In this document: positions 1 through 64,000 of the stretch, piece by piece | How the letters are laid out: each line of letters opens with the position of its first letter | Numbering within the stretch: position 1 is the first letter of the stretch | From: a virus | Taxonomy: Duplodnaviria; Heunggongvirae; Uroviricota; Caudoviricetes | IMG/VR virus record: IMGVR_UViG_3300032323_001205 | Coordinates: 26,919-90,918 of that record | Reading direction: 5' to 3' (one strand) | DNA length: 64,000 bases | The notes under the pieces: generated by a model | Seen by the model: the letters and a program-made list of their open reading frames with translations, nothing else | Told to the model about the DNA's origin: nothing | Databases searched by the model: none | Made by a program: the position numbers and the translations under genes

Positions 1-1677
1 TAGAATCACTATCTTCAGCAGAGTCACCTGCATAGATATTAATGTCACCGCCTTCAGAGTTAGATCCTGTAGCACGATCACGAGCCTGTATCGTAATGTC
101 ATCGGCTGAATAGAGTTCTATGTCTGCGGAGTTGCCTGTGGCACGGTTGTCTATACCTATAGTAGCTGTACCAACAATACTACCAGGAATAGTCAAGTTG
201 CCGTTGGTATCAAAAGTCCAAGTTTCTAATCCTGCTACATCAATAGTAGCATTACCACCACTTGTAGCAATATTAAAGTTTGATGAACCATTGGCCAATG
301 GTAACCCACCAGCACCAGGAACAGGAGCAAATACTCCGTTGCCATATAATACATTGCTATTGCTACCAGTTAAGTTGATAGAAGCAATATTACCTATAGT
401 ACCAACATTTCCGTTATTAATTGTAATGCTATCAACAACAATACTATTACCATTGGCAGTTATAGTTGCATCACCTAAATAAAGTGTACTATTTGACAAA
501 TATAAATCTTGCCATGGGTTTGTAGCATTACCTAAACTTAGACCTAAACTATCAAATGGTATTAGATTAGTTATAACACTATTTTGAACTTCTAAGAAAT
601 CTGTGTCTACCCTGTTAACAGTCAATATACCATCTGCTGGGTTATATTGTAAATTATCGTCTGCGTCAATATGTAAACTTTTATCACCTGATCCAGCACT
701 CAGTGCTACGTGATATGAGAAGTTGTTATTAACGTCAGTAACATTGAGATACTGCGCTAAGTTAGCATTACCAACTGTACCTGATACATTAGCACCCGCT
801 ACTGCAAACGCAGTATTAGCAACATTGGCATTAGGTACAAAACCTGATATATTGGCACCTTGTATATTTGATAAACCGTTGCCATTACCGGCTAAGAAAG
901 GAGAGGCAAATACCCCTGTTGTCTTGTTAAATGTAAAACCTGCATTACCACCAAACGATCCGGCATCATTAAATTGAACCTGTGTATTAGCACCACCGAC
1001 AGTACCGTTACCACCGCCACCTGTTTGTGCAGTCCATGACAGATTACCTGTACCGTCTGTTTGTAATACATAGCCATCAGTACCACCGGTAATTTTAACA
1101 TTACCAACAGCACCTAAATTAGCAGTTGCTCCAACATTTAATGTTGTGATAGATGCTAACCCAGTCGTACTAATATTACCTACAAATGCAGTACCGTTAC
1201 TTGTTATATTTCCATTAACTGATGCATTACCTGATATTGCTAAGTTAGTCAAAGTGCCCACAGATGTAATATTTGGCTGCGCTGCCGTATAGACAGTACC
1301 GGTTACAAGTGCATTTGCTACTTGACCAGTTACATTACCACCTGCTATTGCACTTAAGCCACTACCATTACCAGTGAACACACCTGTGTTTGCGGTAATG
1401 TTTGCTGCTGTAAGATTGCCACTTATACTAAGACCAGTCAATGTACCAACACTAGTAATATTTGGTTGCGCCGCATTGGTTACTGTCTGTGCTAATATTG
1501 CTCTACCTGCAGGCGAATATGTATTGCCCGCTCCTGTCAATACCACATTAGCGATATTACCTAATAGTGTTTTTTCTGTTGTAGGTGTACCCGACATGTT
1601 TACTACAGGTATAACTGTAGAACTTGTTAGGTTTGCCCCTATGCTTGTTAACTCTGTTATTTTTATTGTTGCCATTT
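1..1677 (-). CDS. Tail fibre protein, partial (N-terminus at 1677, C-terminus beyond window start)
   Basis: Reverse complement from the ATG at 1677-1675 is open to position 1 (my translation MATIKITELTSIGANLTSSTVIPVV...). It carries repetitive G/N/T-rich fibre motifs (FTGNGSGLS, QPNITSVGTLT repeats, GTGNLSWTA). It is absent from the ORF track only because it is incomplete. The plus-strand ORFs 120..482, 723..977 and 1374..1688 are antisense to it. Confidence 0.75.
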
Positions 1678-1692
1678 TTATTTCCTAAATCC

Positions 1693-2790
1693 TTATGCAA
1701 ATACCACACCATTGTTACCGATACAAAACCATTTGTTAACGATATATTGTAGCGTACACGAATCACCTATTGTATCAAATGTCATTGTGCCTGTACCACT
1801 TGATTTCCAACCTGCATTAGTAACTGTGATAACCATATCACCACCGTCACCAACCATCATAAATGTTTTAACTTGTCCAGCAGTGCCTGCAGCCAATGTA
1901 GCAGTTTCTGCGGTTGTAGTAGTAAAGTAACTGGCAGTAAGCAATAAGTTTGCCGCACCACCATTAGCTAAATCTTCACTACCTGCAAGAACCATTGTGT
2001 TAGCAGTGATTCTACCTGATATCACTGTATTGGCAGGTAAATCTACTGATATAGTTCCGGTCGTTGTAACTGGGCTACCGGACACGGTCAATGTAGAACT
2101 AGAAACGCCCACACTGGTTACAGCAATAACTGGGGTTGTAGATATAGTTACGTCACCGTTGCTACTGCTTAAACTAATACCCGAACCTGAATTTAATCTA
2201 GTAACACCTGTATTAATTATATTGATATTACCTGATGTGGTAATAGGGCTTCCGGTGACTTGAATGCCTGCACCAGGTGTCACGCCTATACTAGATACAG
2301 TACCTACACTATTTGCATTAGCGATTTGGGTGACACGACCGTATGAGTCAACCGTGATTGTTGGATACGTATATGTACCTGCCAAATTCGCATATGTTGG
2401 TAAGTTAACTGTAATGTTTCCTGAACTAACTATTGGTGTTCCGGACACTGCAAGAGTAGATGATACTACACCTACACTAGTTACGCCCGCACCATTGCCG
2501 TTACCGCCGGTGTTAGTAATTGTTACTGCACCGTTACTGCTATCAATTGCTATTCCGGTACCTGCAATAATGCTGGTTACACCGGTATTTAATATGTTTA
2601 CAGTACCTAAATTTGCATTAGCAGTTATACCTATACCTACATTTGCTGTAAAAGTATTGTATGGGCTAGCATTATTAAATAAAGTATTGAAATTGGTCTT
2701 GGTTTTATTGAAAGCAGTATACAATGAATCACTACCCGTAGATTCATTCTGTAATCCTACATTAATTACTTGTATACCTGAAATTGCCAT
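1693..2790 (-). CDS. Tail fibre-like structural protein
   Basis: 365 aa, Gly/Thr/Asn/Ser-rich repeats (ITNTGGNG, VTSVGVSSSTLTVSGSP repeated). It lies adjacent to the partial tail-fibre gene. Confidence 0.6.
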   Translation of the reverse strand: MAISGIQVINVGLQNESTGSDSLYTAFNKTKTNFNTLFNNASPYNTFTANVGIGITANANLGTVNILNTGVTSIIAGTGIAIDSSNGAVTITNTGGNGNGAGVTSVGVVSSTLAVSGTPIVSSGNITVNLPTYANLAGTYTYPTITVDSYGRVTQIANANSVGTVSSIGVTPGAGIQVTGSPITTSGNINIINTGVTRLNSGSGISLSSSNGDVTISTTPVIAVTSVGVSSSTLTVSGSPVTTTGTISVDLPANTVISGRITANTMVLAGSEDLANGGAANLLLTASYFTTTTAETATLAAGTAGQVKTFMMVGDGGDMVITVTNAGWKSSGTGTMTFDTIGDSCTLQYIVNKWFCIGNNGVVFA

Positions 2791-2839
2791 AATTTAATCC
2801 TTATTGAGTATTTATCAATAAGGATTAAATGTAATGTCA

Positions 2840-3172
2840 TTAGTATGGGTTAAAACTTGAACCGCACCCGCATGTAGTCTGTGCGTTTGGATTATTGATT
2901 TTGAATCGTGCTCCGGTCAAGTCTTCTACATAGTCAATTTCCGCACTTTGTAAATATTGAGCCGACATACTGTCAATTAGCACAATTGTCGATCCGGCTG
3001 GGATTTCCCAGTCATCTTCGTTTTTTTCATCATCAAAGGTAAACCCGTATTCCATACCGGAACACCCGCCCCCTTGGACAAAAACTCTTACTTTTGTATT
3101 TGGTGAGCTGCCCTCATCTGCTAATAATACTGCTATTCTTGCAGCCGCTGATTCAGTGATATTTAAATTCAT
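2840..3172 (-). CDS. A-type Fe-S cluster carrier (IscA/ErpA/HesB family)
   Basis: 110 aa. It has the conserved Cys triad context ([11 protein letters not shown] ... CGCGSSF C-terminal signature) of IscA/ErpA. Confidence 0.85.
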
Positions 3173-3183
3173 GTATATATTTA

Positions 3184-3399
3184 TTATCGTCGGCGCACAA
3201 TACGTCCTTTAGTCAAATCGTACGGGCTGAACTCAACTTCTACTGTATCACCCAATAGAATTTTAATATCATGTTGACGCATTTTACCTGAGATATAACC
3301 AGTGACAGTAGGTCCACTGTTCAATGTTACTCTAAAGACAGCATTGGGTAATACATCGATTACCTTGCCGTCCATCCTAATACCTTCTTCTTTTGCCAT
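3184..3399 (-). CDS. infA: Translation initiation factor IF-1
   Basis: 71 aa. Near-collinear with bacterial IF-1 ([71 protein letters not shown] versus E. coli [24 protein letters not shown]...ISGKMRKNYIRILTGDKV...PYDLSKGRIV). S1-like OB fold. Confidence 0.9.
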
Positions 3400-3420
3400 A
3401 TGTGTTTCTATTATCTCCTA

Positions 3421-3816
3421 TCATCCACGGCGCATAGTGCTAATTTCTACCGCTTGCTCATCCGAAAAGATAGGCACGGCATTACTTTTGTGCATAGTAC
3501 CGATACCAATAATCTTAGTACCAGTATATTGTGGAATGTCTTTTGTGCGTACAGCACCTGAATGACCAGTATTTAAACTAGCAATATGTTTAGTCTCACG
3601 ACCAATAGGTGCAGACAATGTATATGATAAAGAACCTGCCGTCATTGCACGTTTGCGCTTTTTGTCATCGGCGTCTACTTCCCACTTTTTCTGAAGTTCT
3701 TTCCAGTCGGCTTCAAGCTGCCGAGCCTTTTGTGCCTCTGCACTATTACGAAATTTAACTTTACCTTTGCGTTTGCCACCCATAGATAGTGCGGGATGTG
3801 CTAGATGCATGGTCAT
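3421..3816 (-). CDS. Hypothetical basic protein (co-operonic with IF-1/IscA)
   Basis: 131 aa, Lys/Arg-rich N-terminus (GGKRKGKVKFRNSAEAQKARQ). Directly downstream of consensus promoter 3849-3877. Confidence 0.45.
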   Translation of the reverse strand: MTMHLAHPALSMGGKRKGKVKFRNSAEAQKARQLEADWKELQKKWEVDADDKKRKRAMTAGSLSYTLSAPIGRETKHIASLNTGHSGAVRTKDIPQYTGTKIIGIGTMHKSNAVPIFSDEQAVEISTMRRG

Positions 3817-3848
3817 GGTGTATATGTCATAGTTATAAAACAGTTATT

Positions 3849-3877
3849 ATTATACAGGATATGTGAGTTTTTGTCAA
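3849..3877 (-). promoter_or_regulatory. Sigma70 consensus promoter (TTGACA-N17-TATAAT, read on minus strand)
   Basis: Plus strand shows attata (3849-3854), a 17-nt spacer and tgtcaa (3872-3877). It sits upstream of the 3421..3816 / infA / iscA array. Confidence 0.6.
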
Positions 3878-3891
3878 GTATCACTAAAGTA

Positions 3892-4281
3892 TTACTTTTT
3901 AAGAATGCCCCACACCTTTTCTTTTTCAATGATTTCGGCTTCAAGTTCTAAGTAAGCATTACGCAAGGCACGTAAGTTATCCCATTTTTCTTCTAGTTCT
4001 GGATTTGGATGAAGAATTGCTAATCGTTCTTCAATCTTGTCTAACCGATCACTTAACTTGACACCCTGAACAGTTAGTTCACCTGTGATATCAGCATCAC
4101 CGTTAACTTGTAATGTTCTACCTTGCAAGTTTGGATCTGCTGAAAGAGTTGCCCATGATGTTGCACCGGTACCATTTGTTGTATATACTTGTCCAGACGC
4201 ACCAGTGTTGGCTATAGAAATGGTAGATAGTGGATCACCAATATAAGTGTTGTTCATTATGTTGTTTATTGAATAGCTCAT
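3892..4281 (-). CDS. Hypothetical fibre-like protein with C-terminal coiled coil
   Basis: 129 aa. G/T/N-rich N-terminal half (ANTGASGQVYTTNGTGATSWATL), then a coiled-coil-like C-terminus (KLSDRLDKIEERLAIL...ELEAEIIEKEK). Confidence 0.45.
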   Translation of the reverse strand: MSYSINNIMNNTYIGDPLSTISIANTGASGQVYTTNGTGATSWATLSADPNLQGRTLQVNGDADITGELTVQGVKLSDRLDKIEERLAILHPNPELEEKWDNLRALRNAYLELEAEIIEKEKVWGILKK

Positions 4282-4463
4282 TTGTCTTTTTTTGTTAAAA
4301 TATATCTACCATTCTCATCCAGACCTATTTCAACATTGTCGCCCTCTTTCCATCCTAGCTTTTGTAGCAATATGGGAGGGATAGGAACTAATACATCACC
4401 GTTGTTTTTATCTTCTTGTGATATGACTTCATATCGCATGTTATCTTGACCTGGTTTAGACAT
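4278..4463 (-). CDS. AbrB/MazE/SpoVT-type swapped-hairpin DNA-binding protein
   Basis: 61 aa. VLVPIPPILLQKLGWKEGDNVEIGLDENGRYILTK matches the AbrB/MazE beta-barrel pattern. Confidence 0.5.
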   Translation of the reverse strand: MSKPGQDNMRYEVISQEDKNNGDVLVPIPPILLQKLGWKEGDNVEIGLDENGRYILTKKDK

Positions 4464-4473
4464 ATTATACTTA

Positions 4474-5013
4474 TCAATTTAAATAGGGACTATAAATCTT
4501 TTCTAGTTGATTAATGGTGTTTTCAGTGTTGCTATCTTCATGTTTGATTGCAATTCCCCCTGCATTTGACCATGCAGTCAAATATTTTCCAAAGTCGTCA
4601 ACTAGTACATTAATATTATTGTTGGTTTTTGCATACTTGTACTTTGCACCTGTAAAAATAGCATTATTACTAGTGCCTGGATTGTATTTGTCTAACCAAT
4701 CACGCTTTGCTTGTTTACTGGCTTCAGCATAGGGCCCGCGCAACGGGGCACTCAATACAGTAAATGGAATTTTATGTTGGTGTAACCATTGAATGATTTT
4801 TAATCCGCCGAGCAATGGATCCAAATCAAAAAAGAAATTGTATACTTGTTCCGGGCTACTATTCGCTAACTTATTAATTGCATCTTCTGGATGAGGTATT
4901 TCTTTGTAATGTTTAAGACCTTGATGTTTTGCCCATGCTCCAAAAAAATCAGCCTGTACCCCATCCATATCCAAATATAAATGGGGCATTTTCTTAAATT
5001 CTGCTATTTTCAT
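4474..5013 (-). CDS. 5'(3')-deoxyribonucleotidase (NT5C-like HAD phosphatase)
   Basis: 179 aa. N-terminal HAD motif I LYLDMDGVQADF (DxDGV) typical of the phage NT5C family. Confidence 0.6.
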   Translation of the reverse strand: MKIAEFKKMPHLYLDMDGVQADFFGAWAKHQGLKHYKEIPHPEDAINKLANSSPEQVYNFFFDLDPLLGGLKIIQWLHQHKIPFTVLSAPLRGPYAEASKQAKRDWLDKYNPGTSNNAIFTGAKYKYAKTNNNINVLVDDFGKYLTAWSNAGGIAIKHEDSNTENTINQLEKIYSPYLN

Positions 5014-5022
5014 AGAATGATT

Positions 5023-5676
5023 TTACTTGTTTGCCAGTGGATTGTCAATAGCCTTTTGGATCTTATTGTCCACTTCTTTCTTTAGTGTTTCGATTTCACG
5101 GTTGATTTCTCTACGAGCCGCAGTAAATTCACTGCTAATTTCTCTACGAGCCGCAGTAAATTCAGAATTGATTTCCTTACGTGTTGATTCCATGTCTTTG
5201 CGAATTTGATTGGCTTCGTTTCTGGCTCGTTCCAAATCTTCTCGCACAGCCTTACGCATATCACGCATTTCATTTTCAGTTTCACGTTGGGCAGTCTTAA
5301 CACTACGTTCTACTTGTTCGGTTACAGTTTCATTACGGCGAATATCATTCTTCAAATCAGTTTTGATATCACGTGTATAGTCGCTTGTTTTGCTACTGTT
5401 TTCTTCAATGACTGCTAGTCGTTTGTCAAATCCAGATAGATCAGGCGCAGAATATTCAGCAATCTTTTTCTTCATACTTTGATAGTCTTTGTATACTTCA
5501 AAAGCACCGTACAGTCCTCCTAGTGTTGAACTTACCAGAGTGGCTGCCACCATGAGTTTGGCTGGAGTAAACTCATATCCACCGATACTGATAACAGTAT
5601 CTTTGCTGGCATATTTTTTCATAGCTGCTTCAGCTTCGTCAATCTTTGCGTTGACATTTTTAATTTCTTCTGTCAT
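5023..5676 (-). CDS. Membrane-anchored coiled-coil protein with 2x33-nt tandem repeat
   Basis: 217 aa, one hydrophobic segment (LMVAATLVSSTLGGLYGAF), heptad-rich remainder. The DNA repeat 5105-5170 encodes SEFTAARREI twice. Confidence 0.5.
   Translation of the reverse strand: MTEEIKNVNAKIDEAEAAMKKYASKDTVISIGGYEFTPAKLMVAATLVSSTLGGLYGAFEVYKDYQSMKKKIAEYSAPDLSGFDKRLAVIEENSSKTSDYTRDIKTDLKNDIRRNETVTEQVERSVKTAQRETENEMRDMRKAVREDLERARNEANQIRKDMESTRKEINSEFTAARREISSEFTAARREINREIETLKKEVDNKIQKAIDNPLANK
5105..5170. repeat. Perfect-ish 33-nt tandem duplication inside CDS 5023..5676
   Basis: atttctctacgagccgcagtaaattc(actgcta/agaattg) occurs twice in tandem. Confidence 0.8.
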
Positions 5677-5687
5677 ATTATTTTCCT

Positions 5688-5810
5688 TTAAAACAATGAA
5701 TTTTTTTTCTTACTGTCTGTTTTTTCAAACAACCTATTGATAATCTTTATTCCTATATAGGTAATTAAGATGTATGCTGAAATAATCAGTCCCTGTCCCC
5801 AATCTATCAT
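5688..5810 (-). CDS. Small single-TM protein (40 aa), below ORF-track size cutoff
   Basis: My translation is MIDWGQGLIISAYILITYIGIKIINRLFEKTDSKKKNSLF. An AGGA Shine-Dalgarno sits 7 nt upstream. Its stop lies immediately before the SD and ATG of 5023..5676, suggesting coupling. Confidence 0.35.
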   Translation of the reverse strand: MIDWGQGLIISAYILITYIGIKIINRLFEKTDSKKKNSLF

Positions 5811-5812
5811 AA

Positions 5813-8113
5813 TTAATTCCTTGGTCTATATTGCTGATTAACCATCTCTTGATGCAGTCTATCACTACCCAAACCTCGCAGTAATCTAGTATTATCAACA
5901 TTTACTTGATTTCTGTAAATCTCTCGAGGTGCGTAAAATGCTACATCAGGTATCATCATTGAGTATGCTTGATACCCTACAGGTTGTATTGCCATTGACG
6001 CAATATCTACTCGACCTGCCAATTCATTTGATTGTGCATTCTTGTTTACTGTGTCTGTTCTTTGCTCTTGTGTAGTTGCGTTTTGCAACACGGGACGTTG
6101 TTCTATTATGTCATTTAATGCTGAACGACCACCTATTTTAATTCCCTCAAATTGAGGAATTGGTTCAGGCTCTACTTGTGTACTTGAACGACCAGATTGT
6201 AACTGAAATCCAAAGTTTGTTAACGGGGATTCAACTGCCGATACTGCACTAAAAAACTGTGTTGAAGGTGAGGTAAACTGATGAGTCATTGAGGATACTA
6301 ACAATCCAGTACCCAAACTTTGTGAAGTCTCTGTGGTAGTCACTTGTATCGGAGTACGAATTGCTTCTATGCTTGTGGCAGTAGAGGTTTGACCCGTTAG
6401 TAACGAAAACGCATTTACTTGCGCTTGTGTGGATGTTACAGCAGTACCTGAAGATACACTCGTACCCATTGTACTACTAGATGTGCTCTGCATAACTGCG
6501 GCATTAGCTACAGTTTCAGCTTGTTGTTGTGCTGCTGTAGCAGCTTGCGCAGCAGCCGATTCAGCAGCCTGCACTACAGACCTAGCTTCATTGCCTATTC
6601 TAGCTTGATTACTGCTAATCATATTCAATACAGAACTCAATGATACAGGAGATGACGAGGAGCTCTTGTTCTCGCCGGCTATTCTCAATTCCCCTGCTTT
6701 TGGTTGTTGAGTGCTACCGCCTTGTGATAGAGGTTGATTTGCCGGTGAAGACGATACAGCATTACTAGATGCTGTATGTGTTGCTCCTGCTTGAGGTGTA
6801 GATTCGGATGGTTGAGTATTTCCCGGCGGTGTTGATGGACGAGTAGGATCTGCCACCATGCCTGTTGTAGTATCTAGTGTTTGCGTAGTATCACTGTAAG
6901 TTGCAGTTGTATTAGTTGAAGGAGCAAGTTGTTTTGACATAGCCAATGCATACCCCTTACAATCTGGACTATATAATGGATTTCTAGAACAAGGATCAGG
7001 AGTATAAATCATTGTTGCCCACGCACCTTCTATAGACGAACCTGTACCTGATGCTGAACCTGTTATTCTCCCTGTGCCCAATAATGATTGATTCATGCTT
7101 GATGGTAGTAAAAACTTTTCGCTTACTGATCCGCTAGTGTTATCGCCTGTAAAGCTGTAATTCTTTTGATGAATAACTTGATTTGAACTGTTAGTTAAAG
7201 AAACTGATGCAATAGCATATGAAGGGTTGTTCATAGTCCAACTACACGACCCATCTTGATTCCATGCAGTACATCCAAAAAAACCTGTACCCACTCTCCA
7301 GTTAAACCCATAATTAAATCCATGTATCATTGCTCCAATACCTGCATTCTCTAATGCAGTATTAATAGCAAATGCTTGATTTAAACTTGCACCACCTTTT
7401 GTTGAATCTAATAAGTTGTTTGTATTGAGTATGTTATTAAATCCTGCACATGTTGAACTATAAGCAGGATTAGTAGCACAAGGATCCACTTTGTATTTTA
7501 GATTAAAACTAACATCATAAATTTCTGGACCATAATTGCCTGCCCAGAAGTTATTATCCCTACCTACAAACCCTACTCGTGCCGTGCTCAGTGATGATGC
7601 TACGTATGGTGTAGCAAAAGTTTCGCTGAAGTTAAAATTAGTCCAATTATATTTTTGATTGGTTGCAGATGAGTAATCGTAATTTGCAATTTGATTGCCG
7701 CCTGAGCCATATAACTTTACATATGCTGCCAAATAGTCTTGTCTTCCGTCATCCCAACCATTGCCATTTTTAGCCATAAAGCCAAAGTTAAAGCCGCTAA
7801 GTTGTACCCCTGTACCACCGACTGATAGTGCTCGGTTTATGTTGATAACTTGATTAAGGTCTGCTGTGCCATAACTGAAGTTGATAGTGCCACCATTTCT
7901 AATACTGGGATTGGGACCGCAGTTGCCTGGTTGTCCAGCCTGAAAGCATAGTTGATTAACATACACGCCGTTGTTCCAAGTACTAGTTGTATCCGTAGGT
8001 GTAGTACCGTAATTTATTAAATTACCGGTAGTGTGATCTACTTGAGCATTAGAATAACTTGTGAACAAGGACGCCAAGCAAAGCGCCCAGGCCAATTTTC
8101 TTATAATTCTCAT
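5813..8113 (-). CDS. Secreted protein with duplicated N-terminal domain and long Ser/Thr/Gln-rich linker
   Basis: 766 aa. Signal peptide MRIIRKLAWALCLASLFTSYSNAQ. Two ~180-aa repeats each end in DPCxxNPxYSxxCxG (DPCATNPAYSSTCAGF; DPCSRNPLYSPDCKGYA) and carry GFNFGF / GFNYGFNW motifs. A low-complexity S/T/A/Q region follows. Confidence 0.65.
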   Translation of the reverse strand: MRIIRKLAWALCLASLFTSYSNAQVDHTTGNLINYGTTPTDTTSTWNNGVYVNQLCFQAGQPGNCGPNPSIRNGGTINFSYGTADLNQVININRALSVGGTGVQLSGFNFGFMAKNGNGWDDGRQDYLAAYVKLYGSGGNQIANYDYSSATNQKYNWTNFNFSETFATPYVASSLSTARVGFVGRDNNFWAGNYGPEIYDVSFNLKYKVDPCATNPAYSSTCAGFNNILNTNNLLDSTKGGASLNQAFAINTALENAGIGAMIHGFNYGFNWRVGTGFFGCTAWNQDGSCSWTMNNPSYAIASVSLTNSSNQVIHQKNYSFTGDNTSGSVSEKFLLPSSMNQSLLGTGRITGSASGTGSSIEGAWATMIYTPDPCSRNPLYSPDCKGYALAMSKQLAPSTNTTATYSDTTQTLDTTTGMVADPTRPSTPPGNTQPSESTPQAGATHTASSNAVSSSPANQPLSQGGSTQQPKAGELRIAGENKSSSSSPVSLSSVLNMISSNQARIGNEARSVVQAAESAAAQAATAAQQQAETVANAAVMQSTSSSTMGTSVSSGTAVTSTQAQVNAFSLLTGQTSTATSIEAIRTPIQVTTTETSQSLGTGLLVSSMTHQFTSPSTQFFSAVSAVESPLTNFGFQLQSGRSSTQVEPEPIPQFEGIKIGGRSALNDIIEQRPVLQNATTQEQRTDTVNKNAQSNELAGRVDIASMAIQPVGYQAYSMMIPDVAFYAPREIYRNQVNVDNTRLLRGLGSDRLHQEMVNQQYRPRN

Positions 8114-9260
8114 CTAGTTTTACCTTGTCTGGTGCAGGAATTTTGCTGGGGTTAGCGTTCCACTCAGCACGAGCTTGTTCGCCAATTTTGCCTTCGTATG
8201 GGCAAGGTGTGCCGGCTGCCATCATAGCATCAAACACACGGCGATCTTGACACATAGTTGCTACAGCAGCTACCTTCATACCCATGTCAAATAGAGTCTT
8301 GCTAAGTTTTAGTCTTTCGCAATTTAAGTCACGTATAGTGCCACCGCCTGATACACCAAATACCTGTGTCTGCACACCGCCTGAACTACCTGTACTACAT
8401 AAATCAGCATTGCCGCCGCTTATCATTGCAGGAGCTATAGCAGTTGGTGGCGGCTGTATTACTCGTTGTGTAATATTGGTTTCGTTAATATTGCGGTTGG
8501 TCATATCTCCAGTGTTGACGTTTTGATTCACATTGGTATTGGCGTTGACATTGTTGCTAGTGCTAGTACTACTAGATGTGTTGATATTGCGGTTGGTCAT
8601 GTCACCTGTATTGACATTGTTGTTGGTACTAGTGCTAGTGTTAACATTGTTATTGTTGTTAGTAGAAGTGCTGGTATTAACATTGTTGTTGTTATAGGTC
8701 ATTGTACCCGAATTAATATTGTGGTTTGTATTAACACTTGTACTAGAACTAGTATTAGTATTATTATTGTTATAGGTCATCGTACCCGAGTTAATATTGT
8801 TATTTGTGTTAACGTTTGCACTTGAACTAGTACTAGCATTGTTATTGTTATACGTGATTGTTCCAGAATTAACATTGTTGTTGTTATTATTATACGTCAT
8901 TGTTCCAGAATTAACATTGTTGTTGTTAATTGTACTAGTACCAGAATTTATATTATTGTTAGTGCTCACACTGGTACTAACGTTATTATTATTGTTAGTG
9001 TTGGTACTTGTGCTGTTAACTGTGGCTGTACTGGTGCTATTGTTGGTGCTATTAGTATTGCTGTTTGATATCACGGTGCTGGTACTATTGCTAGTACTAT
9101 TTGTATCAACTAGCGTACTGCTATCATAACTACCTTGATTAATCAATGAGGTGTTATTAGTGGTAGTTCCTCCCGTGGTACTACTCGTGCTAGTATTTGT
9201 AGTTTGAGCCATTGCACCCGTAACAAAAGCAATAGCCAATGCTATTATTGTTTTTTTCAT
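8049..9260 (-). CDS. Secreted Asn/Ser/Thr-rich tandem-repeat protein with Cys-containing C-terminal domain
   Basis: 403 aa. Signal peptide MKKTIIALAIAFVTGAMAQ. Degenerate repeats (NNNNVNSGTMTYNNNN...). C-terminal ~120 aa contain 6 Cys and a hydrophobic tail (GLGALLGVLVHKLF). The 3' end overlaps the start of 5813..8113 by 65 nt in another frame. Confidence 0.6.
   Translation of the reverse strand: MKKTIIALAIAFVTGAMAQTTNTSTSSTTGGTTTNNTSLINQGSYDSSTLVDTNSTSNSTSTVISNSNTNSTNNSTSTATVNSTSTNTNNNNNVSTSVSTNNNINSGTSTINNNNVNSGTMTYNNNNNNVNSGTITYNNNNASTSSSANVNTNNNINSGTMTYNNNNTNTSSSTSVNTNHNINSGTMTYNNNNVNTSTSTNNNNNVNTSTSTNNNVNTGDMTNRNINTSSSTSTSNNVNANTNVNQNVNTGDMTNRNINETNITQRVIQPPPTAIAPAMISGGNADLCSTGSSGGVQTQVFGVSGGGTIRDLNCERLKLSKTLFDMGMKVAAVATMCQDRRVFDAMMAAGTPCPYEGKIGEQARAEWNANPSKIPAPDKVKLDENYKKIGLGALLGVLVHKLF
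8466..9130. repeat. Degenerate tandem repeat tract (roughly 50-65-nt units) inside CDS 8049..9260
   Basis: Visible reiteration of gtattaacattgttgttgttataggtcattgtacccgaattaatatt-like units. Encodes the N-rich repeats. Confidence 0.7.
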
Positions 9261-9390
9261 CTTTTCTTTCCTTGTTTTTATTATTTTTGAGTAAAAGATG
9301 GTTTTTACTATTGATATTTATCAATAAACGGCTTAATAAAACTATGTAGATAAATAAAGTACAACTAATAAAAACTATAAGGAGAATGTT

Positions 9391-9933
9391 GTGTCAGAAG
9401 AAAAAAAACCATTATCACGCTCAGAACGTGAAGCACTTATTAAAGACAAGGCCGGATGGGTTATTGTTGTTTTTGCAGCACTATTGGCAATCAACACATA
9501 TATGGGCGGCAGCAACAGCAGTAAAGTATTAAACAATACTATTGAAGCGAACAATACTTGGGCATTCTATCAAGCCAAAAGTATCAAACAAACACTAGCA
9601 GAACAATCACTGGATGATGCTAAATTCCGTAACGATACAAGAAAAGTAGAGCAGTTACAACAAAAAATCGACCGTTATGAAAACGAACCAAAAGAGGGCA
9701 AGAAAGCATTAATAGAAAAAGCACGTGGTTTAGAAGCAGACCGGGCAGTAGCAAAACAACGTAGTCCATGGTATACTTTTGCTGGATCATTATTCCAAAT
9801 AGCAATTGTGTTATTGTCAGCTAGTATTTTAGCAGTTAATAATAAATTATATACTGCTAGTTTGTACGTAGGTGGGGTAGCAATTACATTAATGAGCCAA
9901 GCAATTTGGTTGTGGATACCTGCTGTGATATAA
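9391..9933 (+). CDS. Hypothetical inner-membrane protein (2 TM)
   Basis: 180 aa, GTG start 11 nt after an AAGGAGA Shine-Dalgarno. TM1 WVIVVFAALLAINTYMGG. C-terminal TM AGSLFQIAIVLLSASILAV ... IWLWIPAVI. Confidence 0.55.
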   Translation: MSEEKKPLSRSEREALIKDKAGWVIVVFAALLAINTYMGGSNSSKVLNNTIEANNTWAFYQAKSIKQTLAEQSLDDAKFRNDTRKVEQLQQKIDRYENEPKEGKKALIEKARGLEADRAVAKQRSPWYTFAGSLFQIAIVLLSASILAVNNKLYTASLYVGGVAITLMSQAIWLWIPAVI

Positions 9934-9940
9934 ATAATAG

Positions 9941-10267
9941 ATGAAAAAAACTATTATTATATTCGTAATGGCGCTTTTTGCGCCATTAATACATTCTAGT
10001 GCCCCGAATGTATCCGAAGAAATTGTAAATTTTGAAGCCCCGTGTTATAATACAAAGGTATTGCTTGATGCATTGAAAAACAACTATAAAGAAACACCCA
10101 TAGTAGTGGGTAAAGCAAATGATATAGCTGGATCTACTATGACACTTTGGGTTAATCCCTTGAATGATAGTTGGACAATCGTAGCAACAAAGAAAGATTT
10201 AAGTTGCGTAATTGGAACAGGTACACACTTTAAAATTATGCCAATGAAGAAATCAAACAACATATAA
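9941..10267 (+). CDS. Small secreted protein
   Basis: 108 aa. Signal peptide MKKTIIIFVMALFAPLIHSSAP. Confidence 0.5.
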   Translation: MKKTIIIFVMALFAPLIHSSAPNVSEEIVNFEAPCYNTKVLLDALKNNYKETPIVVGKANDIAGSTMTLWVNPLNDSWTIVATKKDLSCVIGTGTHFKIMPMKKSNNI

Positions 10268-11022
10268 TGATTGGATACAAACAAATGATTAGAATTTTTA
10301 TAATATTAGCTTGTCTGTTAAGTTTTAGTGCTAATGCACAGACAGTACCATTAACAGCACAAGCATGGTTAGTAGCTGATAGTAATGGAAGAATACTTGA
10401 AGGGTCTAACATGTCTGAAATACGCAGTATTGCAAGCATTACCAAACTAATGACTGCAATGGTTGTATTAGACAGCGGACAGTCATTGACTGAAATCATT
10501 CCAAAGAAACTATACAATAAACAATTGTCTAGACAGACACTAATTGATTTGGCAATTGTAAAAAGCGACAATAATGCTGCAAAAATGCTGTGCGATTACT
10601 ATCCCGGAGGATTCAAAGCTTGTGTAGAGGCAATGAATACCAAAGCAATATTATTACAAATGAATGATACTGTGTTTACAGATCCAACCGGTAGATATCA
10701 CACTAATGTAAGTACAGCAGAAGATTTGATTAAACTGGTATTTGCTGCAAGCAATTATCCATTGATTGTTGAAGCAAGTAACATGGATGCTGTACGTTGG
10801 CCTTTGAATAAAAAGAAGACAGCAGAGTTTAGAAATACTAATAGATTAGTGGGTAACGGTCACACGTTCTTAGTAAGCAAGACTGGTTTTATTAACAAAG
10901 CAGGCGGATGCATTGTTATGATGTTAGATACTGCAAATGGAATTAGGACCGTAGTCCTATTGGGTTCGAAAAATACTAAGACTCGTATCCCTGAAGCAAA
11001 AATGTTGTCAATGCTTCATTGA
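10267..11022 (+). CDS. D-alanyl-D-alanine endopeptidase/carboxypeptidase (PBP, peptidase S11 family)
   Basis: 251 aa. Signal peptide, then the three PBP active-site motifs in order: SITK (SxxK), SDN (SxN) and KTG (VSKTGFI). ATGA-type overlap with the preceding ORF. Confidence 0.8.
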   Translation: MIGYKQMIRIFIILACLLSFSANAQTVPLTAQAWLVADSNGRILEGSNMSEIRSIASITKLMTAMVVLDSGQSLTEIIPKKLYNKQLSRQTLIDLAIVKSDNNAAKMLCDYYPGGFKACVEAMNTKAILLQMNDTVFTDPTGRYHTNVSTAEDLIKLVFAASNYPLIVEASNMDAVRWPLNKKKTAEFRNTNRLVGNGHTFLVSKTGFINKAGGCIVMMLDTANGIRTVVLLGSKNTKTRIPEAKMLSMLH

Positions 11023-11037
11023 TCGGGTTACTAACCC

Positions 11038-11322
11038 TTATTCAATAATATTTCTATATTTAGAAATGTCTTGTTCAGGAGTATAATCTACTCCTGGTAT
11101 AGGACTGAAGTCTTTATTAATAGACTGTTGCATTTCATCCCCATATTTTAAAGTAATGTAGCTGAATGTTTGTTCATTCTTTTTTTCGTCATTGATACCT
11201 AAAATCAGATAGTTTGGAAATTGAATTTTTAAATCAACTACTTTTTTAAGTATAGGATCTTTTAGTATATCATCAAAGATATCGTTTTCTCTATAAAATT
11301 TATATATTTTCATGTTTTCCAA
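11038..11322 (-). CDS. Hypothetical protein
   Basis: 94 aa ORF in the minus-strand array. No recognisable motif. Confidence 0.4.
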   Translation of the reverse strand: MENMKIYKFYRENDIFDDILKDPILKKVVDLKIQFPNYLILGINDEKKNEQTFSYITLKYGDEMQQSINKDFSPIPGVDYTPEQDISKYRNIIE

Positions 11323-11516
11323 AGTGTAAAAGCTACATAATCTTGTTCTGATTCAAAACAAAAAATCCAACCACCTGACAAAAAATCGGCATTAGGATTT
11401 TCCATATACCTCCAATCATAACTACAATTTCGTTGACACCAATCAATAGTAGATTGCAGTTCACCGTGAGGTATACTAATTTTTATTTTGTATGACGTTG
11501 GAATGTTTATGGACAT
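11310..11516 (-). CDS. Hypothetical protein
   Basis: 68 aa ORF. Overlaps its neighbours by a few codons, typical of this array. Confidence 0.35.
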   Translation of the reverse strand: MSINIPTSYKIKISIPHGELQSTIDWCQRNCSYDWRYMENPNADFLSGGWIFCFESEQDYVAFTLWKT

Positions 11517-12099
11517 TTACCCCACCCTTTTTTTGAGTTTTTCCCTTTTGGAAACCTTCCGGTATGATCTCATCGGGGTTAATCATCATGTTAGTGATAC
11601 CATCAGTTAACCAAATTTTACCGGTCGATCTTTTGCTTAATGCGGAAATTCTTTTCAAGTGTCCTGTTTCTGCATTAACCTTTCCTTGAATCCGTCCGCC
11701 TTTGCGACATGATTCTAATCGTTGTATTGGATCACCAAACGCTCCTTTTCCAGAAGATATGGTCGCGGCACCACCTTTTTTACCTGCTTCGGACCAATTG
11801 GCTAATTTTTGAATTTTTCTCATGTGCCCGTTATTAGCATTTATTTTATCCCGAACAGTTCCTCCCAAAGAACTACTAATTTTTGCAGCCTTGTCTGTTT
11901 GACCAGTCAATAAGTAATAAGCTCCCAAATCTTCTTTCTTACCATATTGCTCATATAACTTCATATGTGCCATTGCATGTTCTTTTCTTGACAGTTCAAT
12001 TAAGTTTGATGGGTCATCAGTACCGCCCATATGTTTAGGAATAATGTGGTGTATATGCTTCATAGAAGTGCCTCTGCATGTTGTACTTCTATTTATCAT
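11476..12099 (-). CDS. HNH homing endonuclease
   Basis: HNH core HHIIPKHMGGTDDPSNLIELSRKEHAMAH. The track start at 12105 is TTG. In-frame ATGs exist at 12099 and 12063. The 12063 start has a GAGG Shine-Dalgarno and avoids overlap with the dCMP deaminase gene. Confidence 0.75.
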   Translation of the reverse strand: MINRSTTCRGTSMKHIHHIIPKHMGGTDDPSNLIELSRKEHAMAHMKLYEQYGKKEDLGAYYLLTGQTDKAAKISSSLGGTVRDKINANNGHMRKIQKLANWSEAGKKGGAATISSGKGAFGDPIQRLESCRKGGRIQGKVNAETGHLKRISALSKRSTGKIWLTDGITNMMINPDEIIPEGFQKGKTQKKGGVNVHKHSNVIQNKN

Positions 12100-12613
12100 C
12101 CCCAATTAGTTTTGTAAGTTTTACCCCACACTTTTCTAAAAAAAGCAGTCCTTCGTCAGTCCTATATACTTTTTTATATACTACTTCACTTACTCCCGCT
12201 TGATATATAGCCTTTGCACAATGTATACATGGGGCGTCAGTTGTAAATAAAGTTGATCCCGCGCTACTCTCAGTGCCCTGTGCTACCTTCATTAGGCAGT
12301 TCATTTCGGCGTGCAGTACCTCGTCCTTAGTCACTAATCGGTATCTGCGATTAGAACCCACTAGTGGATCAAATTCTGTATGCGGGAACTGTTCTACCTT
12401 CTCTGCGTCAGGTAAGAATCCAGCTTTCGCCGCGTTCATATATTCTTTGTACTCGCACTCGTTAGTCCATCCAGTGGGCATACCGTTGTATCCATAGCTA
12501 AGAATGCGATTCTCTTTTACAATAACAGCGCCTACTTGTCTACGAATTGCGCTTGATAGTTTGCTGGTAAGTTCTGCAACTTCCATATAGTAGTCAATAA
12601 ATTTTTGTTTCAT
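12089..12613 (-). CDS. dCMP deaminase (cytidine/deoxycytidylate deaminase zinc-binding family)
   Basis: 174 aa. Zinc-ligand motifs HAEMNCLM and PCIHCAKAI (H-x-E ... PCxxC). Confidence 0.85.
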   Translation of the reverse strand: MKQKFIDYYMEVAELTSKLSSAIRRQVGAVIVKENRILSYGYNGMPTGWTNECEYKEYMNAAKAGFLPDAEKVEQFPHTEFDPLVGSNRRYRLVTKDEVLHAEMNCLMKVAQGTESSAGSTLFTTDAPCIHCAKAIYQAGVSEVVYKKVYRTDEGLLFLEKCGVKLTKLIGDDK

Positions 12614-12849
12614 CTTACATAGAATTTTTTAATATGTGCTTTTGCTGAATTGTCTGGCAATATACTTAACACATAATTTGGTTCGTCATATTTTTTGCAA
12701 AAGGCTTGTCCTAGATTGCACTCACCCTTGATTTGTTCAAAGAGAAACCCTTTACAAAAATCTTCAAACTCTTGTTTAGTAATTGTAAAATTTTTCTTAC
12801 CTTTACCTAATGTTTGTAATTCTAGTTGTTGTACCATTTTATCAAACAT
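12610..12849 (-). CDS. Hypothetical protein
   Basis: 79 aa, 4-nt overlap with the upstream gene. Confidence 0.4.
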   Translation of the reverse strand: MFDKMVQQLELQTLGKGKKNFTITKQEFEDFCKGFLFEQIKGECNLGQAFCKKYDEPNYVLSILPDNSAKAHIKKFYVR

Positions 12850-12850
12850 T

Positions 12851-13387
12851 TTAATCCCACAGGTTGCGATAATACTTACCGAACAAATCTAGACCTTCTT
12901 GAATGCGTTCTTCATGCAATTCATATCCATCTTTGTCAAAGAAATGTTCGTCTGGATTTTTATCAACCATTTGATAAGTTTCTTCTACCTTACCAGTGAT
13001 GGGATTTGCAAATGTCTTGTTACTTTTTACCCAATCATATTCACTTTTACCATGATGGTATTTTTCACTGTAGTCTACTAAACATAGTTGTTCAAAAGAC
13101 CAGATCATTTTATCTAGAACTTCTTCCCATCTTTTTGCACCCTCGGTCCAAGCCTCATCATGACTTTCTTTATAAAACTCAAAACTTTCTTGTGGATCCC
13201 AATCTTCGCCACCCACTTCTACAAACTCTGCGGGTACACCTTGCTTATGCAGTCTTAAATGTATCAATGCAGGATATATGATGTGCGCCAAAGTGTTATC
13301 TAAGTTCCAACAGTCATAACTGTCAATCTTGATATCAATTTTTTTTCTATTACCCTTTTTAGGGTATGCACCTATTTTAATTTTCAT
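12851..13387 (-). CDS. Hypothetical protein
   Basis: 178 aa, Trp/acidic-rich. No motif recognised. Confidence 0.45.
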   Translation of the reverse strand: MKIKIGAYPKKGNRKKIDIKIDSYDCWNLDNTLAHIIYPALIHLRLHKQGVPAEFVEVGGEDWDPQESFEFYKESHDEAWTEGAKRWEEVLDKMIWSFEQLCLVDYSEKYHHGKSEYDWVKSNKTFANPITGKVEETYQMVDKNPDEHFFDKDGYELHEERIQEGLDLFGKYYRNLWD

Positions 13388-13746
13388 AATACTACTTTTA
13401 TTTTACCATCAACAAATGCTACCACATCATCTTCGTGCAATACAGCGGCATATTTAATGTTTTTATATTCTTTGGCTAATACTGCAAGTTCTTCCAATGA
13501 AGAACCTTGACAGACAAAAGTGTCATCTTCTCTGTTATAGAGGTATAAAATATTATTGGATTTTTCCACCATAAGTTGCGACACCGTCGGTTGTTCTTCT
13601 TCTAGAACATTGTCCTGGTATGGAATAGTTATACCTTGTTTTTTTGCTTCTTTATAAAGTAGATGACGCAACCTATGCGATAGAATAGCAAAGCCGGTTT
13701 GATATCCTAACCAAAAAACAAGACAGAGAATTATAAGTTCTAGCAT
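13384..13746 (-). CDS. Hypothetical membrane-anchored protein
   Basis: 120 aa. N-terminal TM MLELIILCLVFWLGYQTGFAIL. Confidence 0.45.
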   Translation of the reverse strand: MLELIILCLVFWLGYQTGFAILSHRLRHLLYKEAKKQGITIPYQDNVLEEEQPTVSQLMVEKSNNILYLYNREDDTFVCQGSSLEELAVLAKEYKNIKYAAVLHEDDVVAFVDGKIKVVL

Positions 13747-13752
13747 AGTATT

Positions 13753-14034
13753 TTATTTATTAATAATAAGATTAGACCATTGTTTTAATTTCTGAAACTT
13801 AGCTTTTTTGGCTTCCTTCAACCCTTGCACAGTAATACCGACTTTGTTATCCACTAACAATTCAATCATTGCTTGCAAGTCACCTAATTCTTTTTGTAGT
13901 CGTTGAATGTTTGTAACATCAACTCCCTCCATCATTTGGTCAGGGCCAAAGCGAAAGCATTTGCTAATTTCAACAATTACTTCAGCACATTCTTCTTGTA
14001 GAATGATTAGTATCTCTCTTGTATCTTCGTTCAT
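13753..14034 (-). CDS. MazG-like nucleoside triphosphate pyrophosphohydrolase (all-alpha NTP-PPase)
   Basis: 93 aa. EExxE-type motif ILQEECAEVIVEISK and a second helix LQKELGDLQAMIELL, like small phage MazG proteins. Confidence 0.5.
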   Translation of the reverse strand: MNEDTREILIILQEECAEVIVEISKCFRFGPDQMMEGVDVTNIQRLQKELGDLQAMIELLVDNKVGITVQGLKEAKKAKFQKLKQWSNLIINK

Positions 14035-14035
14035 A

Positions 14036-14566
14036 TTAATCTTTCTTTTTACTTGCCATTGATGTTATTTTAGGTTCAATATATCTTTTGTGATAATCTT
14101 TATAGTTATTGAGATAGTGTTCCCATTGAATCCAACGACTCTTTTTCTTTGTGTTGTCAACTAAAAATCCCCACTCACGCTGTTGAGGTCCCATGAAGAA
14201 CAATGTTGTTGCGGGACCCACACTTTCATCCATTTCGAGCCAATGATAATCTTTTGCTTTGCGAATGATTACTGATCCTGGACCACGCCACTTTTGAAAC
14301 TCTGCAATCTTTTTACCATCATTATTGAATACCGGAGTGTGTTCCCAATAACCACCCTTTAATATAATAGTCATGTAAGACCAGGGATGGTCGTGAAAGA
14401 TAGGATCGTCTGATTTGACAATCTTGTGTAATGTAACATTGAATGGGAACTTTGTGCGATCTTTTAAAAAGAGATAGTATCTATGCATATAGTCTTCACC
14501 TGTTTGACGATCAGGAATCAAACGATAACGACCTAGCTTGTTCATTAATGAGTGAAAGAATCCCAT
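14036..14566 (-). CDS. Hypothetical protein (possible cupin/His-rich metal-binding fold)
   Basis: 176 aa with HDHPW ... YHWLEM His-containing motifs. Family not identified. Confidence 0.4.
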   Translation of the reverse strand: MGFFHSLMNKLGRYRLIPDRQTGEDYMHRYYLFLKDRTKFPFNVTLHKIVKSDDPIFHDHPWSYMTIILKGGYWEHTPVFNNDGKKIAEFQKWRGPGSVIIRKAKDYHWLEMDESVGPATTLFFMGPQQREWGFLVDNTKKKSRWIQWEHYLNNYKDYHKRYIEPKITSMASKKKD

Positions 14567-14596
14567 ACAATGCTCCTAAAATATTTACAATGATAT

Positions 14597-14625
14597 ATTA
14601 TAACACATATTTGAATTAAATGCAA
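14597..14625 (-). promoter_or_regulatory. Sigma70-like promoter, class 2 (TTGCAT-N17-TATAAT); near-identical copy at 30427-30455
   Basis: A 34-nt block ttattataacacatatttgaattaaatgcaag is shared (about 30 of 34 identical) with 30425-30458. Both lie upstream of minus-strand genes. Confidence 0.5.
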
Positions 14626-14627
14626 GT

Positions 14628-14650
14628 AGGAAAAGGGCATTGCTGCCCTT
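14628..14650 (-). terminator. Intrinsic terminator after CDS 14670..14931
   Basis: Minus strand reads GGGCAGCAATGCCC followed by TTTT (plus aaaagggcattgctgccctttt). Confidence 0.5.
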
Positions 14651-14669
14651 TTATGTCATCTCACAGAGA

Positions 14670-14931
14670 TTAGACTGCGATGCCCAAAGACATTGCACGA
14701 TAACCTGCGGCTACTAACTCGCGGCTAGGTTGACCCAAACGGTACTTGGTAAAAGTACCACCAAGCTTGTTAGTACGCTTGTTAGCGTAAACTGCGAAAC
14801 CACTCAAACGAATGTTAGAGATAGTTGCTGTTGGGTTCTTAATACCAAAACGTGCAGAGATTTGCTTTGCGGTGAGTTCTTCACCAGACTGAAGTGCCTC
14901 TAGGACACGTGTTTGCTTAGTTACGTTCATT
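14670..14931 (-). CDS. Winged-helix/HTH DNA-binding protein
   Basis: Preferred start is MNVTKQTRVLEALQSG at 14931, with an AAGGAAA Shine-Dalgarno. The track start at 15026 lacks an SD. HTH-like LTAKQISARFGIKNPTATISNIR. Confidence 0.5.
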
Positions 14932-15026
14932 TTGTTTTCCTTTAAAAGTTCGTTGTTCTCACAACGTACATAGATTATACGATAGATTTTATCTTCGTAC
15001 AACACATTCTGGACACCTGTTTTCAT

Positions 15027-15875
15027 TTAGATATCCAAAAACTTTAGCTGAAATTCATCAGCCTGTTCATCCCATCCTGCATAACCTCTAGGATTACATA
15101 CCACTCTGGTTTCACCAACCATGTAATCAAATGGATCATGTGTATGACCATGAGTCCATAGTTTGATTTCTGGATGATCCAAAATGAATTCGCTCAAGTC
15201 ACTAGAATAACCACCGTTCATCAAATACTCATTCTGATATTTTGGATGTGTAGATAGTTTGCTAGGAGAATGATGTCCTGCAAATACAATCTTACGGTCC
15301 TTCATATCAGGAAGGATTGATTTAAGGTATGCAATAGTTTGTTGGTGACGATACATTGTATGTGCAGGGCGTAACTTAGTATACCCGTGTTCATCATTTC
15401 GGATAATACGATAGTCATTCATCATATCAGCCAATGCATGAAGTGTAAGAGGATCACCCTTATTACAATCAGTCCACAATGTAGCACCAATGAATGTTAC
15501 ATCATTGATAACCTTAACATCACGTTCCAAAAAGTAAACGTTGGTAAACTTTGCACATTCATCACGTAAATATTGTAGGCTAGCTTTCCACTTACCATGA
15601 TAGAATTCATGGTTACCGGCAATGTAAATAACATGCGGGAATTCAAAACTGCAACGCTTTAAAAAGTCACGGAAGCGAAGGGCAGTTTGTTGTCTACGAC
15701 CCAGGTCAGCAATGTTGACACTACTATACATTCCATAATCCATTTCAGGATGATTGTGCAGGTCCTCTGCAACCATAATGTCACCCGATAGGATGAGTAC
15801 CTCAGCACCTTCACTATTCGTGAGGTTGATGTCCTGAAACTCTAAGTGCAGGTCACTTGCTAGTGCGATTTTCAT
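15027..15875 (-). CDS. Calcineurin-like metallophosphoesterase
   Basis: 282 aa. MPE motifs LASDLH, SGDIMV (GD), IAGNHEF (GNHE), FAGHHSP, HGHTHD. Confidence 0.75.
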   Translation of the reverse strand: MKIALASDLHLEFQDINLTNSEGAEVLILSGDIMVAEDLHNHPEMDYGMYSSVNIADLGRRQQTALRFRDFLKRCSFEFPHVIYIAGNHEFYHGKWKASLQYLRDECAKFTNVYFLERDVKVINDVTFIGATLWTDCNKGDPLTLHALADMMNDYRIIRNDEHGYTKLRPAHTMYRHQQTIAYLKSILPDMKDRKIVFAGHHSPSKLSTHPKYQNEYLMNGGYSSDLSEFILDHPEIKLWTHGHTHDPFDYMVGETRVVCNPRGYAGWDEQADEFQLKFLDI

Positions 15876-16053
15876 TTAATAATTCTCTACATTTTTGTTT
15901 GACTGCCGCCGGGTAGTCGGGATGGAATTCTGCTATGTCGCAATTATAACGTATTACTCTTTCATTGTCAACCTCATAGTTGGCATATACAACGGTGATG
16001 GCAAGTATTATTACACAGACTATAACAATGATTGATTCGAATTTCATATCCAC
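15853..16053 (-). CDS. Small membrane protein
   Basis: 66 aa. TM segment IIVIVCVIILAITVVYA. Confidence 0.4.
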   Translation of the reverse strand: MDMKFESIIVIVCVIILAITVVYANYEVDNERVIRYNCDIAEFHPDYPAAVKQKCRELLNENRTSK

Positions 16054-16283
16054 TTCAATGCGAATATAACCGCATCCTTTTCTTTAGCAAACTTGAATTT
16101 AGCATGATCCCAATATGCATTGACCTCATAGGTGCCATCGCAATATTGCTTGCACCATTTACGTGCCTCTTCTACATCGTCATCATATTCAAAATAGCGC
16201 ACATTGTTAGGGAATAACTTAATTAGATAAGGGAATTCTCTTTTACTCTTCCGTCTTTGTGCGGAGTTCATCTTATTTCCCAC
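16044..16283 (-). CDS. Hypothetical protein
   Basis: 79 aa ORF in the array. Confidence 0.4.
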   Translation of the reverse strand: MGNKMNSAQRRKSKREFPYLIKLFPNNVRYFEYDDDVEEARKWCKQYCDGTYEVNAYWDHAKFKFAKEKDAVIFALKWI

Positions 16284-16486
16284 TTCTTTTGTTCAAATGC
16301 ATTGCAATGAACACAGAATCGATTTTGGCGCGCCCAGATTGAACTATTGTTACTTTCCACAGGACCCCACTTAGTCCAATTGTGAATATTAAAGCGACAC
16401 CAAAAGCTAGTTACCGCTGGTGGCAATTCTTGCAATGTTCTAAATGTATTTAATTTTTCGTTCATAACCAATTGTGGCATGACCAC
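16268..16486 (-). CDS. Hypothetical protein
   Basis: 72 aa ORF in the array. Confidence 0.35.
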   Translation of the reverse strand: MVMPQLVMNEKLNTFRTLQELPPAVTSFWCRFNIHNWTKWGPVESNNSSIWARQNRFCVHCNAFEQKKWEIR

Positions 16487-16809
16487 TTGTTGAGATATCG
16501 GATACTTGCCTTGAAAGAACCAAAGTGTTTTTTATGGAAGTTGTTATATGCCGCCTGCCACTTCTTTGTGATTGGTTCAGGGCTGTGAAAAGCTAGATAG
16601 TGAAGCTTACCAAACTGTTTAAAAATGATCTTGCGATTAAATTTATAACCGGCTGGATACCATTCAACACGGCTTTGCCAGTTGTAACTGCCTAGCAATG
16701 CACCGTGCTTACGGCGCTCACGCATGATACTTTTAGTAGTCATAGCCGAACTAGGACGAAACTTATTTGGGATATTTTTCATTTTACCAACTCGGTGATA
16801 TGCTTGCAA
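16462..16809 (-). CDS. Hypothetical basic protein
   Basis: 115 aa, Lys/Arg/His-rich. Confidence 0.4.
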   Translation of the reverse strand: MQAYHRVGKMKNIPNKFRPSSAMTTKSIMRERRKHGALLGSYNWQSRVEWYPAGYKFNRKIIFKQFGKLHYLAFHSPEPITKKWQAAYNNFHKKHFGSFKASIRYLNKWSCHNWL

Positions 16810-17111
16810 CTACCACGATACATGTAGCCGGGACACGTACATGTTTTGTCTTCGGTGTCGATAGAATAGACATTGCCTTTACTACCAGACACTTTGATGA
16901 TTGTACTCTTTTCTTTGACTGCCTTGAAAGGATTCGGCTTTACTGGAGCAAACTTACGACCACGCTTGTCGATTGTGATTGGGTTTTTGAAATAGAATGG
17001 AGTAGTAGAACCAACCTTGATGTACGCAACCATTTTGGATCCGTCAAGCAAGTATGTATGATTGGCATTGTTGCTATCATTCCAAACTGTTGTTTCTACT
17101 ACTGCTTCCAT
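16779..17111 (-). CDS. SWIM zinc-finger protein
   Basis: 110 aa. C-terminal CTCPGYMYRGSCKH fits the SWIM CxCxnCxH pattern. Confidence 0.5.
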   Translation of the reverse strand: MEAVVETTVWNDSNNANHTYLLDGSKMVAYIKVGSTTPFYFKNPITIDKRGRKFAPVKPNPFKAVKEKSTIIKVSGSKGNVYSIDTEDKTCTCPGYMYRGSCKHITELVK

Positions 17112-17120
17112 TCTTACTCC

Positions 17121-17375
17121 TTAATACATGTATGAACTATTTGCCAAATGATCCAACGCCATGTCACCCTTGTACATTGTGGACTGTACAATTGAACCGT
17201 CATTGAATGATTTGTATACTGTGCTGATATTGTCAACACAAATCAATTCATAACCTAATTTTTCTAGCACGACACGATCTGGCATACCATCTTTGAAACG
17301 ATAAACTAAACCATGCTTGCACCGCTTGTCTTGCACAAGACCAAATTTCTTAACTAATTTTTGTAACGAACTCAT
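17121..17375 (-). CDS. Hypothetical protein
   Basis: 84 aa ORF. Confidence 0.4.
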   Translation of the reverse strand: MSSLQKLVKKFGLVQDKRCKHGLVYRFKDGMPDRVVLEKLGYELICVDNISTVYKSFNDGSIVQSTMYKGDMALDHLANSSYMY

Positions 17376-17390
17376 TTTAATTCCTCTACT

Positions 17391-17876
17391 TTACAGGGGC
17401 AATTCTTCTTTTTCTGCTTCGGCTTCTTTAGCAAAAGCCGCTGTCAACAAAACAAAGTCATCACCGTTATAGGATACGAACCAAGTAGGAACACCATTTA
17501 CATTACGCAGGATGTATTCATACTCCTCATACTGGTGATTCTGTTTGTAGTCTGCAAAGTCCTTGAAGTATCTGGCATTCACACCTTTTTCGCCGCGGTC
17601 ACGACCATAGAATGTAGTCATGTCACGATACAGGTTATAGTATACATCCTGTGTCATACCTTCCACATCATAGTGACTAAAAGGGTGTTTTGTACCGATA
17701 GATTCCTTCAAAGAACTAACATCACCCAAGTCGATCAATTCACGCAGTTTGAACGGGTCCTGATAATTCTCAAACAGGATCTTGCCGTTGTTAGACAAGT
17801 AACCATCCCAGTGGCAGTACACTTGACCAACAGTACCGTCAGCAAATTCCAAAGCGATTGTAGAACGTGTTGCCAT
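17391..17876 (-). CDS. Hypothetical protein (first gene after promoter 17910-17938)
   Basis: 161 aa. Consensus promoter immediately upstream. Confidence 0.5.
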   Translation of the reverse strand: MATRSTIALEFADGTVGQVYCHWDGYLSNNGKILFENYQDPFKLRELIDLGDVSSLKESIGTKHPFSHYDVEGMTQDVYYNLYRDMTTFYGRDRGEKGVNARYFKDFADYKQNHQYEEYEYILRNVNGVPTWFVSYNGDDFVLLTAAFAKEAEAEKEELPL

Positions 17877-17909
17877 TTTGTAGTCCTTTATTTAACTGTT
17901 TAAGATTCT

Positions 17910-17938
17910 ATTATATATCCAAACCGATTTATTGTCAA
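17910..17938 (-). promoter_or_regulatory. Sigma70 consensus promoter TTGACA-N17-TATAAT
   Basis: Plus strand attata 17910-17915, spacer 17, tgtcaa 17933-17938. Member of the 13-copy family. Confidence 0.7.
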
Positions 17939-18123
17939 CCGCGCTGATAGCGAGATTGGCTGAGGTATTCAATATCCACATTGATATCCTCGATCATGCC
18001 GTCAATCTGATTAGCAGACATTTGGTAGGCGTCAGTATCACCCAAAGCTTCCTTGATCTGGAACTTTGCGTACTCCAGAGTGTTGATAGCCTGTTCCAAT
18101 TTTAGTACTTTTTGATTACGCAT
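17935..18123 (-). CDS. Small early protein
   Basis: The track start at 18144 has no SD and lies 12 nt from the -10 element. The ATG at 18123 (MRNQKVLKLEQ...) has a GGAG Shine-Dalgarno 7 nt upstream. Confidence 0.45.
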   Translation of the reverse strand: MRNQKVLKLEQAINTLEYAKFQIKEALGDTDAYQMSANQIDGMIEDINVDIEYLSQSRYQRG

Positions 18124-18155
18124 TCGGAGACTCCGTTTTGTCATTCAATACAAGT

Positions 18156-18184
18156 ATTATATACCCAAAACCATTTATTGTCAA
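18156..18184 (-). promoter_or_regulatory. Sigma70 consensus promoter TTGACA-N17-TATAAT
   Basis: attata 18156-18161, spacer 17, tgtcaa 18179-18184. Confidence 0.7.
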
Positions 18185-18187
18185 ATT

Positions 18188-18460
18188 TTACACCAAGTCA
18201 ACCTGGACTTGTTTGCCGCGAATAGTAGCGCCTAGACCAACTGGAGTGGGCTCATTGAATACTTTAGCATTATAACGCATGTGAGCCAGTTTAATCATAG
18301 CCTCCCAGCAAACTGCACGGGCGGTTGTGGTAGCAAACATTTCCGTCATTTGCTGGATAGTCATATACATACCGATATCGTTCTCGGATCCGTCACCTTT
18401 GAAAATTACACGGAATTTTTGTGAATTTTTGAAGCCATCGATGATAGTTTTTGTACGCAT
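18188..18460 (-). CDS. Small early protein
   Basis: 90 aa, downstream of promoter 18494-18522. Confidence 0.45.
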   Translation of the reverse strand: MRTKTIIDGFKNSQKFRVIFKGDGSENDIGMYMTIQQMTEMFATTTARAVCWEAMIKLAHMRYNAKVFNEPTPVGLGATIRGKQVQVDLV

Positions 18461-18493
18461 TTCCTAGTCCTCTTTATCAGTTTCAATACATGT

Positions 18494-18522
18494 ATTGTAG
18501 CACAATACCCATTTATTGTCAA
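18494..18522 (-). promoter_or_regulatory. Sigma70 consensus promoter TTGACA-N17-TACAAT
   Basis: attgta 18494-18499, spacer 17, tgtcaa 18517-18522. Confidence 0.65.
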
Positions 18523-18524
18523 AT

Positions 18525-18761
18525 TTAGGCTACTTTTTGATCCATCATTTCAGCAAGGATAAACTTGGCTACGTTCATTTGCTTACGAACATATTCAACT
18601 GAGTGAGGACCAGTACCCATTGCCATCATTTCTTGGCAGTCACTCATAATGCCCATCACGACCATTTCCAGCCCCGAACACTTAGCGGTAATACTTTCCA
18701 TGTACTGTGTACGGATTTCTTGTTCAGACATACCATAGCACTTAGATTCAAATTCAGTCAT
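18525..18761 (-). CDS. Small early Cys/Met-rich protein
   Basis: The track ORF (to 18830) reads through the promoter; its N-terminal residues IFDNKWIWAYNTCIES are simply the translation of TTGACAATAAATGG...TATAAT. The real start is MTEFESK at 18761, with an AAGGAA Shine-Dalgarno. Confidence 0.5.
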   Translation of the reverse strand: MTEFESKCYGMSEQEIRTQYMESITAKCSGLEMVVMGIMSDCQEMMAMGTGPHSVEYVRKQMNVAKFILAEMMDQKVA

Positions 18762-18791
18762 TTCAGTTCCTTTTATCGATTCAATACATGT

Positions 18792-18820
18792 ATTATAAGC
18801 CCAAATCCATTTATTGTCAA
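18792..18820 (-). promoter_or_regulatory. Sigma70 consensus promoter TTGACA-N17-TATAAT
   Basis: attata 18792-18797, spacer 17, tgtcaa 18815-18820. Confidence 0.7.
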
Positions 18821-18828
18821 ATATTGGC

Positions 18829-18879
18829 AAAATCGCTAGAGGTGTATCAAGATATGTTCCTGAAACCTCTAGCGATTTT
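18829..18879. repeat. 15-bp perfect inverted repeat with 21-nt loop, followed by a CCCCTGAGGGG hairpin (18884-18894); likely rIIB terminator / RNA processing structure
   Basis: aaaatcgctagaggt ... acctctagcgatttt. It lies between the rIIB stop (18939) and promoter 18792-18820. Confidence 0.5.
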
Positions 18880-18938
18880 GAAGCCCCTGAGGGGTGAAAA
18901 GTAATACTTTAGTTTACCTTTTTAGTACACAAAAGTAC

Positions 18939-19979
18939 TCATTTTTTGGGGAACGGCCATGCACTATCCTGTGCTGTAAAGACTGTTCCCGGGGGAGGAC
19001 TTACTTTGCCGTCACTATGTCGAGTCCAACCAGCTGGAGTGCTCACATACTGATAGCGAGGATCATATCCCCAATCCGCATCATCCTGACCCTTTTCGTA
19101 ACCTTCTTCGTAGTTTTTGTTCTGCAGGCTAGCTTGTCCTCGGTTACCAGGGGTGTATTCATTACCTTCATAACCATCAGTGTAGCCACGATAGAATTCC
19201 GTAGAACCAGTCTTTGGCTCAGTCTTCACACTGTTAGCATTATGTTGTACAGGCTTGTCAAACTCAACCTTATCGTCGGGGTTTGCACCCACTTCGCCGA
19301 TAACTTCATAACGACATGCACGACCCTTAGCGTTGTTGTAATCTGTTGGGATAGAAACAACATCACGTGGATTGATTTTAACAATCACAACACGACTATC
19401 ACTGCCACCAAAGTGAGGAAGATATTCTTGGCTACAGAAGTGCAGACCAGTACTGCAAGTTTGATCCTTGTTGTCGTCAACTTCGTTGCGTTCCATTTCA
19501 ACAATTTTACCAACACTGTTATCCATCTTGCCTGTATGACAGTCAAAATAGTTTTGACGTACTTTCTTGTAAGCCAAAAAATGACCATCAGGAGTAATTG
19601 GCAAACTGTTCTTTTCCAAGAAGCCATACAGTTCATCAACTGCACGTTTGCTTGGGTTAGTCATCAAGTTCTCCATGAATGCAACAAGAGGCTCGATAGG
19701 GAAACCATCTTGCAACATTGCAATCATTCGGTTACTCAATGCATTGTGCATCTCCTTACCCTTCCAGAACAACTTTTCGCCCTGGACACTCACGTTGCCT
19801 TGACCGTAATTCAAAACGACCTTAACAGGCTCAATGATATTCTTAACCAAGTCCCAATCACTAGCCTTGATAGCTTCCAACACTTTGTTATAAGTGATGT
19901 GTGATTTACTAATTGTGTGAGGCTTGTTGCCAATCACTACAGTAATGTTACTGCCCTGAACGATATACGGATAACTCAT
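18939..19979 (-). CDS. rIIB: rIIB protein
   Basis: Strong collinear similarity to T4 rIIB (ENLMTNPSKRAVDELYGFL, YFDCHTGKMDNSVGKIV, DQTCSTGLHFCS, FGGSDSRVVIVKINPRDVVSIPTDYNNAKGRACRYEV). The track start at 20003 is TTG. The ATG at 19979 has an AAGGTG Shine-Dalgarno and abuts the rIIA stop. There is a ~100-aa G/Y/E-rich C-terminal extension relative to T4. Confidence 0.85.
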   Translation of the reverse strand: MSYPYIVQGSNITVVIGNKPHTISKSHITYNKVLEAIKASDWDLVKNIIEPVKVVLNYGQGNVSVQGEKLFWKGKEMHNALSNRMIAMLQDGFPIEPLVAFMENLMTNPSKRAVDELYGFLEKNSLPITPDGHFLAYKKVRQNYFDCHTGKMDNSVGKIVEMERNEVDDNKDQTCSTGLHFCSQEYLPHFGGSDSRVVIVKINPRDVVSIPTDYNNAKGRACRYEVIGEVGANPDDKVEFDKPVQHNANSVKTEPKTGSTEFYRGYTDGYEGNEYTPGNRGQASLQNKNYEEGYEKGQDDADWGYDPRYQYVSTPAGWTRHSDGKVSPPPGTVFTAQDSAWPFPKK

Positions 19980-19980
19980 T

Positions 19981-22143
19981 TTAAACACCTTTTGAAGAAT
20001 CAATCAAATTAATATACTCGGCAACATACATGCCGTGTGCGCTGTGTTTGCTGATGCTCTTAATCAACGGGTAACGTTGAAAAATTGCTTCAACCTCTTT
20101 GTTGTATTTGTCAATCAATGTAGCAGGGTCAACTGTTGTTGCTGTTACTACTTTGTACTGACGACACAACCATTCCAAACTCATTCTAACCTTATGGTCA
20201 CTTTCTTTCACATCCTTGAATGTGTTGAACAATGTCAAGTAAGGGCTGTGAGGATTTGTCACATGCTTAGTAGCATTATACTGATAAATCTCTTTCCAGT
20301 CAATACTTTGTTTGACCAAACCCATCACATCATTTTGACCCAACTTAGACAATTTCTCAGTCACAAATGTATCCAGATTGATCCAGTTCTTTTGTGTCTT
20401 GACCCAATCCAAATCACTTTTACGAACACCGTAAATTTCATTAGTGAAAATGTAACTATCACGCAAGTGTTGTTCCAAACTCTTGATATTTTCAACAGTA
20501 CCAAGGTTCTTGTAACCACTTAGTGGCAAGTAGTAATACGTTTCAGTAGCATCAAAACTGTTTGCTTTGCCACCATCACGCCATACCATATCAGCACGAT
20601 TGCGCCAACCACGACTACGACCTTCTTCCAATCGCATGATAGTAACATTCGCACCCATGCCGCCCTTACGATCCTTCTCAAGCAATTCACTTGCTTTGGC
20701 GATGCGATTAGTGGGAGGCATCATCAATTCAGCCAAGAAAGCAACCTTCTCAACCATCTTAGATTTATCAGCAGGCTCAATCACATACACATTTGATGTG
20801 TGTGTATCTGTCTTGATATTCTTCCAGTGATGTTTAGCACGTTCCAACGCACCAACCTTAGTGTCGTTGAACACAAAGTATGTTTCGTTACCTACACGGA
20901 TATCCCATTCTTCAAACAACACCTCAGTGTTATTTACAGTCTTGCGAGACTTAGTTGGCTTGTTATTAGAACAAGCCGCATAACTATTGGTCTTAGTAAA
21001 ACTACGAATTACAATGTTATACTTGCTAGCCAAGTCCTTAGTATCAAACTTGAATGTTTTGAATGCGTTCCAACGATTGGTACCTGGATCATACAATTCA
21101 AACTTAGTATCAGCCGCATACTTAATCACCGCACCCTTGAACAAGGTACCTTCGTCATAACGCTTTGCCAAGTAGATAGCACGTTCCCACAAGTTGTCAA
21201 TCTTATCTGCCTCTTGTGCCACGTGAATTGCCAATTGACTATTCAGCGCCATCAATTTGTTTTTGATAGCTTCGATTGTTTGTGGAATATAACTCAGACC
21301 TTCACGGCTTGCTTGAAAGTCAAGTTCACCGATCTTGAATTCCATCACAAGACCGCAACCCAACAAGCCATGCATACCACCAAGCACTTTGTCAGCATTA
21401 GGGATGTCAATAGGATACTTGATATTACCCATGATAGCATAACTGCTACGGGCATAACTATCGTTCGAATAGTGAACACCGGGGATGATGTTTTCTTCTT
21501 TATAATCGGGATCCTTGAATGTAAAATCAGCATTACCTGAAATTACAGGACGCAGTTTGAAATACTCATACACATAGCGAGCCTCGTCACGGAACTTGCC
21601 AAAGTCATACCGATCTGCTACTGCAAAGCGAACCTCAACACCGTTAGGGTCTGTAGTTTCTTCATCCATCATCAATGCGATAGATGGAACGCCTTGCTCA
21701 TTAATGAAGGCAGAGTAGATTCCCTTCTTACCGTTCTGTACCGCGGTAACCGTAAAATTGTCTGTATAAGAGAAGGGTGACTTTGAACCAAGACCAAGCG
21801 CACCGATAAATTCATTGCTTGCGGTCTTAGTGGATTCGAAATATGTAGTGTAGATATTAGTGACTTGGTCATGGCTCAGACCAGTGCCATAGTCACGAAT
21901 CGAAAAATAGGGTTCGATACTGTTAGGCAAGTGAACATCGAAGGGTGTATTTTGTTTGCCTGCCGCAACATGGCTGTCCACAGCATTGCAAGAAAGTTCA
22001 CGGATGATAGCACGAACCTTGTTCGCATACAGACCGGAACTTAGAATGCTAAAAGCCTTAGCACTATTGCGAATACGAAATTCACCAACGTCACTTACGT
22101 TGGAGATGATTGCTTCGTTTTGTGGTGCGTGATTGATAATCAT
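19981..22143 (-). CDS. rIIA: rIIA protein (GHKL-type ATPase N-terminal domain)
   Basis: 720 aa (T4 rIIA is 725). N-terminus aligns with T4 rIIA: KAFSILSSGLYANKVRAIIRELSCNAVDSH (N box), IRDYGTGL (G1), FIGALGLGSKSPFSYTDNF (G2). Confidence 0.9.
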   Translation of the reverse strand: MIINHAPQNEAIISNVSDVGEFRIRNSAKAFSILSSGLYANKVRAIIRELSCNAVDSHVAAGKQNTPFDVHLPNSIEPYFSIRDYGTGLSHDQVTNIYTTYFESTKTASNEFIGALGLGSKSPFSYTDNFTVTAVQNGKKGIYSAFINEQGVPSIALMMDEETTDPNGVEVRFAVADRYDFGKFRDEARYVYEYFKLRPVISGNADFTFKDPDYKEENIIPGVHYSNDSYARSSYAIMGNIKYPIDIPNADKVLGGMHGLLGCGLVMEFKIGELDFQASREGLSYIPQTIEAIKNKLMALNSQLAIHVAQEADKIDNLWERAIYLAKRYDEGTLFKGAVIKYAADTKFELYDPGTNRWNAFKTFKFDTKDLASKYNIVIRSFTKTNSYAACSNNKPTKSRKTVNNTEVLFEEWDIRVGNETYFVFNDTKVGALERAKHHWKNIKTDTHTSNVYVIEPADKSKMVEKVAFLAELMMPPTNRIAKASELLEKDRKGGMGANVTIMRLEEGRSRGWRNRADMVWRDGGKANSFDATETYYYLPLSGYKNLGTVENIKSLEQHLRDSYIFTNEIYGVRKSDLDWVKTQKNWINLDTFVTEKLSKLGQNDVMGLVKQSIDWKEIYQYNATKHVTNPHSPYLTLFNTFKDVKESDHKVRMSLEWLCRQYKVVTATTVDPATLIDKYNKEVEAIFQRYPLIKSISKHSAHGMYVAEYINLIDSSKGV

Positions 22144-22149
22144 AATATA

Positions 22150-22350
22150 TTAAACTGTTTGAGTTTGGATTGCTTCATAGACCATTTCGCGGACTACAGT
22201 ATCAGTTGCTTCCTCGAATCCATTCAATGTAGCGATATCATATAACACATCAACCACTTGGTCCCAATCCAAGTTATTTGCTTTTGCTGTCATAACAACA
22301 CCTTGAATCATTGCATTACCTGCATCCGAGAACATACCAAATCGTGTCAT
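22150..22350 (-). CDS. Small early protein, paralog of 22408..22623
   Basis: 66 aa. Shares ...EATDTVVREMVYEA with its neighbour (...EATDTAVRECVYDA). Own consensus promoter. Confidence 0.5.
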   Translation of the reverse strand: MTRFGMFSDAGNAMIQGVVMTAKANNLDWDQVVDVLYDIATLNGFEEATDTVVREMVYEAIQTQTV

Positions 22351-22382
22351 TTCAAGTCCTTTTCTTTACTATCTAAGATTCT

Positions 22383-22411
22383 ATTATAGCAGAAAGCCCA
22401 TTTATTGTCAA
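22383..22411 (-). promoter_or_regulatory. Sigma70 consensus promoter TTGACA-N17-TATAAT
   Basis: attata 22383-22388, spacer 17, tgtcaa 22406-22411. Confidence 0.7.
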
Positions 22412-22623
22412 ATATAGAAAGGAGTGTCAAAGCCAAGGGCGTCATAGACACACTCACGGACTGCGGTGTCAGTAGCCTCGCCAAAGTCTTCGGGGAAACG
22501 CTCAGCCAAACTTTGGAGTTCAGCAAGAACTTGGGGCCAATCCATTTTGAGTACTTTAGCACTACGCACGATTGCGTCAATTGCATCATCACCAAACTCT
22601 GTGTACATTGCGTATTTGGACAT
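22408..22623 (-). CDS. Small early protein, paralog of 22150..22350
   Basis: 71 aa. See the paralog evidence above. Confidence 0.5.
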   Translation of the reverse strand: MSKYAMYTEFGDDAIDAIVRSAKVLKMDWPQVLAELQSLAERFPEDFGEATDTAVRECVYDALGFDTPFYI

Positions 22624-22655
22624 TTTGTTTCCTTTACTTGACTGTCTAAGATTCT

Positions 22656-22684
22656 ATTATAGCAGAAAGCCCATTTATTGTCAA
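22656..22684 (-). promoter_or_regulatory. Sigma70 consensus promoter TTGACA-N17-TATAAT
   Basis: attata 22656-22661, spacer 17, tgtcaa 22679-22684. Confidence 0.7.
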
Positions 22685-22686
22685 AT

Positions 22687-22911
22687 TTAGGCGAACAAGT
22701 CGCCGTACATTTCTTCTTCCACAGCATCAAAATCATTGCGGATCCATTCGATAGAATAACCCTTAGATGCATACTCGTCGGCTAACACCTGCAATTCACG
22801 CAGGGCTTGCACAGCAGTCAGTCCATCATTTGCCATGAGGCTCAGATTGCTACAGTACATGAAATTGTTGCTGTCTTTGCGGGCACTAACTTGAACAAAT
22901 TGCTTAGTCAT
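22687..22911 (-). CDS. Small early acidic protein
   Basis: 74 aa with its own promoter. Confidence 0.45.
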   Translation of the reverse strand: MTKQFVQVSARKDSNNFMYCSNLSLMANDGLTAVQALRELQVLADEYASKGYSIEWIRNDFDAVEEEMYGDLFA

Positions 22912-22943
22912 TTCGAGTCCTTTAGTTAACTGTCTATGTATGT

Positions 22944-22972
22944 ATTATATACCCAAAACGATTTATTGTCAA
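22944..22972 (-). promoter_or_regulatory. Sigma70 consensus promoter TTGACA-N17-TATAAT
   Basis: attata 22944-22949, spacer 17, tgtcaa 22967-22972. Confidence 0.7.
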
Positions 22973-22985
22973 ATTTTGGAAACCG

Positions 22986-23008
22986 TAAAAAAGCCCCAAA
23001 CTCGGGGC
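22986..23008 (-). terminator. Intrinsic terminator downstream of clpP
   Basis: Minus strand reads GCCCCGAGTTTGGGGC followed by TTTTTT. Confidence 0.6.
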
Positions 23009-23022
23009 AAAAAGTAGTACTT

Positions 23023-23613
23023 TTATAGTCGTTTATCAATGATTTTGTCAATCAAGCCATACTCTAGTGCTTGCTGTGCTGACATAAAATTATCACGTTC
23101 CATATCATTGGTTAATTGTTCAAACGTTTTCCCGGCACTATTATGCTTAACATAAATTTCAGTAAGATTCTTTTTCATAGCAAGAATTTCTTCTACTTGA
23201 ATCAACATATCAGTTGCCTGACCTCGGGCACCGCCACTTGGCTGGTGAATCATGTGTCGTGCGTTTGGCAGCATAAAACGTTTACTAGTAGCACCTGCTT
23301 GAGCAAGCAAACTACCCATGCTACAGGCTTGACCCATTACAATTGTATTAATGTCGGGCTTGATAAACTGCATAGTGTCATAGATTGCCATACCAGCAGT
23401 AACACTACCACCGGGGCTATTGATATACATACTGATATCTTTTCCACTGTCCTCACTCTCTAGGAATAGTAGTTGTGCAACAATCAAATTTGCCATTTGG
23501 TCATGTACTTCTCCCTCAAGCAAAATGACCCGGTCACGTAATAACCGACTATAAATATCATAACTCCGTTCACCCTTACTTGTGTGTTCGATGACGATTG
23601 GGACTAGACTCAT
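23023..23613 (-). CDS. clpP: ATP-dependent Clp protease proteolytic subunit ClpP (canonical cellular type)
   Basis: 196 aa. Catalytic-triad context [10 protein letters not shown] (Ser), MIHQPSGG (His), plus the [19 protein letters not shown] box. Confidence 0.9.
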
Positions 23614-23695
23614 AAGTTTCCTTTTTAAAAAATTTGCGATAAATACTGAATCGGTGCTATAATTAGCACTTCATCAACTTTTTGAGATATTATAT

Positions 23696-24799
23696 ATGAG
23701 ATACAACGAATTTGCAATAACTTTGGCTGAACGTGCTGCCCAACCAATAGCCGGTAAAGTTGATATTCAACCCCAATCTGTGACTAAGGGCCAAGTCGAA
23801 CAGGTGCTCCGTAAGAATGGTTATGAGGATTTGAAACCAAACGGAAACAAAATTAACGTATTGGTTCAAATTCCAGCTGGACAAAAGAAAAATGAGTTCC
23901 GTGCCGCTATTCTCAATGAAATTCTAGCGGTCTTAAAACAACAAATGCCAGAAGCTGACCCAGAATATAGTGCTGATCCAGGTATCAGTAGTTTGGGCGG
24001 CGTTGTATTCAGTAATAGCCCGGTAACAGTTGTGGTTAAAGACACTGGCAAACAAGGTGATAATAGTGCTGGTGTTGCTAACGAATTAGAATTGGCTAGT
24101 TTGTTACAGTCATTGATTCAGAAATATGGTTCAGCCAATGTTACATTTGTTGATCCGCGCGGTAAGAAAATGACTATTCGTAATTGTACAAACGTTGAAG
24201 TTGCTGGTCGTGACACAAGTGACCGCAAGAAAGCAGACGTTGTACTAACCAGTGGTCGTGGTTCGTTGCCAATCAGTATTAAGAAACTTGATGCTGACAT
24301 GTGGGAAAGTGCTGATAACTTGTTTGGTGAACGTGCCCGTGCTGTTTTAGATAAACTAATTAAAAACGGTGTTGTAGAATTGAATCAGATTGGTGAACGC
24401 AAAATGAAAACAGGTACTGTTCCTGTATATGCACTAAGCAAAGAGATTGTTATGGAACCAACTGAATCAGAGGCGTTAAGTGCTGTATTTGGCAATGACT
24501 TGAACCCTAAGGGAGGAGTCGTTGTTCAAACGTTTAAGCCTGAGCATTTCAAGCAAGTTGATAATAACGTAACAGTCGAATGTCACGCAGTTATTACTAA
24601 TGCCGCAGAGATTCCAGAAAGTCATATGATGGTTTGGTTACTACGCAATGACAGTACACGCAATGGTGGCTCATTAGGTATTGCTGGTATTCGCCCACTG
24701 GGTGTCACATTAACACGCGGTATTGGTAAAAAGGGTAACAAGGATGTTATTCTTGTTGACCAATTTGGTAATGTTGTCAATAATCCTAATCTTGGCTAA
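23696..24799 (+). CDS. Predicted capsid-targeted internal protein (CTS-like N-terminus MRYNEFAITLAE)
   Basis: 367 aa. N-terminus matches the MR-x-NEF-I/V-x-E family shared with the 51347-57046 genes. No catalytic motif recognised. A possible TTGCGA-N18-TATAAT promoter lies at 23634-23663. Confidence 0.5.
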   Translation: MRYNEFAITLAERAAQPIAGKVDIQPQSVTKGQVEQVLRKNGYEDLKPNGNKINVLVQIPAGQKKNEFRAAILNEILAVLKQQMPEADPEYSADPGISSLGGVVFSNSPVTVVVKDTGKQGDNSAGVANELELASLLQSLIQKYGSANVTFVDPRGKKMTIRNCTNVEVAGRDTSDRKKADVVLTSGRGSLPISIKKLDADMWESADNLFGERARAVLDKLIKNGVVELNQIGERKMKTGTVPVYALSKEIVMEPTESEALSAVFGNDLNPKGGVVVQTFKPEHFKQVDNNVTVECHAVITNAAEIPESHMMVWLLRNDSTRNGGSLGIAGIRPLGVTLTRGIGKKGNKDVILVDQFGNVVNNPNLG

Positions 24800-25291
24800 T
24801 TAGCATTTAAAAACGTCTTGTGTTTTAAACCACTTACGCATTCTCTGCCATTTTTTTAAAGGAACGCCGTTTCTTGCTAGTTTTTCTCTGAATATAAAAA
24901 AGCTAGGACCATGACTCATAATAGGGTCTTTTCCTAGCTTTATTCTTTTCTCACCTTCAATATCCCATTGATACTGATGGCACATTTCATGCGCTAGTAC
25001 TATTATCAGCCATTGACGACAGTACCATTTGTCCATTAATCGTATCTTGCAATTTGATTTACGGCTTGTGGGCCTGACAAATGACCCAAAACATAAGCCC
25101 CAATAATCTCTACAACGAGGAACCACTTCCAGTTCCGGAGTAGCTAACTTGTTGTTGAATATTGTTTTGTTAATTAACTTGTACAGTTCGGCAACTTCTT
25201 TCGGAGTGGTTCTGTACACAAGCCGCTTTTGCTTACTAATGCTAGGGAGATCCTCTAACATCAATTCGTGTAAAGACTTGTTTTTAAACAT
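24800..25291 (-). CDS. SprT-like zinc metallopeptidase
   Basis: 163 aa. HExxH in VLAHEMCHQYQWD. Confidence 0.5.
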   Translation of the reverse strand: MFKNKSLHELMLEDLPSISKQKRLVYRTTPKEVAELYKLINKTIFNNKLATPELEVVPRCRDYWGLCFGSFVRPTSRKSNCKIRLMDKWYCRQWLIIVLAHEMCHQYQWDIEGEKRIKLGKDPIMSHGPSFFIFREKLARNGVPLKKWQRMRKWFKTQDVFKC

Positions 25292-25344
25292 GTAGTATTT
25301 ATATCTTTGGAAAAAAAGTTTAATGTATTATTCCGATTAAATAT

Positions 25345-25692
25345 ATGTTTAGGAGAAATCAAATGGAAATTATTATAGCAGTTTTAGTACTTGGCGTTGC
25401 ACTTTGGTGGTTCTTTGTCCGTGAAGACAAGAAAACAGAAGATGTTGCACCTTACAAGATAGAAACACCGCCAGTTCAACTAGGTAGCCCTATTGCTGAC
25501 AGAGTAGAAACATCTGCCCCGGTTGCAACTGAAACTCCGGTTGAGGCACCAGCTAAAGCCCCAGTAAAAGCTAAGGCTCCGGCAAAAGCTAAAGCCCCAG
25601 TAAAAGTCAAAGCACCAACAAAAGCTAAGACTCCAGCTAAAACTAGAGCACCGGCAAAGCCTAGAGCAACAAAGACTAAACCCCAAACCTGA
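25345..25692 (+). CDS. Membrane-anchored Ala/Lys/Pro-repeat (histone H1/AlgP-like) protein
   Basis: 115 aa. TM IIIAVLVLGVALWWFFV, then PAKAPVKAKAPAKAKAPVKVKAPTKAKTPAK repeats. Confidence 0.5.
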   Translation: MFRRNQMEIIIAVLVLGVALWWFFVREDKKTEDVAPYKIETPPVQLGSPIADRVETSAPVATETPVEAPAKAPVKAKAPAKAKAPVKVKAPTKAKTPAKTRAPAKPRATKTKPQT

Positions 25693-26396
25693 TGAAAATA
25701 GGGTTTGATGTATTAAGTGATTTAAATCTAACCCCTGATGAAAATTTTAACTGGGAAAACAAAGCAACTAGCTTGTACTGTATAATCGCAGGAAATATCA
25801 GTGATGATTTGCGAACTATACATCAAACGCTTATGCACCTGTCAAGATTTTATCAGGGAATATTTTATATTCCGGGCTCGTTAGAGCTAAAGGATATTGA
25901 TCGTATTCCTGATAGGTTAGATGACCTTCACAAAATTTGTTCTTCGGTGAAGACAGTTGCATTATTACACAATCATGTTGTGGTAGTAGATGGTACTGCA
26001 ATTATGGGTGCCACATGCTGGTACGGTAATACCGCTGAACAAGATGCATTCACTGAATTAAAAAAAGATACTTATAGATATGAAGACATATCCTATATGA
26101 GTATGACTTTAGAAAGATTGCAATTACATTTAGATGTAAAAAAGATTATAATCGTTACTCACGCTGTACCTAGCGAGGAGTTATTTTTTGGAGAACTTCC
26201 AAACAATATTAAAGACCAAATGTCGGCTTCTGGAATATTAACTAGAGACAGTGAGCAGAAAGTGACTCACTGGGTTTACGGAAGCTATAATAAAACAGTT
26301 GATACTACCATAGATAATATCAACTATATTAACAATTCATATTATAAAAGAAAGCCCTATTGGGCTAAACGAATTGATATAGATTTAAGCCTCTGA
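25692..26396 (+). CDS. Degenerate metallophosphoesterase-like protein
   Basis: 234 aa. Ordered MPE-like blocks (FDVLSDLNL, IIAGNISDD, IPGSLE, IIVTHAVP) with non-canonical residues. Confidence 0.4.
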   Translation: MKIGFDVLSDLNLTPDENFNWENKATSLYCIIAGNISDDLRTIHQTLMHLSRFYQGIFYIPGSLELKDIDRIPDRLDDLHKICSSVKTVALLHNHVVVVDGTAIMGATCWYGNTAEQDAFTELKKDTYRYEDISYMSMTLERLQLHLDVKKIIIVTHAVPSEELFFGELPNNIKDQMSASGILTRDSEQKVTHWVYGSYNKTVDTTIDNINYINNSYYKRKPYWAKRIDIDLSL

Positions 26397-26690
26397 TTCT
26401 ACCTTAACCTGCAAAGGATATCCTTGACTACGTGCAGACACAGTTACTTCGATTCCCTTTTGTTCTGCAATCTCATAAGGTAAAACTGCTACTACGGCAC
26501 TACCTTGGTCATGAATATTATGTGTAATATTAGTAGCGGTGTCTTCTGTGTATTGAAAATACTCAATTAAGCTATTTACTACAAATTCCATGCTAGTAAC
26601 GTCATCATTCATATAGATGATTTTAAACATAGGAGGTTCTGCGAGTGCAAGATTTGGTTTGATTTTAATTTTAGTATCAGCTTTAGACAT
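26385..26690 (-). CDS. clpS: Clp protease adaptor ClpS
   Basis: 101 aa. Collinear with E. coli ClpS core (PPMFKIIYMNDDVTSMEFVVNSL...ATNITHNIHDQGSAVVAV versus [24 protein letters not shown]...ATQLMLAVHYQGKAICGV). Confidence 0.85.
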   Translation of the reverse strand: MSKADTKIKIKPNLALAEPPMFKIIYMNDDVTSMEFVVNSLIEYFQYTEDTATNITHNIHDQGSAVVAVLPYEIAEQKGIEVTVSARSQGYPLQVKVESEA

Positions 26691-26752
26691 AATTTTTCTT
26701 TAGTAATGTGTGCGAGTTCCCCCGCACACTTATTTATTGAACTTCTATTATA

Positions 26753-27196
26753 TTACTTAGTGTAAGTAATAGCAATAGTCTTGGGTTTTTGTTCTTCAGG
26801 GACTTTACGCTCTAAAGAAATTGTCAAAATCCCATTCTCAGACTTGGCTCCTGCAACTTCAACATGATCAGCTAGTGTCCATGTGCGTGAGAAACTACGT
26901 GCAGAGATACCACGATGTAGATATTCAACTTGGTTATCTAAATCAACAGATTGTTCGCCCTTAACTGTAAGTTGATTACGCTCAACTTGAATGTTAATTT
27001 CACCATCTTTAAAGCCAGCAACAGCTAACTCAATAGCAAAATTGTCATCACCGTGTTTGACAATGTTGTATGGGGGATAGTTTGTATTAGCTTGGGATGT
27101 TCGTAGTAGTTCGTCAAACATGTTGTCGAAACCTACTGCAAATTTGTGAATAGACGGAATGTCTAAGGAACGAAGGGTTAGTGTGTTGTTTGTCAT
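26753..27196 (-). CDS. Small heat-shock protein (Hsp20/alpha-crystallin)
   Basis: The ATG at 27196 has an AAAGGAGA Shine-Dalgarno (the track start at 27256 is GTG). The alpha-crystallin domain runs from NYPPYNIVKHGDDNFAIELAVAGFKDGEINIQVERNQLTVKG to TISLERK. Confidence 0.85.
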   Translation of the reverse strand: MTNNTLTLRSLDIPSIHKFAVGFDNMFDELLRTSQANTNYPPYNIVKHGDDNFAIELAVAGFKDGEINIQVERNQLTVKGEQSVDLDNQVEYLHRGISARSFSRTWTLADHVEVAGAKSENGILTISLERKVPEEQKPKTIAITYTK

Positions 27197-27303
27197 TTTT
27201 TTTCTCCTTTTAAGCAAGATGACATATTTCAGACCCGACCATCGGCATCTGAACACGTATTTATTACAGTAAAAATACGCAAAAAAATCTATTATTTTGT
27301 AAT

Positions 27304-27522
27304 TTAAAAGTTTTTCTTTGGAAGACTTTGGTCACGCAAATATTTTTGCCATCTACGTTTAGCCTGGCTTTTTGCCACCTTACGCCTTACCGTCGGTTTA
27401 ATAAACTCTTGCCGGTCACGGACTTCCTGAAGCAAGCCTACGTCATTGATTAATTTCTTAAACTTGCGTAGTGCTTTCTCAGTGTTACCGTCTACAACAA
27501 TTATTTTTCTTCCTCGTATCAT
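27304..27522 (-). CDS. rpsU: 30S ribosomal protein S21
   Basis: 72 aa. [32 protein letters not shown] aligns with E. coli S21 [32 protein letters not shown]. Confidence 0.85.
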
Positions 27523-28718
27523 AGTAAAGTTTTGGGCTGTAATATTTGAGCTTGATTAATATTTATCTTTTTGATATTATTTTCTCTATATTTCTTGGTA
27601 TGATACATGTGCGGCATAAGCACTTTCTCAATTTCAGTATGCAATCCTCGTGCTCCAGTCTTTAACTTCATGGTATTTTCAGCTAACTGTTCAATTGCAT
27701 CTTCTGTAAATTCTAAGTCGATTCCATCCAAGCTTAACAAGTATTTGTACTGGTCAATATAATTATTTTTTACTCCAGTCAATACTTCAATCATTTCTTC
27801 TTTAGACAAATTAGAAACACTAACTGTTGTAGTAAAACGACCGATAAACTCAGGAATCATACCAAACTTAGTTAGGTCATCAGGGGTAACATTCGTTAAT
27901 CCTATTTCTTTGCGATTGTCTTTGATTTCAGCGCCAAAACCAATACTAGTACCGTGTTCTCTGTTATTAATTATTTCTTTGAGTCCAACGAATGCGCCGC
28001 CGCCAATAAACAATATGTTTTTTGTGTTTATTTCTAGCATGTCTCCACCGGGATGCTTTCGCCCACCGCTAGCAGGTATACGGCATACAGTTCCTTCAAC
28101 TAGCTTAAGTAGTGCTTGCTGAACGCCCTCACCGGACACATCCCGTGTTATGCTAGCACTCTCACTTTTACGTGCAATCTTGTCAATTTCGTCAACAAAA
28201 ACAATTCCACGTTCTGCTAATTTCGGGTCTCCGCCGGCAGCATTAACTAGCATACTAATCATAGATTCAACATCGTCACCAACATATCCTGCTTCAGTCA
28301 AGCTTGTAGCATCGGCCACTACAAAAGGCACGTTGAGATATTTTGCTACTGTTTTTGCTAATAGTGTTTTACCTGAACCTGTAGGACCAATCAACAACAC
28401 GTTACCTTTAGAGATTTCCAAGTCTTTTGGCGGTTTATTGATACGCTTATAGTGATTAGCAATTGCAACACTTAGCACCATTTTTGCATTGTCTTGGCCT
28501 ATGATATGATTATCTAAATACTCTTTGATAGACTCGGGGTCATATACTATTCCGTCTCCTTTGTTTTCAATTTCAGAAACATCGTCTACAATTAGTTGGT
28601 TACATAATTCTATGCAAGCACTGCATATAGCTACATTCTCACTTACAATTAATTTTTTTACTACGTCTTTGTGGTTACCACAAAAGGAGCAATGATTTAG
28701 TTTTGTATCATTTGACAT
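27519..28718 (-). CDS. clpX: ATP-dependent Clp protease ATP-binding subunit ClpX
   Basis: 399 aa. N-terminal C4 zinc finger ([30 protein letters not shown]), Walker [17 protein letters not shown], Walker [11 protein letters not shown], and a GF loop. Confidence 0.9.
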
Positions 28719-28733
28719 GTTTATACTTATCTC

Positions 28734-29738
28734 CTAGTGTCTTGTCGAACATTTTTCTAATTTAACAACTGATAATTCTACTCTATATGCATCCTTAAGT
28801 ACAGCACTTAACACTGAGTTAGGTGAAATAGGTAGAGTTATTAGTCCTTGATCTTGCTGGTTACCGTATAAAACAAAGTTATTACCCAATACATAGTACG
28901 ACGGTTTCTTTCCATTAATAGAATTACTCTCATAGCAATTTCGATATACTTCTACCAGCTGTTTGTTTTTTATGGATAGTTGAATTCTAGCTTCATTGTA
29001 ACCAGTAAATGAATCATTAATTTTATGAACACGCAGAATGTCATTAAATTTATAAACTTCTTTTTTACCAATCAACAAATTGTTAGGGTCCTTAGCCATG
29101 ACAGTAACTGTACCCGATGATGGCTGCATGAATCCATTGCTACCATCTTGTAAAAGACCCAATACTTCATTAAGTGATACTATGTAATTGTAGTTCCAAT
29201 TCATTGAGTATGGGATTCGCAATAACATGTTTCTATGTGCATCTAGTCTAACTTCGTGCATACCTTGACGGATAGAGTATGCCTTCGTAGGATAATCATT
29301 TAAAACAGTGTCGAGAATCCTGTCACCTTGAAGTCTATCTCGGATATAAGATGAATGCTGAACTGTGTGCCGATGTCCTTCTAATTCTTTTATATTCGTA
29401 CCTGACCCTAACAATCTATTTTTAATCTTGCTATCAGAAACAGTAACGTCAACAGTGACCACTATATTCTTTCCGTTAGTAGATTCGGATACAATATTGT
29501 ACTTGTCAATGTAGCCAGAACTAAACACGGAAATTTCGTTCTTCATTAATTTGAGGTTATGCGATTCTCGTTCACTTAAGACAAGACTTCCCATCTTATA
29601 CTCAATAGCTTTAATGAAGGCATTGTGCCTAGCCTGTTCAGATGTAGCACCTACACCAGATACTCTAATAATGTCACTATTAGAGGTAGTAGCGCAACCC
29701 CCAAGCAAAAAGCTTGCCAATAGTATAATAAATTTCAT
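28734..29738 (-). CDS. Lipoprotein with LPP20-like N-terminal domain
   Basis: 334 aa. Lipobox LLGGC at the signal-peptide end. IRVSGVGATSEQARHNAFIKAIEY resembles the LPP20/FlgO-type VxGxG...A...A pattern. Confidence 0.55.
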   Translation of the reverse strand: MKFIILLASFLLGGCATTSNSDIIRVSGVGATSEQARHNAFIKAIEYKMGSLVLSERESHNLKLMKNEISVFSSGYIDKYNIVSESTNGKNIVVTVDVTVSDSKIKNRLLGSGTNIKELEGHRHTVQHSSYIRDRLQGDRILDTVLNDYPTKAYSIRQGMHEVRLDAHRNMLLRIPYSMNWNYNYIVSLNEVLGLLQDGSNGFMQPSSGTVTVMAKDPNNLLIGKKEVYKFNDILRVHKINDSFTGYNEARIQLSIKNKQLVEVYRNCYESNSINGKKPSYYVLGNNFVLYGNQQDQGLITLPISPNSVLSAVLKDAYRVELSVVKLEKCSTRH

Positions 29739-30397
29739 TATTGTTGAATGAAACGACTACGCAAGTAATTGCTTGCCCGTTCACTATTAGTATCCCATCT
29801 GATAACAACTTTAACAGTTTGTGGGCCTACAATTTCTTCATTGATGGTTCTAGCACCTTTGACGATGCCTTGTGCGTTAGTACGTACCGTGTCAGTCATT
29901 GTTCTAACTGTATCACTGGTATTTTTGCGTACAGCAATGTTGGTATCCTTCATTGCTTCTTCGTCAGTCATTTCGAATTCTTCATCACGCTTGATACGGC
30001 GTTTGATATTATCTTCTGCCTTCTCAATATTCTTAGCAATAGTGGTAGTTACTCTAGTTGATGAAATATCTTGTTTTACAAAACGAATCAACTTATCAAG
30101 TGCTTGGTCGTGTGCTACTTTGAATGCAGTCTCACGCATGACCTCACTAGCACCAAATGAAGGCGCATAACCTGTTACTTCGATTGCTTTGATATCACTC
30201 TTAATGCATGTTGCATCAAATACACCGGTAAAATATTTACAGTCCCATTCGATTTTGATACCTTGCCGTTTGAAACTAGAACTTAGTTTTTGCGCATTCA
30301 GTGCTTCGATGGGTGCCGATTCCACTGTTGCTTTTTTAGCAGATGAACATCCTGCCAAAGCAATAACTGTTGCAATAGCAATTAACGTGAGTTTCAT
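29738..30397 (-). CDS. Lipoprotein with LPP20-like N-terminal domain
   Basis: 219 aa. Lipobox ALAGC. IEVTGYAPSFGASEVMRETAFKVAHDQALDKL. Driven by class-2 promoter 30427-30455. Confidence 0.55.
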   Translation of the reverse strand: MKLTLIAIATVIALAGCSSAKKATVESAPIEALNAQKLSSSFKRQGIKIEWDCKYFTGVFDATCIKSDIKAIEVTGYAPSFGASEVMRETAFKVAHDQALDKLIRFVKQDISSTRVTTTIAKNIEKAEDNIKRRIKRDEEFEMTDEEAMKDTNIAVRKNTSDTVRTMTDTVRTNAQGIVKGARTINEEIVGPQTVKVVIRWDTNSERASNYLRSRFIQQ

Positions 30398-30426
30398 TTA
30401 AATCTCCAAATAGTTGATAATAGTTT

Positions 30427-30455
30427 ATTATAACGTATATTTGAATTTAAATCAA
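30427..30455 (-). promoter_or_regulatory. Sigma70-like promoter, class 2 (TTGATT-N17-TATAAT)
   Basis: Near-identical 34-nt copy of the 14597 element. Confidence 0.5.
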
Positions 30456-32074
30456 GATTTTTGGTTCTGTAAGTGTTGTTCTATTTGGGCACGTTCGTTG
30501 TCAGACAGTAACTCAACATCGTATTCGCCCTTTTCTAGTTTCTCAACCAAATATTGTATGTACTTTTGATCATGCAAATAGGTATCAGATTGGTTCTTGT
30601 TGACCTCGATCCATCTAGCACCGTCAAATTTAAACACTCGGTTCGGCAACACATCCACGCGGGTGAATACATCACCTTTTCTAGATTGCTCAGGAAATTT
30701 AATTCCAAATCCCGTGCTTATTCCGGTAGTATCCGGTGATAGTCTAAACAACTCTGGGTGTAAACTTTTTAATGCATCAATATGAATAGATTTTCCATCA
30801 TACAACACATAGTCACCTTCTGATTCCTTGTACAGTTTTTCAGGAGCCTTCTTCTCAACAGTGACACCATCCGTAACAATCTCTATGTTATCAGCAGTTA
30901 CAGTTTGGTCAACTTTAGGTTCAACTATAACTTCAGGTTTGTACACTATTGGAATTAAATCTTTAAAGTGGCTAAACGGTTGATTCAAATAAGGATGTAG
31001 TTCTGCTAGTGTCTTTTCAGGCTGCACGATTGGTTCAGGTGCAACAAATTTCCAAACTACTCCCTCAATATTATCTATTACATCACATTGTTTGTTAGGA
31101 CAGAACAGTCCGATACCAGGAGCATCCATTAATATTGTACCACATTTATGACACTCGATAGGCTCATCTGGAAGTAACTCTGATTTAGTAATTAACTCGC
31201 CAGTGGGCAAATCTTCCTTAGCAGTTTCTTGAACTTGTACAAGTTGTTTATCGGTTAGTGGCCCGTCATCGGGCTCGTATACTGGTTCGTCTTTAACAGG
31301 TTCTTCTTTATCCCATTTTTTACTTGCATTAGCCGCAAGTACAAGTGCGATAGCTAATGGATCAAACACAACAACTAATAATATAATAACCCATCTAACA
31401 GCAGATTCTAGTGTATTGTTGTCACTAGTGTCTCCGTAAATCAATGCGGCAATGTACTTAATAGGTCCAACTTCTGCTTCTACTTTACGATTCTCAGCCG
31501 CAATAGGTGCTCGTTCTTCATTTAGTTTAGCGATCTCTTTTTGAGCATCACTAATATCTTTTTGTAATTTACTACGTTCACCGGCTTGCTGTCTACGAAT
31601 CTGTACAGCACGTTCGGCACTAGTTTCACTATCACCGCGACTTAAACGTTGATCAACTTGGTTGTCCATTTGAGTCAATGCTTTACGTGCTAGTTCAATG
31701 TTGTCTCTTTGTGTTTTTATTTTTTCATCATATAGACTTAGTTTAGCTTGCACATCCCCGGATACCAATCCACTATCCATGTGTGCCTTACTTAAGAAGC
31801 CAAAAATGCCCATACTAGTAAGCAGAGCAAGTGCAATAACAGCGGGAACTAGATAGAGTTTAAGTAACCAACTAGCACGATGCCAATATTTATGTAACCA
31901 TACTGTGGTTGTGATCTTACCTATTTCAAGGATACCACCCATAATGATAACAGGAATAACCGCACCTGCAAAGATAGCGGTTAAACCTATAATACTATAC
32001 CATGCCGCTACTGAACTAAGTGATAGTGCAACAAGTAATGTAATATTAGAAAATGATAAAAATTTAAGGCGCAT
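30452..32074 (-). CDS. Polytopic membrane protein with central coiled coil and C-terminal Cys-motif domain
   Basis: 540 aa. Three N-terminal TM segments, a ~150-aa heptad region, another TM, then CHKCG...CPNKQC. Confidence 0.55.
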   Translation of the reverse strand: MRLKFLSFSNITLLVALSLSSVAAWYSIIGLTAIFAGAVIPVIIMGGILEIGKITTTVWLHKYWHRASWLLKLYLVPAVIALALLTSMGIFGFLSKAHMDSGLVSGDVQAKLSLYDEKIKTQRDNIELARKALTQMDNQVDQRLSRGDSETSAERAVQIRRQQAGERSKLQKDISDAQKEIAKLNEERAPIAAENRKVEAEVGPIKYIAALIYGDTSDNNTLESAVRWVIILLVVVFDPLAIALVLAANASKKWDKEEPVKDEPVYEPDDGPLTDKQLVQVQETAKEDLPTGELITKSELLPDEPIECHKCGTILMDAPGIGLFCPNKQCDVIDNIEGVVWKFVAPEPIVQPEKTLAELHPYLNQPFSHFKDLIPIVYKPEVIVEPKVDQTVTADNIEIVTDGVTVEKKAPEKLYKESEGDYVLYDGKSIHIDALKSLHPELFRLSPDTTGISTGFGIKFPEQSRKGDVFTRVDVLPNRVFKFDGARWIEVNKNQSDTYLHDQKYIQYLVEKLEKGEYDVELLSDNERAQIEQHLQNQKS

Positions 32075-32081
32075 CTAATAT

Positions 32082-32291
32082 TTAGTCTGTGTCTACGTCA
32101 AATAAATGACTATAATATTCCATAAATTCACGAATAGCCATTACTTGTTTTCTAGGAACACTAGGACCAATTGTCACATGAAACGTAACTAATTTATCAC
32201 CCCTGTCCTCATCGGTATCTTTAACTTGAATAACTTCAATCTTGGCGCCGTCTTCAAATGTAAATGATTTACCTACTAATTCATGTGTCAT
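32082..32291 (-). CDS. Hypothetical protein
   Basis: 69 aa ORF. Confidence 0.4.
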   Translation of the reverse strand: MTHELVGKSFTFEDGAKIEVIQVKDTDEDRGDKLVTFHVTIGPSVPRKQVMAIREFMEYYSHLFDVDTD

Positions 32292-32296
32292 AGTTA

Positions 32297-33571
32297 TTAT
32301 TTATTGTTATGGTATACATCAAATTGTGACCACTGACCACGCCAGTTGTCATGCTCACTATCCATACCTTCGTCATCAAGTTCAACACCGTCATACACTA
32401 ATCGTGTAGTGACTGATGTACCTTGAACATCCCAGTATAATGCTTTAAGTTTCTTAGGTTCAAACACACCTTCAATAGTTGTTTGAATACAACTACCCTT
32501 GCCACCTTGTGTCCACATCAACCAATAACCCTTACCTAGATACTCTGGATATAGTTCTTCCTGTTCTTCTGTAGCATCATAAAGACTATCTTCTTCACCG
32601 TGTGCTTCACTAAAGAATGATTCTAAATCACCCTCATAGATAGTCTCACCTTCGCTATTCTCAATAGTCATGTGAGTATCATCTTGGTCAAATCCCCAGA
32701 GTGAAATCTTGTCTTGGTACTCATAATAAGGCAGATCAAATCGTGCCGCTTTAGGAGTCTCGTTATCATCGTAATCGTAATTCTCATTAAGGGCATCGCT
32801 CAAATCACCTTCGTGTTCTTCACTACTCCAATATTCGTATTGTGCTTTCTTAATCTTATGTACGCCAATCTCACGGGTACGACCCCAGATACGAATTGTA
32901 TATGTATCTTCGGGATAACTTTCTTTCAATGAACTCTCATCTTCGCCATATTCAAAGGGCCATTTAGCAGAGGGAGTGGCCACCGGTAGTTGTTCAAACT
33001 CACGTTTAAGTTCTTCCAAATCTGCTTCTAAATCAGCCCCAACAACCAATTCTTCATCTTCTGAAGCTTCTTTAGCCCAACGTGCCGTACGTTCAGCACT
33101 TTCTTTTTCTTTCTGAATACCAAACTCAGTTAGTTCAGTATCACTCTCGCAATACTTGCACACCTTTCTAGGTTCATCTATCTCATTTCCGTCTTTATCT
33201 TCCCACGACCAATCAGCTTCGTATTCACTGCCTTCCCACTTGCAATTGGTACACTTGTGTGTTGGTGGGTCGGGTTCAGGTTCGTGATGCCAGCTGTTTT
33301 CGTCGCCTAGTTCGTATGTAACATCGTAACCGCCTTTGCGATCAGTCCAGCAGTCATCATACTGGAAGTCCCACTCAATCTCTACATCATTTTCGTAAGC
33401 ATCATTAAGTACATCTTCAAAGTCATAGGTACCATCAGCAATACCATCTAGTATTACTTTAATCTCATCTTCATCCTTATCAGGATAGATTTCACTTAAT
33501 AGTGCTTCATCAAGTTCAATTGCGTATTGGCGATCATGTTGATGCCATTCATGTTTTACAATTGTTACCAT
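32297..33571 (-). CDS. Highly acidic Trp-rich protein with CxxC zinc-ribbon
   Basis: 424 aa, about 30 percent D/E. CTNCKWEG...CKYCESD. Strong AAGGAGG Shine-Dalgarno. Confidence 0.55.
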   Translation of the reverse strand: MVTIVKHEWHQHDRQYAIELDEALLSEIYPDKDEDEIKVILDGIADGTYDFEDVLNDAYENDVEIEWDFQYDDCWTDRKGGYDVTYELGDENSWHHEPEPDPPTHKCTNCKWEGSEYEADWSWEDKDGNEIDEPRKVCKYCESDTELTEFGIQKEKESAERTARWAKEASEDEELVVGADLEADLEELKREFEQLPVATPSAKWPFEYGEDESSLKESYPEDTYTIRIWGRTREIGVHKIKKAQYEYWSSEEHEGDLSDALNENYDYDDNETPKAARFDLPYYEYQDKISLWGFDQDDTHMTIENSEGETIYEGDLESFFSEAHGEEDSLYDATEEQEELYPEYLGKGYWLMWTQGGKGSCIQTTIEGVFEPKKLKALYWDVQGTSVTTRLVYDGVELDDEGMDSEHDNWRGQWSQFDVYHNNK

Positions 33572-33686
33572 TATGCGCCTCCTTAGCGTTCTGATAAATT
33601 TTCTTTATTAAATCTACAATAGGGCGTATGATCCATACTCCCCATATGATGCCACATATAAAATATGCAAACTCGTTGAATGTCAT
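33549..33686 (-). CDS. Possible 45-aa single-TM micro-ORF overlapping the start of 32297..33571
   Basis: My translation is MTFNEFAYFICGIIWGVWIIRPIVDLIKKIYQNAKEAHNGNNCKT. Its ATG overlaps the stop of the SPFH gene as ATGA. Confidence 0.25.
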   Translation of the reverse strand: MTFNEFAYFICGIIWGVWIIRPIVDLIKKIYQNAKEAHNGNNCKT

Positions 33687-34480
33687 TTTGGTAGCATCAA
33701 ACTAGTCATATTGCTAGGAACAACAATGGTCTGCACTTTGCCGTTCTTGATACCTTCACTGATATTGAGAGCGGCTTGAGCATTCATGAATGCAATAGAA
33801 CTAGCTGAGTTATTAGCTAGAGCAGCCATACGGCGTGCTTCTGCTTCAGCAGTTTTAACTTCGATTTCTTTCTGCTTGAGTTCGTTCTTGCTACGAACCA
33901 GTTCGTTAGCACTTGCAACAACACTATCAGCAGGAGTGATATTACGAATCATAACCTGTGTGATAGTAATACTACCATCTAGCTTTTCTTCAGCAAGGTT
34001 CTTGGTGATTTCTTCCTTGATCATGTTCTCCATCTCAGTGCGATTGTCTGCCATGTCAAGTGCTTCATATTTACGTGCAGCCTTGTAGATAGCATTACGG
34101 GCATTCTGGACAACATAGTTGTACATCAAGTACACATCACCTTTGTGTTCTGCGTGGAAGCTACGATTCTTGCTACTGTAGAGTTCAGCGGCTTGATTCT
34201 TGTTGATGTTGTAGACAATCACAGCATCCACATCTTTCATGGTACTGTTGTCTTTAGCCACGGGAGTCATGTTGTCAATAGACACGTTGACATCCTTGTA
34301 GGGGAAAGTAAGAACATCACCGATGATAACCTGATTGAATGTGCCAGGCTCTAGTTCACCGGGTTTAACCTGCTTATCAAAGCCCACACGCACACCAACC
34401 TCACCAGTTTCAATGCGGGTACAAGCAGAAGTAAGTGCAACTGCGGCAGCAACAATAGAAAGTTTAATAACACGATTCAT
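33683..34480 (-). CDS. SPFH/band-7 (stomatin/prohibitin-like) protein with signal peptide
   Basis: 265 aa. Signal peptide/anchor MNRVIKLSIVAAAVALTSAC. SPFH-like block TGEVGVRVGFDKQVKPGELEPGTFNQVIIGDVLTFPYKDVNVSI and a C-terminal coiled coil. Confidence 0.5.
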   Translation of the reverse strand: MNRVIKLSIVAAAVALTSACTRIETGEVGVRVGFDKQVKPGELEPGTFNQVIIGDVLTFPYKDVNVSIDNMTPVAKDNSTMKDVDAVIVYNINKNQAAELYSSKNRSFHAEHKGDVYLMYNYVVQNARNAIYKAARKYEALDMADNRTEMENMIKEEITKNLAEEKLDGSITITQVMIRNITPADSVVASANELVRSKNELKQKEIEVKTAEAEARRMAALANNSASSIAFMNAQAALNISEGIKNGKVQTIVVPSNMTSLMLPK

Positions 34481-34575
34481 TTAAATAACTCCAGTAGAAA
34501 AAAGTAAAAAACACACAACAAAGCCCAAAGCAAAATACAAGGGCCTTAGCCAACGATCATTAAGCATATGATTCC

Positions 34576-34752
34576 TTAAAAAATAACAACGATTGAAATT
34601 AATACCGCAACCGTCAGTATAGCACATAGTATACTATACCCTACAATTTTTGTCAAGGCTAATGCCTCTTTACCTGTAATATTTCTTAGGGTTTTGATAC
34701 CCAAAAAGAATAGTACAAAAATTAATACAAAAAATAGCAAAACTTTAATCAT
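34576..34752 (-). CDS. 58-aa two-TM micro-protein (below track cutoff)
   Basis: My translation is MIKVLLFFVLIFVLFFLGIKTLRNITGKEALALTKIVGYSILCAILTVAVLISIVVIF. Its ATG overlaps the stop of 34749..35015 as ATGA. Confidence 0.4.
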   Translation of the reverse strand: MIKVLLFFVLIFVLFFLGIKTLRNITGKEALALTKIVGYSILCAILTVAVLISIVVIF

Positions 34753-35015
34753 TCTTCAACTCCGAAATGTTCTAAAATCAATTCTCTCGCTTGGTTCAAA
34801 CCACCAAGATTAGTTGTAACGCCTTCACTAAACTGTAACTCACAGTCTTTGTTAATAACTGCGGCACATTCACGCACAATCTTCTCAGCGAAACGCTCCA
34901 AATCAACCATTACACTACTGTATGGATCACCATTCTTTAACTTATCGTAAGGATCTGTGATACAATCATATATGCCACCTGTGATGGCTAAATCTCTAAT
35001 CAGTTGTTTGTTCAT
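34749..35015 (-). CDS. Small protein, HFGVEE paralog family (copy A)
   Basis: 88 aa. Shares ...FAEKIVRECA... and C-terminal LEHFGVEE with 35012..35233 and 38583..38786. Confidence 0.55.
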   Translation of the reverse strand: MNKQLIRDLAITGGIYDCITDPYDKLKNGDPYSSVMVDLERFAEKIVRECAAVINKDCELQFSEGVTTNLGGLNQARELILEHFGVEE

Positions 35016-35233
35016 TCTTCAACTCCAAAATGTTCTTTAATCAATACAGGCACTCGATTAATAGTGGAATCCACGCTGATTGCCCATTCAACAACAGTCT
35101 GACATTCCTGCACAATCAACTCGGCGAACTTTTCCAGTCTTTCATGATGACGCCAAATATTAATATTATTGTCGTGTGGATATGCCTGTTCAGCAAGTTC
35201 TTTAATTCGTTCGTTCATCTGGATCTTTCTCAT
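35012..35233 (-). CDS. Small protein, HFGVEE paralog family (copy B)
   Basis: 73 aa. ...KFAELIVQEC... KEHFGVEE. Confidence 0.55.
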   Translation of the reverse strand: MRKIQMNERIKELAEQAYPHDNNINIWRHHERLEKFAELIVQECQTVVEWAISVDSTINRVPVLIKEHFGVEE

Positions 35234-35405
35234 AACAGGTTAAACATACAGCATCATGGCGTGGACCCATACAATGATAGACGGCGCCGTTACAATACTT
35301 ACAAAGAATAAACGCATGGGTGACAATATAACCTTCGCCAGGCGCATACAAAGGATAAAATCCTTCTTCCCGTTCTGTATAACCAATTAGTTTACGGTCG
35401 GTCAT
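35202..35405 (-). CDS. Cys-rich zinc-ribbon protein
   Basis: 67 aa. CKYCNGAVYHC ... CLTC. Confidence 0.4.
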   Translation of the reverse strand: MTDRKLIGYTEREEGFYPLYAPGEGYIVTHAFILCKYCNGAVYHCMGPRHDAVCLTCYEKDPDERTN

Positions 35406-36751
35406 TTGTCATCACGAAACCGAACAAAGCGAGGGAAACGCAAGCTATAAGTACCATCTTGGTTCTGTGTAATCACATCACACAAGACCTCAGCAGTTCG
35501 ACCAATAACCAAATTGCGATTAGTCCAATAGTCATCTCTATCATCGTCACTGAAACCACTACCAACATTGACTGAGATTTCTTTCCCATCATCTACTCCT
35601 GCACAAACAAGTGCTCCCAGACGTCCAACATTACGACCAGTACCTTCTTCAACACCCACGACTTCCAAGTCTACAGTAATAGTGGGCTTCCACTTCATCC
35701 AATCAGTGCTACGCTTACACTGATATGGGGCTTCCAACTCTTTAATCATGATGCCTTCGAAACCTGCATTCACATTGTCTTTGGCATAACGCATCAATCG
35801 ATCCTTACCTGCCGCAGTATCGAGGTCTACCATGATATGTGGCAGTAGTTCAACGTTAGGCATATTGTGAATCACAGGTCGCATATTATCTAATAGTGCA
35901 ATACGCTTACGCAATTGAGCATTCCAATGACCACGACGGAAGTCTTGTAGTGGAATAATGTCAAAGATATTAAACACACTGTCATCGGCTTGAACGTCAC
36001 TCTTACGGCGTGCTTGTCGCATAAGTTCTTGGAATGTATTACCAATTACTTCACCGTCAAGTACAAAACCATCGACTAGACTACGACCTTGATCTACTCC
36101 TGCACATGCACGAACCAACGTCAAAAAGTTACTGCGAATTTGTTCTTCAATGTGACCAAAGTTATCAAACTGTTTGCCGTTACGACTAAAACAAATAGTA
36201 GTTATGTCACCATCGTCACTAGGAATTACCATAAACAATGCACGAACACCATCTAGTTTAGGTTCAAGACGTTTGATACCCTTCATTTCAGGGCGACCTT
36301 CACTATTAGTTGCCAGTTGACAGCCAAAGATTGGAATCTCGTAATCAGTACCTTTACAAATTTTGTTGATTGTTTTATCACTAATACCTGCCCGCATGTC
36401 TCTACGCAATACAGGAGCAAGGAATTTATTCCATTCATTGCTATCAAAACGTTCTGCCATTTCCTGAATAGCATCACGTGCGGCATGACCTGTCAATCTA
36501 CGTTGACTTAGTTGTAGCATCAATTCGTTGAATTCACTCCATGGATTTTCTGCATCAGTGATACCAACTGTGTCAGGAATTTGCTTGACACCGAAAGTTA
36601 CATAGGGGTTATAACAGGCTTTGAGAAAGCCTAGAAATACTTGACTGTTTGTACTACCTAGGACGCTTGCCTCTAATGCTTGTTTGATAACATCTTCCTT
36701 GTGCAGGCGGCTATCTGATTCATTTAATTTATTAATCCAACTTGCTGACAT
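35402..36751 (-). CDS. ATP-dependent DNA ligase
   Basis: 449 aa. Motif I EPKLDGVRAL (KxDG) with adenylation-domain context. Confidence 0.8.
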   Translation of the reverse strand: MSASWINKLNESDSRLHKEDVIKQALEASVLGSTNSQVFLGFLKACYNPYVTFGVKQIPDTVGITDAENPWSEFNELMLQLSQRRLTGHAARDAIQEMAERFDSNEWNKFLAPVLRRDMRAGISDKTINKICKGTDYEIPIFGCQLATNSEGRPEMKGIKRLEPKLDGVRALFMVIPSDDGDITTICFSRNGKQFDNFGHIEEQIRSNFLTLVRACAGVDQGRSLVDGFVLDGEVIGNTFQELMRQARRKSDVQADDSVFNIFDIIPLQDFRRGHWNAQLRKRIALLDNMRPVIHNMPNVELLPHIMVDLDTAAGKDRLMRYAKDNVNAGFEGIMIKELEAPYQCKRSTDWMKWKPTITVDLEVVGVEEGTGRNVGRLGALVCAGVDDGKEISVNVGSGFSDDDRDDYWTNRNLVIGRTAEVLCDVITQNQDGTYSLRFPRFVRFRDDK

Positions 36752-36754
36752 ATT

Positions 36755-37267
36755 TTATCCTGAGAATGGCCACGCTATTGTTGCTTCAAAAGGTGGACGG
36801 GGTTTTAATTCAACTTCTTCAATAGATTCATTATACTCGTTTTCGTCAATTTTGTCAACCTTATAAGGACCATATATAGTTACACTATCATAGTCAACTT
36901 GCCAATTATGGTCACCATCATATAACCAGGCTGCACCCGATCTTTCATACTCATCATTTGGGTTACCGTCATTCCAGAAATTTTCAATTTGTTCTTTTTC
37001 TTCTTCTGTAAAACTATCATCAAACTCAAAATCTACTGAACAAAGGTCCTCAAGTTCACAACCCCAACCAATTTGAGGATCAACCGAATGTTCTCTGTCA
37101 TCGCTATATGGAAGTTCATCTTCGTTCTCAACAAATCCTTGACCCCAACGATATAGTTCGGTGACACTCCAACTACGAATGTTACCCTGTTCGTCTTTGC
37201 TGTAAACATCATAAAATGCTTCAATAGATTTCTTATCTACTGGTCTAATACGATATAGTATTGCCAT
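36755..37267 (-). CDS. Hypothetical acidic protein
   Basis: 170 aa, D/E/W-rich. Confidence 0.45.
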   Translation of the reverse strand: MAILYRIRPVDKKSIEAFYDVYSKDEQGNIRSWSVTELYRWGQGFVENEDELPYSDDREHSVDPQIGWGCELEDLCSVDFEFDDSFTEEEKEQIENFWNDGNPNDEYERSGAAWLYDGDHNWQVDYDSVTIYGPYKVDKIDENEYNESIEEVELKPRPPFEATIAWPFSG

Positions 37268-37275
37268 ATATTTCC

Positions 37276-37671
37276 TTAATATAAATGAGGTTCGGTTGAA
37301 GGCTCATCCTTCAATATCTTTACAATTTCTTCTTTGCTAGTAAAGACTAAACCAGTGTGCTCTAAAATAATTCTACGCTGTTCTGGGTTGATTCCAGCCC
37401 AAGCCTTGACCTTTTCATAACTACCATACGCTTCTTCTGGCATAGTATCACGCATCCAACCTACCAAAGCCTTGAATGCATTGATAGTATTACTGGGGTG
37501 ACTGCGTGAGATTGCACTTACAAAATCATTAGCCAGGACACTTGTGAAACAACTGCCCGGAGTGTAACCAAACACAAGATAGTTGTAGAAAGGTTCAGCA
37601 AACTCCTTAGGAACATCCCAACGTGCAAATGTTTGCATTAGTTTATGTTTACTGTATTTTGACAGGTTCAT
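37276..37671 (-). CDS. Hypothetical protein
   Basis: 131 aa. Confidence 0.45.
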   Translation of the reverse strand: MNLSKYSKHKLMQTFARWDVPKEFAEPFYNYLVFGYTPGSCFTSVLANDFVSAISRSHPSNTINAFKALVGWMRDTMPEEAYGSYEKVKAWAGINPEQRRIILEHTGLVFTSKEEIVKILKDEPSTEPHLY

Positions 37672-37774
37672 TCTACTACTCTATATTCTGATTTAGGATA
37701 AGTTGCCAATAACCATTCTAACATTTTTTCGCTGTAGGGCAGTCTGATTGAATCGTATTTGTTTGTAATGTATT

Positions 37775-37966
37775 TTACAACCATCTTAGACTAAACCATT
37801 CGAAATTCTTTTTAATGCTGAATCCATAACCATGAAGGCTGCTGGATTCATGCAGATAAACTACATCGTTCTTATTCATCCAACCCATTATGTTCAGAAA
37901 CTCTTGAAAGTCTTTGACAAAATAATGACTCTTGGGATAACCCGCAACTTGATATACTTTCATCAC
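37775..37966 (-). CDS. Hypothetical protein
   Basis: 63 aa. Confidence 0.35.
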   Translation of the reverse strand: MMKVYQVAGYPKSHYFVKDFQEFLNIMGWMNKNDVVYLHESSSLHGYGFSIKKNFEWFSLRWL

Positions 37967-38370
37967 CAGCTACTGTTGTAAAACACTTTAAGACCTAGAA
38001 ACAATTCTGCTTTAGCATTAACACAAAATTTGAGGTCTTCTTCATAGTAAACATTGTCAGCGGGCTTACCGAAAAAGAATCCTTCAGTGAATGGAAGCTG
38101 ACCATGACGAATCGCTTGTTCAAGTTCATCAATATCTTCCCAAGTTAGTTCAAGTTCAACACCGTTGAAACTGTTGTATTTTACATTTTTTCGTTCCGCA
38201 AGTTTCTCCATCCAACCATGTAATGAAGGATGTTTACGCCAATAAGCAATTTCTACTGGCCTACTTACCGGGCCTACCAACTCATTGGTCTTTTCATCCC
38301 AATTAGCCTTTTCATAAAATTCATCACGTTGACCGGGACGACCAACATAAGCATACATATCAAGTCCCAT
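37963..38370 (-). CDS. Hypothetical protein
   Basis: 135 aa. Confidence 0.45.
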   Translation of the reverse strand: MGLDMYAYVGRPGQRDEFYEKANWDEKTNELVGPVSRPVEIAYWRKHPSLHGWMEKLAERKNVKYNSFNGVELELTWEDIDELEQAIRHGQLPFTEGFFFGKPADNVYYEEDLKFCVNAKAELFLGLKVFYNSSW

Positions 38371-38499
38371 TTACTTCACCTGTTCCTGTGTTACTTCTTT
38401 AACTTTGTTTACACCATTGTCAGCCATTTTAGCGATACCACTAAAGCCAACTGTCGATACGACAATACCAAGAATAAAACCTACTAGAAATTTAGTCAT
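38371..38499 (-). CDS. 42-aa single-TM micro-protein (below track cutoff)
   Basis: My translation is MTKFLVGFILGIVVSTVGFSGIAKMADNGVNKVKEVTQEQVK. A GGAG Shine-Dalgarno sits 9 nt upstream. Its stop abuts the next start. A further 21-aa hydrophobic ORF (38520-38586, MIELLALVCLIGPTIVVHYLGK) is ATGA-coupled to paralog C. Confidence 0.35.
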   Translation of the reverse strand: MTKFLVGFILGIVVSTVGFSGIAKMADNGVNKVKEVTQEQVK

Positions 38500-38582
38500 T
38501 TTTTTAACTCCAAAATATTACTTGCCCAAATAGTGAACAACTATTGTGGGACCAATAAGACATACAAGTGCCAATAATTCAA

Positions 38583-38786
38583 TCATTCTTCAACTCCGAA
38601 ATGTTTCTTTAGCGCCTTAACATACTCACCGTGTATTTCACTGTCATCAATATTCCAATACACACGAGCACATTCCCTGACAATCAACTCGGCGAACTTT
38701 TCCATTTTATACACATACTTTGGACCGCAATCTTCAAACGGTTGCAGTCCAGCCTCGTTGGCAAGTTGGTTAATTCGTTCGTTCAT
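38583..38786 (-). CDS. Small protein, HFGVEE paralog family (copy C)
   Basis: 67 aa. ...KFAELIVRECARV... KKHFGVEE. Confidence 0.55.
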   Translation of the reverse strand: MNERINQLANEAGLQPFEDCGPKYVYKMEKFAELIVRECARVYWNIDDSEIHGEYVKALKKHFGVEE

Positions 38787-39442
38787 ACAATAACCTTTAC
38801 ACGATTGAATTGGGTTGTATTAGGATTGCGCTGTGCCTTTACAGTGCCTTGAATAGAAATTGTATTACCAACTTCAAGTTTATTTTTAATAGCAAAGAAC
38901 AACACTTGGTCTTCACCAGTGATACAAGTAGCAAAATGTGTTCCCCACTTTTCCGAATATACACATTTCAATACTTCAACATTGGCAACTTGAATTTTAT
39001 TGCCAACTGTACCGACATAACCACCACGTGCAAAATTAATACGCTGTTCTATTGTTTGTTGTTTAACGCCACGCTCATAGCTTGATGGCAAACTAGTAAT
39101 GACGGCTACATCATAATCACTGGTAATCACATCACGATTGGCAATCAACATTGCAGTGTTATTGAATTCGCTCAGTGCCTTGCCTTGCAAAATTTTGAAG
39201 GTGTATGCTTGAAAGAAAGCACGAACCTTTTTACCTTGTTCACGATACTCGTCTGTGATAGTGAATGGATCAGCCAAGAGACTGTTCACAATCTGTCGGT
39301 TAGATTGTTGATTGATAGCAGGATCTGATTCGGAGATCATGCTCAGTTTAACATACCTACCATTGATGCGTTGTGCCTGAACAGCCGCGGCCCACACATC
39401 ATCGGCATTGAAATTGACTACGGGTTTCTGATAGCGAGCCAT
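38783..39442 (-). CDS. Hypothetical protein
   Basis: 219 aa. No motif recognised. Confidence 0.45.
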   Translation of the reverse strand: MARYQKPVVNFNADDVWAAAVQAQRINGRYVKLSMISESDPAINQQSNRQIVNSLLADPFTITDEYREQGKKVRAFFQAYTFKILQGKALSEFNNTAMLIANRDVITSDYDVAVITSLPSSYERGVKQQTIEQRINFARGGYVGTVGNKIQVANVEVLKCVYSEKWGTHFATCITGEDQVLFFAIKNKLEVGNTISIQGTVKAQRNPNTTQFNRVKVIV

Positions 39443-39451
39443 GACTACTCC

Positions 39452-39709
39452 TTAGGCGAATTCGTAAAACTTAACAGATGGATCCAACTTTTGCAAATCA
39501 CGTGCCGCACTAGTCAATGCACGATAGCGGGCTTGAACCTGACTACGTGGCAGTTCACCATCACAAGTCAAATTCTCAGGACTCAAATCAGCATCCAAAC
39601 TGTCAGCAACTTCCTGGCGACCTTTAGCAGTTTTGACTTCATATTGACGACCTTTAAAGATAGCGTTCCATTTGTTCTTCTGGTCGATATATGCTTGAAG
39701 TGCTTTCAT
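39452..39709 (-). CDS. Small early protein
   Basis: 85 aa, downstream of promoter 39744-39772. Confidence 0.45.
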   Translation of the reverse strand: MKALQAYIDQKNKWNAIFKGRQYEVKTAKGRQEVADSLDADLSPENLTCDGELPRSQVQARYRALTSAARDLQKLDPSVKFYEFA

Positions 39710-39743
39710 GTTTAACTCCTGTTGTTTGACTGTCTAAGACTCT

Positions 39744-39772
39744 ATTATATACCCAAAGTGATTTATTGTCAA
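39744..39772 (-). promoter_or_regulatory. Sigma70 consensus promoter TTGACA-N17-TATAAT
   Basis: attata 39744-39749, spacer 17, tgtcaa 39767-39772. Shares the GACTGTCTAAGA(T/C)TC leader with 22641 and 22371. Confidence 0.7.
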
Positions 39773-39784
39773 CCTTTTAAAGAT

Positions 39785-40015
39785 TTATCCGTGCTTGATT
39801 TTGTCAAGCACATCTCCTGAGAGGTACACTTTTCCCGACAGGGTTTGCCGAATATCTTGTAGTTCAAATGTGTATAGATTTATCAAATCCAGCATATAGT
39901 CTTGGATAAATTTTTCTTGCCCATCGAACCAACGCTTAAGACCCGGAACACCTTCGTTAAGAAGTTTTTCCTGTAAGAAACGCAAATTGTTTTCATTAAT
40001 TTCAGGCTTGTTCAT
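39785..40015 (-). CDS. Small early protein
   Basis: 76 aa, downstream of promoter 40039-40067. Confidence 0.45.
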   Translation of the reverse strand: MNKPEINENNLRFLQEKLLNEGVPGLKRWFDGQEKFIQDYMLDLINLYTFELQDIRQTLSGKVYLSGDVLDKIKHG

Positions 40016-40038
40016 ATAATCTCCGTCTAAGAATATCT

Positions 40039-40067
40039 ATTATAACACCAATTTTGTTTATTGTCAA
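40039..40067 (-). promoter_or_regulatory. Sigma70 consensus promoter TTGACA-N17-TATAAT
   Basis: attata 40039-40044, spacer 17, tgtcaa 40062-40067. Confidence 0.7.
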
Positions 40068-40072
40068 TCCAC

Positions 40073-40094
40073 AAAAAAGCCCCAATTAAGGGGC
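40073..40094 (-). terminator. Intrinsic terminator after 40116..40388
   Basis: Minus strand reads GCCCCTTAATTGGGGC followed by TTTTTT. Confidence 0.55.
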
Positions 40095-40115
40095 TTTTTA
40101 TTAGAACTGAAAGTA

Positions 40116-40388
40116 TTACTTTTTAGACTGTGTACTTTGATTAACAAATCCGTACATCTTTTCAGCAGTCTCTAGGATTTTGTCTAGACCGGGGAATTCT
40201 GGCATAGCAACGGTACTTACAAGTTGACCAGTTTTTTCATCACGCTTTGCTGACATTTCCCAGCCGTGAAATTTCATAGAGTATTCTTGCTGAACCATGT
40301 CTTTAGCCATTGCTAAGATATCAGTGCGTAGCTCATAACCATTTTTATTAAATTTAACTTCGGGTAGTTTTGGTGTAAAATCTGACAT
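40116..40388 (-). CDS. Hypothetical protein
   Basis: 90 aa. Confidence 0.45.
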   Translation of the reverse strand: MSDFTPKLPEVKFNKNGYELRTDILAMAKDMVQQEYSMKFHGWEMSAKRDEKTGQLVSTVAMPEFPGLDKILETAEKMYGFVNQSTQSKK

Positions 40389-40449
40389 GTTGTATTTCCT
40401 TAAAAGTGTTTGTGTGTGTTTAGTATAACATGTTTGAAACGTTATACAA

Positions 40450-41028
40450 TTATTTTGGTAACATAGTAGGGATAGCCCACAATTCGGTCAATCTATTTCG
40501 TAGTTTAATATACTCTTTCATGATTTCATTGTGCTCTTTCCATAGTTGGCTATTAACTTCATATGGACTAGGTGGCGGAACTTCTATAGAACTAGTTCGT
40601 TCCCCACCACCACGTGATTTAGTTTTCATATTATTTTTTGAAGCTAAATGCTGGATAACACGATTATCCTCAATGCAATTCATATAAATCTCAGAAATAG
40701 AATGAAATTTGGCAAACGCTAACATTTCAGTAATTATCTGATTTCCAATGCCTTGACGCTGATAATCACGTTGTACACTGACGGCAAGTTCCCAACTACC
40801 GTCATTGTTTTTTGCTAAATGTCCCCAACCCACACGTTGATTTTCAGTCCTTGCATACCATAGTTCATGGTCTTTGGGATTGTAGCACATACTTAAAATC
40901 ATTTGATCTATTGAGTGATCGGACACTGGATAACCAAAACGACTTATCTTATCTTCATTAGTCAACGTTTTCAAATGTTGACTGTAATCATGAATTTTGT
41001 ATATGTTAGTGTGGTGAACGTAGATCAT
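40450..41028 (-). CDS. GNAT family N-acetyltransferase
   Basis: 192 aa. Acetyl-CoA-binding motif A QRQGIGNQIITEMLAF. ATGA-coupled to two upstream micro-ORFs. Confidence 0.65.
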   Translation of the reverse strand: MIYVHHTNIYKIHDYSQHLKTLTNEDKISRFGYPVSDHSIDQMILSMCYNPKDHELWYARTENQRVGWGHLAKNNDGSWELAVSVQRDYQRQGIGNQIITEMLAFAKFHSISEIYMNCIEDNRVIQHLASKNNMKTKSRGGGERTSSIEVPPPSPYEVNSQLWKEHNEIMKEYIKLRNRLTELWAIPTMLPK

Positions 41029-41104
41029 TTCATCTTACTTGCTTTGTATTCTTTAATAGATTGAATAGCTTCAAGTATACTGAATAAAAATTCTTTGATT
41101 TTGT

Positions 41105-41269
41105 TCATAGAAATCTCCAATCAGATTGATTGCGATGGAACTCGTGAGTCAATCGCTCTATGTCACCTACACATTGTGGGTTTCGCCCGACTATATATTT
41201 TTCTAATTCTGTTCCGTAGGTATCTGTAGAGAAACCTAGGAACGCCATTAACATTCCTAAAAGTTTCAT
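41105..41269 (-). CDS. 54-aa micro-protein (below track cutoff)
   Basis: My translation is MKLLGMLMAFLGFSTDTYGTELEKYIVGRNPQCVGDIERLTHEFHRNQSDWRFL. ATGA-coupled to a 27-aa ORF (41025-41108), which in turn is ATGA-coupled to the GNAT gene. Confidence 0.3.
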   Translation of the reverse strand: MKLLGMLMAFLGFSTDTYGTELEKYIVGRNPQCVGDIERLTHEFHRNQSDWRFL

Positions 41270-41271
41270 AA

Positions 41272-41547
41272 TTACTTAGCCTTTGATTTTGTAGTATTGA
41301 AAGCTGGAACCATTGCTTTATATTGGTCAGCTAAGCCTGTGTAGAATTCTTTGCTTGTGAAAATCATACCCAAAGCCATTGCGGATTGCATTCCTGCGTC
41401 TGCGGCTGCTTTAGTATATTTTGTTTGTGCATCGATGAAACCGTTTAATGCTGTTTTGATGCCTTCGTGTTGAACTGTTGTCTCTACGAATTTCTTTTTG
41501 AAGTCTGAAACGCCATCGATAACGGCGTAAGTTGCTGTGTTAAACAT
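41272..41547 (-). CDS. Hypothetical protein
   Basis: 91 aa. Confidence 0.45.
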   Translation of the reverse strand: MFNTATYAVIDGVSDFKKKFVETTVQHEGIKTALNGFIDAQTKYTKAAADAGMQSAMALGMIFTSKEFYTGLADQYKAMVPAFNTTKSKAK

Positions 41548-41815
41548 TTTATATCTCCTATGTGTGTGTTTAAAAATTGGGTTTTTATGAAGAACCCTAA
41601 CTTCACAAGTATTTATTACCTGATGAAAGTATTATATCATATTTTCACGATATTTTCGTAGAGCCTTGTCTCTAATCTCAGCTAATCTTTTGGTTATACG
41701 TTCGGGTAATTCCTGATCATCTTCCCAAAAATTTTTGGCTTTAATTAGCTTTGGACGACTATAACTACGATGTAAGTCTAGGATGATTATCTCGTAAATA
41801 TCGTCATCATCTACC

Positions 41816-42094
41816 TCACTTGCTAGCTGGCTTGGCGTCTGTCTTAGGAGCAGTTGCTGCTGGAGCCTTTTCTGTCTTGGCAGTGGAACTTTTGGTGGCG
41901 TCTGCTTTGGGTGCAGCCTTGTCCTCCTTTTTCTTAGCCAACTTCATTTCAGTCTTTGGTGCTTCAGCTTTTGCAGGAGCTGCAGGAGTCGCTGCCGGTG
42001 CTGTTTTACCAATATTTTCTGGTTGCTTGGCAGCTTGTGCGAAGGCAGTAGCGACACTGAAAGAGGCGATAAGGGCAATTGCGATATTTTTCAT
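41816..42094 (-). CDS. Secreted Ala/Lys/Pro-rich protein
   Basis: 92 aa. Signal peptide MKNIAIALIASFSVATAFAQA, then APAKAEAPKTEMK...AAPKADATK repeats. Confidence 0.5.
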   Translation of the reverse strand: MKNIAIALIASFSVATAFAQAAKQPENIGKTAPAATPAAPAKAEAPKTEMKLAKKKEDKAAPKADATKSSTAKTEKAPAATAPKTDAKPASK

Positions 42095-42186
42095 TTTAAG
42101 TTTCCTTTATGTTAATGAAGTAGATTTTATGTCTACATATATATAACGCGGCATCTATTGATTCTGTTGACATAAATATATATATT

Positions 42187-42675
42187 ATGTTATATATATC
42201 TTATCAAGGAATCTACGATGGGCAAAATTTTGAGAATGCCAATACTACCGGTCAGATCGGGAAAGCATTAGACAATGGTTATTCTTGTTTGATTGACGTA
42301 TGGAGGATGGATGATAAGCTTTATGTAGGTTATGAGCAACCTACTGAAGAAGTTTCAGCGACTTATTTGCGAGGTAATAAGTTTTGGATCAATGCAAGAA
42401 ATACTGATATGCAAACATGGATTTCTGGGCAATCTACTTCACTATATCCAAATTACTTTTGGTTCAATAGCGACACCGAAAGTAACAATGCTACTACGAG
42501 TGGTGGCCAAATCATTACACCAGGCACAGTGCCCGTAAATAATAATAGCATAATATTTCTTCCGGAAATACAGGATAGAGGGCTATTCAGCACTGTAAAA
42601 TTAAAGTGCTATGGAATATGTAGCAGTTATTTAACCTTTGTTAGACGAATGCGCAACGAAGGTGTTTGGTATTAA
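42187..42675 (+). CDS. Hypothetical protein
   Basis: 162 aa. Divergently arranged versus 41816..42094. Confidence 0.4.
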   Translation: MLYISYQGIYDGQNFENANTTGQIGKALDNGYSCLIDVWRMDDKLYVGYEQPTEEVSATYLRGNKFWINARNTDMQTWISGQSTSLYPNYFWFNSDTESNNATTSGGQIITPGTVPVNNNSIIFLPEIQDRGLFSTVKLKCYGICSSYLTFVRRMRNEGVWY

Positions 42676-42816
42676 CCGCATCGACCAGTTCTACGAACCA
42701 CACTAGAACCACCAAAACCCTTATTTGGTTTAGGTGCCTTCTTCTCATTTTTTTTACCAGTGATAAACGCTGGATTATTCTTCTTCGCTTCATTAGCCAT
42801 GTTAATGAATGGGTTT

Positions 42817-43245
42817 TTACTTTTCTTGTCTTCTGTCATGTTTACTCCGTGTAGCAGTTAAATATTCTTCTAATGAACCATATAGATTTATAAGCATAGC
42901 AATCTTGCTATCATACAATCTTATGTATGCATTCTTGTTACCAGTTTTTAATTTTTTTCCAGAACCTAAATAATAAGGACAATTGATTTTATTATTTACT
43001 TCTATCAAAAAACTATACCAGCTACTGCCCTGTTGTTTGAATTCGATATCATAGAATTCTATCTGCGCCAACTGAAAGGCTGTAGCTCCTACGTCAGTCA
43101 ATCTTAACCCTTCATTCCTACCAGTAAACCACCATTTAGGTAATAGTTCATCAATGGTATACTCAATCCAAATATTGTTTTCTTTGGGTATCTCTGCAAA
43201 AACTACTTCTGTTATAGTTTCTTTAATTGATTTACGTTTGGTCAT
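42817..43245 (-). CDS. Hypothetical protein
   Basis: 142 aa. Confidence 0.45.
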   Translation of the reverse strand: MTKRKSIKETITEVVFAEIPKENNIWIEYTIDELLPKWWFTGRNEGLRLTDVGATAFQLAQIEFYDIEFKQQGSSWYSFLIEVNNKINCPYYLGSGKKLKTGNKNAYIRLYDSKIAMLINLYGSLEEYLTATRSKHDRRQEK

Positions 43246-43531
43246 CTGGATATACGCAACTTCCAGAATTCATAAAGATAACAGTAAACTTATCTGTTTT
43301 AAACTGTGCGTTTAACTTACGACAGAGGTTACGGGCGTGACCAGGATTACTAAAACTAGTCTTTTTATATTTAGGCGTTGCTTCGTTATCTAAGTAATGC
43401 TGTGATTTCAAGTTGATAGGTTGGTTATCATAAAACACAGCCCATATTCCTGCTGCCTCAACAATTTGATCGCATTTATATGTTTGCTTATCTACTAACT
43501 CTAACAATATTTTTGGTTGTGTTCTACTCAT
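43232..43531 (-). CDS. Hypothetical protein
   Basis: 99 aa. Confidence 0.4.
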   Translation of the reverse strand: MSRTQPKILLELVDKQTYKCDQIVEAAGIWAVFYDNQPINLKSQHYLDNEATPKYKKTSFSNPGHARNLCRKLNAQFKTDKFTVIFMNSGSCVYPDDQT

Positions 43532-43731
43532 TTAAATGTCCCGCCTTTTACTTCAACTTGAAAGACAGGTTCAGTAATCGGTTGTTCTTGTTTTAAATCA
43601 TAATTGTCTGCTAATAATTTAACTAACTCGTCCCTTAATCCTCTGGCATCAATAATTGGCAGGACTACGTCTTTGCCTTGTTTACCTTCCATATAGGAAA
43701 TTTTATCAATGAATCTTTTAATGTGTATCAT
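43528..43731 (-). CDS. Hypothetical protein
   Basis: 67 aa. Confidence 0.35.
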   Translation of the reverse strand: MIHIKRFIDKISYMEGKQGKDVVLPIIDARGLRDELVKLLADNYDLKQEQPITEPVFQVEVKGGTFK

Positions 43732-44195
43732 GCACTATTTATCATCTTTTTTGCGTCTTCTTCAGATTTAAAAGGGCCTTGATATGGATAGCGTTGTATA
43801 AAAATATACTTAGGACAAAATATTACTTTAGGATCATTGCCTTGATTTATTACATACCATCCTGCCGCATGATAGCATTTACTATTGGGTGAAGTAGTGA
43901 ATAAATGTATCTTTCGTTTAATGTCTAGTATAGAGTTATAAACTTTACTGGTAGTGGGATATACTTTAAAAGGTAAATTATGTGTAGACTTGTCAACCTT
44001 CTTAGTAGACTCAAACTCTATGTTTGTTATTTTTTTAATAATGTTTGTGTTTTTGTAATGCGTTTTATTACCATTCAATTTAACTTCAAATCCAGACCCG
44101 TCTGCGATTACATTACCTACTTTTTCTTTACCATCCGTTACAATCCAAAATTGATTTTTAACTACTGGTTTTGCTATTAGTGTTTTATTAGTCAT
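43728..44195 (-). CDS. Hypothetical protein
   Basis: 155 aa. Confidence 0.45.
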   Translation of the reverse strand: MTNKTLIAKPVVKNQFWIVTDGKEKVGNVIADGSGFEVKLNGNKTHYKNTNIIKKITNIEFESTKKVDKSTHNLPFKVYPTTSKVYNSILDIKRKIHLFTTSPNSKCYHAAGWYVINQGNDPKVIFCPKYIFIQRYPYQGPFKSEEDAKKMINSA

Positions 44196-44198
44196 AGT

Positions 44199-44474
44199 TT
44201 ATTTCCTTTTCTTTGATACGATTTCGCCATCAAAATTTGTTAATCGTGTCACACCCTTATGCTTACATATTAACACATAAGTATACTTGCCGTCAATCTT
44301 TAATGGCAAATCCAAATGAATATGTAGTTCGGGACCGTTTAATTCACTAATAACAGTATCGTTACCTACACTGCCTACCCAACGAATCTTGCCATACATA
44401 CCCGTTACCCTAGCCATAAACTCAAACTTAGGCTTATAACGATTCTTTTCAAAATATTCAGCTAGACTTGCCAT
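44199..44474 (-). CDS. Hypothetical protein
   Basis: 91 aa. Confidence 0.4.
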   Translation of the reverse strand: MASLAEYFEKNRYKPKFEFMARVTGMYGKIRWVGSVGNDTVISELNGPELHIHLDLPLKIDGKYTYVLICKHKGVTRLTNFDGEIVSKKRK

Positions 44475-44655
44475 TTTTTAAAATCATATTCGGTGCAATA
44501 TTATTGTCATAGATTTGTGCCATTGTATCCCACAAACCTTTACGTTCCTCAGGCGTCATGCCGGCGACCCATGGGGCATCGTCGGGTTTTCTATCAAGCC
44601 CATAATCATGTCGATATGATATACACATATCAGTAATGATTTGTTCACGTGTCAT
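44458..44655 (-). CDS. Hypothetical protein
   Basis: 65 aa. Confidence 0.35.
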   Translation of the reverse strand: MTREQIITDMCISYRHDYGLDRKPDDAPWVAGMTPEERKGLWDTMAQIYDNNIAPNMILKNGKSS

Positions 44656-45106
44656 TATGTTCCCTTGTCAACTCACACATTAATTGAAATTGCTCATACG
44701 CTTTCTTTACTGCTGGATTCGTCATTAGTTTATCAGCTTCTTCCTGCATAGCCTTTACTCCTGCTTCGGCACAGTCATGAATGCTAAGACCATATAGGGT
44801 GCATAGTTCATCACCCATTTCTTTAGCTAACTTAGCCCATGCCTTTTTTTGTGCTTCTGTAATAGGAGTACTCTTTGGACGTAGTTCTGCGGCTTTGCTG
44901 ATAGCACGACAAATAGCATCCTCAGCAACGCGACCAGCGGCAATCATCGCGGCATAGTTAGGTTCCACGTTAAACCGGCGGCTGGTTCCCCCAGGGTAAC
45001 ACATGACCAAGTGATTACCTTTAGGGAAACTGTCCATGTAATCACTATCATACTCAGCAACAGGATAGTATTTACGACCTCTTTTTTCATAATAAACTTT
45101 CTTCAT
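44645..45106 (-). CDS. Hypothetical protein
   Basis: 153 aa. Confidence 0.45.
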   Translation of the reverse strand: MKKVYYEKRGRKYYPVAEYDSDYMDSFPKGNHLVMCYPGGTSRRFNVEPNYAAMIAAGRVAEDAICRAISKAAELRPKSTPITEAQKKAWAKLAKEMGDELCTLYGLSIHDCAEAGVKAMQEEADKLMTNPAVKKAYEQFQLMCELTREHNDT

Positions 45107-45336
45107 AGCTGAAACTTTTTCAAATATTCTTTTGCCAGTGTTAAATCTTGTTTCTTATCCATTGGACATAGGTCTTCATACGTTTCTTGCATACGTACTA
45201 GTTCTTCCCGATATGCTTTGATAATCCACATAGCGTATTCACGATCCTCTTGATCCATGCTATTCCACCAAATTTCTAATTCTTCTTGGCTTCTGTTGAG
45301 AATAAACAGAATGTTGTTCATATCTTTATCGTTCAT
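45103..45336 (-). CDS. Hypothetical protein
   Basis: 77 aa. Confidence 0.4.
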   Translation of the reverse strand: MNDKDMNNILFILNRSQEELEIWWNSMDQEDREYAMWIIKAYREELVRMQETYEDLCPMDKKQDLTLAKEYLKKFQL

Positions 45337-45337
45337 A

Positions 45338-45568
45338 TCAATCTCCTAGTTTTTCCCAAACATAATCTGATTCTTTAACATATGCGACAGGCTTTAGCCA
45401 ACCATGATTGATACACTCAGCAATCAAACTTGCATAATTGTCAGGACAACGTTGACTAATTTTAAATGCCGCACGTGGTACTAATTTGATGCCATCAGTC
45501 ATTATAAAGTCTGGATCACGTTGTTGTATTTCTTTAAAAATTGTACCAGTAGTAGTAAAAGTTGTCAT
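45338..45568 (-). CDS. Hypothetical protein
   Basis: 76 aa. Confidence 0.4.
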   Translation of the reverse strand: MTTFTTTGTIFKEIQQRDPDFIMTDGIKLVPRAAFKISQRCPDNYASLIAECINHGWLKPVAYVKESDYVWEKLGD

Positions 45569-46572
45569 ACTAGATTACCTGTATAAGGACTGTTCAACCA
45601 TTTACTATATGTTTCTGCTTGTTCTGAAATTTTTGTTAACTCATAGCGTCCACAGAATTTCATAAAGTGAATTCCCACTTGAGGAATACTTGTTACACGG
45701 ACACTTTCACGAATGCGCTGGTCAACTGCATCTTTGATTTCTTGCGGCTGTGCCTTCAAGTCAATAAGAGTTTTGTTACGCTCAAATGCATCTTTAACAC
45801 GAATCTCATTGCCCTCATGGTCTGTGTAACGTTGCAACATAAAATTGTTGTAGGCGAAGCCCATCTTGTGGCGATCTTCAAATGCTTCAAGGATACCTAC
45901 TTTGTTCTTAGTACCTTTTTCACGACAGCCCGGAAAAGCACTGAATACGTTGTCGCCCGAATCGCCGCGGATAATTTTTTTGAATAATCCGTACTCAGGG
46001 TCTTCCAAAAGTTTTGGTTCTTTAGTTTTCTTGTCCAGTACGGGCTTGCCCGATTCTTTAAAATAGCCCTTCAATGTGATTAATTCGTTAGTCACACCAT
46101 TATACTGATTGACGTTTTCACTGATTAATTGTGCGTAGTCGCCATCCGTTGAAATTATCCAGTGGTGGTCAGATGGATGCAAGTGAATGAATCTTGCAAT
46201 CATGTCGTCAGCCTCAGCACGTTCATGTCGCAATACAGTTACATTAGTCTTCTCTTTAATGAAAGTTGTAAATTTCTCATACGTGTCCCAGAAAAGTTTT
46301 GACTCTTCGGCTTCTTCCTCAGTAATAGACATAGCATCAACCACACGATTCCTTTTGTATGGAGCATACAAATCTTTGCGAAAACTGCGCCCCTCTAAAC
46401 AGAATACGCAGTGATCAATGCCGTAACGTTTTACTGCCTGATTGACACTAGCCAATGTTAGATGAAGGGCCATGCCTATCTTCTCTTCCGGTGTGCTGTT
46501 GCGTGATGCAACATGACGAGCACGGAAGAAAGTATTTGCAGTATCGATGAGGGCGTAATTTTGGTGTGTCAT
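45565..46572 (-). CDS. rnh: Flap endonuclease / 5'-3' exonuclease (T4 RNase H homolog)
   Basis: 335 aa. Collinear with T4 RNase H (ALIDTANTFFRA versus CLIDFSQIALST; RAEADDMIARFIHL...IISTDGDYAQL versus KYEADDHIAVLV...IISSDGDFTQL). Confidence 0.85.
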   Translation of the reverse strand: MTHQNYALIDTANTFFRARHVASRNSTPEEKIGMALHLTLASVNQAVKRYGIDHCVFCLEGRSFRKDLYAPYKRNRVVDAMSITEEEAEESKLFWDTYEKFTTFIKEKTNVTVLRHERAEADDMIARFIHLHPSDHHWIISTDGDYAQLISENVNQYNGVTNELITLKGYFKESGKPVLDKKTKEPKLLEDPEYGLFKKIIRGDSGDNVFSAFPGCREKGTKNKVGILEAFEDRHKMGFAYNNFMLQRYTDHEGNEIRVKDAFERNKTLIDLKAQPQEIKDAVDQRIRESVRVTSIPQVGIHFMKFCGRYELTKISEQAETYSKWLNSPYTGNLV

Positions 46573-46578
46573 GTGTCT

Positions 46579-46607
46579 ATTATATACTACTATTTAGTTT
46601 TTGTCAA
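46579..46607 (-). promoter_or_regulatory. Sigma70 consensus promoter squeezed between helicase stop and rnh start
   Basis: attata 46579-46584, spacer 17, tgtcaa 46602-46607. The -10 element ends about 7 nt from the rnh ATG (46572), predicting a leaderless or near-leaderless transcript. Confidence 0.55.
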
Positions 46608-46609
46608 TT

Positions 46610-48496
46610 TCAATCGTACCGTTTATTAGCATGATCCTCAATGATACTAATTGCCATATGCATATTTGGACAAGCAGTAATCAAATTGTCTGGATTATAG
46701 TTATGATGATTTACATCATCGTGGTGCAAGTTCAATACCTTAAACCAAACCTTATTCCACACCTCATCGGTCATGGGACCTTTTCTCTTTTCAAGATTTG
46801 CCCTAATATCACGCTCACAAGTTGTCGTACCAATATCATCAATAACTTCACAACATTCACAGTGCTGTTTCTTATATGTTGAATTTAGGGCACTTGCGTC
46901 ATACTTCAATTTATATGAGGGTTTAGCAATAGGTTTAGTATATGAAGGTGAGCTAGGTGTAAAGTGACTCATGTAGTATTGAAGACCCTCATCAAAAGTC
47001 ATTGTTTTCTTTGAATACTCGAAATATGCTTGTTCCATCAATGATGTTCGTACTGCAAAAATATGAGTTTCGCATTTATGTACAACATACTGGGCCAAAG
47101 CATATTTTTGACTGAGAGAAATATTCAAACTATTAATAAGTTGACGCATTTGTTCGTGACTACGCATTCCTTTAAAAGGGAAACGATTGCCACGTCCCAT
47201 AGTTTGGACTTGTGATGCTACAACTTCACCGGGGTTATTAGGTGAGGTCAAATACACAACACAGTCAATATCCAAGATACTAATACCGACATTACCCATA
47301 TTCATTACTGACAGAACTGCAGGATACATCCCGTTAATCGGGTCATTCAGTTTCTCAATAACATGTTCTAATTTTCGCTTATTGTCAACTTTTTCCGGCT
47401 TGTAATAAGAAGAAACAATCTTTTCAAACTTAATATAATTTGACGTAGTTACTGCAAAGATGCCTGGATTAGATAATGACTTTACGTGGTCACGTAGTTC
47501 ATCATGTAACCACTTGTTGTCATCAAATAATGAAATACCAGTTGTTGCACCTTTCTGCCCTGCTTTAGTTAGTACACGACCTAGCAAAGGAAAGATATTA
47601 ATCTTTTCTGCTTCTTCCCAAGTTTTTTCTTCGATTGCACTGATTAATTGTAGTGTCTCTGCTAAACGAGTGTGATGAAAAGTTTTAAACTTATCAAGTA
47701 CGGAGTACACATCGTTGGCAAAATGAGCCTTAGGGAAAGATTGCTTTTCCTCACGCTTTGGCATTTCGGGCAGTGGGAGAAAAGTATTTGCACCACCTGG
47801 TGTTCTTGCCAATTGACTTTTTGACAATGTTGCACTGATAGCTAATACTTTAGTGCCATTCCGGGCTAATTCTTCTGCCATTGGCTTCCAAGAAGGATCG
47901 TAGTCAGATGGTAAGTATCTACCAGAGTCGGGATTAACCATACCCTGGGTCACCTCACCGATTTGCAATCCAATATGCGCTTCATCAAAAAACGCATAAT
48001 CAATCTTGAGCAACTTGTTCATACGTTGCTTGTGTGTCATAAACCACTGAATAGTTACAGACAACACAATTACCATGTTACCTATTACCTGTTTGGCAGT
48101 CTTGCCACGCTTCGCAGCCTTCTCAATGTCATCAAGTAGGGCACTCATTGCTTCACCATCGTATACTACAAATGCCTTGACTTCTCCATTTACACACTTA
48201 ACGTCTTTGAAGTCCAGATAATCTACCATGTCTTGATAGAATATTTTAGTCAAGTCTCCTCTAGGCGAAGAGTACATGAACACATTTGCTGATGGGTTTT
48301 GTTGTGCAAGACAAGGGATAGTAGCACGTCCGATTGCATATGTCTTACCCGCTGACATAGGTGCTGTCAATGTTCGAATAAGAAATCCAGGACCAGTGTC
48401 CCATGCGCTAAGAATGTTTGTTAGTAGATAATCATACTGGTCCTGATCTAGACTAGCATCAGACAAAATATCGTCAAAAGTCAATGGTGTTGTCAT
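46610..48496 (-). CDS. SF2 (DEAH-type) helicase fused to C-terminal HNH endonuclease domain
   Basis: Walker A TAPMSAGKTYAIG, DEAH FFDEAHIG, motif III AISATL, motif VI QTMGRGNRF. C-terminal CxxC...HHDDVNHHNYNPDNLITACPNMH HNH motif. The track start at 48550 is TTG, which is the TTGACA -35 box of promoter 48522-48550. The real ATG at 48496 has a GAGGA Shine-Dalgarno. Confidence 0.75.
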   Translation of the reverse strand: MTTPLTFDDILSDASLDQDQYDYLLTNILSAWDTGPGFLIRTLTAPMSAGKTYAIGRATIPCLAQQNPSANVFMYSSPRGDLTKIFYQDMVDYLDFKDVKCVNGEVKAFVVYDGEAMSALLDDIEKAAKRGKTAKQVIGNMVIVLSVTIQWFMTHKQRMNKLLKIDYAFFDEAHIGLQIGEVTQGMVNPDSGRYLPSDYDPSWKPMAEELARNGTKVLAISATLSKSQLARTPGGANTFLPLPEMPKREEKQSFPKAHFANDVYSVLDKFKTFHHTRLAETLQLISAIEEKTWEEAEKINIFPLLGRVLTKAGQKGATTGISLFDDNKWLHDELRDHVKSLSNPGIFAVTTSNYIKFEKIVSSYYKPEKVDNKRKLEHVIEKLNDPINGMYPAVLSVMNMGNVGISILDIDCVVYLTSPNNPGEVVASQVQTMGRGNRFPFKGMRSHEQMRQLINSLNISLSQKYALAQYVVHKCETHIFAVRTSLMEQAYFEYSKKTMTFDEGLQYYMSHFTPSSPSYTKPIAKPSYKLKYDASALNSTYKKQHCECCEVIDDIGTTTCERDIRANLEKRKGPMTDEVWNKVWFKVLNLHHDDVNHHNYNPDNLITACPNMHMAISIIEDHANKRYD

Positions 48497-48521
48497 ATAT
48501 CCTCGCTGTTGTAAAAGTATA

Positions 48522-48550
48522 ATTATACTATACTTTTGTATTGTTGTCAA
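48522..48550 (-). promoter_or_regulatory. Sigma70 consensus promoter TTGACA-N17-TATAAT
   Basis: attata 48522-48527, spacer 17, tgtcaa 48545-48550. Confidence 0.65.
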
Positions 48551-48551
48551 A

Positions 48552-49343
48552 TTATTTCAATTTAATGCCGGCAGTCTCAAGCCTAGCAAAAACGCTATCA
48601 CCAAACTTCCAATTTTCGGGCATACTTGTTTGCATGTCCAATTCATTGTCTAGTAATTCGGCTTCTTCGTTTGTAATCAATACAATAGCCAAATTGTTTT
48701 TAATCATTTGTGCTATTTCAGTTACGCTACGTTTTTCTATAGTCATATTAACCGCTTGATTATAAATCATAATGCAGGGAACAATGTGTTCCCGATATGT
48801 GTTTTCTTTAGTACGCTTTACTGATTCACCAATAGTAATTAGGTGATCGATACTATCCCCTTCAAGTAATGCTCGGGTATTCTCTAGACCGAAACCATCT
48901 TCATTATCGATAAAGTATTTGAAACGCTTGGCAATCTTTTCAAAGATATTACGCTCTGATACTTCACGTGGGATGGGCTTGATAGCTTGTCCACGAATCT
49001 TGCGTACAATAGTTGTAATAGATTCAATGGTACCGACAATGATCCAAAAGTTCTCAAGTACATCCCCGTCAAAAGGAATATTCATAAAGTCTTTTGCATC
49101 TTTGCGAGATTCAGAACGCTTACCAATTTTCTCAGTAAAGCCTTGGCCCAAAAGTTGCTTACGCATTTCGGCTACGTCTTCGGGTCGTGCAAGCCAACCT
49201 ATAGTGTAGTGATTCTTCTTAATTTCACACTTTACACCATTGTTAGTATAAAGTACACAGTTATTTTGTTCTTCGTAGACACGGTCCGTGTAGCCGCGTT
49301 CCTCACATGAGTTCTTAAAAAGATTAAATGAGATAGCTGCCAT
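48552..49343 (-). CDS. Hypothetical protein
   Basis: 263 aa, downstream of promoter 49374-49402. Confidence 0.5.
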   Translation of the reverse strand: MAAISFNLFKNSCEERGYTDRVYEEQNNCVLYTNNGVKCEIKKNHYTIGWLARPEDVAEMRKQLLGQGFTEKIGKRSESRKDAKDFMNIPFDGDVLENFWIIVGTIESITTIVRKIRGQAIKPIPREVSERNIFEKIAKRFKYFIDNEDGFGLENTRALLEGDSIDHLITIGESVKRTKENTYREHIVPCIMIYNQAVNMTIEKRSVTEIAQMIKNNLAIVLITNEEAELLDNELDMQTSMPENWKFGDSVFARLETAGIKLK

Positions 49344-49373
49344 AATTGATCCGTTATTCTATTGAATACGTTT

Positions 49374-49402
49374 ATTATAGCATATATCCCATTTATTGTC
49401 AA
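49374..49402 (-). promoter_or_regulatory. Sigma70 consensus promoter TTGACA-N17-TATAAT
   Basis: attata 49374-49379, spacer 17, tgtcaa 49397-49402. Confidence 0.7.
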
Positions 49403-49438
49403 CCAGTAACTTGTTGTGTTTTTCAACACTTTGTAGTG

Positions 49439-49828
49439 TCACCCAAACTCAAATAAACCGGTGTCTGCCACCTTTAATCTACGGTCAGGTCTAGCCTGCT
49501 TGTGATGTTCATTTCTGATAGTAACTACTGAGTGGCACATCTTACATAAAACTTCAATATTACTAGAATTTCTGTTGCCATTGTCACCGTCAATATGATT
49601 AATATCAAGTGTACATGGATCTAGTATAGATGTGCATACACAAGGAAATCCATAATGACCATCCTTATTAGCACACCCTTGATTAGTTTTCCATTTATCT
49701 ACCTCTGCTTTTCGGTGTGTTCTATGGGCTGAACAAACTTGCTTGTTAGTATTTTTTGTTTTACTGTGTTGTCCTACGGTGTTAGAACAACTTGGAATAG
49801 AACATTTTAAATAACCTAATGTTGTCAT
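49439..49828 (-). CDS. HNH endonuclease
   Basis: 129 aa. Cys-rich, with INHIDGDNGNRNSSNIEVLCKMCH HNH core. Confidence 0.7.
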   Translation of the reverse strand: MTTLGYLKCSIPSCSNTVGQHSKTKNTNKQVCSAHRTHRKAEVDKWKTNQGCANKDGHYGFPCVCTSILDPCTLDINHIDGDNGNRNSSNIEVLCKMCHSVVTIRNEHHKQARPDRRLKVADTGLFEFG

Positions 49829-50254
49829 TTAACTTACCTCAGTACGACCATCGCCTAAATCTCTAGTCCTAACATTTCGCATGTCGCTACTTACTCTTTT
49901 TTCCGGATCAGCCATTTGTTGTTCAAAGGTTTCTAGAACAGTCGCTCTGCACAAATTAGTCCACCAGCGGTCTACTATATCATTATCTGTATCAGTGTCT
50001 TTCATCTTATACCCTGCACGAATAAGATTCAACACAAACTTATCATTGAAATCAAGTTCTACTGAACCGCTATTGATATCATTAGGGTCTATATCCATTC
50101 TAAGAATGTTCACATAAGGTTCCCCTGCCGCAGTAGCTTTTTCTTTTTCTGTAAGTTCAGGTGCAACTTTCTTTTCTTTAGTCTTGCGCGGTTTCTTTTC
50201 TTTCTGTACTACAGGTTCAGGTTTCTTAAATAAATTCTTTAACTTGTCAAACAT
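49829..50254 (-). CDS. Hypothetical protein with Lys-rich N-terminus
   Basis: 141 aa. Confidence 0.45.
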   Translation of the reverse strand: MFDKLKNLFKKPEPVVQKEKKPRKTKEKKVAPELTEKEKATAAGEPYVNILRMDIDPNDINSGSVELDFNDKFVLNLIRAGYKMKDTDTDNDIVDRWWTNLCRATVLETFEQQMADPEKRVSSDMRNVRTRDLGDGRTEVS

Positions 50255-51270
50255 TTGTATCTTTCGTATAGTTTAAAGCTGGCAAGATTCTTTGCCTTCG
50301 ATTCGCACATCATATCAAAGTTCTCACAGAATGTCAATGCCCAATCGTTTACTGCTTCATTCCAATAGTAATCACTATGTGCCCGAAGCTTCTGTTTACT
50401 GTACCCCGCTTCAATCAAAGTTGCCTGGTCGGGTAATTGATTGCAGTCGTGTCCGGTAAGTACGTCCTCCCGAGAAACACTGTAGTGCATAGCAGGGCGA
50501 ACACCGCGCCAACTATCAATAACCTTTTTAACAAGATCATCATTACAGTCAATATAGGTTCCTTCACGTACCCAATTATGGTGAATGTCCATGACCGTAG
50601 GTACGAGGTCAGATAATGATAAGCAGTCAGTAAGTCCATGTGTATATTCCTCATTCTCTAGTGTTAGTGTGTTTCTGGCTTCGGGGCTGAGTCTTCCGTA
50701 GACTTCTCTGATTCCGTCGGGACCTTTTCGTCCTGAGATGTGGACGTTGGTTTTGAAGTCCTGAAACTGTTTGCCATAACCCATCCATCGAACCATGTCT
50801 GCATGATACTCGAACTCCTCTATACTCTTATTTACTACTTCTTCACGGTCACTCGCTAAAACAACGAATTGGTCAGGGTGAAAACTTAGACGAACATTAT
50901 TGGCCCGTGCAGTTTCACCGATTGGAGCAAACCATCGTTCTAAACTGTTTTGTACATCAGTTGAATGCCAAAAGTCTTTGTACTCATCCATAGTGTAGAA
51001 ACTAAGCATGTCGCTGGTAAGACGAACCATACGCAGTCCTGGCTCTAGTGTAGCAACACGCTTAACTAGAGCATGAGTATTCATAATGTTGCGTTTAGCA
51101 ACATCCATAATCTTTTCTTCTACAACATTACGCTTATTGCGCTTTGCCCAAGCTTGTGTAGTGCCACCGGTATTAAGACCCTCGGCTGAGACAATCTCAC
51201 CTTTTTTGTTGATTTCCACCCATTTACACGCAAAACCGATACGTTTAGTAGTAATGTCAAAAGAGTGCAT
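50239..51270 (-). CDS. UV DNA damage endonuclease (UvdE/UvsE family)
   Basis: 343 aa. Collinear motifs with B. subtilis UvsE: RLSFHPDQFVVLAS versus RTSFHPNQFTLFTS; TLENEE versus TLENDD; VMDIHHNWV versus VFDFHHFYA; AHSDYY versus SHADYV. Confidence 0.75.
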   Translation of the reverse strand: MHSFDITTKRIGFACKWVEINKKGEIVSAEGLNTGGTTQAWAKRNKRNVVEEKIMDVAKRNIMNTHALVKRVATLEPGLRMVRLTSDMLSFYTMDEYKDFWHSTDVQNSLERWFAPIGETARANNVRLSFHPDQFVVLASDREEVVNKSIEEFEYHADMVRWMGYGKQFQDFKTNVHISGRKGPDGIREVYGRLSPEARNTLTLENEEYTHGLTDCLSLSDLVPTVMDIHHNWVREGTYIDCNDDLVKKVIDSWRGVRPAMHYSVSREDVLTGHDCNQLPDQATLIEAGYSKQKLRAHSDYYWNEAVNDWALTFCENFDMMCESKAKNLASFKLYERYKCLTS

Positions 51271-51346
51271 AGATAGTCCAAAGTGATAAATAATAGATGT
51301 AGTGTAGCATACCTACGCAATAAAGTCAACTATTTAGGATACCAAA

Positions 51347-51715
51347 ATGAAAGTGAATGAAATCATTAATGAAGATTGGCAAAAAGTCAATAAAAAAGAT
51401 AAAACTGATGGTATGAGCCGTAAAGCCGTCAAAGCATACCGTAGAGAGAATCCGGGTAGTAAACTAAAGACTGCGGTAACTACTAAGCCTAGTAAGTTAA
51501 AAAAGGGTAGTAAGGCTGCAAAACGCCGTAAATCATTCTGTGCTAGAATGAGCGGTATGAAGAAGGCACACGCAAGTGCCAAGACCAAACGAGATCCGGA
51601 TAGCCCAATCAATAAGGCATTACGCCGTTGGAACTGCGAATCAATCGAACAACTACAAGAATTAGTTGTGTTAGCTGAACAACTGGTAGCTAAACACAAG
51701 AAGGAAGTATTATGA
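51347..51715 (+). CDS. Small highly basic predicted internal protein (CTS-like N-terminus MKVNEIINE)
   Basis: 122 aa, about 30 percent K/R, analogous to T4 IPI-III. First gene of the ATGA-coupled plus-strand operon. Confidence 0.55.
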   Translation: MKVNEIINEDWQKVNKKDKTDGMSRKAVKAYRRENPGSKLKTAVTTKPSKLKKGSKAAKRRKSFCARMSGMKKAHASAKTKRDPDSPINKALRRWNCESIEQLQELVVLAEQLVAKHKKEVL

Positions 51716-53229
51716 ACTTTAAAGAATTAATGGAAGGTGTCGAACCATCAATGCCGGGAGCCCCAGAAGGCATTCAAATTATGACACCTCAGCAATTCGT
51801 TGCTAAAGCTGGCGACATGCCCGGTGAAAAAGAAGTTGATGAAGGTGAAGTTATTCCTATAGGTAAAAAACATAAGGGCGGTTTAGAAGATACACATGAT
51901 TGTCCTAAGTGCGGAGGTGACTTACAAGGTGGCAAGTATATGGGACATCAAGTAAAAGTCTGTATGCCATGTAAACAAGTTTATCTACCACCCAACTCCG
52001 GTATTGACCAAAAAGGTAATCCAATACAGAATGAAAGTGAAGAACACTTAGCAAGAATTCGTAGACTATCTGGTTTAGATGAAGCTACCAAACTACCAGC
52101 ACAAAGCCGTGAGTTTGGTGGTGACGAGTTCCAAGACTACATGAATCGTATCAAAGGAACTGATGATATTGATAAGAAGACTGGTCAAGTTAAGTTAGAC
52201 AAAAAGGGCAATGAGAAGTATGTCTCTGGTAAAACAAAATCAGACAAGTACAAGATGCCCTATATCCATCGTTCAAGTATCATTGAATACTTAGGTCCAG
52301 ATGGTAAGACTTATGATGAAGATAAGATTAAGCAATCATTATCACAGCGTCCAAAATCATTACTAAAGCAAAATGAAAAGATGAAGCACTCAAACGGAGA
52401 GTTTGAACAGTTCTTTAACGTTGGCTTTGCCGCACTGACTGGTATCGCAGTAGACGAACAAACTGATAATCTAATCATTGTCAATACATGTCCGGGTGCT
52501 GGTTCATGTAAAGTAGATTGTTTCGCTATGAAAGGTGGCAAAGTTCAGTTCAAAGCCGCATGGCAAAGTGATGGAAGAATACTAACATACTTATTGAATG
52601 ATCCAGATGGTTTCTTCAATCAGTTAAGTGCAGAGATTAGTAAAGAAGAAGCAGCAGGTAAAAAAGGCGACAAGAAATTCCCTAATGGTTGGCAAACAAC
52701 TGTTCGCTGGCATGATGCTGGTGACTTCTTTAGTCCAGAATATTTAGACATGGCATTGAAGATGGCTGCAAAGCATCCTGATGTTAAGTTCTATGCTTAC
52801 ACAAAGATGGCAGGTGCCGCACTTGCACAGAAACCACCTAACTTCATTATCAACTGGAGTGAAGGTGCTAATACGGGACAAGAGAAACAAGTTAAAGCTA
52901 AAGACGCTAACTTAGACACAACCAAGAACAGTCGTATTGTTCCAGATGAAATGTTCCAAGATTTGTTAGTTAAGGATGAAAAGAAAAACTTAGTTAAGGG
53001 GGCAAGTGGCCAATGGCAAGTTCAACCTGACAAGTTACCTGAACTAAAACAACGTCTTGCTAAAGAATATGGACTAAGTGCTAATAGTATTCTATCTTAT
53101 GATGAATATATGGCAAAGCGCAAGAGTATTCCTGCAGGTATGAAGTACAATGTTATCGTTGCTCCGGGCGAAGGTGATATCAGTGCTAATGACCCTAACA
53201 TCATATCAACATTGTTACTAAGACACTAA
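51712..53229 (+). CDS. Predicted internal protein with zinc-ribbon (N-terminus MNFKELME)
   Basis: 505 aa. CPKCGG...CMPCKQ zinc-ribbon. ATGA overlap at both ends. Confidence 0.5.
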   Translation: MNFKELMEGVEPSMPGAPEGIQIMTPQQFVAKAGDMPGEKEVDEGEVIPIGKKHKGGLEDTHDCPKCGGDLQGGKYMGHQVKVCMPCKQVYLPPNSGIDQKGNPIQNESEEHLARIRRLSGLDEATKLPAQSREFGGDEFQDYMNRIKGTDDIDKKTGQVKLDKKGNEKYVSGKTKSDKYKMPYIHRSSIIEYLGPDGKTYDEDKIKQSLSQRPKSLLKQNEKMKHSNGEFEQFFNVGFAALTGIAVDEQTDNLIIVNTCPGAGSCKVDCFAMKGGKVQFKAAWQSDGRILTYLLNDPDGFFNQLSAEISKEEAAGKKGDKKFPNGWQTTVRWHDAGDFFSPEYLDMALKMAAKHPDVKFYAYTKMAGAALAQKPPNFIINWSEGANTGQEKQVKAKDANLDTTKNSRIVPDEMFQDLLVKDEKKNLVKGASGQWQVQPDKLPELKQRLAKEYGLSANSILSYDEYMAKRKSIPAGMKYNVIVAPGEGDISANDPNIISTLLLRH

Positions 53230-53230
53230 A

Positions 53231-53785
53231 ATGCGTGATATCATTCAGTTACTTGAGGATAAGTCAAAGCCTCAAGATATAGAAATCATTCAGCTTAACT
53301 TTGAGCCAAGTGAAGTAAGTCCGGTTATATCAAAAGATACATTGGACTTACACTATGGCAAGTTAGCGCATGGTTATGCTGAACGATATAACAACAAAGA
53401 AGGTGACAGAGAATTTAATTATGCAGGAGCATTCTTACATAACACATTGTTCCCTCAGTTCCGTGAAGTAAGAAACAACAATAAACCAAATGGTCCTATG
53501 ATGGGCTTTATCAACAAACACTATGGATCATACGATAATATGAAGTCAGAGTTTGAAGTTGAAGCAATGAAGATTCAAGGTAGTGGTTGGATATACTTAG
53601 CGACTGATGGTAGGATTAAAACAATACCAAATCATCAAGTACGCAATGACATATTGTTATTAGTTGATTGGTGGGAACATGCTTTTATATTAGACTATGG
53701 TAGTGACAAGAAAAAGTATTTGAAAGAACAGTGGAAGATTATTAATTGGAATGTAATTAATACACGTTGGGGTAAGAGTCTATGA
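53231..53785 (+). CDS. Fe/Mn superoxide dismutase-like protein (N-terminus MRDIIQLLED)
   Basis: 184 aa. SOD-like N-terminal LDLHYGKLAHGY (compare HYGKHH) and C-terminal DWWEHAFILDYG (compare DxWEHAYY). One conserved His of the HH pair is missing. Confidence 0.5.
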   Translation: MRDIIQLLEDKSKPQDIEIIQLNFEPSEVSPVISKDTLDLHYGKLAHGYAERYNNKEGDREFNYAGAFLHNTLFPQFREVRNNNKPNGPMMGFINKHYGSYDNMKSEFEVEAMKIQGSGWIYLATDGRIKTIPNHQVRNDILLLVDWWEHAFILDYGSDKKKYLKEQWKIINWNVINTRWGKSL

Positions 53786-54648
53786 GAGCAAATGAATTTA
53801 TAAACGAAACACAAGAACTTGACGAAATAGAACGCCTGAGTAAAAGCGGCTACGAGGGCGGCAAGTACGCCTTGTATGACAAACAGATTGGTAAGCAACT
53901 AAAGAAACTCCCCGGTGGTAGTGGATTACTTTACTCTACTAGTGAAGGTAGATTCGGTGGCACTGATATCAAACTCTGGGATCCAAACGGTGCAGATTAC
54001 ATTGCTCAAAAAGAAAGAGGTGTTCAACCCAAACCAGTTCGTGGCCGAGGAGAGTCACGCTTCGTGTACGACCGTAGACTTTGGGATTGGCAAAGAGCAC
54101 AACGTGATTTAAATGCTAATTTAAATGCTCCGGGGCAATTGATAGGCAAATTATCAGTTAGTACTGTCTACGGATTCCCGCTTAAAGGTGCAGTACAAGT
54201 TGATACTATCACAGTAGATGAAGACTATCGCGGAGTGGGCCTGGCCAAAGCATTGTATGGAATTGTACTAACTATTATGAAACGTCCATTACTTGCTGGA
54301 AGTAGTCAAACACCAGGTGGTCGCAAGAACTGGGTAAGTCTTGCTGGTATCCCCGGAGTTGAAATGAAGGGCTACATTAGTTTTGATGAAGACGATTTAG
54401 ACACTAAACGCAGTCCATACAGTATGACTACACCAGCAAAGGCTAACAAGAATATTGATACTATCATGGGTGAATTAGGTGGACAACACATTGGTCGTGG
54501 ACGATACGGTGATGAATACTTTGCATTTGATGTTAAACCAAATACAACAGGTACAGAATTAGAAGCATACGTTGATACGAAACTAAGCAAAGTATACGGC
54601 GGATACGATTCATCTTCTGGCTTATATGCGGTGTGGACGGGGCAATAA
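53782..54648 (+). CDS. Predicted internal protein with GNAT-like motif (N-terminus MRANEFINE)
   Basis: 288 aa. VDEDYRGVGLAKALYGIVL fits GNAT motif A (R-x-x-G-x-G/A). Confidence 0.5.
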   Translation: MRANEFINETQELDEIERLSKSGYEGGKYALYDKQIGKQLKKLPGGSGLLYSTSEGRFGGTDIKLWDPNGADYIAQKERGVQPKPVRGRGESRFVYDRRLWDWQRAQRDLNANLNAPGQLIGKLSVSTVYGFPLKGAVQVDTITVDEDYRGVGLAKALYGIVLTIMKRPLLAGSSQTPGGRKNWVSLAGIPGVEMKGYISFDEDDLDTKRSPYSMTTPAKANKNIDTIMGELGGQHIGRGRYGDEYFAFDVKPNTTGTELEAYVDTKLSKVYGGYDSSSGLYAVWTGQ

Positions 54649-55202
54649 TGAGAGTGCATGAGTTTATAACAGAAGTCAAAGTATCTGTTAAGGATCAAAT
54701 CATTAATACTGTCCGCAAGAACGGCGGAAATCCCAATGAATACTTTGTTCGCTTTACTGATATTGACAAATTAGGCTTTAGTGCTAAACAACAATTTGGT
54801 CGTAGTTTAGATGTTGACCACCCAGATTATTATCCAGACTATATTGGTGCGGGTAAAGGTAATCCTGCATTGTGGTTCTATCCATTAAAAACTTATATAA
54901 ATGACAATGACTTATATGCTATAGAAAAACCTTATGTTTGGTTAGTTAAATTAAAACCTAATGCATGGTTACAACAGGTTGACAGAAAAACTAAAACTAA
55001 ACAAGAGGCACCTCAGGGTAAAGAACGTGTGGGTATGATGAAGAATGTTAGTCCTTTTCCGGCTGCAATATTCTTTAAGCCGGGGTTTGATGTGGTGGGT
55101 AAATACTATGACTATGGTAGTCAACATAAACGTCACGGAGAAGTTAAAGGTCCTTCACAAGGTAAGCCAACATTCTTTGACAAAGTTAGAGGTCACGCAT
55201 GA
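54648..55202 (+). CDS. Predicted internal protein (N-terminus MRVHEFITE)
   Basis: Start taken at the ATG overlapping the upstream stop (TAATG). 184 aa from that start. Confidence 0.5.
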   Translation: MRVHEFITEVKVSVKDQIINTVRKNGGNPNEYFVRFTDIDKLGFSAKQQFGRSLDVDHPDYYPDYIGAGKGNPALWFYPLKTYINDNDLYAIEKPYVWLVKLKPNAWLQQVDRKTKTKQEAPQGKERVGMMKNVSPFPAAIFFKPGFDVVGKYYDYGSQHKRHGEVKGPSQGKPTFFDKVRGHA

Positions 55203-57046
55203 GAGCCAATGAATTCGTTACTGAAGTATTTCAACCAGGTAAAACAAACTGGAAGTGGTCTCGCCTAGGCGCTACCATAGCCTCTGCATATTTTAAAGTA
55301 GGTGATAGAGAATATCTTTGGCAAGCATTTACAGGTAGTAATCGTAAGAAGTGGGAAATACAATTTCGTTTAGTAAGAAATCCTGAAGTAGATCCAGATA
55401 ATTTAGACTTGTACGGTAAAACTGGTACGGGCAATTCAGCACAAGTACTAAGCACTGCTGTTGATATCACCCGCGCATTCATCAAAGAATATGGTATTGA
55501 TAGAGTAGAAGAAATTACATTTAACGCAAAAGAAGATAGTCGTATTGGATTGTACGCTAAAATGATTCAACGATTGTTACCTAATTGGGATTTATATCAG
55601 AAATATACTAAAGACAACGGTATGGAATATCATTTAACCGATCGCAGAGCATATGATAAACCTGAAAATAAACTAAGTGAGGAAGCCAAAGCTAGTAAAT
55701 ACAAAGGCTTGGTTATGAAGTATGCTTTCAATCAAAGTGCATTGATACTCAAAGCATTTGAACAAGGTAATCCTATAGCGTATGTTAAGTTTGTCAAAGA
55801 AAACAAAGAACTATACCCTCAGGACCTTTGGGTGAATGATGACTATCGCAATAGAGGTATCGCTAAAGCAATGTACGATTATCTAAAGGGTGAAGGCTAC
55901 ATTATTAACAGAAGCCATGACCAAACTAAAGCTGGTTCAGGCTTCTGGGATAAGCATCGTGGTGAAGATGAGTATGTTTGGGAAGAACAGAAGATTACAC
56001 TTTCAGGTAATCAACCTGCTAAAGCATGGATTGAGAAAGTCTATACTAAGTATCCACATACCATGCAGAACAATCATGTTATGGTTTGGGGTGAAGGCGA
56101 CGAACAACAGTTTGCAGTGTTTGAACTAACTCCAAGTTTCAGTAAGCGTGGTGCTGTAGAAGTTAAATGGTTCCAAGCATATCCATTGCGTCAAGGTGTC
56201 GGCAGTCGTGCTATGAAAGAACTTCAAGCATTGGCTAAAGAAGATGGCATTACACTTACATTGTTCCCGTGGGATAAAGGACAAGTTAGTCAAAGTAAAC
56301 TAACTAAGTTTTATAAGGGGCAAGGGTTCAAACCAACACAAAAGGGTGCTAAGACTATGTTCTGGGATCCTAGTGTGAATGAAGAAATTATTGACGAGAT
56401 GCCTCTACCTGCTGACTGGGATCCTCAACAGATGCGTCAGCAAAGCACTTCATTCAAGTCAAGACTTGCTTATGCTTTAGAAAGAGCAAAGAAGTTGGGC
56501 ACTGGATCTAGTCGTGTCGCTACTACAATTGAATATCAAGGCCGCCCTACAGTATTGAAAATTGCTAAAAATGCTAAAGGTCTAGCACAGAACAGTGTTG
56601 AGGCAGACATACTAAGTGACGGTTACGCTAGTCAAATGGGAATACTAATTCCTATTATTGACTATGATACACAGAATCGTGAACCTAGTTGGGTACATAC
56701 TGAGTTAGCACAGAAAGCAAACGAAAAGCAATTGTGTAGTTTAATGAAGTGCCAGTCACTTAATGATTTAATTAGAGCGGCACAAGCCCAACTCAATGAA
56801 TATGGTACTAGGTCTAGAACTATACTAAATGACATTATTGACAAGAACGAACATTTTGGTGTTAGTGAGCAGGATGCAGATACATTCTTAGAATATGTTA
56901 ACAGACTTGCAGAATTAAAAAGTTCATTTGACGTAGAATTGGCCGATTTTCATAGACCAGCCAATTGGGGATTATATCAAGGCAAACCAGTCATCATTGA
57001 TGTTGGATTTAATAGCAATGTATTAAATCAGTACTATAGTCGTTAA
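55199..57046 (+). CDS. Predicted internal protein with two GNAT-like acetyltransferase motifs (N-terminus MRANEFVTE)
   Basis: 615 aa. DDYRNRGIAKAMYDYL and LRQGVGSRAMKEL both match GNAT motif A. Confidence 0.5.
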   Translation: MRANEFVTEVFQPGKTNWKWSRLGATIASAYFKVGDREYLWQAFTGSNRKKWEIQFRLVRNPEVDPDNLDLYGKTGTGNSAQVLSTAVDITRAFIKEYGIDRVEEITFNAKEDSRIGLYAKMIQRLLPNWDLYQKYTKDNGMEYHLTDRRAYDKPENKLSEEAKASKYKGLVMKYAFNQSALILKAFEQGNPIAYVKFVKENKELYPQDLWVNDDYRNRGIAKAMYDYLKGEGYIINRSHDQTKAGSGFWDKHRGEDEYVWEEQKITLSGNQPAKAWIEKVYTKYPHTMQNNHVMVWGEGDEQQFAVFELTPSFSKRGAVEVKWFQAYPLRQGVGSRAMKELQALAKEDGITLTLFPWDKGQVSQSKLTKFYKGQGFKPTQKGAKTMFWDPSVNEEIIDEMPLPADWDPQQMRQQSTSFKSRLAYALERAKKLGTGSSRVATTIEYQGRPTVLKIAKNAKGLAQNSVEADILSDGYASQMGILIPIIDYDTQNREPSWVHTELAQKANEKQLCSLMKCQSLNDLIRAAQAQLNEYGTRSRTILNDIIDKNEHFGVSEQDADTFLEYVNRLAELKSSFDVELADFHRPANWGLYQGKPVIIDVGFNSNVLNQYYSR

Positions 57047-57879
57047 ACTTTCAGTAAATCTTCTATTGTATATAGATTACGCATATAAGGTGACACATCT
57101 TCTAATACACTGCTAGCAAGGTCACCCTTTCTTCTTGGACCGTATTTTACTTCAAAGTCAGTATCATTGACTTGCTGAAATAAACTTATAATCTCGTTAA
57201 CTGTATACCCTACACCATGTCCTAATGATTCAATACTATTACTTGGCTTCTCGATAGCTTGCATTAATGCATCACATATTTCATTTACATGCACATAATC
57301 ACGCACACATGTACCGTCAGGTGATACATCATAGTCATCACCGAATACAGTGAACTCACCTGTCTCACGTGCTTTCATTAAATTGTACATTAATCCATCG
57401 GGGTTAGTGGGAGCTACGACGGTGCTTCCAATAACGTTATAAAATCTAAAGATTGTATATGGTGTTTCTCGATGGTTTGTACAAAATTCTTTTACTACAT
57501 CTTCTGCTGCACGTTTACTAATACCATATGCACTTTCACAATCTTGTGCAGCTCCTGTACTAGCAAAGATAAAGTTTTTAGTTTTAATCTTGTTTATAAC
57601 ATTCATTGTGCCATTCAAATTAGTTATGTAATAACTGATTGGTTTTTGTTCGCTTTCACCTACACGAACTAATGCAGCTAGATGAATTACAGCATCAAAT
57701 TCAATGTCACCAGGAACTAAGAATGGTTTTCTAATATCACATCTATAGAATTCGTTTAACGGTACATGTGGATCGACCATATCTAGTCCATGAACCTCGT
57801 ATTGTTCACCTAGCATTTCACATAGGTGTGATCCTATGTACCCTGAGCTACCTGTAATTAATATTTTTTTCTTTACCAT
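57043..57879 (-). CDS. NAD-dependent epimerase/dehydratase (SDR, short form)
   Basis: 278 aa. N-terminal Rossmann ILITGSSGYIGSHL, plus a YxxxK-like region. Confidence 0.7.
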   Translation of the reverse strand: MVKKKILITGSSGYIGSHLCEMLGEQYEVHGLDMVDPHVPLNEFYRCDIRKPFLVPGDIEFDAVIHLAALVRVGESEQKPISYYITNLNGTMNVINKIKTKNFIFASTGAAQDCESAYGISKRAAEDVVKEFCTNHRETPYTIFRFYNVIGSTVVAPTNPDGLMYNLMKARETGEFTVFGDDYDVSPDGTCVRDYVHVNEICDALMQAIEKPSNSIESLGHGVGYTVNEIISLFQQVNDTDFEVKYGPRRKGDLASSVLEDVSPYMRNLYTIEDLLKV

Positions 57880-59201
57880 GAGAATAAACTTTCTTCTTGA
57901 TCTTTGGGTTCATATGAAGGATCCTTTGTCAAATAAGTATCTTCATCAGTATAAATGACCCTAAATTTATGTTTGTTTGTTAGTACACTACGAATGTCAT
58001 CAATACAGATAATCTTTCTACCCAATGCAGTAATATAATCCCTTAGCTTTACTGTAGTTTCGTTGCAAATCTTTGCTGTGTTACTGTTTGAATTTCTAGG
58101 TACAAAGTTTTGGAAGCAATCATTCCATTTATGAAACACTTGCTTTTCCATAAAATTAAAATGTTTCAATGCTCCCAAGTTGTAATAAGTTTCTGCTTTT
58201 TCAAAACTATCATACAATTCTTTTGCTCGTTCAGCCATAGTTTTCTTGTTGCAAGTATAGAAGAAATCTTCATTGAAGTTCTTTGTCCAGCGTTGATTCT
58301 CTAATACAAGTGTTGGTAATTGAATATGTTGCTCGTAGAATGCCATACCATATGATTCTACTACACTAGGGTTGAATGCGATTCTACTAGACTTAATAAA
58401 GTCTACTTTCTCTTGTCCAACTATACTAGCACGAACATCATATTTGACACTTAGTTTGGATAGTCTATCTTCAAACTTCTTAACACCGTTGGGACTAGTC
58501 ATTACTTTAGCAGGTAGACCTGTCTGCTCAATCAAGTTAATAAACAATTCAGGATTTTTACCTTCTTCCCAACGACCAACAAACAATACACCTTCACGGT
58601 CACCGTTGTATTCAGTTAACAACTCTTGTTCAGTGATAGGAATAGGTAAGTGATATGAAGATTCATCTAAGTGTAGTTGATTGAATTTACTTTGCGTTCC
58701 TATATCAATGTTCGTTGTGCTTAATTGTTGACGCATCATCACATTGGTATTGAACAAGAAGGGATTCTTAGTGTCTTTGAATATCTGACTTTCTAAATGA
58801 GTATAGGCAATGATTTGAATTACATCTTCTAATCCCATTGTACTAGCTACTTGCACTGTTTCATACGTGTTGCAAACGAATGCATCATATAGGTTGTGTT
58901 CTAGTGCTTCTACAATAGCATTACGGAAGTTAGCCATACGCTCATAGCAGAATGTATCGCCATACATAAAGATATTTGAATGATCGGTATACTTGAGTGG
59001 TTCAAGTGGTGCAATTACATTTGCTTTTAATGACTTGACAAACTCGGTGTCTTGTGGTTCTTTATCAGTAATAATATCAACTTTGATATTGTGACTATCC
59101 ATTAACTCACAGAAGCTTTTAGCAAATTGCCCTATACCACCGTGTGGTATTAATGTTTGATAGCTTACCAAAAAGCCAATTCGTTTATCGTATACTCTCA
59201 T
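57873..59201 (-). CDS. Glycosyltransferase family 4 (GT-B)
   Basis: 442 aa. N-terminal HGGIGQF glycine loop and a C-terminal EX7E motif (VVESYGMAFYEQ). Confidence 0.55.
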   Translation of the reverse strand: MRVYDKRIGFLVSYQTLIPHGGIGQFAKSFCELMDSHNIKVDIITDKEPQDTEFVKSLKANVIAPLEPLKYTDHSNIFMYGDTFCYERMANFRNAIVEALEHNLYDAFVCNTYETVQVASTMGLEDVIQIIAYTHLESQIFKDTKNPFLFNTNVMMRQQLSTTNIDIGTQSKFNQLHLDESSYHLPIPITEQELLTEYNGDREGVLFVGRWEEGKNPELFINLIEQTGLPAKVMTSPNGVKKFEDRLSKLSVKYDVRASIVGQEKVDFIKSSRIAFNPSVVESYGMAFYEQHIQLPTLVLENQRWTKNFNEDFFYTCNKKTMAERAKELYDSFEKAETYYNLGALKHFNFMEKQVFHKWNDCFQNFVPRNSNSNTAKICNETTVKLRDYITALGRKIICIDDIRSVLTNKHKFRVIYTDEDTYLTKDPSYEPKDQEESLFSW

Positions 59202-59440
59202 GTGATATCAAAGTGAGTTTTTAATGTCTCTATACTTTTTTCAATAGTGCATTCCACAATTTTTTCTTGAAATGTAGTAAACGCACAGTGCTTGGGTGTA
59301 TTTTTTACTACCTCAATTACTTCTATCAATAACAGGTCTGCAAACTTTTGCAATAAATCACCGCCTACTTCAGGGTAATGACTGCCTCCTGCTTGAAGTG
59401 CAATTTCTTTAATCTTTTCCTTCATCTTTTCAAACTCCAT
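59198..59440 (-). CDS. Hypothetical protein
   Basis: 80 aa. Confidence 0.4.
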   Translation of the reverse strand: MEFEKMKEKIKEIALQAGGSHYPEVGGDLLQKFADLLLIEVIEVVKNTPKHCAFTTFQEKIVECTIEKSIETLKTHFDIT

Positions 59441-59664
59441 ATAATATGGGCATTCTTATCGTGCCATCTATGTTCAAATATTGTATCACCGGGACCAGTG
59501 ATTAGTCTAGTCAAGCGGTATCCATACTTTAACCAAATTCTTTTTCCTGATATATAACAAGTCTCAGGGAGCCAAGCAAATTTAAGTTCTGCTCCCAGAG
59601 ACCATCTATAAAATGAATCTTGTACTTGTGTCTGTGGCATCAGAACAAATCTACCTTTTCCCAT
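59422..59664 (-). CDS. Hypothetical protein
   Basis: 80 aa. Overlaps the metK 3' end by 25 nt. Confidence 0.35.
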   Translation of the reverse strand: MGKGRFVLMPQTQVQDSFYRWSLGAELKFAWLPETCYISGKRIWLKYGYRLTRLITGPGDTIFEHRWHDKNAHIIWSLKR

Positions 59665-60740
59665 GGCATGCCAGTCTTACCAAAATGACCATAATTAGTA
59701 GTTGCACTATAAATAGGTCTAAACAAATCAAATCTATCAATGATACCTTTGGGTGTCAAGTCAACATTGTTCTGAATCCATTTAGTTAACTCACGACTTT
59801 GTGGTCTGTGATCGGTTTCAACATAAAAACTCATTGGTTGTTCTAATCCAATAGCATAGCTAATCTGTACAGTGGCCCAATCTGCCCTACCACTTGCCAC
59901 AATATTCTTAGCCAAGTAGCGTGTCATATAAGCTGCTGATCGATCTACTTTAGTAGGATCTTTTCCACTGAAAGCACCGCCACCATGAGGACTATAACCA
60001 CCGTAGGTGTCCACAATAATTTTTCTTCCAGTGAGCCCAGTGTCGCCATCAGGACCACCAATAACGAAACGCCCAGTAGGATTAATATAAAATTCAGTAT
60101 CATTGTCTATAAATTTTGTTGGTAGTATTCCTCGAATTACTTCTTCTACGGCTCTACGTAGTGTTTCAATATTAATATCTTCAGCGTGTTGAGTAGAGCA
60201 CACAACTTTGGCAATACGTTTGGGAAAATTATTGTCATTGTATTCAAATGTTACTTGGCTCTTTGCATCAGGACCTAGCCATTCTACCGTTTTTGATTTA
60301 CGAACTTTGGTCAATTCTTCTACAATTCGATGACTCCAGTAAATTGCACTTGGCATATGTACATCTGTTTCATTACATGCGTAACCAAACATCAACCCCT
60401 GATCACCTGCACCAAATGTATCTGTTCCTAATGCAATATCTACACTCTGATTGTGCAACAGATTAGTAATCTCCGCTGTTCTCCAATCAAAACCTTTTTG
60501 TTCATACCCGACATTCTTGATAACTCGGCGTACAGCACTCTCAACATCCTCATCGTGTAATACACCTTTGTATTCACCTGCTACGATAACACGGTTAGTG
60601 GTAACCAGTGTTTCACATGCGCAACGTAACGATGAATTTTGTTGCGCCATAACTAAGTCCAATACTGAATCACTAATAGCATCTGCTATTTTATCAGGAT
60701 GACCTTCTGAAACACTCTCGCTTGTAAATAAATAACTCAT
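59640..60740 (-). CDS. metK: S-adenosylmethionine synthetase
   Basis: 366 aa. Near-collinear with E. coli MetK: FTSESVSEGHPDKIAD, GAGDQGLMFGYA, INPTGRFVIGGP, GLTGRKIIVDTYGG, HGGGAFSGKDPTKVDRSAAY. Confidence 0.95.
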   Translation of the reverse strand: MSYLFTSESVSEGHPDKIADAISDSVLDLVMAQQNSSLRCACETLVTTNRVIVAGEYKGVLHDEDVESAVRRVIKNVGYEQKGFDWRTAEITNLLHNQSVDIALGTDTFGAGDQGLMFGYACNETDVHMPSAIYWSHRIVEELTKVRKSKTVEWLGPDAKSQVTFEYNDNNFPKRIAKVVCSTQHAEDINIETLRRAVEEVIRGILPTKFIDNDTEFYINPTGRFVIGGPDGDTGLTGRKIIVDTYGGYSPHGGGAFSGKDPTKVDRSAAYMTRYLAKNIVASGRADWATVQISYAIGLEQPMSFYVETDHRPQSRELTKWIQNNVDLTPKGIIDRFDLFRPIYSATTNYGHFGKTGMPWEKVDLF

Positions 60741-60755
60741 TAATTTCCTTTTAAA

Positions 60756-61604
60756 TTAGGTACCCCACTCATTTTTAAAGAGTGGTACTTGTAGCCTATC
60801 GCTATAACGATATCCACGTTTCATTGATGCCATTGCAACATTTCTAGCATTCATACTATAAACACTTTCAACGCCACCGCATGGCATTAAGTACACAGGA
60901 CCTCTAAAGCCACCGGCCCGATATTCTTTAACTGCTTGGTCTGCTTCTAATACATCTTCTTCTGTAGCAACAACAAACTTAAGATATGCAAAGCCAACAC
61001 TTTCATATTGACGAATAATATCTGGTCTAATTGCGTCTTCCCAATCTTCACCACTAATACTAAGTTTAGGACTTACACTAAAGGTTAATGCGTTCTTTTC
61101 TCGGTGCATTTTCCATTTAGATAGATAGTCTTTAAACTCCATATTCAATTCTTGTGTACCATTAGTTTCAAAAGTAATTTCTTTTAATGAACTCATTTTA
61201 GAGTTTGAAAGTAAATCAGGATACGCTCTTTGCCATCCAAGTAGAGGTTCACCACCTGTGATAACCAAGTGCTCATCTACCCAACGATTGTGAGGAAGTA
61301 TATCCATAATACTGTCAACAATAGAATCGGTGGTGATAACAGGACTAAGATGTTTGAAACGAGGGTCCCAAGATGCATAACTATCACAACCAGTGGAAAC
61401 TAGTGGTAGTTTCTTGTAATCATCATAGTAATGAACTCTTGCGGCAATGTCTTCTACTTCCTTGCTCAGTTGACCTTTAGGCATGCCGAAACCCGCACAT
61501 GTAAAGTTACAACCAAATGTTCTAAGAAAGACTGAGGGTACACCCATGTATCTACCCTCACCTTGAATACTGTAGAATAATTCTGAAATTTTAAGTTGAC
61601 TCAT
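60756..61604 (-). CDS. QueE-like radical SAM enzyme (7-carboxy-7-deazaguanine synthase family) with atypical Cys spacing
   Basis: 282 aa. QueE hallmark N-terminus ELFYSIQGEGRYMGVPSVFLRTFGCNFTC, GGEP box (ITGGEPLLGW). The third cluster Cys is displaced about 38 residues (STGCDSYASWD). Confidence 0.65.
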   Translation of the reverse strand: MSQLKISELFYSIQGEGRYMGVPSVFLRTFGCNFTCAGFGMPKGQLSKEVEDIAARVHYYDDYKKLPLVSTGCDSYASWDPRFKHLSPVITTDSIVDSIMDILPHNRWVDEHLVITGGEPLLGWQRAYPDLLSNSKMSSLKEITFETNGTQELNMEFKDYLSKWKMHREKNALTFSVSPKLSISGEDWEDAIRPDIIRQYESVGFAYLKFVVATEEDVLEADQAVKEYRAGGFRGPVYLMPCGGVESVYSMNARNVAMASMKRGYRYSDRLQVPLFKNEWGT

Positions 61605-62679
61605 AATTTTTTATACTGTGTAAATTTCCCAAGATAATTCTAGGGCTGTTAAAGATTGGATCTTGTAATAAATCCCGCAATTCTTTCTTTTCTGATTCCG
61701 ACATTTCAAAGCCTGTGTGAAATACAAAGTCAGACAAGTGACCCCATTGTACTACTAAATTAAAGTAAATACTAGTCAAATGGCTATACTCAAGTTGCCA
61801 TTTTGCAAAATCTACTATCTCTTTATAGTTGTTGCGCTGTACCGTGAAGTTGGTTTGGAACTGTTTTAAATTTTTAAATGACCCATTCTTTATGATTTCA
61901 TTTAGAGATTCTAAGTTCCTTTTCACTTTATCCAGTGATCCGTTTTTTCGTACAACTGAATAAGTATCGTTGGTTGCAGCATCAATACTGATATTGAGGT
62001 GACTGATGTTATCCCATATATGGGTTATATCATTCAATCGTGCATCTGTCATTAAGATACCGTTAGTTAATAATTTCAATGAAAGATTTTGATTAGGATC
62101 TAAATTCTTAATATAGTTCCAATATATAGGGCTAGCAAACGCATCTCCACTACCTGTTATATTCAAGACCAACTGTTCACCTTTGTCTAGTAAGTACTGG
62201 ACCAACTCTTTAACTTTATTATGTACTCTACTTAACTGCGTGTTCTCATTTAACCCATATAGAATTAATTCATTTCTACAACTGGGGCATTGTAAGTTAC
62301 ACGACTGGTCATAACTGAAGTTTATAACTATAGGCTGACGAATCTTTTCTTGCGGTAATAAGACTAAAGGAACTATATATCCGGGTATACGCTTTCCATT
62401 AAGTATAGTATTGATGAATGGGCAATGATCATTACATTCTGTAAATTTTCCATTGTCCATGTCATTTACTAATGCAACTCTATTAACGTTATGTAAGATT
62501 TCTTCGGGAGTATCGGATAATACGTTCCCGAAGAATTTAGGTAGCCATGAAAAGCAACAAATAGATATGTCACCCGAAGGATGTATCTCAAAATACGTTG
62601 ATATACGATAACATCCGTAGTTTTTTAACTTAGACTCAGGGTATATGTATTGATCCGCGGACTTTATCACATATTGCAT
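61591..62679 (-). CDS. Radical SAM enzyme with N-terminal Cys-rich extension
   Basis: 362 aa. CNLQCPSC (CxxxCxxC) at about residue 127. It is preceded by ICCFSW / ECNDHCPF Cys clusters. Confidence 0.6.
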   Translation of the reverse strand: MQYVIKSADQYIYPESKLKNYGCYRISTYFEIHPSGDISICCFSWLPKFFGNVLSDTPEEILHNVNRVALVNDMDNGKFTECNDHCPFINTILNGKRIPGYIVPLVLLPQEKIRQPIVINFSYDQSCNLQCPSCRNELILYGLNENTQLSRVHNKVKELVQYLLDKGEQLVLNITGSGDAFASPIYWNYIKNLDPNQNLSLKLLTNGILMTDARLNDITHIWDNISHLNISIDAATNDTYSVVRKNGSLDKVKRNLESLNEIIKNGSFKNLKQFQTNFTVQRNNYKEIVDFAKWQLEYSHLTSIYFNLVVQWGHLSDFVFHTGFEMSESEKKELRDLLQDPIFNSPRIILGNLHSIKNYEST

Positions 62680-62693
62680 TAGTATGTCCTAGA

Positions 62694-63863
62694 TCAAATC
62701 ATTTCTGAAAGTTGTTTTGCCGTGTATGGTGCTAATGTCCAGCCTAAATGACCGTGTCCTGTATTATAATATACTTTACTATTTTTGTCACTCTGTTTGG
62801 TAATAGGCATCATATTAGGAGTCATTGGTCTGAGACATGCCCAACTACTATAATCATGTGTATTAATATCAGGAAAGTTAGTGTGAACCCATTTTAAAAG
62901 AGGTTTAATTCTATCTGATACTATGTCATAGTTTTCACCATTTAATTCAGCGGTCCCTGCAACACGAAATCTATTGCCTAAAGTTGATGTGACTATCTTA
63001 GCTTGGTCGTCTAGTAAACTTACTTTAGGTAAGTATTTAGGGTCAACGTTATTAATCGTAATAGAATATCCCTTTACCGGGTAAATATTCAAACTATCAC
63101 CGACACCGTTAGCTAGTTTCTCAGAACCCACACCAGCTGAAATGATCACCGCATCATAAGTGTTAGATAGATAATCTATTAATGATACGTCACAATTGTA
63201 GCAAAAAACAACGTTGTATTTCTTTTTTAAAATTTCAGCCAGTTCATAACAGAATTTGTGAATATCACCCACCCAATCACCAGGAGTCCAAGCACCTCCC
63301 ACTATACCTTTTATACTGCCTAATGCAGGATCCATGCTGAGAGTCTTCGTCGGAGATAGCAAATCCCATTCACAACCATTGGCATTATACAGGCCTTTTA
63401 CTTCAACTGCATTTTGAAAATAATTATCATCTTTATAAAAGTGTAAGATACCAGAATCGCTTCTGTCAAATTTAATGTTTTCTTCTTGACATATTTCATC
63501 GTACAACTTACGAGATTCCACACCCATTTGAATAGTGTTCGCGGTATTTCTACCATAATCACCCATAAGAGTGTGATATAAAAACTTTGCCATCCACTTG
63601 AACAATTTATAATCTAAACGTGGTCGGATTAATAACGGGGCATCTTTAGTGAACATCCACTTAATACCCTTTTCAACATTACTCCAAGTAGTCCATACTT
63701 CACTGTTACTGACACTGATCTGACCGCCATTAGCAAAACTGGTTCTCATAGCAGGATAGCGTTCCTGCTCATAAACAGTTACTTGATAACCCTTTTTAGC
63801 AAGGTAATATGCTGTCGTAATGCCTGTAATGCCGGCGCCAATCACTGCTATGTTTTTATTCAT
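62694..63863 (-). CDS. FAD-dependent oxidoreductase (DAO/glycine-oxidase-like)
   Basis: 389 aa. N-terminal dinucleotide fold KNIAVIGAGITGITTAYYLAKKGYQVTVYEQE. The reading frame stays open upstream to the window end, so a longer start cannot be excluded. Confidence 0.7.
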   Translation of the reverse strand: MNKNIAVIGAGITGITTAYYLAKKGYQVTVYEQERYPAMRTSFANGGQISVSNSEVWTTWSNVEKGIKWMFTKDAPLLIRPRLDYKLFKWMAKFLYHTLMGDYGRNTANTIQMGVESRKLYDEICQEENIKFDRSDSGILHFYKDDNYFQNAVEVKGLYNANGCEWDLLSPTKTLSMDPALGSIKGIVGGAWTPGDWVGDIHKFCYELAEILKKKYNVVFCYNCDVSLIDYLSNTYDAVIISAGVGSEKLANGVGDSLNIYPVKGYSITINNVDPKYLPKVSLLDDQAKIVTSTLGNRFRVAGTAELNGENYDIVSDRIKPLLKWVHTNFPDINTHDYSSWACLRPMTPNMMPITKQSDKNSKVYYNTGHGHLGWTLAPYTAKQLSEMI

Positions 63864-64000
63864 TCATTCTCCATTTATTTTCTGGCAATCCATAGTCCCA
63901 TTTTGGATCCATCTCAACGTTCCATCTGGTAGTAGCAACGTGGAAGTCTGGTATCTTCATTTCTTTAGGATTGCTTGCTGGTTCTAAAATAACAATTCGG

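Follow-up and report, generated by a model that had tools for sequence, protein, structure and literature searches.

Predicted consensus sigma70-type promoter units with conserved leaders border exchanged small genes in an uncultivated jumbo-phage clade

Early promoters of phage T4 occur in dozens per genome and have a consensus far longer than the hexamers; unmodified host polymerase reads them right after infection, often ahead of small non-essential genes, including in the rII region. The morons of lambdoid phages, described by Hendrix and colleagues, are autonomous single accessory genes inserted between other genes, with their own promoter and sometimes a terminator. Promoter-early stem-loops (PeSLs) have been described in the T4-type (Straboviridae) phages RB49/phi1, T4/PST and KVP40/nt-1 (Arbiol et al. 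2010, PMC2839356; Comeau et al. 2014, PMC4122927), and in phage T5 the initial transcribed region controls promoter escape and output (PMC12464699, PMC5961368). Here, we report on a family of repeated promoter-like units in a 64,000-nucleotide stretch of DNA (hereafter, the window) that belongs to a 348-kb metagenomic jumbo-phage contig. Genes for rIIA, rIIB, a FEN-type exonuclease and a ligase lie in the window, where no gene for capsid or tail was recognised. When INPHARED phages were searched for cultured relatives, megablast and blastn with the region and with a single unit returned nothing useful, the helicase had no tblastn match, and rIIA was less than 45% identical to any phage in the collection.

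The original prediction held that ATTATA-N17-TGTCAA recurs in this DNA, always oriented for the minus strand and with a fixed 17-nt spacer. This was borne out: a pattern count over the 64-kb window identified 14 exact TTGACA-N17-TATAAT sites (0.03 expected; 0/100 shuffles), all serving the minus strand, co-oriented with the genes and with a spacer of constantly 17 nt. The proposed tally of 13 exact copies changes to 14 exact and one near copy, as the site at 18494-18522 has a TACAAT -10 with one mismatch, while two exact sites (15943-15971 and 36830-36858), each in the 3' end of the upstream ORF and 70-100 nt ahead of the next gene, had been overlooked. The hexamers of these copies are correctly placed and oriented ahead of genes, at a distance within the 17 +/- 1 bp of sigma70-dependent promoters.

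Ten of the 15 copies share a longer unit, aaaR.TTGACAATAAAT(S)G.TTTGG..TATAATA, followed after the -10 by one of two leaders, F1 (AGAATCTTAGACAGT) or F2 (ACWTGTATTGA), then by a ribosome site of the AAGGA type; the ATG comes 30-35 nt past the -10. For these ten, the anticipated subfamilies of conserved spacers and leaders are real, and so is the core of the proposal, a true consensus sigma70-type family before very small genes; the remaining five (3877, 15971, 36858, 46607, 48550) have only the hexamers and an A-rich spacer start in common. Conservation of the unit spans about -40 to +12, with a sharp upstream edge and little upstream of -40. The spacer carries TTT at -20 to -18, and the discriminator differs by leader type (G at -5 in F1, C at -5 in F2), with both of these unrelated leader types going with the same spacer types. 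Outside promoters, no spacer or leader motifs were found, and a leaderless family, TATAATACACTTATGAAC, present in relatives, was not found in the window. The copies and the genes they precede are:

3814-3880, minus strand: generic consensus promoter P3877, ahead of a 131-aa gene (3421-3816).
15943-15971, minus strand: consensus promoter within ORF 15853-16047, ~70 nt ahead of the metallophosphoesterase ATG (15875).
17874-17941, minus strand: unit P17938, -35 at 17933-17938, -10 at 17910-17915, F1 leader AGAATCTTAAACAGTT, ATG 17876; 161-aa gene (17391-17876).
18121-18187, minus strand: unit P18184, -35 at 18179-18184, -10 at 18156-18161, F2 leader ACTTGTATTGAA, ATG 18123; 62-aa ORFan (17935-18123).
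18458-18525, minus strand: unit P18522, TACAAT -10, TG extended -10, F2 leader ACATGTATTGAA, ATG 18460; 90-aa ORFan (18188-18460).
18759-18823, minus strand: unit P18820, F2 leader, ATG 18761; 78-aa ORFan (18525-18761).
22348-22414, minus strand: unit P22411, spacer ATAAATGGGCTTTCTGC, TG extended -10, F1 leader, ATG 22350; 66-aa gene (22150-22350), then rIIA and rIIB.
22621-22687, minus strand: unit P22684, same spacer as P22411, F1 leader, ATG 22623; 71-aa paralog (22408-22623).
22909-22975, minus strand: unit P22972, leader ACATACATAGACAGTT, ATG 22911; 74-aa ORFan (22687-22911).
36830-36858, minus strand: consensus promoter within the 3' end of gene 36755-37267, ~80 nt ahead of the DNA ligase ATG (36751).
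39707-39775, minus strand: unit P39772, F1 leader AGAGTCTTAGACAGTC, ATG 39709; 85-aa gene (39452-39709).
40013-40070, minus strand: unit P40067, spacer ATAAACAAAATTGGTGT, F1-like leader with a 2-nt insertion, ATG 40015; 76-aa ORFan (39785-40015).
46570-46610, minus strand: generic consensus promoter P46607, 5'-3' exonuclease ATG 7 nt past the -10.
48494-48553, minus strand: generic consensus promoter P48550, ahead of a DEAD/Helicase_C gene (46610-48496).
49341-49405, minus strand: unit P49402, core-family spacer, TG extended -10, F2-like leader AAACGTATTCAATAG, ATG 49343; 263-aa gene (48552-49343).

The units cluster at 17.9-18.8, 22.4-23.0 and 39.7-40.1 kb, among small ORFans. Packing is tight: the promoters at 22684, 22411, 18522 and 18184 begin no more than 2-3 nt from the stop codon of the preceding gene or overlap with it; in the units at 22411 and 17938 the upstream gene's stop TGA is embedded in TTGACA. 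The suspicion that the repeats mislead ORF callers was well founded, with FDNKWAFCYNRILDS occurring twice in ORF 22347-22772 and the TTG of the P48550 -35 in frame with the true helicase ATG (48496), no stop intervening. Several of the five copies without the longer unit are conserved as well: 15943-15971 in the related locus L020 at P[10200], 36830-36858 as near-identical counterparts in relatives, and the TATAAT-N6-ATG of the exonuclease gene in L002, L066, L064 and L114. As the exonuclease ATG lies only 7 nt past the -10, a leaderless mRNA is predicted for this gene.

The driven genes are mostly without kinship to one another. No promoter-driven product of 62-90 aa matched Pfam or PHROG, as would be expected of early accessory genes, and the 161-aa protein matched a PHROG of unknown function. 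Rather than the two paralog pairs suggested initially, the promoter-driven genes contain a single pair, 22150-22350 and 22408-22623 (40% amino-acid identity, E 1e-13); a second was not found even at E < 5. The units of this pair, P22411 and P22684, are 85% identical at variable positions, whereas their proteins are 40% identical. A separate paralog family lies at 34.6-35.3 and 38.6-38.8 kb and has no link to these promoters.

A scan of IMG/VR returned 307 distinct units; they come from 120 loci, of which about 70 are relatives. Most of these units have an ATG 30-34 nt past the -10, preceded by an AAGGA/GGAG site. ATAAAT at -29 to -24 is near-invariant among them, a value inflated by the collection pattern, which fixed ATAAAT and the A at -6. 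TCTTAGACAGT is almost invariant in the 61 strictly defined F1 units. As a rule, the driven genes have diverged further than their units (66-84% vs 86-95% identity); units orthologous to P17938 in L020, L119, L013 and L083, for instance, show 86-95% identity, compared to 74-84% for coding DNA. At variable unit positions, identity was 0.48 within a locus, 0.52 for adjacent units and 0.38 between loci, a modest signal of homogenisation within a genome in a comparison that is confounded because some loci are unrelated phages. An F1-type unit, sought in one genome for each of 185,579 bacterial and archaeal species, had no match.

We considered whether each copy follows a terminator, as had been claimed. 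The structures in question are:

18821-18945, minus strand: three-hairpin intergenic module after rIIB, including a 15-bp inverted repeat, with a T-run at its end.
22987-23008, minus strand: intrinsic terminator, GCCCCGAGTTTGGGGC plus T6, a canonical GC hairpin and T-run after clpP and immediately upstream of P22972.
40073-40099, minus strand: intrinsic terminator, AAAAAGCCCC-TTAATT-GGGGCTTTTTT, likewise a canonical GC hairpin and T-run, upstream of P40067 (MFE -19.5 kcal/mol, z -4.5).
40111-40123, minus strand: palindrome AAAAGTAATACTT at a stop codon, ahead of terminator and promoter, with copies at 3887-3899, 18897-18909 and 23010-24.

Insulation by an upstream terminator-like hairpin applies to just three of the 15 window copies (22987-23008, 40073-40099 and 18821-18900), so the claim was overstated. 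The terminator at 40073-40099 escaped the pattern scan because its T-run belongs to the stem. Folding of the long hairpin at 18821-18900 gave an MFE of -36.2 kcal/mol (z -8.6); the three-hairpin module is retained in L020, L082, L062 and L074, with four pairs preserved via two-sided changes, and is likely a terminator or 3'-end structure. Among the 307 related units, 28 (about 9%) pass a strict test for a terminator-like hairpin, and 26% have any strong hairpin (MFE below -10) in the upstream 50 nt. The palindrome has five matches in the window (0.34 expected), and across 1.06 Mb it occurs 16 times, in 10 cases with a promoter unit less than 110 nt downstream. Some units are accompanied by a stereotyped GCCCC...GGGGC hairpin and the AAAAGTAnTACTT palindrome.

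The leaders themselves are unstructured. They fold worse than shuffled sequence (mean z +0.5; n = 100 leaders), folding of whole units revealed no RB49-style hairpin in the spacer (z about 0), and an Rfam search of the whole window gave no match. The leader z score and the empty Rfam search give no support to the structured 5' UTR element (riboswitch, leader or thermometer) that had been put forward.

Comparison with relatives revealed the units as boundaries of gene exchange. Of 255 similarity endpoints, 45 (17.6%, vs 1.9% expected) fall inside units, 16 of them exactly at the first T of the -35; endpoints favour intergenic DNA anyway, so part of this 9-fold enrichment may be generic. At P39772, similarity begins precisely at that T in 9/9 relatives, with an upstream cassette that varies by genome, and depending on the genome, the slot ahead of the 85-aa gene is filled by one cassette, by a different single cassette or by two, all F1-bounded. 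The 76-aa ORFan of P40067 is replaced by unrelated cassettes in L007, L066, L073, L041 and L099, and the 74-aa gene of P22972 has a different neighbourhood in L062. Locus L020 has no 78-aa gene, and the sequence upstream of P18820 is joined there to the 90-aa gene, the unit of which is not the one seen in the window but a chimera, where the -35 and spacer of one window unit are fused to a leader of another type, F1; in this comparison, crossovers appear at various places within the unit. Among relatives more widely, gene order differs at the units, the small ORFan genes between them are inserted, deleted and replaced, and spacer types and leader families reassort. The notion of a promoter-gene cassette is right, and the comparison takes it further, in that the units also bound inserted, deleted or replaced genes; simple recent duplication, offered as its origin, does not account for the family.

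Our preferred reading, to which we assign a probability of about 0.75, is that the units are strong host-sigma70 promoters optimised over the polymerase footprint, doubling as homology patches for cassette shuffling. Judging from their sequence, they would be active promoters, read by the host primary RNA polymerase (of the sigma70 type) and most likely at an early stage of infection. Promoter and short unstructured 5' leader with its terminal ribosome-binding site would together be a portable module, about 65-75 bp long (about -40 to ATG), supplying a small gene with its own transcription and translation start. Two forces may explain the extra conservation. One would be selection over the whole footprint, acting on the A-rich stretch that follows the -35, on TTT(G)G near -18 or an extended -10 with TG, on the A at -6 and the G/C at -5, and on an initial transcribed sequence that is fixed; with a perfect consensus, a promoter would have to capture polymerase yet escape efficiently. 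The other would be recombination between units as short homology patches, at which cassettes could enter, be lost, give way to others or be joined to different unit halves, and which would homogenise the units too. As for its mechanism, we infer general homologous recombination with no dedicated enzyme.

Published work on promoters bears on the first of these forces. The RNA polymerase footprint extends from -50 to +20 (PMC12464699), and the conserved block (about -40 to +12) falls within it. E. coli promoters prefer T at -18 and TTT centred there (PMC3130263); the TTT of the units is close to this preference. The initial transcribed sequence sets promoter output (PMC5961368), and that of the units may do likewise. 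The assertion that the conservation is 'much more than a promoter needs' is hence only partly true, as the conserved block lies inside the footprint and contains known determinants of strength. As counterpoints, ATAAAT (-29 to -24) and the exact TCTTAGACAGT match no established polymerase contact demanding them, and simple optimisation does not predict two discrete leader families.

A more far-reaching view regards the units as a clade-wide cassette grammar, with F1 and F2 as interchangeable leader alleles that specify two expression programmes (differing, for example, in open-complex stability or sensitivity to phage factors), and with the units, sometimes together with the GCCCC hairpin and AAAAGTAnTACTT palindrome, as preferred or enzyme-assisted sites of accessory-gene exchange among co-infecting phages. 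We consider this unlikely.

A somewhat slimmer chance goes to the spacer and the -6 to +12 block being an operator for a phage DNA-binding protein, either an early-shut-off repressor or a factor re-targeting the polymerase. This reading is compatible with our main explanation and draws on the near-invariance of ATAAAT after the -35 and of TCTTAGACAGT in the strict F1 units, on short dyads (TCTnAGA in F1, ACATGT in some F2, TTGAC...GTCAA) and on a winged-helix protein encoded nearby (14670-15026). However, nothing links that protein to these sites, and the dyads are short and not family-wide, GTTAA being more frequent than GTCAA and ACTTGT than ACATGT. Nor would an operator readily fit motifs that occur only ever within promoters, or identical spacer types paired with two unrelated leader types.

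Still more doubtful is that the conserved leader acts as RNA, as a linear translational repressor or enhancer site or a site cut by a phage or host ribonuclease, in the manner of T4 RegA/RegB on early mRNAs. Leader sequence is indeed conserved up to the ribosome site (110 F1 units in 46 loci, 46 F2 units in 35 loci), at constant spacing to the ATG, and its A/U-rich TTAAnTAAAGGA stretch presumably resembles known translational enhancers. Against this, the leaders lack secondary structure, folding worse than shuffles, and belong to no Rfam family; one gene can have either leader type (the 90-aa gene in the window vs L020); and the part with the strongest conservation (-6 to +9) lies across the predicted start, so that half of it would be absent from the RNA.

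That the units are the sites at which a phage recombinase runs a dedicated cassette system, integron-like or site-specific, seems to us very improbable. Cassette indels are unit-bounded, many similarity breaks fall exactly at the -35, and the stereotyped hairpin and palindrome at some units could be taken in its favour, but a sharp break at the -35 is also the simple end of unit homology, crossover positions vary inside the unit, and a scan of 38 window proteins recognised no recombinase, integrase or homing endonuclease. Besides, 60-70 bp of homology is enough for T4-type recombination (PMC2839356). That the family is a mere trace of recent tandem promoter-gene duplications, its extra sequence unselected, is scarcely credible: the adjacent paralogs 22150-22350 and 22408-22623 do have nearly identical units, but the consensus is shared by 307 distinct units, the genomes that have them are about 70% (66-84%) identical in coding DNA, most driven genes are unrelated to each other, and units remain 85% or more identical where paralogous proteins are down to 40%.

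If our preferred reading is correct, promoter-mediated modular shuffling, so far described only in cultured T4-type phages, would extend to a deeply divergent clade of uncultivated jumbo phages, an extension backed by hundreds of metagenomic examples. In practice, the units may serve to mark true gene starts and correct spurious ORF calls, and to predict likely early accessory genes with roles in host takeover or anti-defence. They would also constitute natural, compact parts combining a very strong promoter and a ribosome site, and the F1 and F2 leaders a natural experiment in how a promoter of perfect consensus is tuned through its discriminator and initial transcribed sequence.

Of the known systems, T5 promoters (PN25, P25, P26, P28) are very strong sigma70 promoters, as the units are predicted to be, and share with them a conservation that runs past the -10 into the initial transcribed region. 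We take the discriminator AGAATC here to resemble AGATTC of PN25, and the TTGA motif of F2 that of T5 early promoters. However, T5 -35 boxes are non-consensus, with a strong A/T block near -43, T5 promoters are not known as boundaries of shuffled cassettes, and INPHARED searches found no sequence or genomic relationship to T5. T4 early promoters share the many copies, extended consensus, small genes and rII region, but have a GTTTAC-like -35 and, close to -42, an A-rich element linked to Alt modification, where the units have TTGACA and little beyond -40. Like morons, the accessory genes here are single units with their own promoter; morons, in contrast, have no one repeated promoter-leader sequence and are usually expressed from a prophage, whereas here one family occurs in a lytic-type jumbo phage.

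PeSLs come closest. They, too, are repeated conserved units with a near-perfect TTGACA-N17-TATAAT (or, in PeSLs, a phage-specific variant), and their 3' end supplies a small ORFan with its Shine-Dalgarno site and start codon; they cluster in variable regions rich in small ORFans and are sited at insertions, deletions and replacements between related genomes, with crossovers within the unit. Hairpins, where present, are of the GGGG/CCCC type. Each PeSL includes a stem-loop, placed ahead of its promoter or inside it, that serves as terminator or attenuator, and recombination between neighbouring PeSLs gives rise to excised mini-circles in the course of infection. Unlike in PeSLs, the stem-loop is missing from most units here (present in 3/15 in the window and 9-26% of the 307), there is no stem-loop between -35 and -10, common in RB49, and no long AT-rich upstream block, while conservation throughout the clade covers the entire spacer and two discrete leader types. 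The carrier, moreover, is a jumbo phage of about 348 kb that has not been cultivated, with an rIIA less than 45% identical to that of any INPHARED phage. The family thus appears to represent a known style of phage genome shuffling in a new lineage, probably working as PeSLs do, mostly without the stem-loop.

An exact search of the 64 kb for ATTATA-N17-TGTCAA returned 14 sites against 0.03 expected, all in minus-strand orientation and with a 17-nt spacer. The recurrence, strand and spacing described in the original prediction thus hold, except that one supposedly perfect copy, 18494-18522, carries TACAAT; it was recovered, along with a few weaker sites, by a one-mismatch search. Two exact copies absent from that prediction each lie within the 3' end of an upstream ORF and are kept in relatives:

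15943-15971, minus: exact copy, 70-100 nt before the metallophosphoesterase gene
36830-36858, minus: exact copy, 70-100 nt before the DNA ligase gene

Alignment of all 15 copies separated ten family copies from five generic ones, bearing out the proposed spacer and leader subfamilies for 10 of the 15. The ten share TTGACAATAAAT(G/C)G.TTTGG..TATAATA, followed by a leader, an AAGGA-type ribosome site and an ATG 30-35 nt past the -10; we call this stretch, from promoter to ATG, a unit and name it by the start of its -35 (for example, P18820). Two leader families follow TATAATA, namely F1, AGAATCTTAGACAGT (17938, 22411, 22684, 39772; approximately at 22972 and 40067), and F2, AC(A/T)TGTATTGAA (18184, 18522, 18820; approximately at 49402). 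The generic copies (3877, 15971, 36858, 46607, 48550) have the hexamers and an A-rich spacer start in common, nothing more, and precede larger genes (DEAD-box helicase, 5'-3' exonuclease, ligase, phosphoesterase). As anticipated, the repeats mislead ORF callers: FDNKWAFCYNRILDS is present twice in ORF 22347-22772, and the helicase ATG shares its reading frame with the -35 TTG at 48550.

At P46607 (46570-46610, minus), the exonuclease (FEN) ATG lies 7 nt past TATAAT, which leaves no space for a ribosome site and predicts a leaderless mRNA; TATAAT-N6-ATG is kept before this gene in four relatives (loci L002, L066, L064 and L114). A third leader family in relatives, TATAATACACTTATGAACTCG (11 units at nine loci among the matches listed), looks leaderless too. 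A second common promoter-like sequence, CTTG(C/A)(A/T)TT(T/A)AATTCAAATAT(G/A)(T/C)GTTATAAT, which combines TATAAT and an extended -10 with a weaker -35, may represent a different promoter class:

14584-14626, minus: copy preceding gene 14036-14566, with a GC hairpin ahead of it
30414-30456, minus: copy preceding gene 29738-30397

The promoter family is real and larger than originally seen, comprising hundreds of units across a clade. Scanning IMG/VR with the pattern TTGACAATAAAT-N11-TATAATA returned at least 120 loci; among the matches listed, about 70 resemble parts of the window at 65-88% DNA identity, related loci include contigs of 348-367 kb, and the window and listed loci together hold at least 307 distinct units. 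As the pattern itself fixes some positions, conservation in these 307 units is informative at the unfixed ones: R (-37), S (-23), G (-22), TTT (-20 to -18), GG (-17/-16), G/T then T/G (-15/-14), Y (-1), W (+1) and T (+2). Most of the listed units span 30-34 nt from -10 to ATG, and their large leader families are F1 (110 units, 46 loci) and F2 (46 units, 35 loci), besides small ones. F1-type units were found neither in one genome apiece from 185,579 bacterial and archaeal species nor in cultured phages, so the family is specific to this clade.

The window encodes rIIA, rIIB, ClpP, a ClpX-like ATPase, an ATP-dependent ligase, a FEN-type exonuclease, UvdE, SprT-like and GNAT proteins, and exact look-ups placed these proteins on one 348,244-bp metagenomic contig; the phage is an uncultivated jumbo phage. 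Among 50,697 phage records, we found no DNA match to the window, less than 45% identity to its rIIA and no tblastn match (E <= 1e-5) to the 628-aa DEAD/Helicase_C protein (46610-48496, minus). Cultured phages represent this lineage very poorly. The window yielded no tRNA genes and no Rfam families. Several other large proteins (766, 540, 442 and 424 aa) had no PHROG family. ClpP and the ClpX-like ATPase (23023-23613 and 27519-28718, minus) are both phage-encoded, with their nearest phage homologues in the very large phages Atu_ph07, phage G and Phosso (ClpX, ~50% identity). Imperfect tandem repeats at 8536-9006 (plus), whose starts are 36, 42 and 78 nt apart, fall within plus-strand ORFs 8466-9129 and point to repetitive protein-coding sequence.

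The proposal of promoter-gene cassettes was supported by gene order, slot contents and breakpoints, all pointing to genes exchanged between relatives at the units. In relatives keeping the gene, the unit is usually the more conserved (86-95%, against 66-84% for the first 150-240 nt of the gene), and similarity commonly starts exactly with the T that opens the -35 (9 of 9 relatives at P39772). Of the 255 endpoints of similarity segments spanning 200 bp or more, 45 (17.6%) fall inside units, which make up 1.9% of the window, and 16 lie precisely at the first -35 base. Gene order varies at the units (P, unit; g74, 74-aa gene, and so on):

Window: clpP-P-g74-P-g71-P-g66-rIIA-rIIB-hairpins-P-g78-P-g90-P-g62-P-g161
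L062: clpP-P-?-P-g85-P-g74-P-g90
L083: three units, then g90 and g161, without the rII genes
L053: without g74

The slot ahead of the 85-aa gene likewise varies, with F1 units bounding every cassette there: it holds a 76-aa gene in the window, an unrelated 111-aa gene in L007 and L066, the latter gene plus a 106-aa gene in L073, and again the 111-aa gene plus a g71-like gene in L041 and L099. In L020, which lacks the 78-aa gene, the 90-aa gene has the upstream hairpins, -35 and spacer of window P18820 fused to an F1 leader, whereas in the window it has an F2 leader; the L020 unit is thus chimeric, with crossovers within the unit. TTGG-type and TG extended -10 spacers each occur with both leader families.

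Hairpins accompany a minority of units:

22987-23008, minus: intrinsic terminator
40073-40099, minus: intrinsic terminator (-19.5 kcal/mol, z -4.5)
18821-18945, minus: three-hairpin intergenic module after rIIB (3' 80 nt, -36.2 kcal/mol, z -8.6)
3887-3899, 18897-18909, 23010-23024 and 40111-40123: palindrome AAAAGTAnTACTT(TT) at stop codons

Both terminators named originally are real, as is the 15-bp inverted repeat, which is a portion of the -36.2 kcal/mol hairpin. The module is conserved, four pairs being maintained via changes on both sides; compensatory and wobble changes (L020, L062, L074, L082) mark it as a selected RNA or DNA structure beyond a mere inverted repeat. That each unit follows a terminator and is insulated was overstated, since only 3 of 15 have a hairpin ahead and most units touch the upstream stop codon or overlap it, TGA even lying inside TTGACA at 22411 and 17938. 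Where present, the stem-loop takes the stereotyped form of a GCCCC-loop-GGGGC terminator, and in many cases the palindrome precedes it. The palindrome (five matches in the window vs 0.34 expected) is invariably at the stop codon of a gene, mostly with the terminator and then a unit after it, and lies <110 nt upstream of a unit in 10 of 16 occurrences (1.06 Mb; window plus loci among the matches listed). Being too short for a stable fold, it may be a protein-binding site.

As to what the extra conservation does, leader structure found no support: 100 leaders folded a little less stably than shuffles (mean z +0.5), whole units gave z about 0, and no spacer or leader motifs emerged apart from promoters. 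The conserved span falls within the RNA polymerase footprint (-50 to +20; PMC12464699), and the TTT near -18 comes close to a documented preference in E. coli, sensed by sigma70 R451, for T at -18 and TTT centred there (PMC3130263). Output and escape are strongly set by the initial transcribed sequence, especially at escape-limited promoters (PMC5961368, PMC12464699), and a perfect-consensus promoter is, we infer, the type expected to need a tuned one. The footprint fit, these published effects and the lack of leader structure favor reading the unit as a single optimised promoter-plus-leader part, whose uniformity would be reinforced by recombination between copies. Two paralog pairs had been predicted; the driven genes yielded one (22150-22350 and 22408-22623), and its nearly identical units before 40%-identical proteins fit an optimised part homogenised by recombination. 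The second pair was not found among the driven genes. A small paralogous family at 34576-35311 and 38583-38786 (minus), with conserved start regions (GGAGTTGAAGAATG...) and without perfect promoters upstream, may be the pair meant. Judged by sequence and comparison, the activity of the promoters, their early timing and the mechanism of recombination are all putative.

Mechanistically, this is a known kind of system. A consensus extending past the hexamers has precedents in T5 and T4 early promoters, and lambdoid morons offer a looser analogy. The nearest element described so far is the PeSL of T4-type phages, a conserved unit of near-perfect sigma70 promoter, stem-loop and a small ORFan's Shine-Dalgarno and ATG; PeSLs cluster in hyperplastic regions, sit where relatives differ by indels, and yield mini-circles by recombination inside the unit (PMC2839356, PMC4122927). 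Five PeSL features recur in the units here, but most copies lack the name-giving stem-loop and the phage is not demonstrably T4-type. We conclude that the units work like PeSLs, yet should not simply be filed as such.

Follow-up and report, generated by a model that had tools for sequence, protein, structure and literature searches.

A lineage-conserved block of ClpX, S21, Hsp20, ClpS and ClpP genes, with a distant IF-1 gene, in an uncultivated jumbo phage

Introduction

Why does a tailed phage carry cellular-type genes of regulated proteolysis and translation initiation, and do such genes belong together when they lie side by side? The question is raised by the window (the whole stretch of 64,000 nucleotides analysed here) taken from a 348,244-bp scaffold of an uncultivated jumbo phage, in which genes for ClpP, ClpS, Hsp20, ribosomal protein S21 and ClpX are clustered and IF-1 is encoded elsewhere. 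In the preliminary description, the six genes had been identified from the sequence and read as an unusual set that remodels host proteolysis and translation initiation. Their coordinates and identities were borne out, each product scoring above family thresholds, and the analysis below concerns their integrity, their association and their origin.

Results

The clpX gene (27519..28718, minus strand) encodes a full-length unfoldase of 399 aa consisting of a zinc-finger N-domain (zf-C4_ClpX) and an AAA+ module, which scored 514 bits with NF003745 (cutoff 359) and 489 with TIGR00382 (cutoff 371) and showed 49.6% identity to E. coli ClpX. Mapping onto the E. coli protein indicated that the four zinc cysteines, Walker A K117, Walker B E177, the GYVG, RKH and IGF motifs, the Arg finger and sensor-II are kept, and these residues were near-invariant in 64 clade sequences. 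ClpP (23023..23613, minus strand; PF00574, E=2e-81; NF001368, 314.9 bits, cutoff 249) is a canonical peptidase of 196 aa without a propeptide, 62.9% identical to E. coli ClpP. Its triad S98/H123/D174 corresponds to E. coli S97/H122/D171, the N-terminal axial loop is retained, and six of the eight residues of the ClpX-docking pocket are identical, a seventh being conservatively changed. The closest known ClpP proteins are those of phages Atu_ph07 and Phosso (70% identity).

The clpS gene (26385..26690, minus strand) encodes an N-degron adaptor of ClpA/ClpC-type unfoldases of 101 aa, which scored 87.6 bits with PF02617 (cutoff 23), although under all NCBIfam equivalog cutoffs, and was 39% identical to E. 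coli ClpS, having an N-terminal extension about six residues shorter. The pocket residues N28/D29/D30/T32/M34/H60 and the ClpA-contact residues E73/E76/K78 are equivalent to E. coli N34/D35/D36/T38/M40/H66 and E79/E82/K84, respectively. The catalytic and functional positions examined in ClpP, ClpX and ClpS by alignment to E. coli were all kept, and these residues were invariant or almost so in 52–64 distinct clade sequences, with the exception of the D36 equivalent of ClpS, which varies among D, E and N. The domain architectures are identical to those of the E. coli ClpXP and ClpS-ClpAP systems, and catalytic, pore-loop, docking, zinc, N-degron-pocket and ClpA-contact residues are shared; in contrast, the genes are virus-encoded here, stand beside sHsp and bS21 genes, are not in the clpP-clpX order, include no clpA adjacent to clpS, and their products are only 39–63% identical to the E. 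coli proteins.

The Hsp20/alpha-crystallin gene (26753..27196, minus strand; PF00011, 75 bits, cutoff 20.8; phrog_432, E=4e-45) encodes an IbpA/B-like small heat-shock protein, whose scores with the IbpA and IbpB models (115–117 bits) were under their equivalog cutoffs and whose translation has a C-terminal I-A-I motif. Its reading frame is open up to a GTG at 27256, but the likely start, judged from the AAAGGAG before it, is the ATG at 27196, giving a protein of 147 aa. It was found in 76 of 81 related loci. The rpsU-like gene (27304..27522, minus strand) encodes ribosomal protein bS21 of 72 aa (TIGR00030, 46.9 bits, cutoff 28.95; phrog_21469), for which the best PDB bS21 match reached only about 34 bits. 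In the sequence, the start codon of this gene and the stop codon of clpX share the tetranucleotide ATGA, and the start is not preceded by a separate Shine-Dalgarno motif. Of the 81 loci, 68 have S21, and about 10 genuinely lack it. IF-1 (infA, 3184..3399, minus strand; 71 aa; TIGR00008, 102.7 bits, cutoff 61.15) shares about 60% identity with bacterial IF-1 chains of known structure (PDB) and lies 23–25 kb from the Clp block, next to a gene for an ErpA-like Fe-S cluster insertion protein (2840..3172, minus strand; NF010147, 146.9 bits, cutoff 117), which adjoins IF-1 in 61 of 80 related loci. Relatives of this IF-1 numbered 241 in IMG/VR; the top-80 lists for ClpX and IF-1 had 18 contigs in common, in which IF-1 and ErpA lie about 25 kb from the block. 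That S21, IF-1 or the other genes are pseudogenes is contradicted by dN/dS values of 0.09–0.20 across genes (0.11 for each of ClpX, ClpP and ClpS, 0.085 for S21 and 0.10 for IF-1, computed on 41–64 distinct clade sequences per gene), which indicate purifying selection.

The placement of the block within 5.7 kb on the minus strand held for the named genes, but three plus-strand genes are interleaved. The first (23696..24799; phrog_12709, E=2.5e-33) is a phage protein gene found as a variable insert in only 20 of the 81 related loci. The second (25345..25692) is a small ORF, the translation of which begins with a hydrophobic segment and ends in a tail rich in Ala, Lys and Pro; a family search with it returned no match, and it varies among relatives (19–24 of 81 loci). 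The third (25692..26396; phrog_1649, E=1e-8) is a metallophosphoesterase-like conserved gene, detected in 75–76 of 81 loci and also in L162 (dN/dS 0.16). A gene for an SprT-like zinc metalloprotease with an HEMCH motif (24800..25291, minus strand; PF10263, 31.6 bits, cutoff 25.6; 55 of 81 loci; dN/dS 0.09) is also interleaved. Always before clpX, two genes (28734..30397, minus strand) encode predicted lipoproteins of 334 and 219 aa, each with a signal peptide and a Cys in its translation; the pair was found in 64–68 of the 81 loci in unchanged order, and its sole similarity was a weak FlgT_N-like match. The block comprises several transcription units, split by the opposite-strand genes and by promoter-like and terminator-like sites. 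The clpP gene, about 2.8 kb from the ClpX-to-ClpS run, has its own promoter-like site and, as a pattern match, an intrinsic-terminator-like hairpin and T-run 15 nt past its stop codon (22993..23008, minus strand; GCCCCGAGTTTGGGGC then TTTTTT). Downstream on the same strand are rIIA and rIIB (18939..22143; phrog_612, E=2e-134 and phrog_609, E=1e-85), and in several of the related contigs these two genes likewise come after clpP. Genes for a DNA ligase, an exonuclease and an endonuclease complete the phage context in the window.

At least 284 IMG/VR contigs carry a related ClpX, and the order ClpX-[S21]-Hsp20-ClpS-...-ClpP was kept in the best 80 of these 284; the synteny was also found in independent ENA and Logan assemblies. 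In full, the fixed order is ClpX-[S21]-[DnaK in some relatives]-Hsp20-ClpS-(metallophosphoesterase-like)-[SprT]-ClpP. Since S21 is missing from about 10 loci, and DnaK occurs in about 20 but not in the block described here, the block is modular rather than an obligate unit. In neighbour-joining trees, where the cellular sample was thin and pattern-biased and phage sequences may have been drawn together by long-branch attraction, ClpX fell into a phage-only group with Atu_ph07 and PA5oct (bootstrap 94%) and ClpP into one with Phosso and PA5oct (90%). The sampled cellular homologues were at most 53% (ClpX) and 64% (ClpP) identical, compared with 73–100% within the clade. Of the two origins considered in the preliminary description, recent host capture and a phage lineage, these results point to the latter, and the genes are therefore regarded as old phage genes.

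The nearest counterpart of the block was found in Pseudomonas phage PA5oct and in nine or more isolates related to it, which carry ClpX-S21-x-x-Hsp20-ClpS, ClpP and ClpA (the relatives, Arenbergviridae, are MIJ3, Callisto, Paride, Cassandra, Deifobo, Ettore, 30-2, 30-3 and PAC2). There, ClpX, an overlapping S21, Hsp20, ClpS and then a canonical ClpP follow each other in the same order and strand as here, DnaJ and ClpA coming after ClpP, and the wider neighbourhood (DNA ligase, SOD-like, metallophosphoesterase, GTP cyclohydrolase I/QueD and Bax-inhibitor-like genes) is also shared. Identities to this group were 43–44% for ClpX, 52–55% for ClpP, 31% for ClpS, 28% for Hsp20 and about 40% over 47 aa for S21. 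However, in PA5oct two additional ORFs separate S21 from Hsp20, ClpP is located 8–10 kb beyond ClpS instead of 2.8 kb, and the phage encodes FtsH, DnaJ, a GroES-like protein and its own ClpA but no IF-1, whereas the phage described here has IF-1 and, in the block, the SprT-like protease, with no ClpA seen. Clp and S21 are not mentioned in the main text of the PA5oct and MIJ3 papers. Atu_ph07 and Phosso, whose proteins fall into the same phage-only tree groups, partly share the set, having ClpX, ClpS, ClpA-type and Hsp20 genes and a canonical ClpP (for the Clp genes of Atu_ph07, see PMC6102473), but these are scattered over genomes of 470–490 kb and not clustered as here. Phosso encodes ClpX, ClpP, ClpS, a ClpA-like protein and IF-1; in Atu_ph07, which also has ClpB and DnaJ, IF-3 directly adjoins ClpX. 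Canonical ClpP and ClpX also occur in the huge Bacillus phage G and Lak megaphages, the latter having IF-1 as well, and neither gave a ClpS match. Phage G has a phosphoesterase gene two genes past ClpX, but it keeps the bacterial clpP-clpX order and its ClpX groups with Firmicutes, which argues for independent acquisition. The description of the combination as unusual holds for cultured phages only: of 50,697 phage records, 17 have ClpS and 35 have IF-1. Even there, the block is already known from the PA5oct-like isolates, and this ClpX is found in the IMG/VR contigs counted above.

Discussion

The auxiliary block is real and lineage-conserved and, as read from homology, functional. We consider it probable that it represents conserved auxiliary genes of a widespread uncultivated jumbo myovirus clade with genomes of about 300–360 kb and rIIA/rIIB, and that it is an old possession of these phages. 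The same block has been annotated before, in cultured PA5oct, and metagenomes contain it frequently.

The preliminary description had spoken of a complete ClpXP-plus-ClpS set. All of its genes are present and intact, but they do not make up one machine, because ClpS serves ClpA/ClpC, and searches of the 64-kb window and of 2.37 Mb of related loci revealed no ClpA. The docking site of ClpS is the N-domain of ClpA or ClpC; ClpX instead bears a zinc-finger N-domain. Therefore, N-degron substrates could be re-targeted only via host ClpA or a ClpA encoded elsewhere in the genome. Most likely, ClpS acts on host ClpA, and a phage ClpS feeding host ClpAP has been proposed before (PMC7824862).

A working scheme can be drawn in which each functional step is an inference from homology. 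Phage ClpX hexamers would dock via their conserved IGF loops on phage ClpP and form the phage's own ATP-dependent ClpXP protease/unfoldase, the targets of which may be degron-tagged or stalled proteins. The IbpA/B-like sHsp, together with DnaK in relatives, could hold aggregation-prone proteins while virion proteins are mass-made. ClpS would bind the N-domain of host ClpA, or of an undetected phage ClpA, but not ClpX, and either switch ClpAP to N-degron substrates or block the other substrates of ClpA. Through the ATGA overlap bS21 may be made in step with ClpX, and it could then enter the host 30S subunit and displace the exchangeable host bS21; the extra IF-1 would support 30S initiation, and the two together might bias or sustain the translation of the largely Shine-Dalgarno-led mRNAs of the phage. 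bS21 is the commonest ribosomal protein in phages, mostly aquatic ones, where it is under purifying selection and has been suggested to take the place of the host protein (Mizuno 2019; Al-Shayeb 2020; Chen 2022), and IF1, IF3 and S21 have been reported in huge phages (PMC7162821). Phage bS21 was incorporated into E. coli ribosomes, and ribosomes with the bS21 of a Pelagibacter phage translated poorly in vitro (PMC6375957); thus, "boosting" of translation is not a given.

Alternatively, the genes may be neighbours without functional unity, independently useful auxiliary genes in a permissive non-structural region, each acting separately on the host. We regard this as unlikely, although it is the strongest of the competing explanations. 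The established biochemistry of ClpS, whose partner is ClpA/ClpC and not ClpX, is in its favour, as are the interleaving of opposite-strand genes, the gain and loss of S21, DnaK, SprT and the 367-aa gene among relatives, the insertion of homing-endonuclease-like ORFs in the same slot, the distance and separate signals of clpP, the remoteness of IF-1 and the scattering of the same families over the Atu_ph07 and Phosso genomes. On the other hand, the order ClpX-S21-...-Hsp20-ClpS persists between the clade and PA5oct despite only 31–44% protein identity, the ClpX-S21 overlap occurs in both lineages, and every member belongs to protein quality control or 30S initiation.

A role of ClpP as the head-maturation protease, whether as its sole or as a second function, with ClpX, sHsp and DnaK as virion-assembly chaperones, is rather improbable; the block would then serve morphogenesis and not host takeover. 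Many tailed phages have prohead proteases of the ClpP fold (NF045542 and NF045540 matches), RefSeq names the Atu_ph07, PA5oct and phage G orthologues "head maturation protease", and according to Iyer et al. ClpA and ClpX could aid virion assembly. However, the head-maturation model NF045542 gave 109.1 with the ClpP described here, under its cutoff of 120, whereas the canonical ClpP cutoff was exceeded by 66 bits; the axial loop and docking pocket are kept, and the phage also encodes a ClpX that has an IGF loop. The neighbours of clpP are rIIA/rIIB and three consensus sigma-70 promoters, with no structural gene nearby, and in Atu_ph07 a separate prophage-type Clp protease is present. The ESI-MS/MS tag of PA5oct ClpP, used in that record for proteins of virion preparations, is non-discriminating, being also attached to thymidylate synthase, FtsH, ligase and MazG. 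The earlier proposal that this cellular-type ClpP is not the prohead protease is plausible.

Finally, host DNA, introduced by an assembly chimera or by very recent capture of a chromosomal segment, was rejected as extremely improbable: although all six proteins are of cellular type, bacterial clpP and clpX are adjacent, E. coli has the neighbours clpS-clpA-serW-infA-aat and one related contig was deposited in a 'Haliscomenobacter sp.' MAG, the GC content is 0.35–0.41 throughout the window and shows no step at the block, the order differs from bacterial clpP-clpX and recurs with flanking phage genes including rIIA/rIIB across many samples (about 80 independent contigs) and in the separate assemblies, identity to cellular homologues is low, and the MAG contig is itself phage-arranged (u540-ClpX-Hsp20-ClpS-metallophosphoesterase).

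The co-location of S21 with Hsp20 and Clp has already been tabulated: within ten genes of phage bS21, Hsp20 was counted 127 times and Clp 50 and 47 times in 900 genomes (Chen et al. 2022). In the Bacteroidota-infecting clades of that study, bS21 is expressed late and lies amid genes for terminase, capsid and prohead protease, whereas here it follows clpX in a non-structural region near rIIA/rIIB, and it lacks the type of N-terminal extension described by Al-Shayeb et al. Shine-Dalgarno 5-mers were found upstream of 24 of the 65 genes in the window, compared with a background of 3%, and this apparent use of Shine-Dalgarno sequences argues against a Bacteroidota host.

Proteins encoded by the block

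The window carries a proteostasis and translation block of the type found in PA5oct, a cultured Pseudomonas jumbo phage, and it belongs to a clade of uncultivated jumbo phages known as IMG/VR contigs. The genes of ClpX (27519-28718), bS21 (27304-27522), a small heat-shock protein of the Hsp20 family (sHsp, 26753-27196), ClpS (26385-26690) and ClpP (23023-23613) lie on the minus strand, as does the gene of IF-1, which stands apart at 3184-3399. All these ORFs, named in the preliminary description from the sequence alone, are present and each scored above a curated family threshold. The preliminary description had also assigned the whole 5.7 kb to the minus strand, which proved incorrect, as the block is interleaved with three plus-strand genes and an SprT-like metalloprotease.

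In profile searches, ClpX exceeded the equivalog cutoffs of NF003745 (514.4 bits, cutoff 359) and TIGR00382 (489.3 bits, cutoff 370.75), and it has the C4 zinc-finger plus AAA+ architecture (PF06689, 46.1 bits, cutoff 27). Alignment to the E. coli protein and solved structures located all four zinc cysteines, the Walker A and B residues K117 and E177 (E. coli K125 and E185), the pore-1 GYVG motif at G144-G147 (152-155), the RKH loop at R220-H222 (228-230), the IGF loop at I259-F261 (268-270), the arginine finger R294 (R307) and the sensor-II residue R357 (R370). These positions were invariant or near-invariant in 64 sequences.

ClpP similarly exceeded the cutoffs of NF001368 (314.9 bits, cutoff 249) and PF00574 (272.5 bits, cutoff 20.2), while it remained narrowly under the TIGR00493 equivalog cutoff (301.9 vs 308.6). 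Its catalytic triad S98/H123/D174 aligned with S97/H122/D171 of E. coli and was invariant in 52 clade sequences. The N-terminal axial loop is kept, as the N-terminus of the window's ClpP aligns with that of the mature E. coli protein. In the hydrophobic pocket into which the IGF loops of ClpX or ClpA insert, six of the eight residues are identical (Y62, F82, I90, M92, F112 and L114), and the changes relative to E. coli are L189 to I, which is conservative, and Y60 to S. ClpP is predicted to form a tetradecamer whose peptidase activity is switched on by an AAA+ partner. Apart from this pocket, every mapped functional residue of ClpP, ClpX and ClpS was found in place, and their near-complete invariance in the clade contradicts the degeneration of active sites that had been considered earlier. 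Pairwise dN/dS values of 0.09-0.20 (41-64 distinct sequences per gene) likewise exclude that the ORFs are pseudogenes.

The bS21 protein scored above the equivalog cutoff of TIGR00030 (46.9 bits, cutoff 28.95) and above that of PF01165 (52.5 bits, cutoff 27), and it is distant from every solved bS21 (best score approximately 34 bits). The homologue search returned 799 matches, and the 120 listed all belonged to the same phage clade with 74-97% identity. The start codon of S21 overlaps the clpX stop codon (ATGA) and no Shine-Dalgarno motif was found ahead of S21, which implies translational coupling of S21 to clpX. bS21 belongs to the ribosomal proteins that can be exchanged, and 30S incorporation has been shown only for a Pelagibacter-phage bS21 expressed in E. 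coli (PMC6375957); the window's bS21 is predicted to enter the 30S subunit as well. IF-1 (TIGR00008, 102.7 bits, cutoff 61.15) consists of a single S1-like OB domain of about 71 aa, which aligns over its full length to solved IF-1 structures (E=4e-22) and is approximately 60% identical to the matched PDB chains. The sHsp has an alpha-crystallin domain (PF00011, 75 bits, cutoff 20.8), and its C-terminus, ...KTIAITYTK, holds I-A-I as the I-x-I motif. Since its scores of 115-117 stayed under the IbpA/IbpB equivalog cutoffs of 207-212, we consider it IbpA/B-like rather than an orthologue. Its start is most likely the ATG at 27196, which follows AAAGGAG, and not the upstream GTG.

ClpS and its putative partner

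ClpS is a member of PF02617 (87.6 bits, cutoff 23), although a divergent one, since all nine NCBIfam ClpS equivalog models scored under cutoff (best 78.1 vs 149). Its N-degron pocket, formed by N28, D29, D30, T32, M34 and H60 (E. coli N34, D35, D36, T38, M40 and H66), is conserved across the clade save for the position of D36, where D, E or N occurs. The residues contacting the ClpA N-domain, E73, E76 and K78 (E. coli E79, E82 and K84), are conserved as E, E and K/R in 58 sequences. The preliminary description had regarded ClpX, ClpP and ClpS as one complete set. All these genes are indeed intact, but by the established biochemistry of the families ClpS must bind the N-domain of ClpA or ClpC and, as ClpX has no Clp_N domain, it cannot serve ClpX.

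A tblastn search with three ClpA proteins gave no match for the ClpA N-domain/D1 in the 64-kb window or in the 2.37 Mb of related loci, which comprised all clade loci, and ClpA was also absent within 10 kb of either window edge (about 84 of the genome's 348 kb covered). IMG/VR was screened with a profile of the E. coli and PA5oct ClpA proteins, by a close-relative scan with one viral ClpA and with a clade-specific DNA pattern. An abundant viral ClpA clade does exist there (at least 241 ClpA relatives). In the three IMG/VR scans, no contig was common to the viral-ClpA matches listed and the ClpX or IF-1 matches listed, and the genes shared by ClpA-bearing viral contigs and the window were only 40-60% identical. 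The lack of ClpA in the loci covered makes host ClpA, and not phage ClpX, the more likely target of the phage ClpS.

The window also contains a DUF4337 gene (9391-9933, plus strand, 108.9 bits), whose homologues (37-62% identical) precede ClpA by 2-3 kb in viral contigs of a second, likewise abundant clade (loci L286, L306, L290, L325, L282, L300, L449 and L450). This DUF4337/ClpA-bearing lineage appears to be related to, yet distinct from, the clade of the window.

Gene order and variation among relatives

By exact protein matches, the window was placed on a 348,244-bp ENA scaffold (ERZ28594331, KRAE22-1_SAMEA4981841_METAG-scaffold_7). The ClpX scan of IMG/VR detected at least 284 relatives; near-complete IMG/VR relatives include 3300046787_000200, 3300042549_004104 and 3300023174_000038. 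The best 80 of these were 74-94% identical on contigs of up to approximately 360 kb and shared the order u424-u540-lipoprotein-lipoprotein-ClpX-[S21]-Hsp20-ClpS-(metallophosphoesterase-like, opposite strand)-[SprT]-ClpP, where u424 and u540 are two further clade genes and the lipoprotein genes correspond to 28734-30397 (minus strand) of the window. Directly downstream of clpP lie rIIA/rIIB, a phage context, and these genes continue after the block in several related contigs. IF-1 had at least 241 relatives in IMG/VR, and an ErpA gene adjoined IF-1 in 61 of the best 80. Eighteen contigs were common to the ClpX and IF-1 top-80 lists, with the same spacing of approximately 25 kb.

Gene gain and loss are concentrated in the slot between clpX and the sHsp gene. 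About 45 loci have only S21 there; in about 18, S21 is accompanied by DnaK, at times with one more ORF; two have DnaK but lack S21; and about ten have neither gene, leaving a gap of approximately 115 nt. In about 20 relatives the block includes DnaK, but not ClpA. The phage of the window has S21 in the slot but lacks DnaK there. The DnaK genes (loci L004, L007, L011-L017, L024, L038-L043, L062 and L064-L066) are full-length (629-648 aa) and follow S21 or, in two cases, replace it. An additional 247-aa Cys-rich ORF was seen in the slot of L011-L014, and an ORF of about 165 aa resembling a GIY-YIG homing endonuclease in that of L036 and L050.

One contig, IMGVR_UViG_3300027749_002876 (524,565 bp; loci L022, L038, L091 and L112), contains two diverged copies of the ClpX block and IF-1 in opposite orientations, the two ClpX copies being 82% and 79% identical to that of the window. 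It probably represents two related phage genomes joined in assembly, hence its 524,565 bp are not readable as a genome size.

A metallophosphoesterase-type gene is located within a few genes of ClpX/ClpP in the window (25692-26396), in PA5oct (EST35_0248, L244 1-416) and in phage G (gp260, L528 3252-3543). The metallophosphoesterase-like gene is kept in 75 of 81 loci; the window's 25692-26396 gave no Pfam match, and on visual inspection its metal-binding motifs seem degenerate. In some relatives (L531, L533 and L534) an Fe/Mn superoxide dismutase (SOD) gene is inserted between IF-1 and the ErpA-like Fe-S insertion gene that follows it nearly always. In the window, the ErpA-like gene adjoins IF-1 (2840-3399) and SOD (53231-53785) lies 50 kb away, while PA5oct encodes a SOD-like ‘hypothetical protein’ (L244 6980-7528, 38% identical) directly after ClpS.

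Known counterparts

The GenBank record of PA5oct lists ClpX (169742-170968), a ‘30S ribosomal protein S21’ overlapping its end (170955-171161), two hypotheticals, a heat-shock protein and ClpS (172602-172904), followed by SOD-like, Bax-inhibitor-like, FtsH and DNA ligase genes, a canonical ClpP (180349-181020) and then GroES-like, DnaJ and ClpA genes. The window shares with it ClpX, the overlapping S21, Hsp20, ClpS and a canonical ClpP downstream. In contrast, the ClpA, DnaJ and FtsH genes of PA5oct have no counterpart in the window or in the 10 kb flanking it on each side, and IF-1, present in the window, is missing from PA5oct-type phages. By tblastn, ClpA, ClpS and ClpP matches at PA5oct-like spacing were found in nine related isolates including Paride, Callisto and MIJ3, and among the matches listed ClpX was found for two of the nine. 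The main text of the PA5oct and MIJ3 papers mentions neither Clp nor S21. The Agrobacterium phage Atu_ph07 has been described with ClpX, ClpP, ClpA, ClpB, ClpS, DnaJ and also Hsp20 (PMC6102473, PMC7824862), and its ClpX adjoins IF-3. The Sinorhizobium phage Phosso encodes ClpX, ClpP (70% identical to that of the window), ClpS, a ClpA-like protein and IF-1.

IF1, IF3 and S21 were listed among the genes of huge phages (Al-Shayeb et al., PMC7162821), and bS21, which enters E. coli ribosomes, was found in about 1,300 viral genomes or contigs (Mizuno et al., PMC6375957). Among 900 phage genomes, Hsp20 was counted 127 times and two Clp families 50 and 47 times at a distance of no more than ten genes from bS21 (Chen et al.). 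Feeding of host ClpAP by phage ClpS has also been proposed already (Iyer et al., PMC7824862). Among deposited phage records, ClpS was found in 17 and IF-1 in 35 (several of these are contaminated assemblies), thus both are indeed rare, and to this extent the gene set is unusual as it had been described; the PA5oct-type phages and the clade itself, however, already carry the block. What sets the window and its clade apart is that the block is compact, that it is abundant and conserved among environmental jumbo phages, and that IF-1 and ErpA occur together with it.

In E. coli (922.9-927.4 kb, L243/L530), IF-1 lies among N-degron pathway genes in the order clpS-clpA-serW-infA-aat, and in five IMG/VR contigs (L248, L251, L252, L315 and L317) an IF-1 homologue was found 1-2.5 kb upstream of ClpA. 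The recurrent adjacency of Clp unfoldases and initiation factors in E. coli, Atu_ph07 (L527) and IMG/VR could be left over from the order of the host genes, or it could serve a function.

Origin of the block

Within the clade, identity was 73-100% for ClpP and 74-100% for ClpX, while sampled cellular homologues reached at most 64% and 53%, respectively. Cellular ClpX was sought in 185,579 species genomes with peptide patterns (in practice FVDEIDKI), and no cellular ClpX above approximately 53% was present among the matches listed. The top match (59%) came from a contig binned as a ‘Haliscomenobacter’ MAG and had the phage gene order. This 70-kb contig (NZ_JBBAKG010000031.1, L162, Haliscomenobacter sp. 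MAG) carries u540-ClpX(59%)-Hsp20-ClpS-metallophosphoesterase and probably represents either a jumbo-phage contig that was binned wrongly or a prophage, rather than part of a bacterial chromosome.

The preliminary description had left open whether the genes were recently captured from a host or belong to a phage lineage, and of this comparison the phylogenies of ClpX and ClpP were constructed (NJ, 200 bootstraps; cellular sequences were few and their choice was biased by the patterns, and long phage branches may attract each other). Clade ClpX joined the Atu_ph07 and PA5oct proteins in a group (94%) from which every sampled cellular ClpX was separate, and clade ClpP grouped with those of Phosso and PA5oct (90%), beside gammaproteobacterial ClpP (62%). 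These groupings point to old phage genes. The ClpX of phage G joined Firmicutes ClpX weakly (44% bootstrap), which hints at a separate acquisition. No close cultured relative of the window's phage was found: megablast with the 5.7-kb region as query found nothing among 50,697 phage records, and rIIA was at most 43% identical. The genes are intact, under selection, syntenic and phage-inherited, and we hold with high confidence that they form a real, functional and vertically inherited phage block.

Possible function of the block

The observation made in the preliminary description was thus confirmed, while its interpretation, the remodelling of host proteolysis and translation initiation, was supported only in part. 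For the specific mechanism proposed here, which is drawn from the established biochemistry of the families, we see the chances as about even. Phage ClpX and ClpP would assemble into a phage-encoded ClpXP, proposed because the IGF loop and its receiving pocket are both conserved. The sHsp, together with DnaK in relatives, would buffer aggregation, ClpS would act on host ClpA, by turning ClpAP towards N-degron substrates or by keeping its other substrates out, and bS21 and IF-1 would act on host 30S subunits.

The genes may, on the other hand, be mere neighbours and not a functional unit, as suggested by the variable membership among relatives, the interleaved opposite-strand genes and the scattering of the families in Atu_ph07 and Phosso. 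Nevertheless, the gene order and the ClpX-S21 overlap survive in PA5oct at 31-44% identity, which argues against this reading. ClpP could serve head maturation, considering that ClpP of PA5oct carries a virion mass-spectrometry tag and that in RefSeq NC_042013.1, NC_071039.1 and NC_023719.1 (hits H179, H209 and H236) the canonical ClpP is labelled ‘head maturation protease’. However, the same tag is attached to obvious enzymes of PA5oct, clpP sits in a non-structural region, and its canonical docking features are kept. Moreover, ClpP did not reach the cutoff of the head-maturation model NF045542 (109.1 vs 120 bits), the match being confined to residues 52-191 without the N-terminal region. The GenBank versions of the three records name the protein ClpP, and the RefSeq label is probably an over-transferred annotation. 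A host-DNA chimera is excluded for practical purposes by the lack of a GC step at the block, the order shared with IMG/VR relatives and the presence of the block in independent Logan and ENA assemblies.

Beyond the proposed mechanism, the block might be one unit, a coupled ClpX-bS21 ‘reconditioning kit’ for host ribosomes and proteome, possibly tied to replication in dormant hosts. We regard this reading, which is based only on conserved adjacency and coupling, as improbable. If it held, the overlapping stop and start codons, conserved from the clade to PA5oct despite ClpX being only 43% identical, would set a fixed ClpX:bS21 ratio; ClpXP, and ClpS via host ClpAP, would clear ribosome-bound or aggregated host proteins, and phage bS21, IF-1, sHsp and DnaK would then re-arm the 30S subunits. 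Replication of jumbo phages in starved, slow-growing or dormant cells could thereby become possible, and the Clp/initiation-factor adjacency (ClpX-IF-3 in Atu_ph07, ClpA-IF-1 in IMG/VR contigs) would not merely be left over from the bacterial clpS-clpA-infA order. Paride, a relative of PA5oct, reportedly replicates in such cells.

Huge phages are known to carry parts of the host translation and protein-quality-control machinery. The combination of ClpX with coupled bS21, sHsp, ClpS and ClpP, and with IF-1 nearby, is conserved and under strong selection and is not the curiosity of one genome, as it occurs in hundreds of environmental jumbo-phage contigs. Since PA5oct, Paride and their relatives are cultured counterparts, the function of the block is directly testable in Pseudomonas, and its value lies in this practical lead, a widespread environmental block open to study in cultured phages, rather than in a new kind of system. 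The analysis also corrects a likely RefSeq annotation error and indicates host ClpA, not the phage ClpX, as the likely target of a phage ClpS.

Surroundings of the block

The 3′ side of clpP is marked by a terminator-like hairpin, three 89-nt direct repeats (22150-22995, minus strand, 71-75% identical to the reference copy) and then rIIA. A perfect TTGACA-17-TATAAT promoter and the Shine-Dalgarno motif AAAGGA occur in every repeat, and a small ORF comes after each one. These three ORFs between clpP and rIIA encode 74, 71 and 66 aa; the second and third resemble paralogues, and none had a family match. Promoter-like sites in the window were overall not above chance (42 vs 39.2), and only the three 12/12 matches and the terminator after clpP stand out. 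The segment looks like an early-gene region with strong promoters read by the host sigma-70 polymerase. Shine-Dalgarno 5-mers precede 24 of 65 genes vs a 3% background, an approximately ten-fold enrichment, which argues for a host using Shine-Dalgarno initiation. A Bacteroidota host, hinted at by the MAG bin and the bS21 phages of Chen et al., was weakly rejected on this enrichment and on the position of ClpP beside gammaproteobacterial ClpP.

Neither the tRNA scan nor Rfam gave a match in the window. Besides an ATP-dependent DNA ligase, an exonuclease and an endonuclease, many auxiliary genes are present. At 33683-34480 and 53231-63863, these include SPFH/Band-7, SOD, three GNAT acetyltransferase matches, an NAD-dependent epimerase, SAM synthetase (MetK), two radical-SAM genes (one QueE-like) and an FAD oxidoreductase, and just past the window edge (L537) Bax-inhibitor-like, aldolase, QueD/PTPS, APS-kinase, GTP cyclohydrolase I and histone-like Hc1 genes follow. 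An HNH endonuclease (11476-12105) and a dCMP deaminase (12089-12613) are encoded on the minus strand. A D-Ala-D-Ala carboxypeptidase gene (Peptidase_S11, 120 bits), to our knowledge uncommon in phages, lies at 10267-11022 on the plus strand, and its position is conserved in two relatives (L531 and L532).

Follow-up and report, generated by a model that had tools for sequence, protein, structure and literature searches.

A six-gene operon and its N-terminal leaders

The window analyzed here is a 64-kb stretch of a 348,244-bp scaffold from an uncultured freshwater jumbo phage. The scaffold encodes rIIA, its best cultured relative is XacN1, and the phage is a jumbo member of the T4 superfamily. 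Six consecutive plus-strand genes (P1 to P6) occupy coordinates 51,347 to 57,046, surrounded by early-type genes and with neighbors on the opposite strand. An earlier note on this DNA had counted seven coupled genes, but the seventh N-terminus, MRYNEFAITLAE, belongs to a separate plus-strand ORF at 23,696–24,799 (ORF 23696; 367 aa, with a phrog_12709 body). The junctions within the operon comprise three ATGA overlaps, including that of the P1 stop with the P2 start, one TAATG, and one TAA-A-ATG with a 1-nt spacer; the statement that all of them overlap thus holds for all but the last.

P1 (51,347–51,715; 122 aa) starts with the leader MKVNEIINE (51,347–51,373), followed by a basic DUF6321 domain (Pfam, 47.5 bits) and a 25-aa tail. 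With the leader removed, the predicted mature form is 12.8 kDa with a pI of 10.5, in keeping with its earlier description as a very basic protein resembling the T4 internal proteins (IPs). In cyanomyoviruses, DUF6321 forms the C-terminal module of the 'T4-GC0119 structural protein', whose gene adjoins the terminase genes; in P-TIM68 it lies between terS and terL, and the domain there, with 84% identity to P1, begins exactly at ...NEDWQKVN. P2 (51,712–53,229; 505 aa; N-terminus MNFKELME) has a GP88 domain (PF17338, 88.6 bits), and its orthologues start with MKIKHLMEG. The CxxC...CxxC pattern that had led to its description as a zinc-ribbon protein is visible at 51,901–51,978, but the match to Zn_ribbon_TFIIB (14.3 bits) falls below the Pfam cutoff of 22. 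P3 (53,231–53,785; 184 aa) has an N-terminal extension of about 14–17 residues that holds MRDIIQLLE, followed by an Fe/Mn-SOD-like body in which residue 18 aligns with SOD residue 4. The earlier SOD-like assignment is borne out by the Sod_Fe_C match (83 bits) and by the alignment of all four metal ligands (His, His, Asp, His) to PDB 1ues; Sod_Fe_N (24 bits) is under its cutoff, and NCBIfam equivalog cutoffs are not reached.

P4 (53,782–54,648; 288 aa; MRANEFINE) has orthologues that start with MRASEFLNE or MRANEFLTE, and its GNAT-like core, DYRGVGLAKALY, is a marginal match to Acetyltransf_1 (21.4 bits, cutoff 20.7). The body of P5 (54,648–55,202; 184 aa from the ATG start of the ENA gene call; MRVHEFITE) matches nothing in Pfam, PHROG or NCBIfam, and a homologue in contig L029 carries the leader MRAAEFITE. 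The multi-domain P6 (55,199–57,046; 615 aa; MRANEFVTE) consists of a DUF6934-like N-domain, a solid GNAT match (40 bits) at residues ∼163–275, a second GNAT-like region at ∼276–392, and a C-terminal domain at 401–615 (phrog_4301). Three GNAT motifs had been proposed for the operon, and while those of P6 and, marginally, P4 stand, the third (LRQGVGSRAM, P6 residues 330–339) has no Pfam support. P6 also contains two internal leader-like junctions on the plus strand, PENKLSEE (55,661–55,684) and VNEEIIDE (56,375–56,398), the latter with GTG rather than ATG as its first codon.

The strict motif M[KR]xxE[FILV][FILV]xE occurs four times in the six frames of the window, each time at the start of an ORF in the operon (P1, P4, P5 and P6), and not once in 200 shuffles. 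P2, P3 and ORF 23696 have only the hydrophobic-x-Glu ending in common with it, in the form L-x-E, and this loose pattern is by itself frequent, matching about a quarter of the listed ORFs of at least 60 aa; the N-terminal peptide earlier ascribed to the whole set is therefore strict in four members and loose in three. Membership of ORF 23696 is doubtful, and the leader-like N-terminus is missing from its counterparts, homologous proteins of Stenotrophomonas phage Moby and Vibrio phage VH7D. Among P6 orthologues (13 loci, 10 distinct sequences) the leader residues are fixed while the wobble positions vary (AGA/CGA, GCA/GCC/GCT, GAA/GAG and TTC/TTT, and also ATA/ATT/ATC/GTT), indicating selection on the peptide and not on the RNA. 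The leader motif is thus real, non-random and under peptide-level selection, and the clade consensus of this 8–9-residue peptide reads M-R-A-x-E-F-(I/V/L)-(T/N/K)-E.

The leader in related phages

A search of IMG/VR DNA for sequences encoding MRAxEFx[TNK]E gave at least 140 matches, nearly all at ORF starts, and the leader-bearing matches form at least 23 single-linkage clusters, or at least 37 under stricter clustering. The leader is modular across unrelated cargo, being present in relatives on at least 20 unrelated families; among the matches listed these include GH19, LysM+M23, SOD, GNATs and DUF6267. One cargo has an HExxH motif, seen by eye and with no Pfam match, and a related one has a weak Kinase-PolyVal match (E 0.005). 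Homologous domains also occur elsewhere without the leader, as with DUF6321 inside the cyanophage structural proteins.

The modules of P6 are separate genes in relatives, each with its own leader, such as the MKSIEFITEE that precedes a GNAT in contig L014. Searching with the P6 C-domain alone yielded 120 homologues, 91 of which have the strict leader at their start, in three different architectures, and 22 of which have no leader-like start and seem to be truncated gene calls. Nearly all of the homologues contain the junction (E)E[VI][LI]DE|MPLPADWD.

Relatives of this phage that encode a gp21-type prohead protease include XacN1 (ORF297, PF03420), PA5oct, Slicko01 and metagenome contigs of about 330–375 kb, and one HMM matches the proteases of PA5oct, Slicko01, contig L196 and T4. 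Homologue searches listed no match on the window's own scaffold, and we infer solely from these relatives that the phage may encode such a protease. Relatives of the window's DNA ligase, 82–92% identical, are found on 309 IMG/VR contigs, two of which (524 kb and 364 kb) also carry leader genes.

The leader is confined to phages whose head modules are of the T4 type, and it occurs together with gp21 proteases. A small gene between those for portal and protease starts with MRSGEFLRE, MRSDEFLKE, MRDAEFLKE or MKAKELLLE, and most of the 61 members of its family in the protease-locus set begin M-x-hydrophobic-x-E-(F/L/M). In PA5oct this gene encodes gp150 (MKINDIITEGYY...), which starts with MKINDIITE and is annotated as 'structural protein, ESI-MS/MS', that is, detected in virions by mass spectrometry. 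Within the 142 kb of PA5oct examined the leader is on gp150 only, so that the sole example verified by mass spectrometry is a core protein and not an effector. Leader genes within head modules also lie directly after the major capsid protein gene (L196) and upstream of the portal gene (L177, L248 and L291). In Slicko01, eight consecutive genes form an array with the common start MKIDxLYESxLxE, MKEDLKQLFESVVLNEE is the N-terminus of the scaffold protein, and ..MITE|S and ..IITE|S occur in the head proteins. The leader co-varies from genome to genome. One member of the Slicko01 array is an ART-PolyVal protein (45 bits), the enzyme class of the packaged T4 Alt, and another is a homologue of the P6 C-domain; the window's own proteins have no PolyVal-specific domain above threshold. 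Upstream of leader genes there is no enrichment of T4-type late-promoter motifs (1/22 versus 77/590), and TATAAATA is not over-represented in the 64-kb window.

A putative capsid-targeting system and its alternatives

Because unrelated proteins start with a common peptide resembling the T4 targeting tags, the six proteins are probably packaged and possibly injected, and we consider it probable that the leaders form a T4-type capsid-targeting propeptide system with an unusually broad enzymatic cargo. The leader would bind the scaffolding core of the assembling prohead, such that the attached protein is enclosed as the shell forms, and the gp21-type prohead serine protease would then cleave after the terminal Glu at an (I/L/V)-x-E site. 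The same protease would probably also cut P6 at ..KLSE|E.. and ..IIDE|MPLP.., freeing separate domains. The mature proteins (the very basic P1 with DUF6321, P2 with its GP88 domain, the Fe/Mn-SOD-like P3, acetyltransferases of the GNAT type, and two proteins or domains whose fold is not assigned) would remain in the DNA-filled head and presumably be ejected with the DNA into the next host. We infer core binding, cleavage, head retention, ejection and any effect on the host, and anti-defense or host-takeover roles for the cargo are speculation. In some GH19 cargo the leader is followed immediately by a Tat-like signal peptide, an awkward feature for a protein inside the capsid and one that counts against packaging. 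In favor of packaging, XacN1 virions have been found to contain a GH19 'chitinase' homologous to a leader-bearing cargo family (PMC5852040).

The leader could instead serve a purpose unrelated to the capsid, as a ClpXP degron or docking tag or as a common tag recognized by some other partner or processing enzyme of the phage, although we regard this as rather unlikely. If it is a degron, the phage's own ClpXP would read the N-terminus and limit the lifetime of early effectors, and the window does encode ClpP (272 bits) and a ClpX with a zinc finger, with clpP divergently adjoining ORF 23696; in XacN1 a Clp protease lies ∼4.6 kb from ORF170. The operon also sits amid early-type genes without a recognizable late promoter, and the GNAT, SOD and DUF6267 families are equally suited to be ordinary cytoplasmic early proteins. 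However, the motif also heads head-module proteins, including the virion-detected gp150, and it ends in a gp21-type (I/L)-x-E site that mirrors the T4 propeptides. To our knowledge the leader fits none of the ClpX N-motif classes, which counts against a ClpXP degron.

It is also unlikely that the leader packages these proteins as assembly or structural accessories and not as injected effectors, whether as core, scaffold or DNA-condensing components or as virion-associated lysins. The position of gp150, which is that of the core protein gp67, the basic DUF6321 module that P1 has in common with a cyanophage structural protein, and the GH19 and M23 cargo, cell-wall enzymes typical of virion-associated lysins, all fit such a role. 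The GNAT, SOD-like and GP88 bodies and the Slicko01 ART-PolyVal protein have no obvious part in assembly, however, and for the ART-PolyVal class injection is either predicted or known (PMC5512222). That the common start is left over from cassette shuffling (a conserved 27-nt recombination joint by which gene bodies move between slots, encoding a functionless peptide) or is an mRNA translation-initiation element is very improbable, for although relatives swap, split and fuse modules exactly at leader junctions and translational coupling constrains the start regions, synonymous sites in the leader vary freely while its residues are fixed, conservation between genes does not extend upstream, the motif is kept across distant contigs despite different codons, and the internal junction copies retain the hydrophobic-x-E shape even where, as in VNEEIIDE, the first codon is GTG.

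Comparison with known packaging systems

The closest parallel to the proposed capsid-targeting system is found in T4, where short N-terminal capsid-targeting sequences (CTSs) or propeptides are likewise carried by unrelated proteins (IPI, IPII, IPIII, Alt, gp24, gp22, gp67 and gp68) and removed by gp21. The likeness noted earlier to the IPIII CTS, MKTYQEFIAE (PMC8442874), holds at the core E-(F/L)-(I/L)-x-E, with MRANEFINE and MKVNEIINE compared to IPIII and gp24 (MAKINELLRE), and this core ends in the (I/L)-x-E cleavage motif; gp22, gp67 and gp21 of T4 start with MLKEQLIAE, MEGLIE and MNEPQLLIE. The F, I and E of the leader correspond to IPIII residues 7, 8 and 10, of which the first has been mapped to targeting and the other two to processing (PMC9026906). 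The leader has nine residues and not ten, with no conserved counterpart of IPIII Tyr4; that residue is mapped as important for targeting, and its absence counts against a T4-type reading. The portal-gp67-gp68-gp21-gp22-gp23 head module is also present in leader phages, and a small, very basic protein is among the cargo, as is, in the relative Slicko01, an ADP-ribosyltransferase. In contrast to T4, the phage here is an uncultured jumbo phage of ∼350 kb, its cargo consists mostly of large enzymes (GNATs, SOD-like and GP88) whose targeting and cleavage are predicted from sequence, P6 combines four domains and has leader-like junctions inside it, and the cargo families are many more.

Repoila et al., in 1994, reportedly described polymorphic IP loci in T-even phages, in which different ORFs have a CTS in common. 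These loci likewise vary between related phages and consist of adjacent unrelated genes sharing only the N-terminal targeting peptide (PMC9026906). They encode small basic proteins, and IPI at least is a restriction-enzyme inhibitor, whereas here there is a translationally coupled enzyme operon, and related contigs carry the leader in their head and tail modules as well.

Polyvalent proteins of phages and conjugative elements, for which packaging, injection and proteolytic processing are predicted (Iyer et al. 2017, PMC5512222), resemble P6 in joining several unrelated domains in one polypeptide, and the related Slicko01 array includes an ART-PolyVal member. Unlike them, the window's proteins have no detected embedded peptidase domain, so that the prohead protease would have to process them, at their leader-like junctions. 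In the phiKZ-like giants SPN3US and phiKZ, many inner-head and ejection proteins likewise have N-terminal propeptides, cut off at an x-E motif by a gp21-related prohead protease (gp245 or gp175), and paralogues among these proteins have conserved N-termini in common (PMC5694885). Those propeptides, however, are 80–130 residues long and belong to another lineage, whereas the leader described here is of T4 length and has a T4-like sequence.

Leader peptides and cargo of the operon

The operon at 51347-57046 comprises six tightly coupled plus-strand genes flanked by minus-strand genes: P1 (51347-51715), P2 (51712-53229), P3 (53231-53785), P4 (53782-54648), P5 (54648-55202) and P6 (55199-57046). 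An earlier note had counted seven consecutive genes, but the N-terminus taken for the seventh belongs to a separate plus-strand ORF at 23696. The junctions read, in order, ATGA, TAA-A-ATG, ATGA, TAATG and ATGA, so that the overlap proposed for every junction is present as three ATGA and one TAATG but is absent between P2 and P3. A gene for a UvdE-family UV-damage endonuclease (50239-51270, minus strand) adjoins the operon upstream and is divergently oriented, and an epimerase gene lies downstream.

Four of the proteins (P1, P4, P5 and P6) begin with a leader peptide of the strict form M[KR]xxE[FILV][FILV]xE. Across the six frames of the 64-kb window this motif is found four times, always at the start of an operon ORF, and not once in 200 shuffles of the sequence. 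A conserved start had been claimed for all of these genes and for the ORF at 23696; P2 (MNFKELME), P3 (MRDIIQLLE) and the ORF at 23696 (MRYNEFAITLAE) have only the hydrophobic-x-Glu ending in common with the strict copies, and this ending by itself is common at ORF starts across the window. A single operon thus carries four strict and two looser copies of the leader on six unrelated bodies. Set against (L/I)-x-E, the cleavage motif of the T4 prohead protease gp21, the endings from P1 to P6 are INE, LME, LLE, INE, ITE and VTE, with Val in P6. The leader-like start of the ORF at 23696 ends in LAE, and we treat this ORF as doubtful because its homologues in cultured T4-like phages have no leader.

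P1 is a DUF6321 protein with a pI of 10.5. A leaderless DUF6321 module also forms the C-terminal part of a cyanomyovirus structural protein whose gene adjoins the terminase genes (in P-TIM68 it lies between terS and terL), and this module begins exactly at the position where the P1 leader ends. P2 combines a CxxC...CxxC motif with a GP88 domain, and P5 has no match in Pfam, PHROG or NCBIfam. P3 bears out the proposed Fe/Mn-SOD-like cargo, with Sod_Fe_C at 83 bits (above cutoff), Sod_Fe_N at 24 bits (below its cutoff of 27) and all four His-His-Asp-His metal ligands aligning to 1ues. It does not reach the NCBIfam equivalog cutoffs (69 versus 348 bits) and has an N-terminal extension of 14-17 residues relative to cellular SODs, and we describe it as an Fe/Mn-SOD-like protein of predicted activity. 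In several relatives (L-numbers denote their retrieved sequences) the array slot held in the window by this leader-bearing gene is occupied by a leader-less ferritin/Dps-like gene (Ferritin, 72 bits), which stands just before a P6-type gene (L008 257-700, L010 1547-1987, L006 173-613) or precedes a P4-type gene (L009 3210-3653); both are oxidative-stress proteins.

P6 joins about four modules in one polypeptide. A DUF6934-like N-domain is followed by a clear GNAT domain, by a second GNAT-like stretch that escapes every model, and by phrog_4301 as the C-terminal domain. The three GNAT motif-A signatures reported earlier are reduced to a firm one in P6 (40.3 bits against a Pfam cutoff of 20.7) and a marginal one in P4 (21.4 bits against the same cutoff), the third, at P6 residues 330-339, being detected by no model. 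No PolyVal-specific domain passes threshold in the window proteins; among relatives ART-PolyVal passes in the cultured Alishewanella phage Slicko01 and Kinase-PolyVal is weak (E 0.005, L045). A kinase fold for the P6 C-domain was considered from motifs seen by eye (GxGxxxV, VLKIAK, DFHxxNWG and IIDxGF-like) and rejected, there being no PDB sequence or profile match, and the AlphaFold model of this domain (mean pLDDT 58, N-terminal half below 50) is too poor for a fold search.

The window corresponds to bases 28193-92192 of scaffold_7 in ENA ERZ28594331, a metagenome scaffold of 348,244 bp. It encodes rIIA (19981-22143), an IscA-type Fe-S assembly protein (2840-3172), ClpP (23023-23613; CLP_protease, 272 bits) and ClpX (27519-28718; C4 zinc finger and AAA_2 domain), all on the minus strand, together with an ATP-dependent DNA ligase and an exonuclease-family protein (phrog_107); its 64 kb contain no tRNA genes and no head genes. 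The clpP gene is divergently adjacent to the ORF at 23696, and XacN1 likewise has a Clp protease near its ORF170. A minus-strand cluster at 59640-63863, running on into L003 14442-21848, encodes S-adenosylmethionine synthetase, a QueE-like radical-SAM protein, a second radical-SAM/SPASM protein, a DAO-family oxidoreductase, Bax1-I, a class II aldolase and a QueD-like PTPS, and points to a pathway of the 7-deazaguanine type for modifying DNA or nucleotides. There is no near-identical cultured phage, and megablast of the operon against cultured phages gave no match; by protein, XacN1 (a Xanthomonas jumbo phage), Xoo-sp13 and the Alishewanella phages Slicko01 and Slickus01 rank as its best cultured relatives. 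Relatives 82-92% identical to the window ligase are present on 309 IMG/VR contigs, two of them of 524 kb and 364 kb.

The leader in related phages

The leader is a modular element that is conserved at the peptide level. In P6 orthologues at 13 loci (10 distinct sequences), found through homology of the body, M-R-A-x-E-F-(I/V)-(T/I)-E is kept and synonymous sites vary, and because codons vary at wobble positions we reject an RNA-level motif; 5' of their start codons the genes share no conserved sequence. When P6 C-domain homologues were retrieved with that domain alone, 91 of the 120 listed begin with a strict leader, and in 22 the start is not leader-like, apparently because the gene call is truncated. 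Their architectures include leader-Cdomain, leader-GNAT-Cdomain and leader-DUF6934-Cdomain, and almost all of the homologues have the junction (E)E[VI][LI]DE|MPLPADWD. P6 modules also occur in relatives as separate genes, each with a leader of its own (for example MKSIEFITEE followed by GNAT in L014). The internal P6 junctions resemble fused leaders (PENKLSEE and VNEEIIDE), and P6 has a polyprotein-like architecture.

A scan of IMG/VR with a degenerate DNA pattern for MRAxEFx[TNK]E gave at least 140 matches. Nearly all of those listed have a stop codon a few codons upstream, and they are therefore true N-termini. The bodies behind them fall into at least 23 single-linkage clusters, or at least 37 stricter clusters of complete ORFs, and include GH19 lysozyme-like, LysM+M23, SOD-like, small GNAT, HExxH-family, DUF6267 and Gly-rich proteins. 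The dominant family, of about 125 aa, ends in a conserved ...KPFKGYKK tail and contains no known domain.

Several features of this cargo deserve mention in their own right. Members of the 125-aa family often stand in tandem pairs or triplets at a spacing of about 360-400 bp (L026, L030, L041, L052, L084, L098, L106, L120-L122); the tail follows ...S/P-(I/V)-K-x-F-K-G-Y-(K/P)-(K/R), and the family has no match in Pfam or in cultured phages. Some GH19 lysozyme-like proteins (L019 12174-12854, L020 11358-12035 and L059) have the leader followed at once by a twin-arginine-type signal, as in MRANEFVNED-MSRRGFLGALGAGAMAASGVAQAK. An export signal would thus stand behind a capsid tag, a position that is awkward for an internal capsid protein. 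In some leader proteins the leader precedes a poly-Lys/Arg run and a Gly/Tyr/acidic low-complexity stretch (MRAxEFITERKKKRRK...YGGYG..GGDGGGGES; L036, L062, L067, L068, L076, L077, L111, L118, L138) with varying C-domains, among them HExxH-type and GH19. A small Cys-rich leader protein (...CTKDCSGHxAGYNW...) of no known domain is found in L196, a 328-kb contig (13010-13213, directly after the major capsid protein gene), and in L040 and L099.

Leader genes show no enrichment of T4-type late promoters upstream. GATAAATA lies 62 nt upstream of the operon and is kept in three relatives, but the entire spacer is likewise conserved, and the window shows no excess of TATAAATA. Of 139 leader genes, 13 have ATAAATA in the 100 nt before the start, a signal that vanished on comparison with other intergenic regions (1/22 versus 77/590), this being a T4-type motif that may not be the one used by the clade.

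Slicko01 (L002) provides a cultured phage with a complete genome and an array of the same kind, eight consecutive genes (L002 933-6603, OQ508956 85.9-91.6 kb) that start MKIDxLYESxLxE. Its scaffold protein starts MKEDLKQLFESVVLNEE, and its head-module proteins and protease have ..MITE|S or ..IITE|S close to the N-terminus. The array includes an ART-PolyVal ADP-ribosyltransferase, the enzyme class of the packaged and injected T4 protein Alt, and the ART-PolyVal domain was itself defined in proteins predicted to be injected (PMC5512222). The last member is a homologue of the P6 C-domain, and the XacN1 homologue of that domain starts MKQVRLSQFLSE|APLPDDWD. Array genes 933, 3050, 3949 and 5382 form a paralogous family (..SP[IV][VL]FH[SA]T...FF[LM]STAR[ST][KR]..), of which one member tested alone (3050) has no Pfam match. 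A GH19 'chitinase' found in XacN1 virions (PMC5852040) is a homologue of a leader-bearing cargo family; the M23 virion protein of XacN1 is not counted as support, being a baseplate-module protein without a leader.

Head assembly and the proposed function of the leader

In head modules of related phages, leader-like starts occur on genes near that of a gp21-family protease. Such proteases (PF03420) are encoded by XacN1, PA5oct, Slicko01 and environmental jumbo contigs of the L196 type, an extremely abundant clade with contigs of 326-375 kb and a protease family of at least 8000 database members. Among the 120 homologues listed for either the XacN1 or the L196 protease none is on the 348,244-bp scaffold, and the contigs listed in IMG/VR for protease, ligase and leader, mostly fragments, have none in common. 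At 80 protease loci the genes follow a T4-like order, from portal through small protein, acidic protein, protease and scaffold to major capsid protein. The small protein stands where T4 has gp67 and starts MRSGEFLRE, MRSDEFLKE, MRDAEFLKE or MKAKELLLE, most of its family starting M-x-hydrophobic-x-E-(F/L/M). Its PA5oct homologue, gp150, is annotated as a structural protein from ESI-MS/MS and starts MKINDIITE, predicting GYYNPADDSSAIAHK as the new N-terminus; because gp150 is the only protein with such a start in the 142 kb of PA5oct examined, an enrichment statistic for virion mass spectrometry is impossible. Leader genes also lie within head modules, right after the major capsid protein gene in the 328-kb contig, and in several other contigs a gene for a Gly-rich leader protein precedes the protease gene by about 7-8 kb; others are in tail and baseplate clusters.

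We conclude that the leader is probably a capsid-targeting and cleavage propeptide of the T4 type, which would bring a set of enzymes and one basic protein into the prohead. That the cargo is ejected into the host, and what each protein does there, we only infer. A wider proposal, possible but doubtful, is that the leader serves as an address label for every protein packaged and injected by an abundant clade of uncultured freshwater jumbo phages, with dozens of cargo families, most of them lacking a known domain. P6 and other multi-domain cargo would then be polyproteins cut by the prohead protease at internal leader-like junctions inside the capsid, and some GH19 proteins, with a Tat-like signal right behind the leader, would after injection be sent on to the periplasm by the host.

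Other readings are less attractive. The leader could be a peptide tag of another purpose, such as a degron for the phage ClpXP, both subunits of which are encoded in the window; with leader-type starts at the gp67 position of the head modules we consider this unlikely. Slightly less likely again is that the tagged proteins are packaged and act in assembly rather than as effectors, a role that the DUF6321 module of the cyanomyovirus structural protein would suit and the SOD-like, GNAT and ADP-ribosyltransferase cargo would not. Descent of the shared start from shuffling or an RNA relic is very improbable, the residues being kept while their codons drift.

If the leader is indeed a capsid-targeting tag, phage-carried proteins could be read directly from sequence in very abundant uncultured freshwater jumbo phages. 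This would yield a catalogue of candidate first-minute effectors, among them acetyltransferases, a SOD-like enzyme, ADP-ribosyltransferases, cell-wall hydrolases and many domain-less families, and a short tag for loading foreign proteins into the capsids of non-model phages.

The similarity to the T4 capsid targeting sequence (CTS) that was proposed at the outset stands in part. The T4 CTS is MKTYQEFIAE (PMC8442874); in IPIII its ten residues are enough for targeting, with residues 4 and 7 involved in targeting and residues 8 and 10 in processing (PMC9026906). N-termini read from NC_000866 are MAKINELLRE (gp24), MLKEQLIAE (gp22), MEGLIE (gp67) and MNEPQLLIE (gp21), and MRANEFINE and MKVNEIINE of the window have an E-(F/L)-(I/L)-x-E core in common with IPIII and gp24. 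The equivalents of IPIII F7, I8 and E10 are near invariant in the clade (F in 87/91, I/L/V in 90/91 and E in 91/91), whereas Tyr4 has no fixed equivalent, its position being variable or missing. In the literature searched, CTS-like tags are known from T4 and its close relatives only; for phiKZ-like phages it describes long propeptides, and it does not cover this clade. The tagging principle is already established for T4 and is anticipated in reviews for T4 relatives; compared with these systems, the cargo of the operon is unusually broad and enzymatic.
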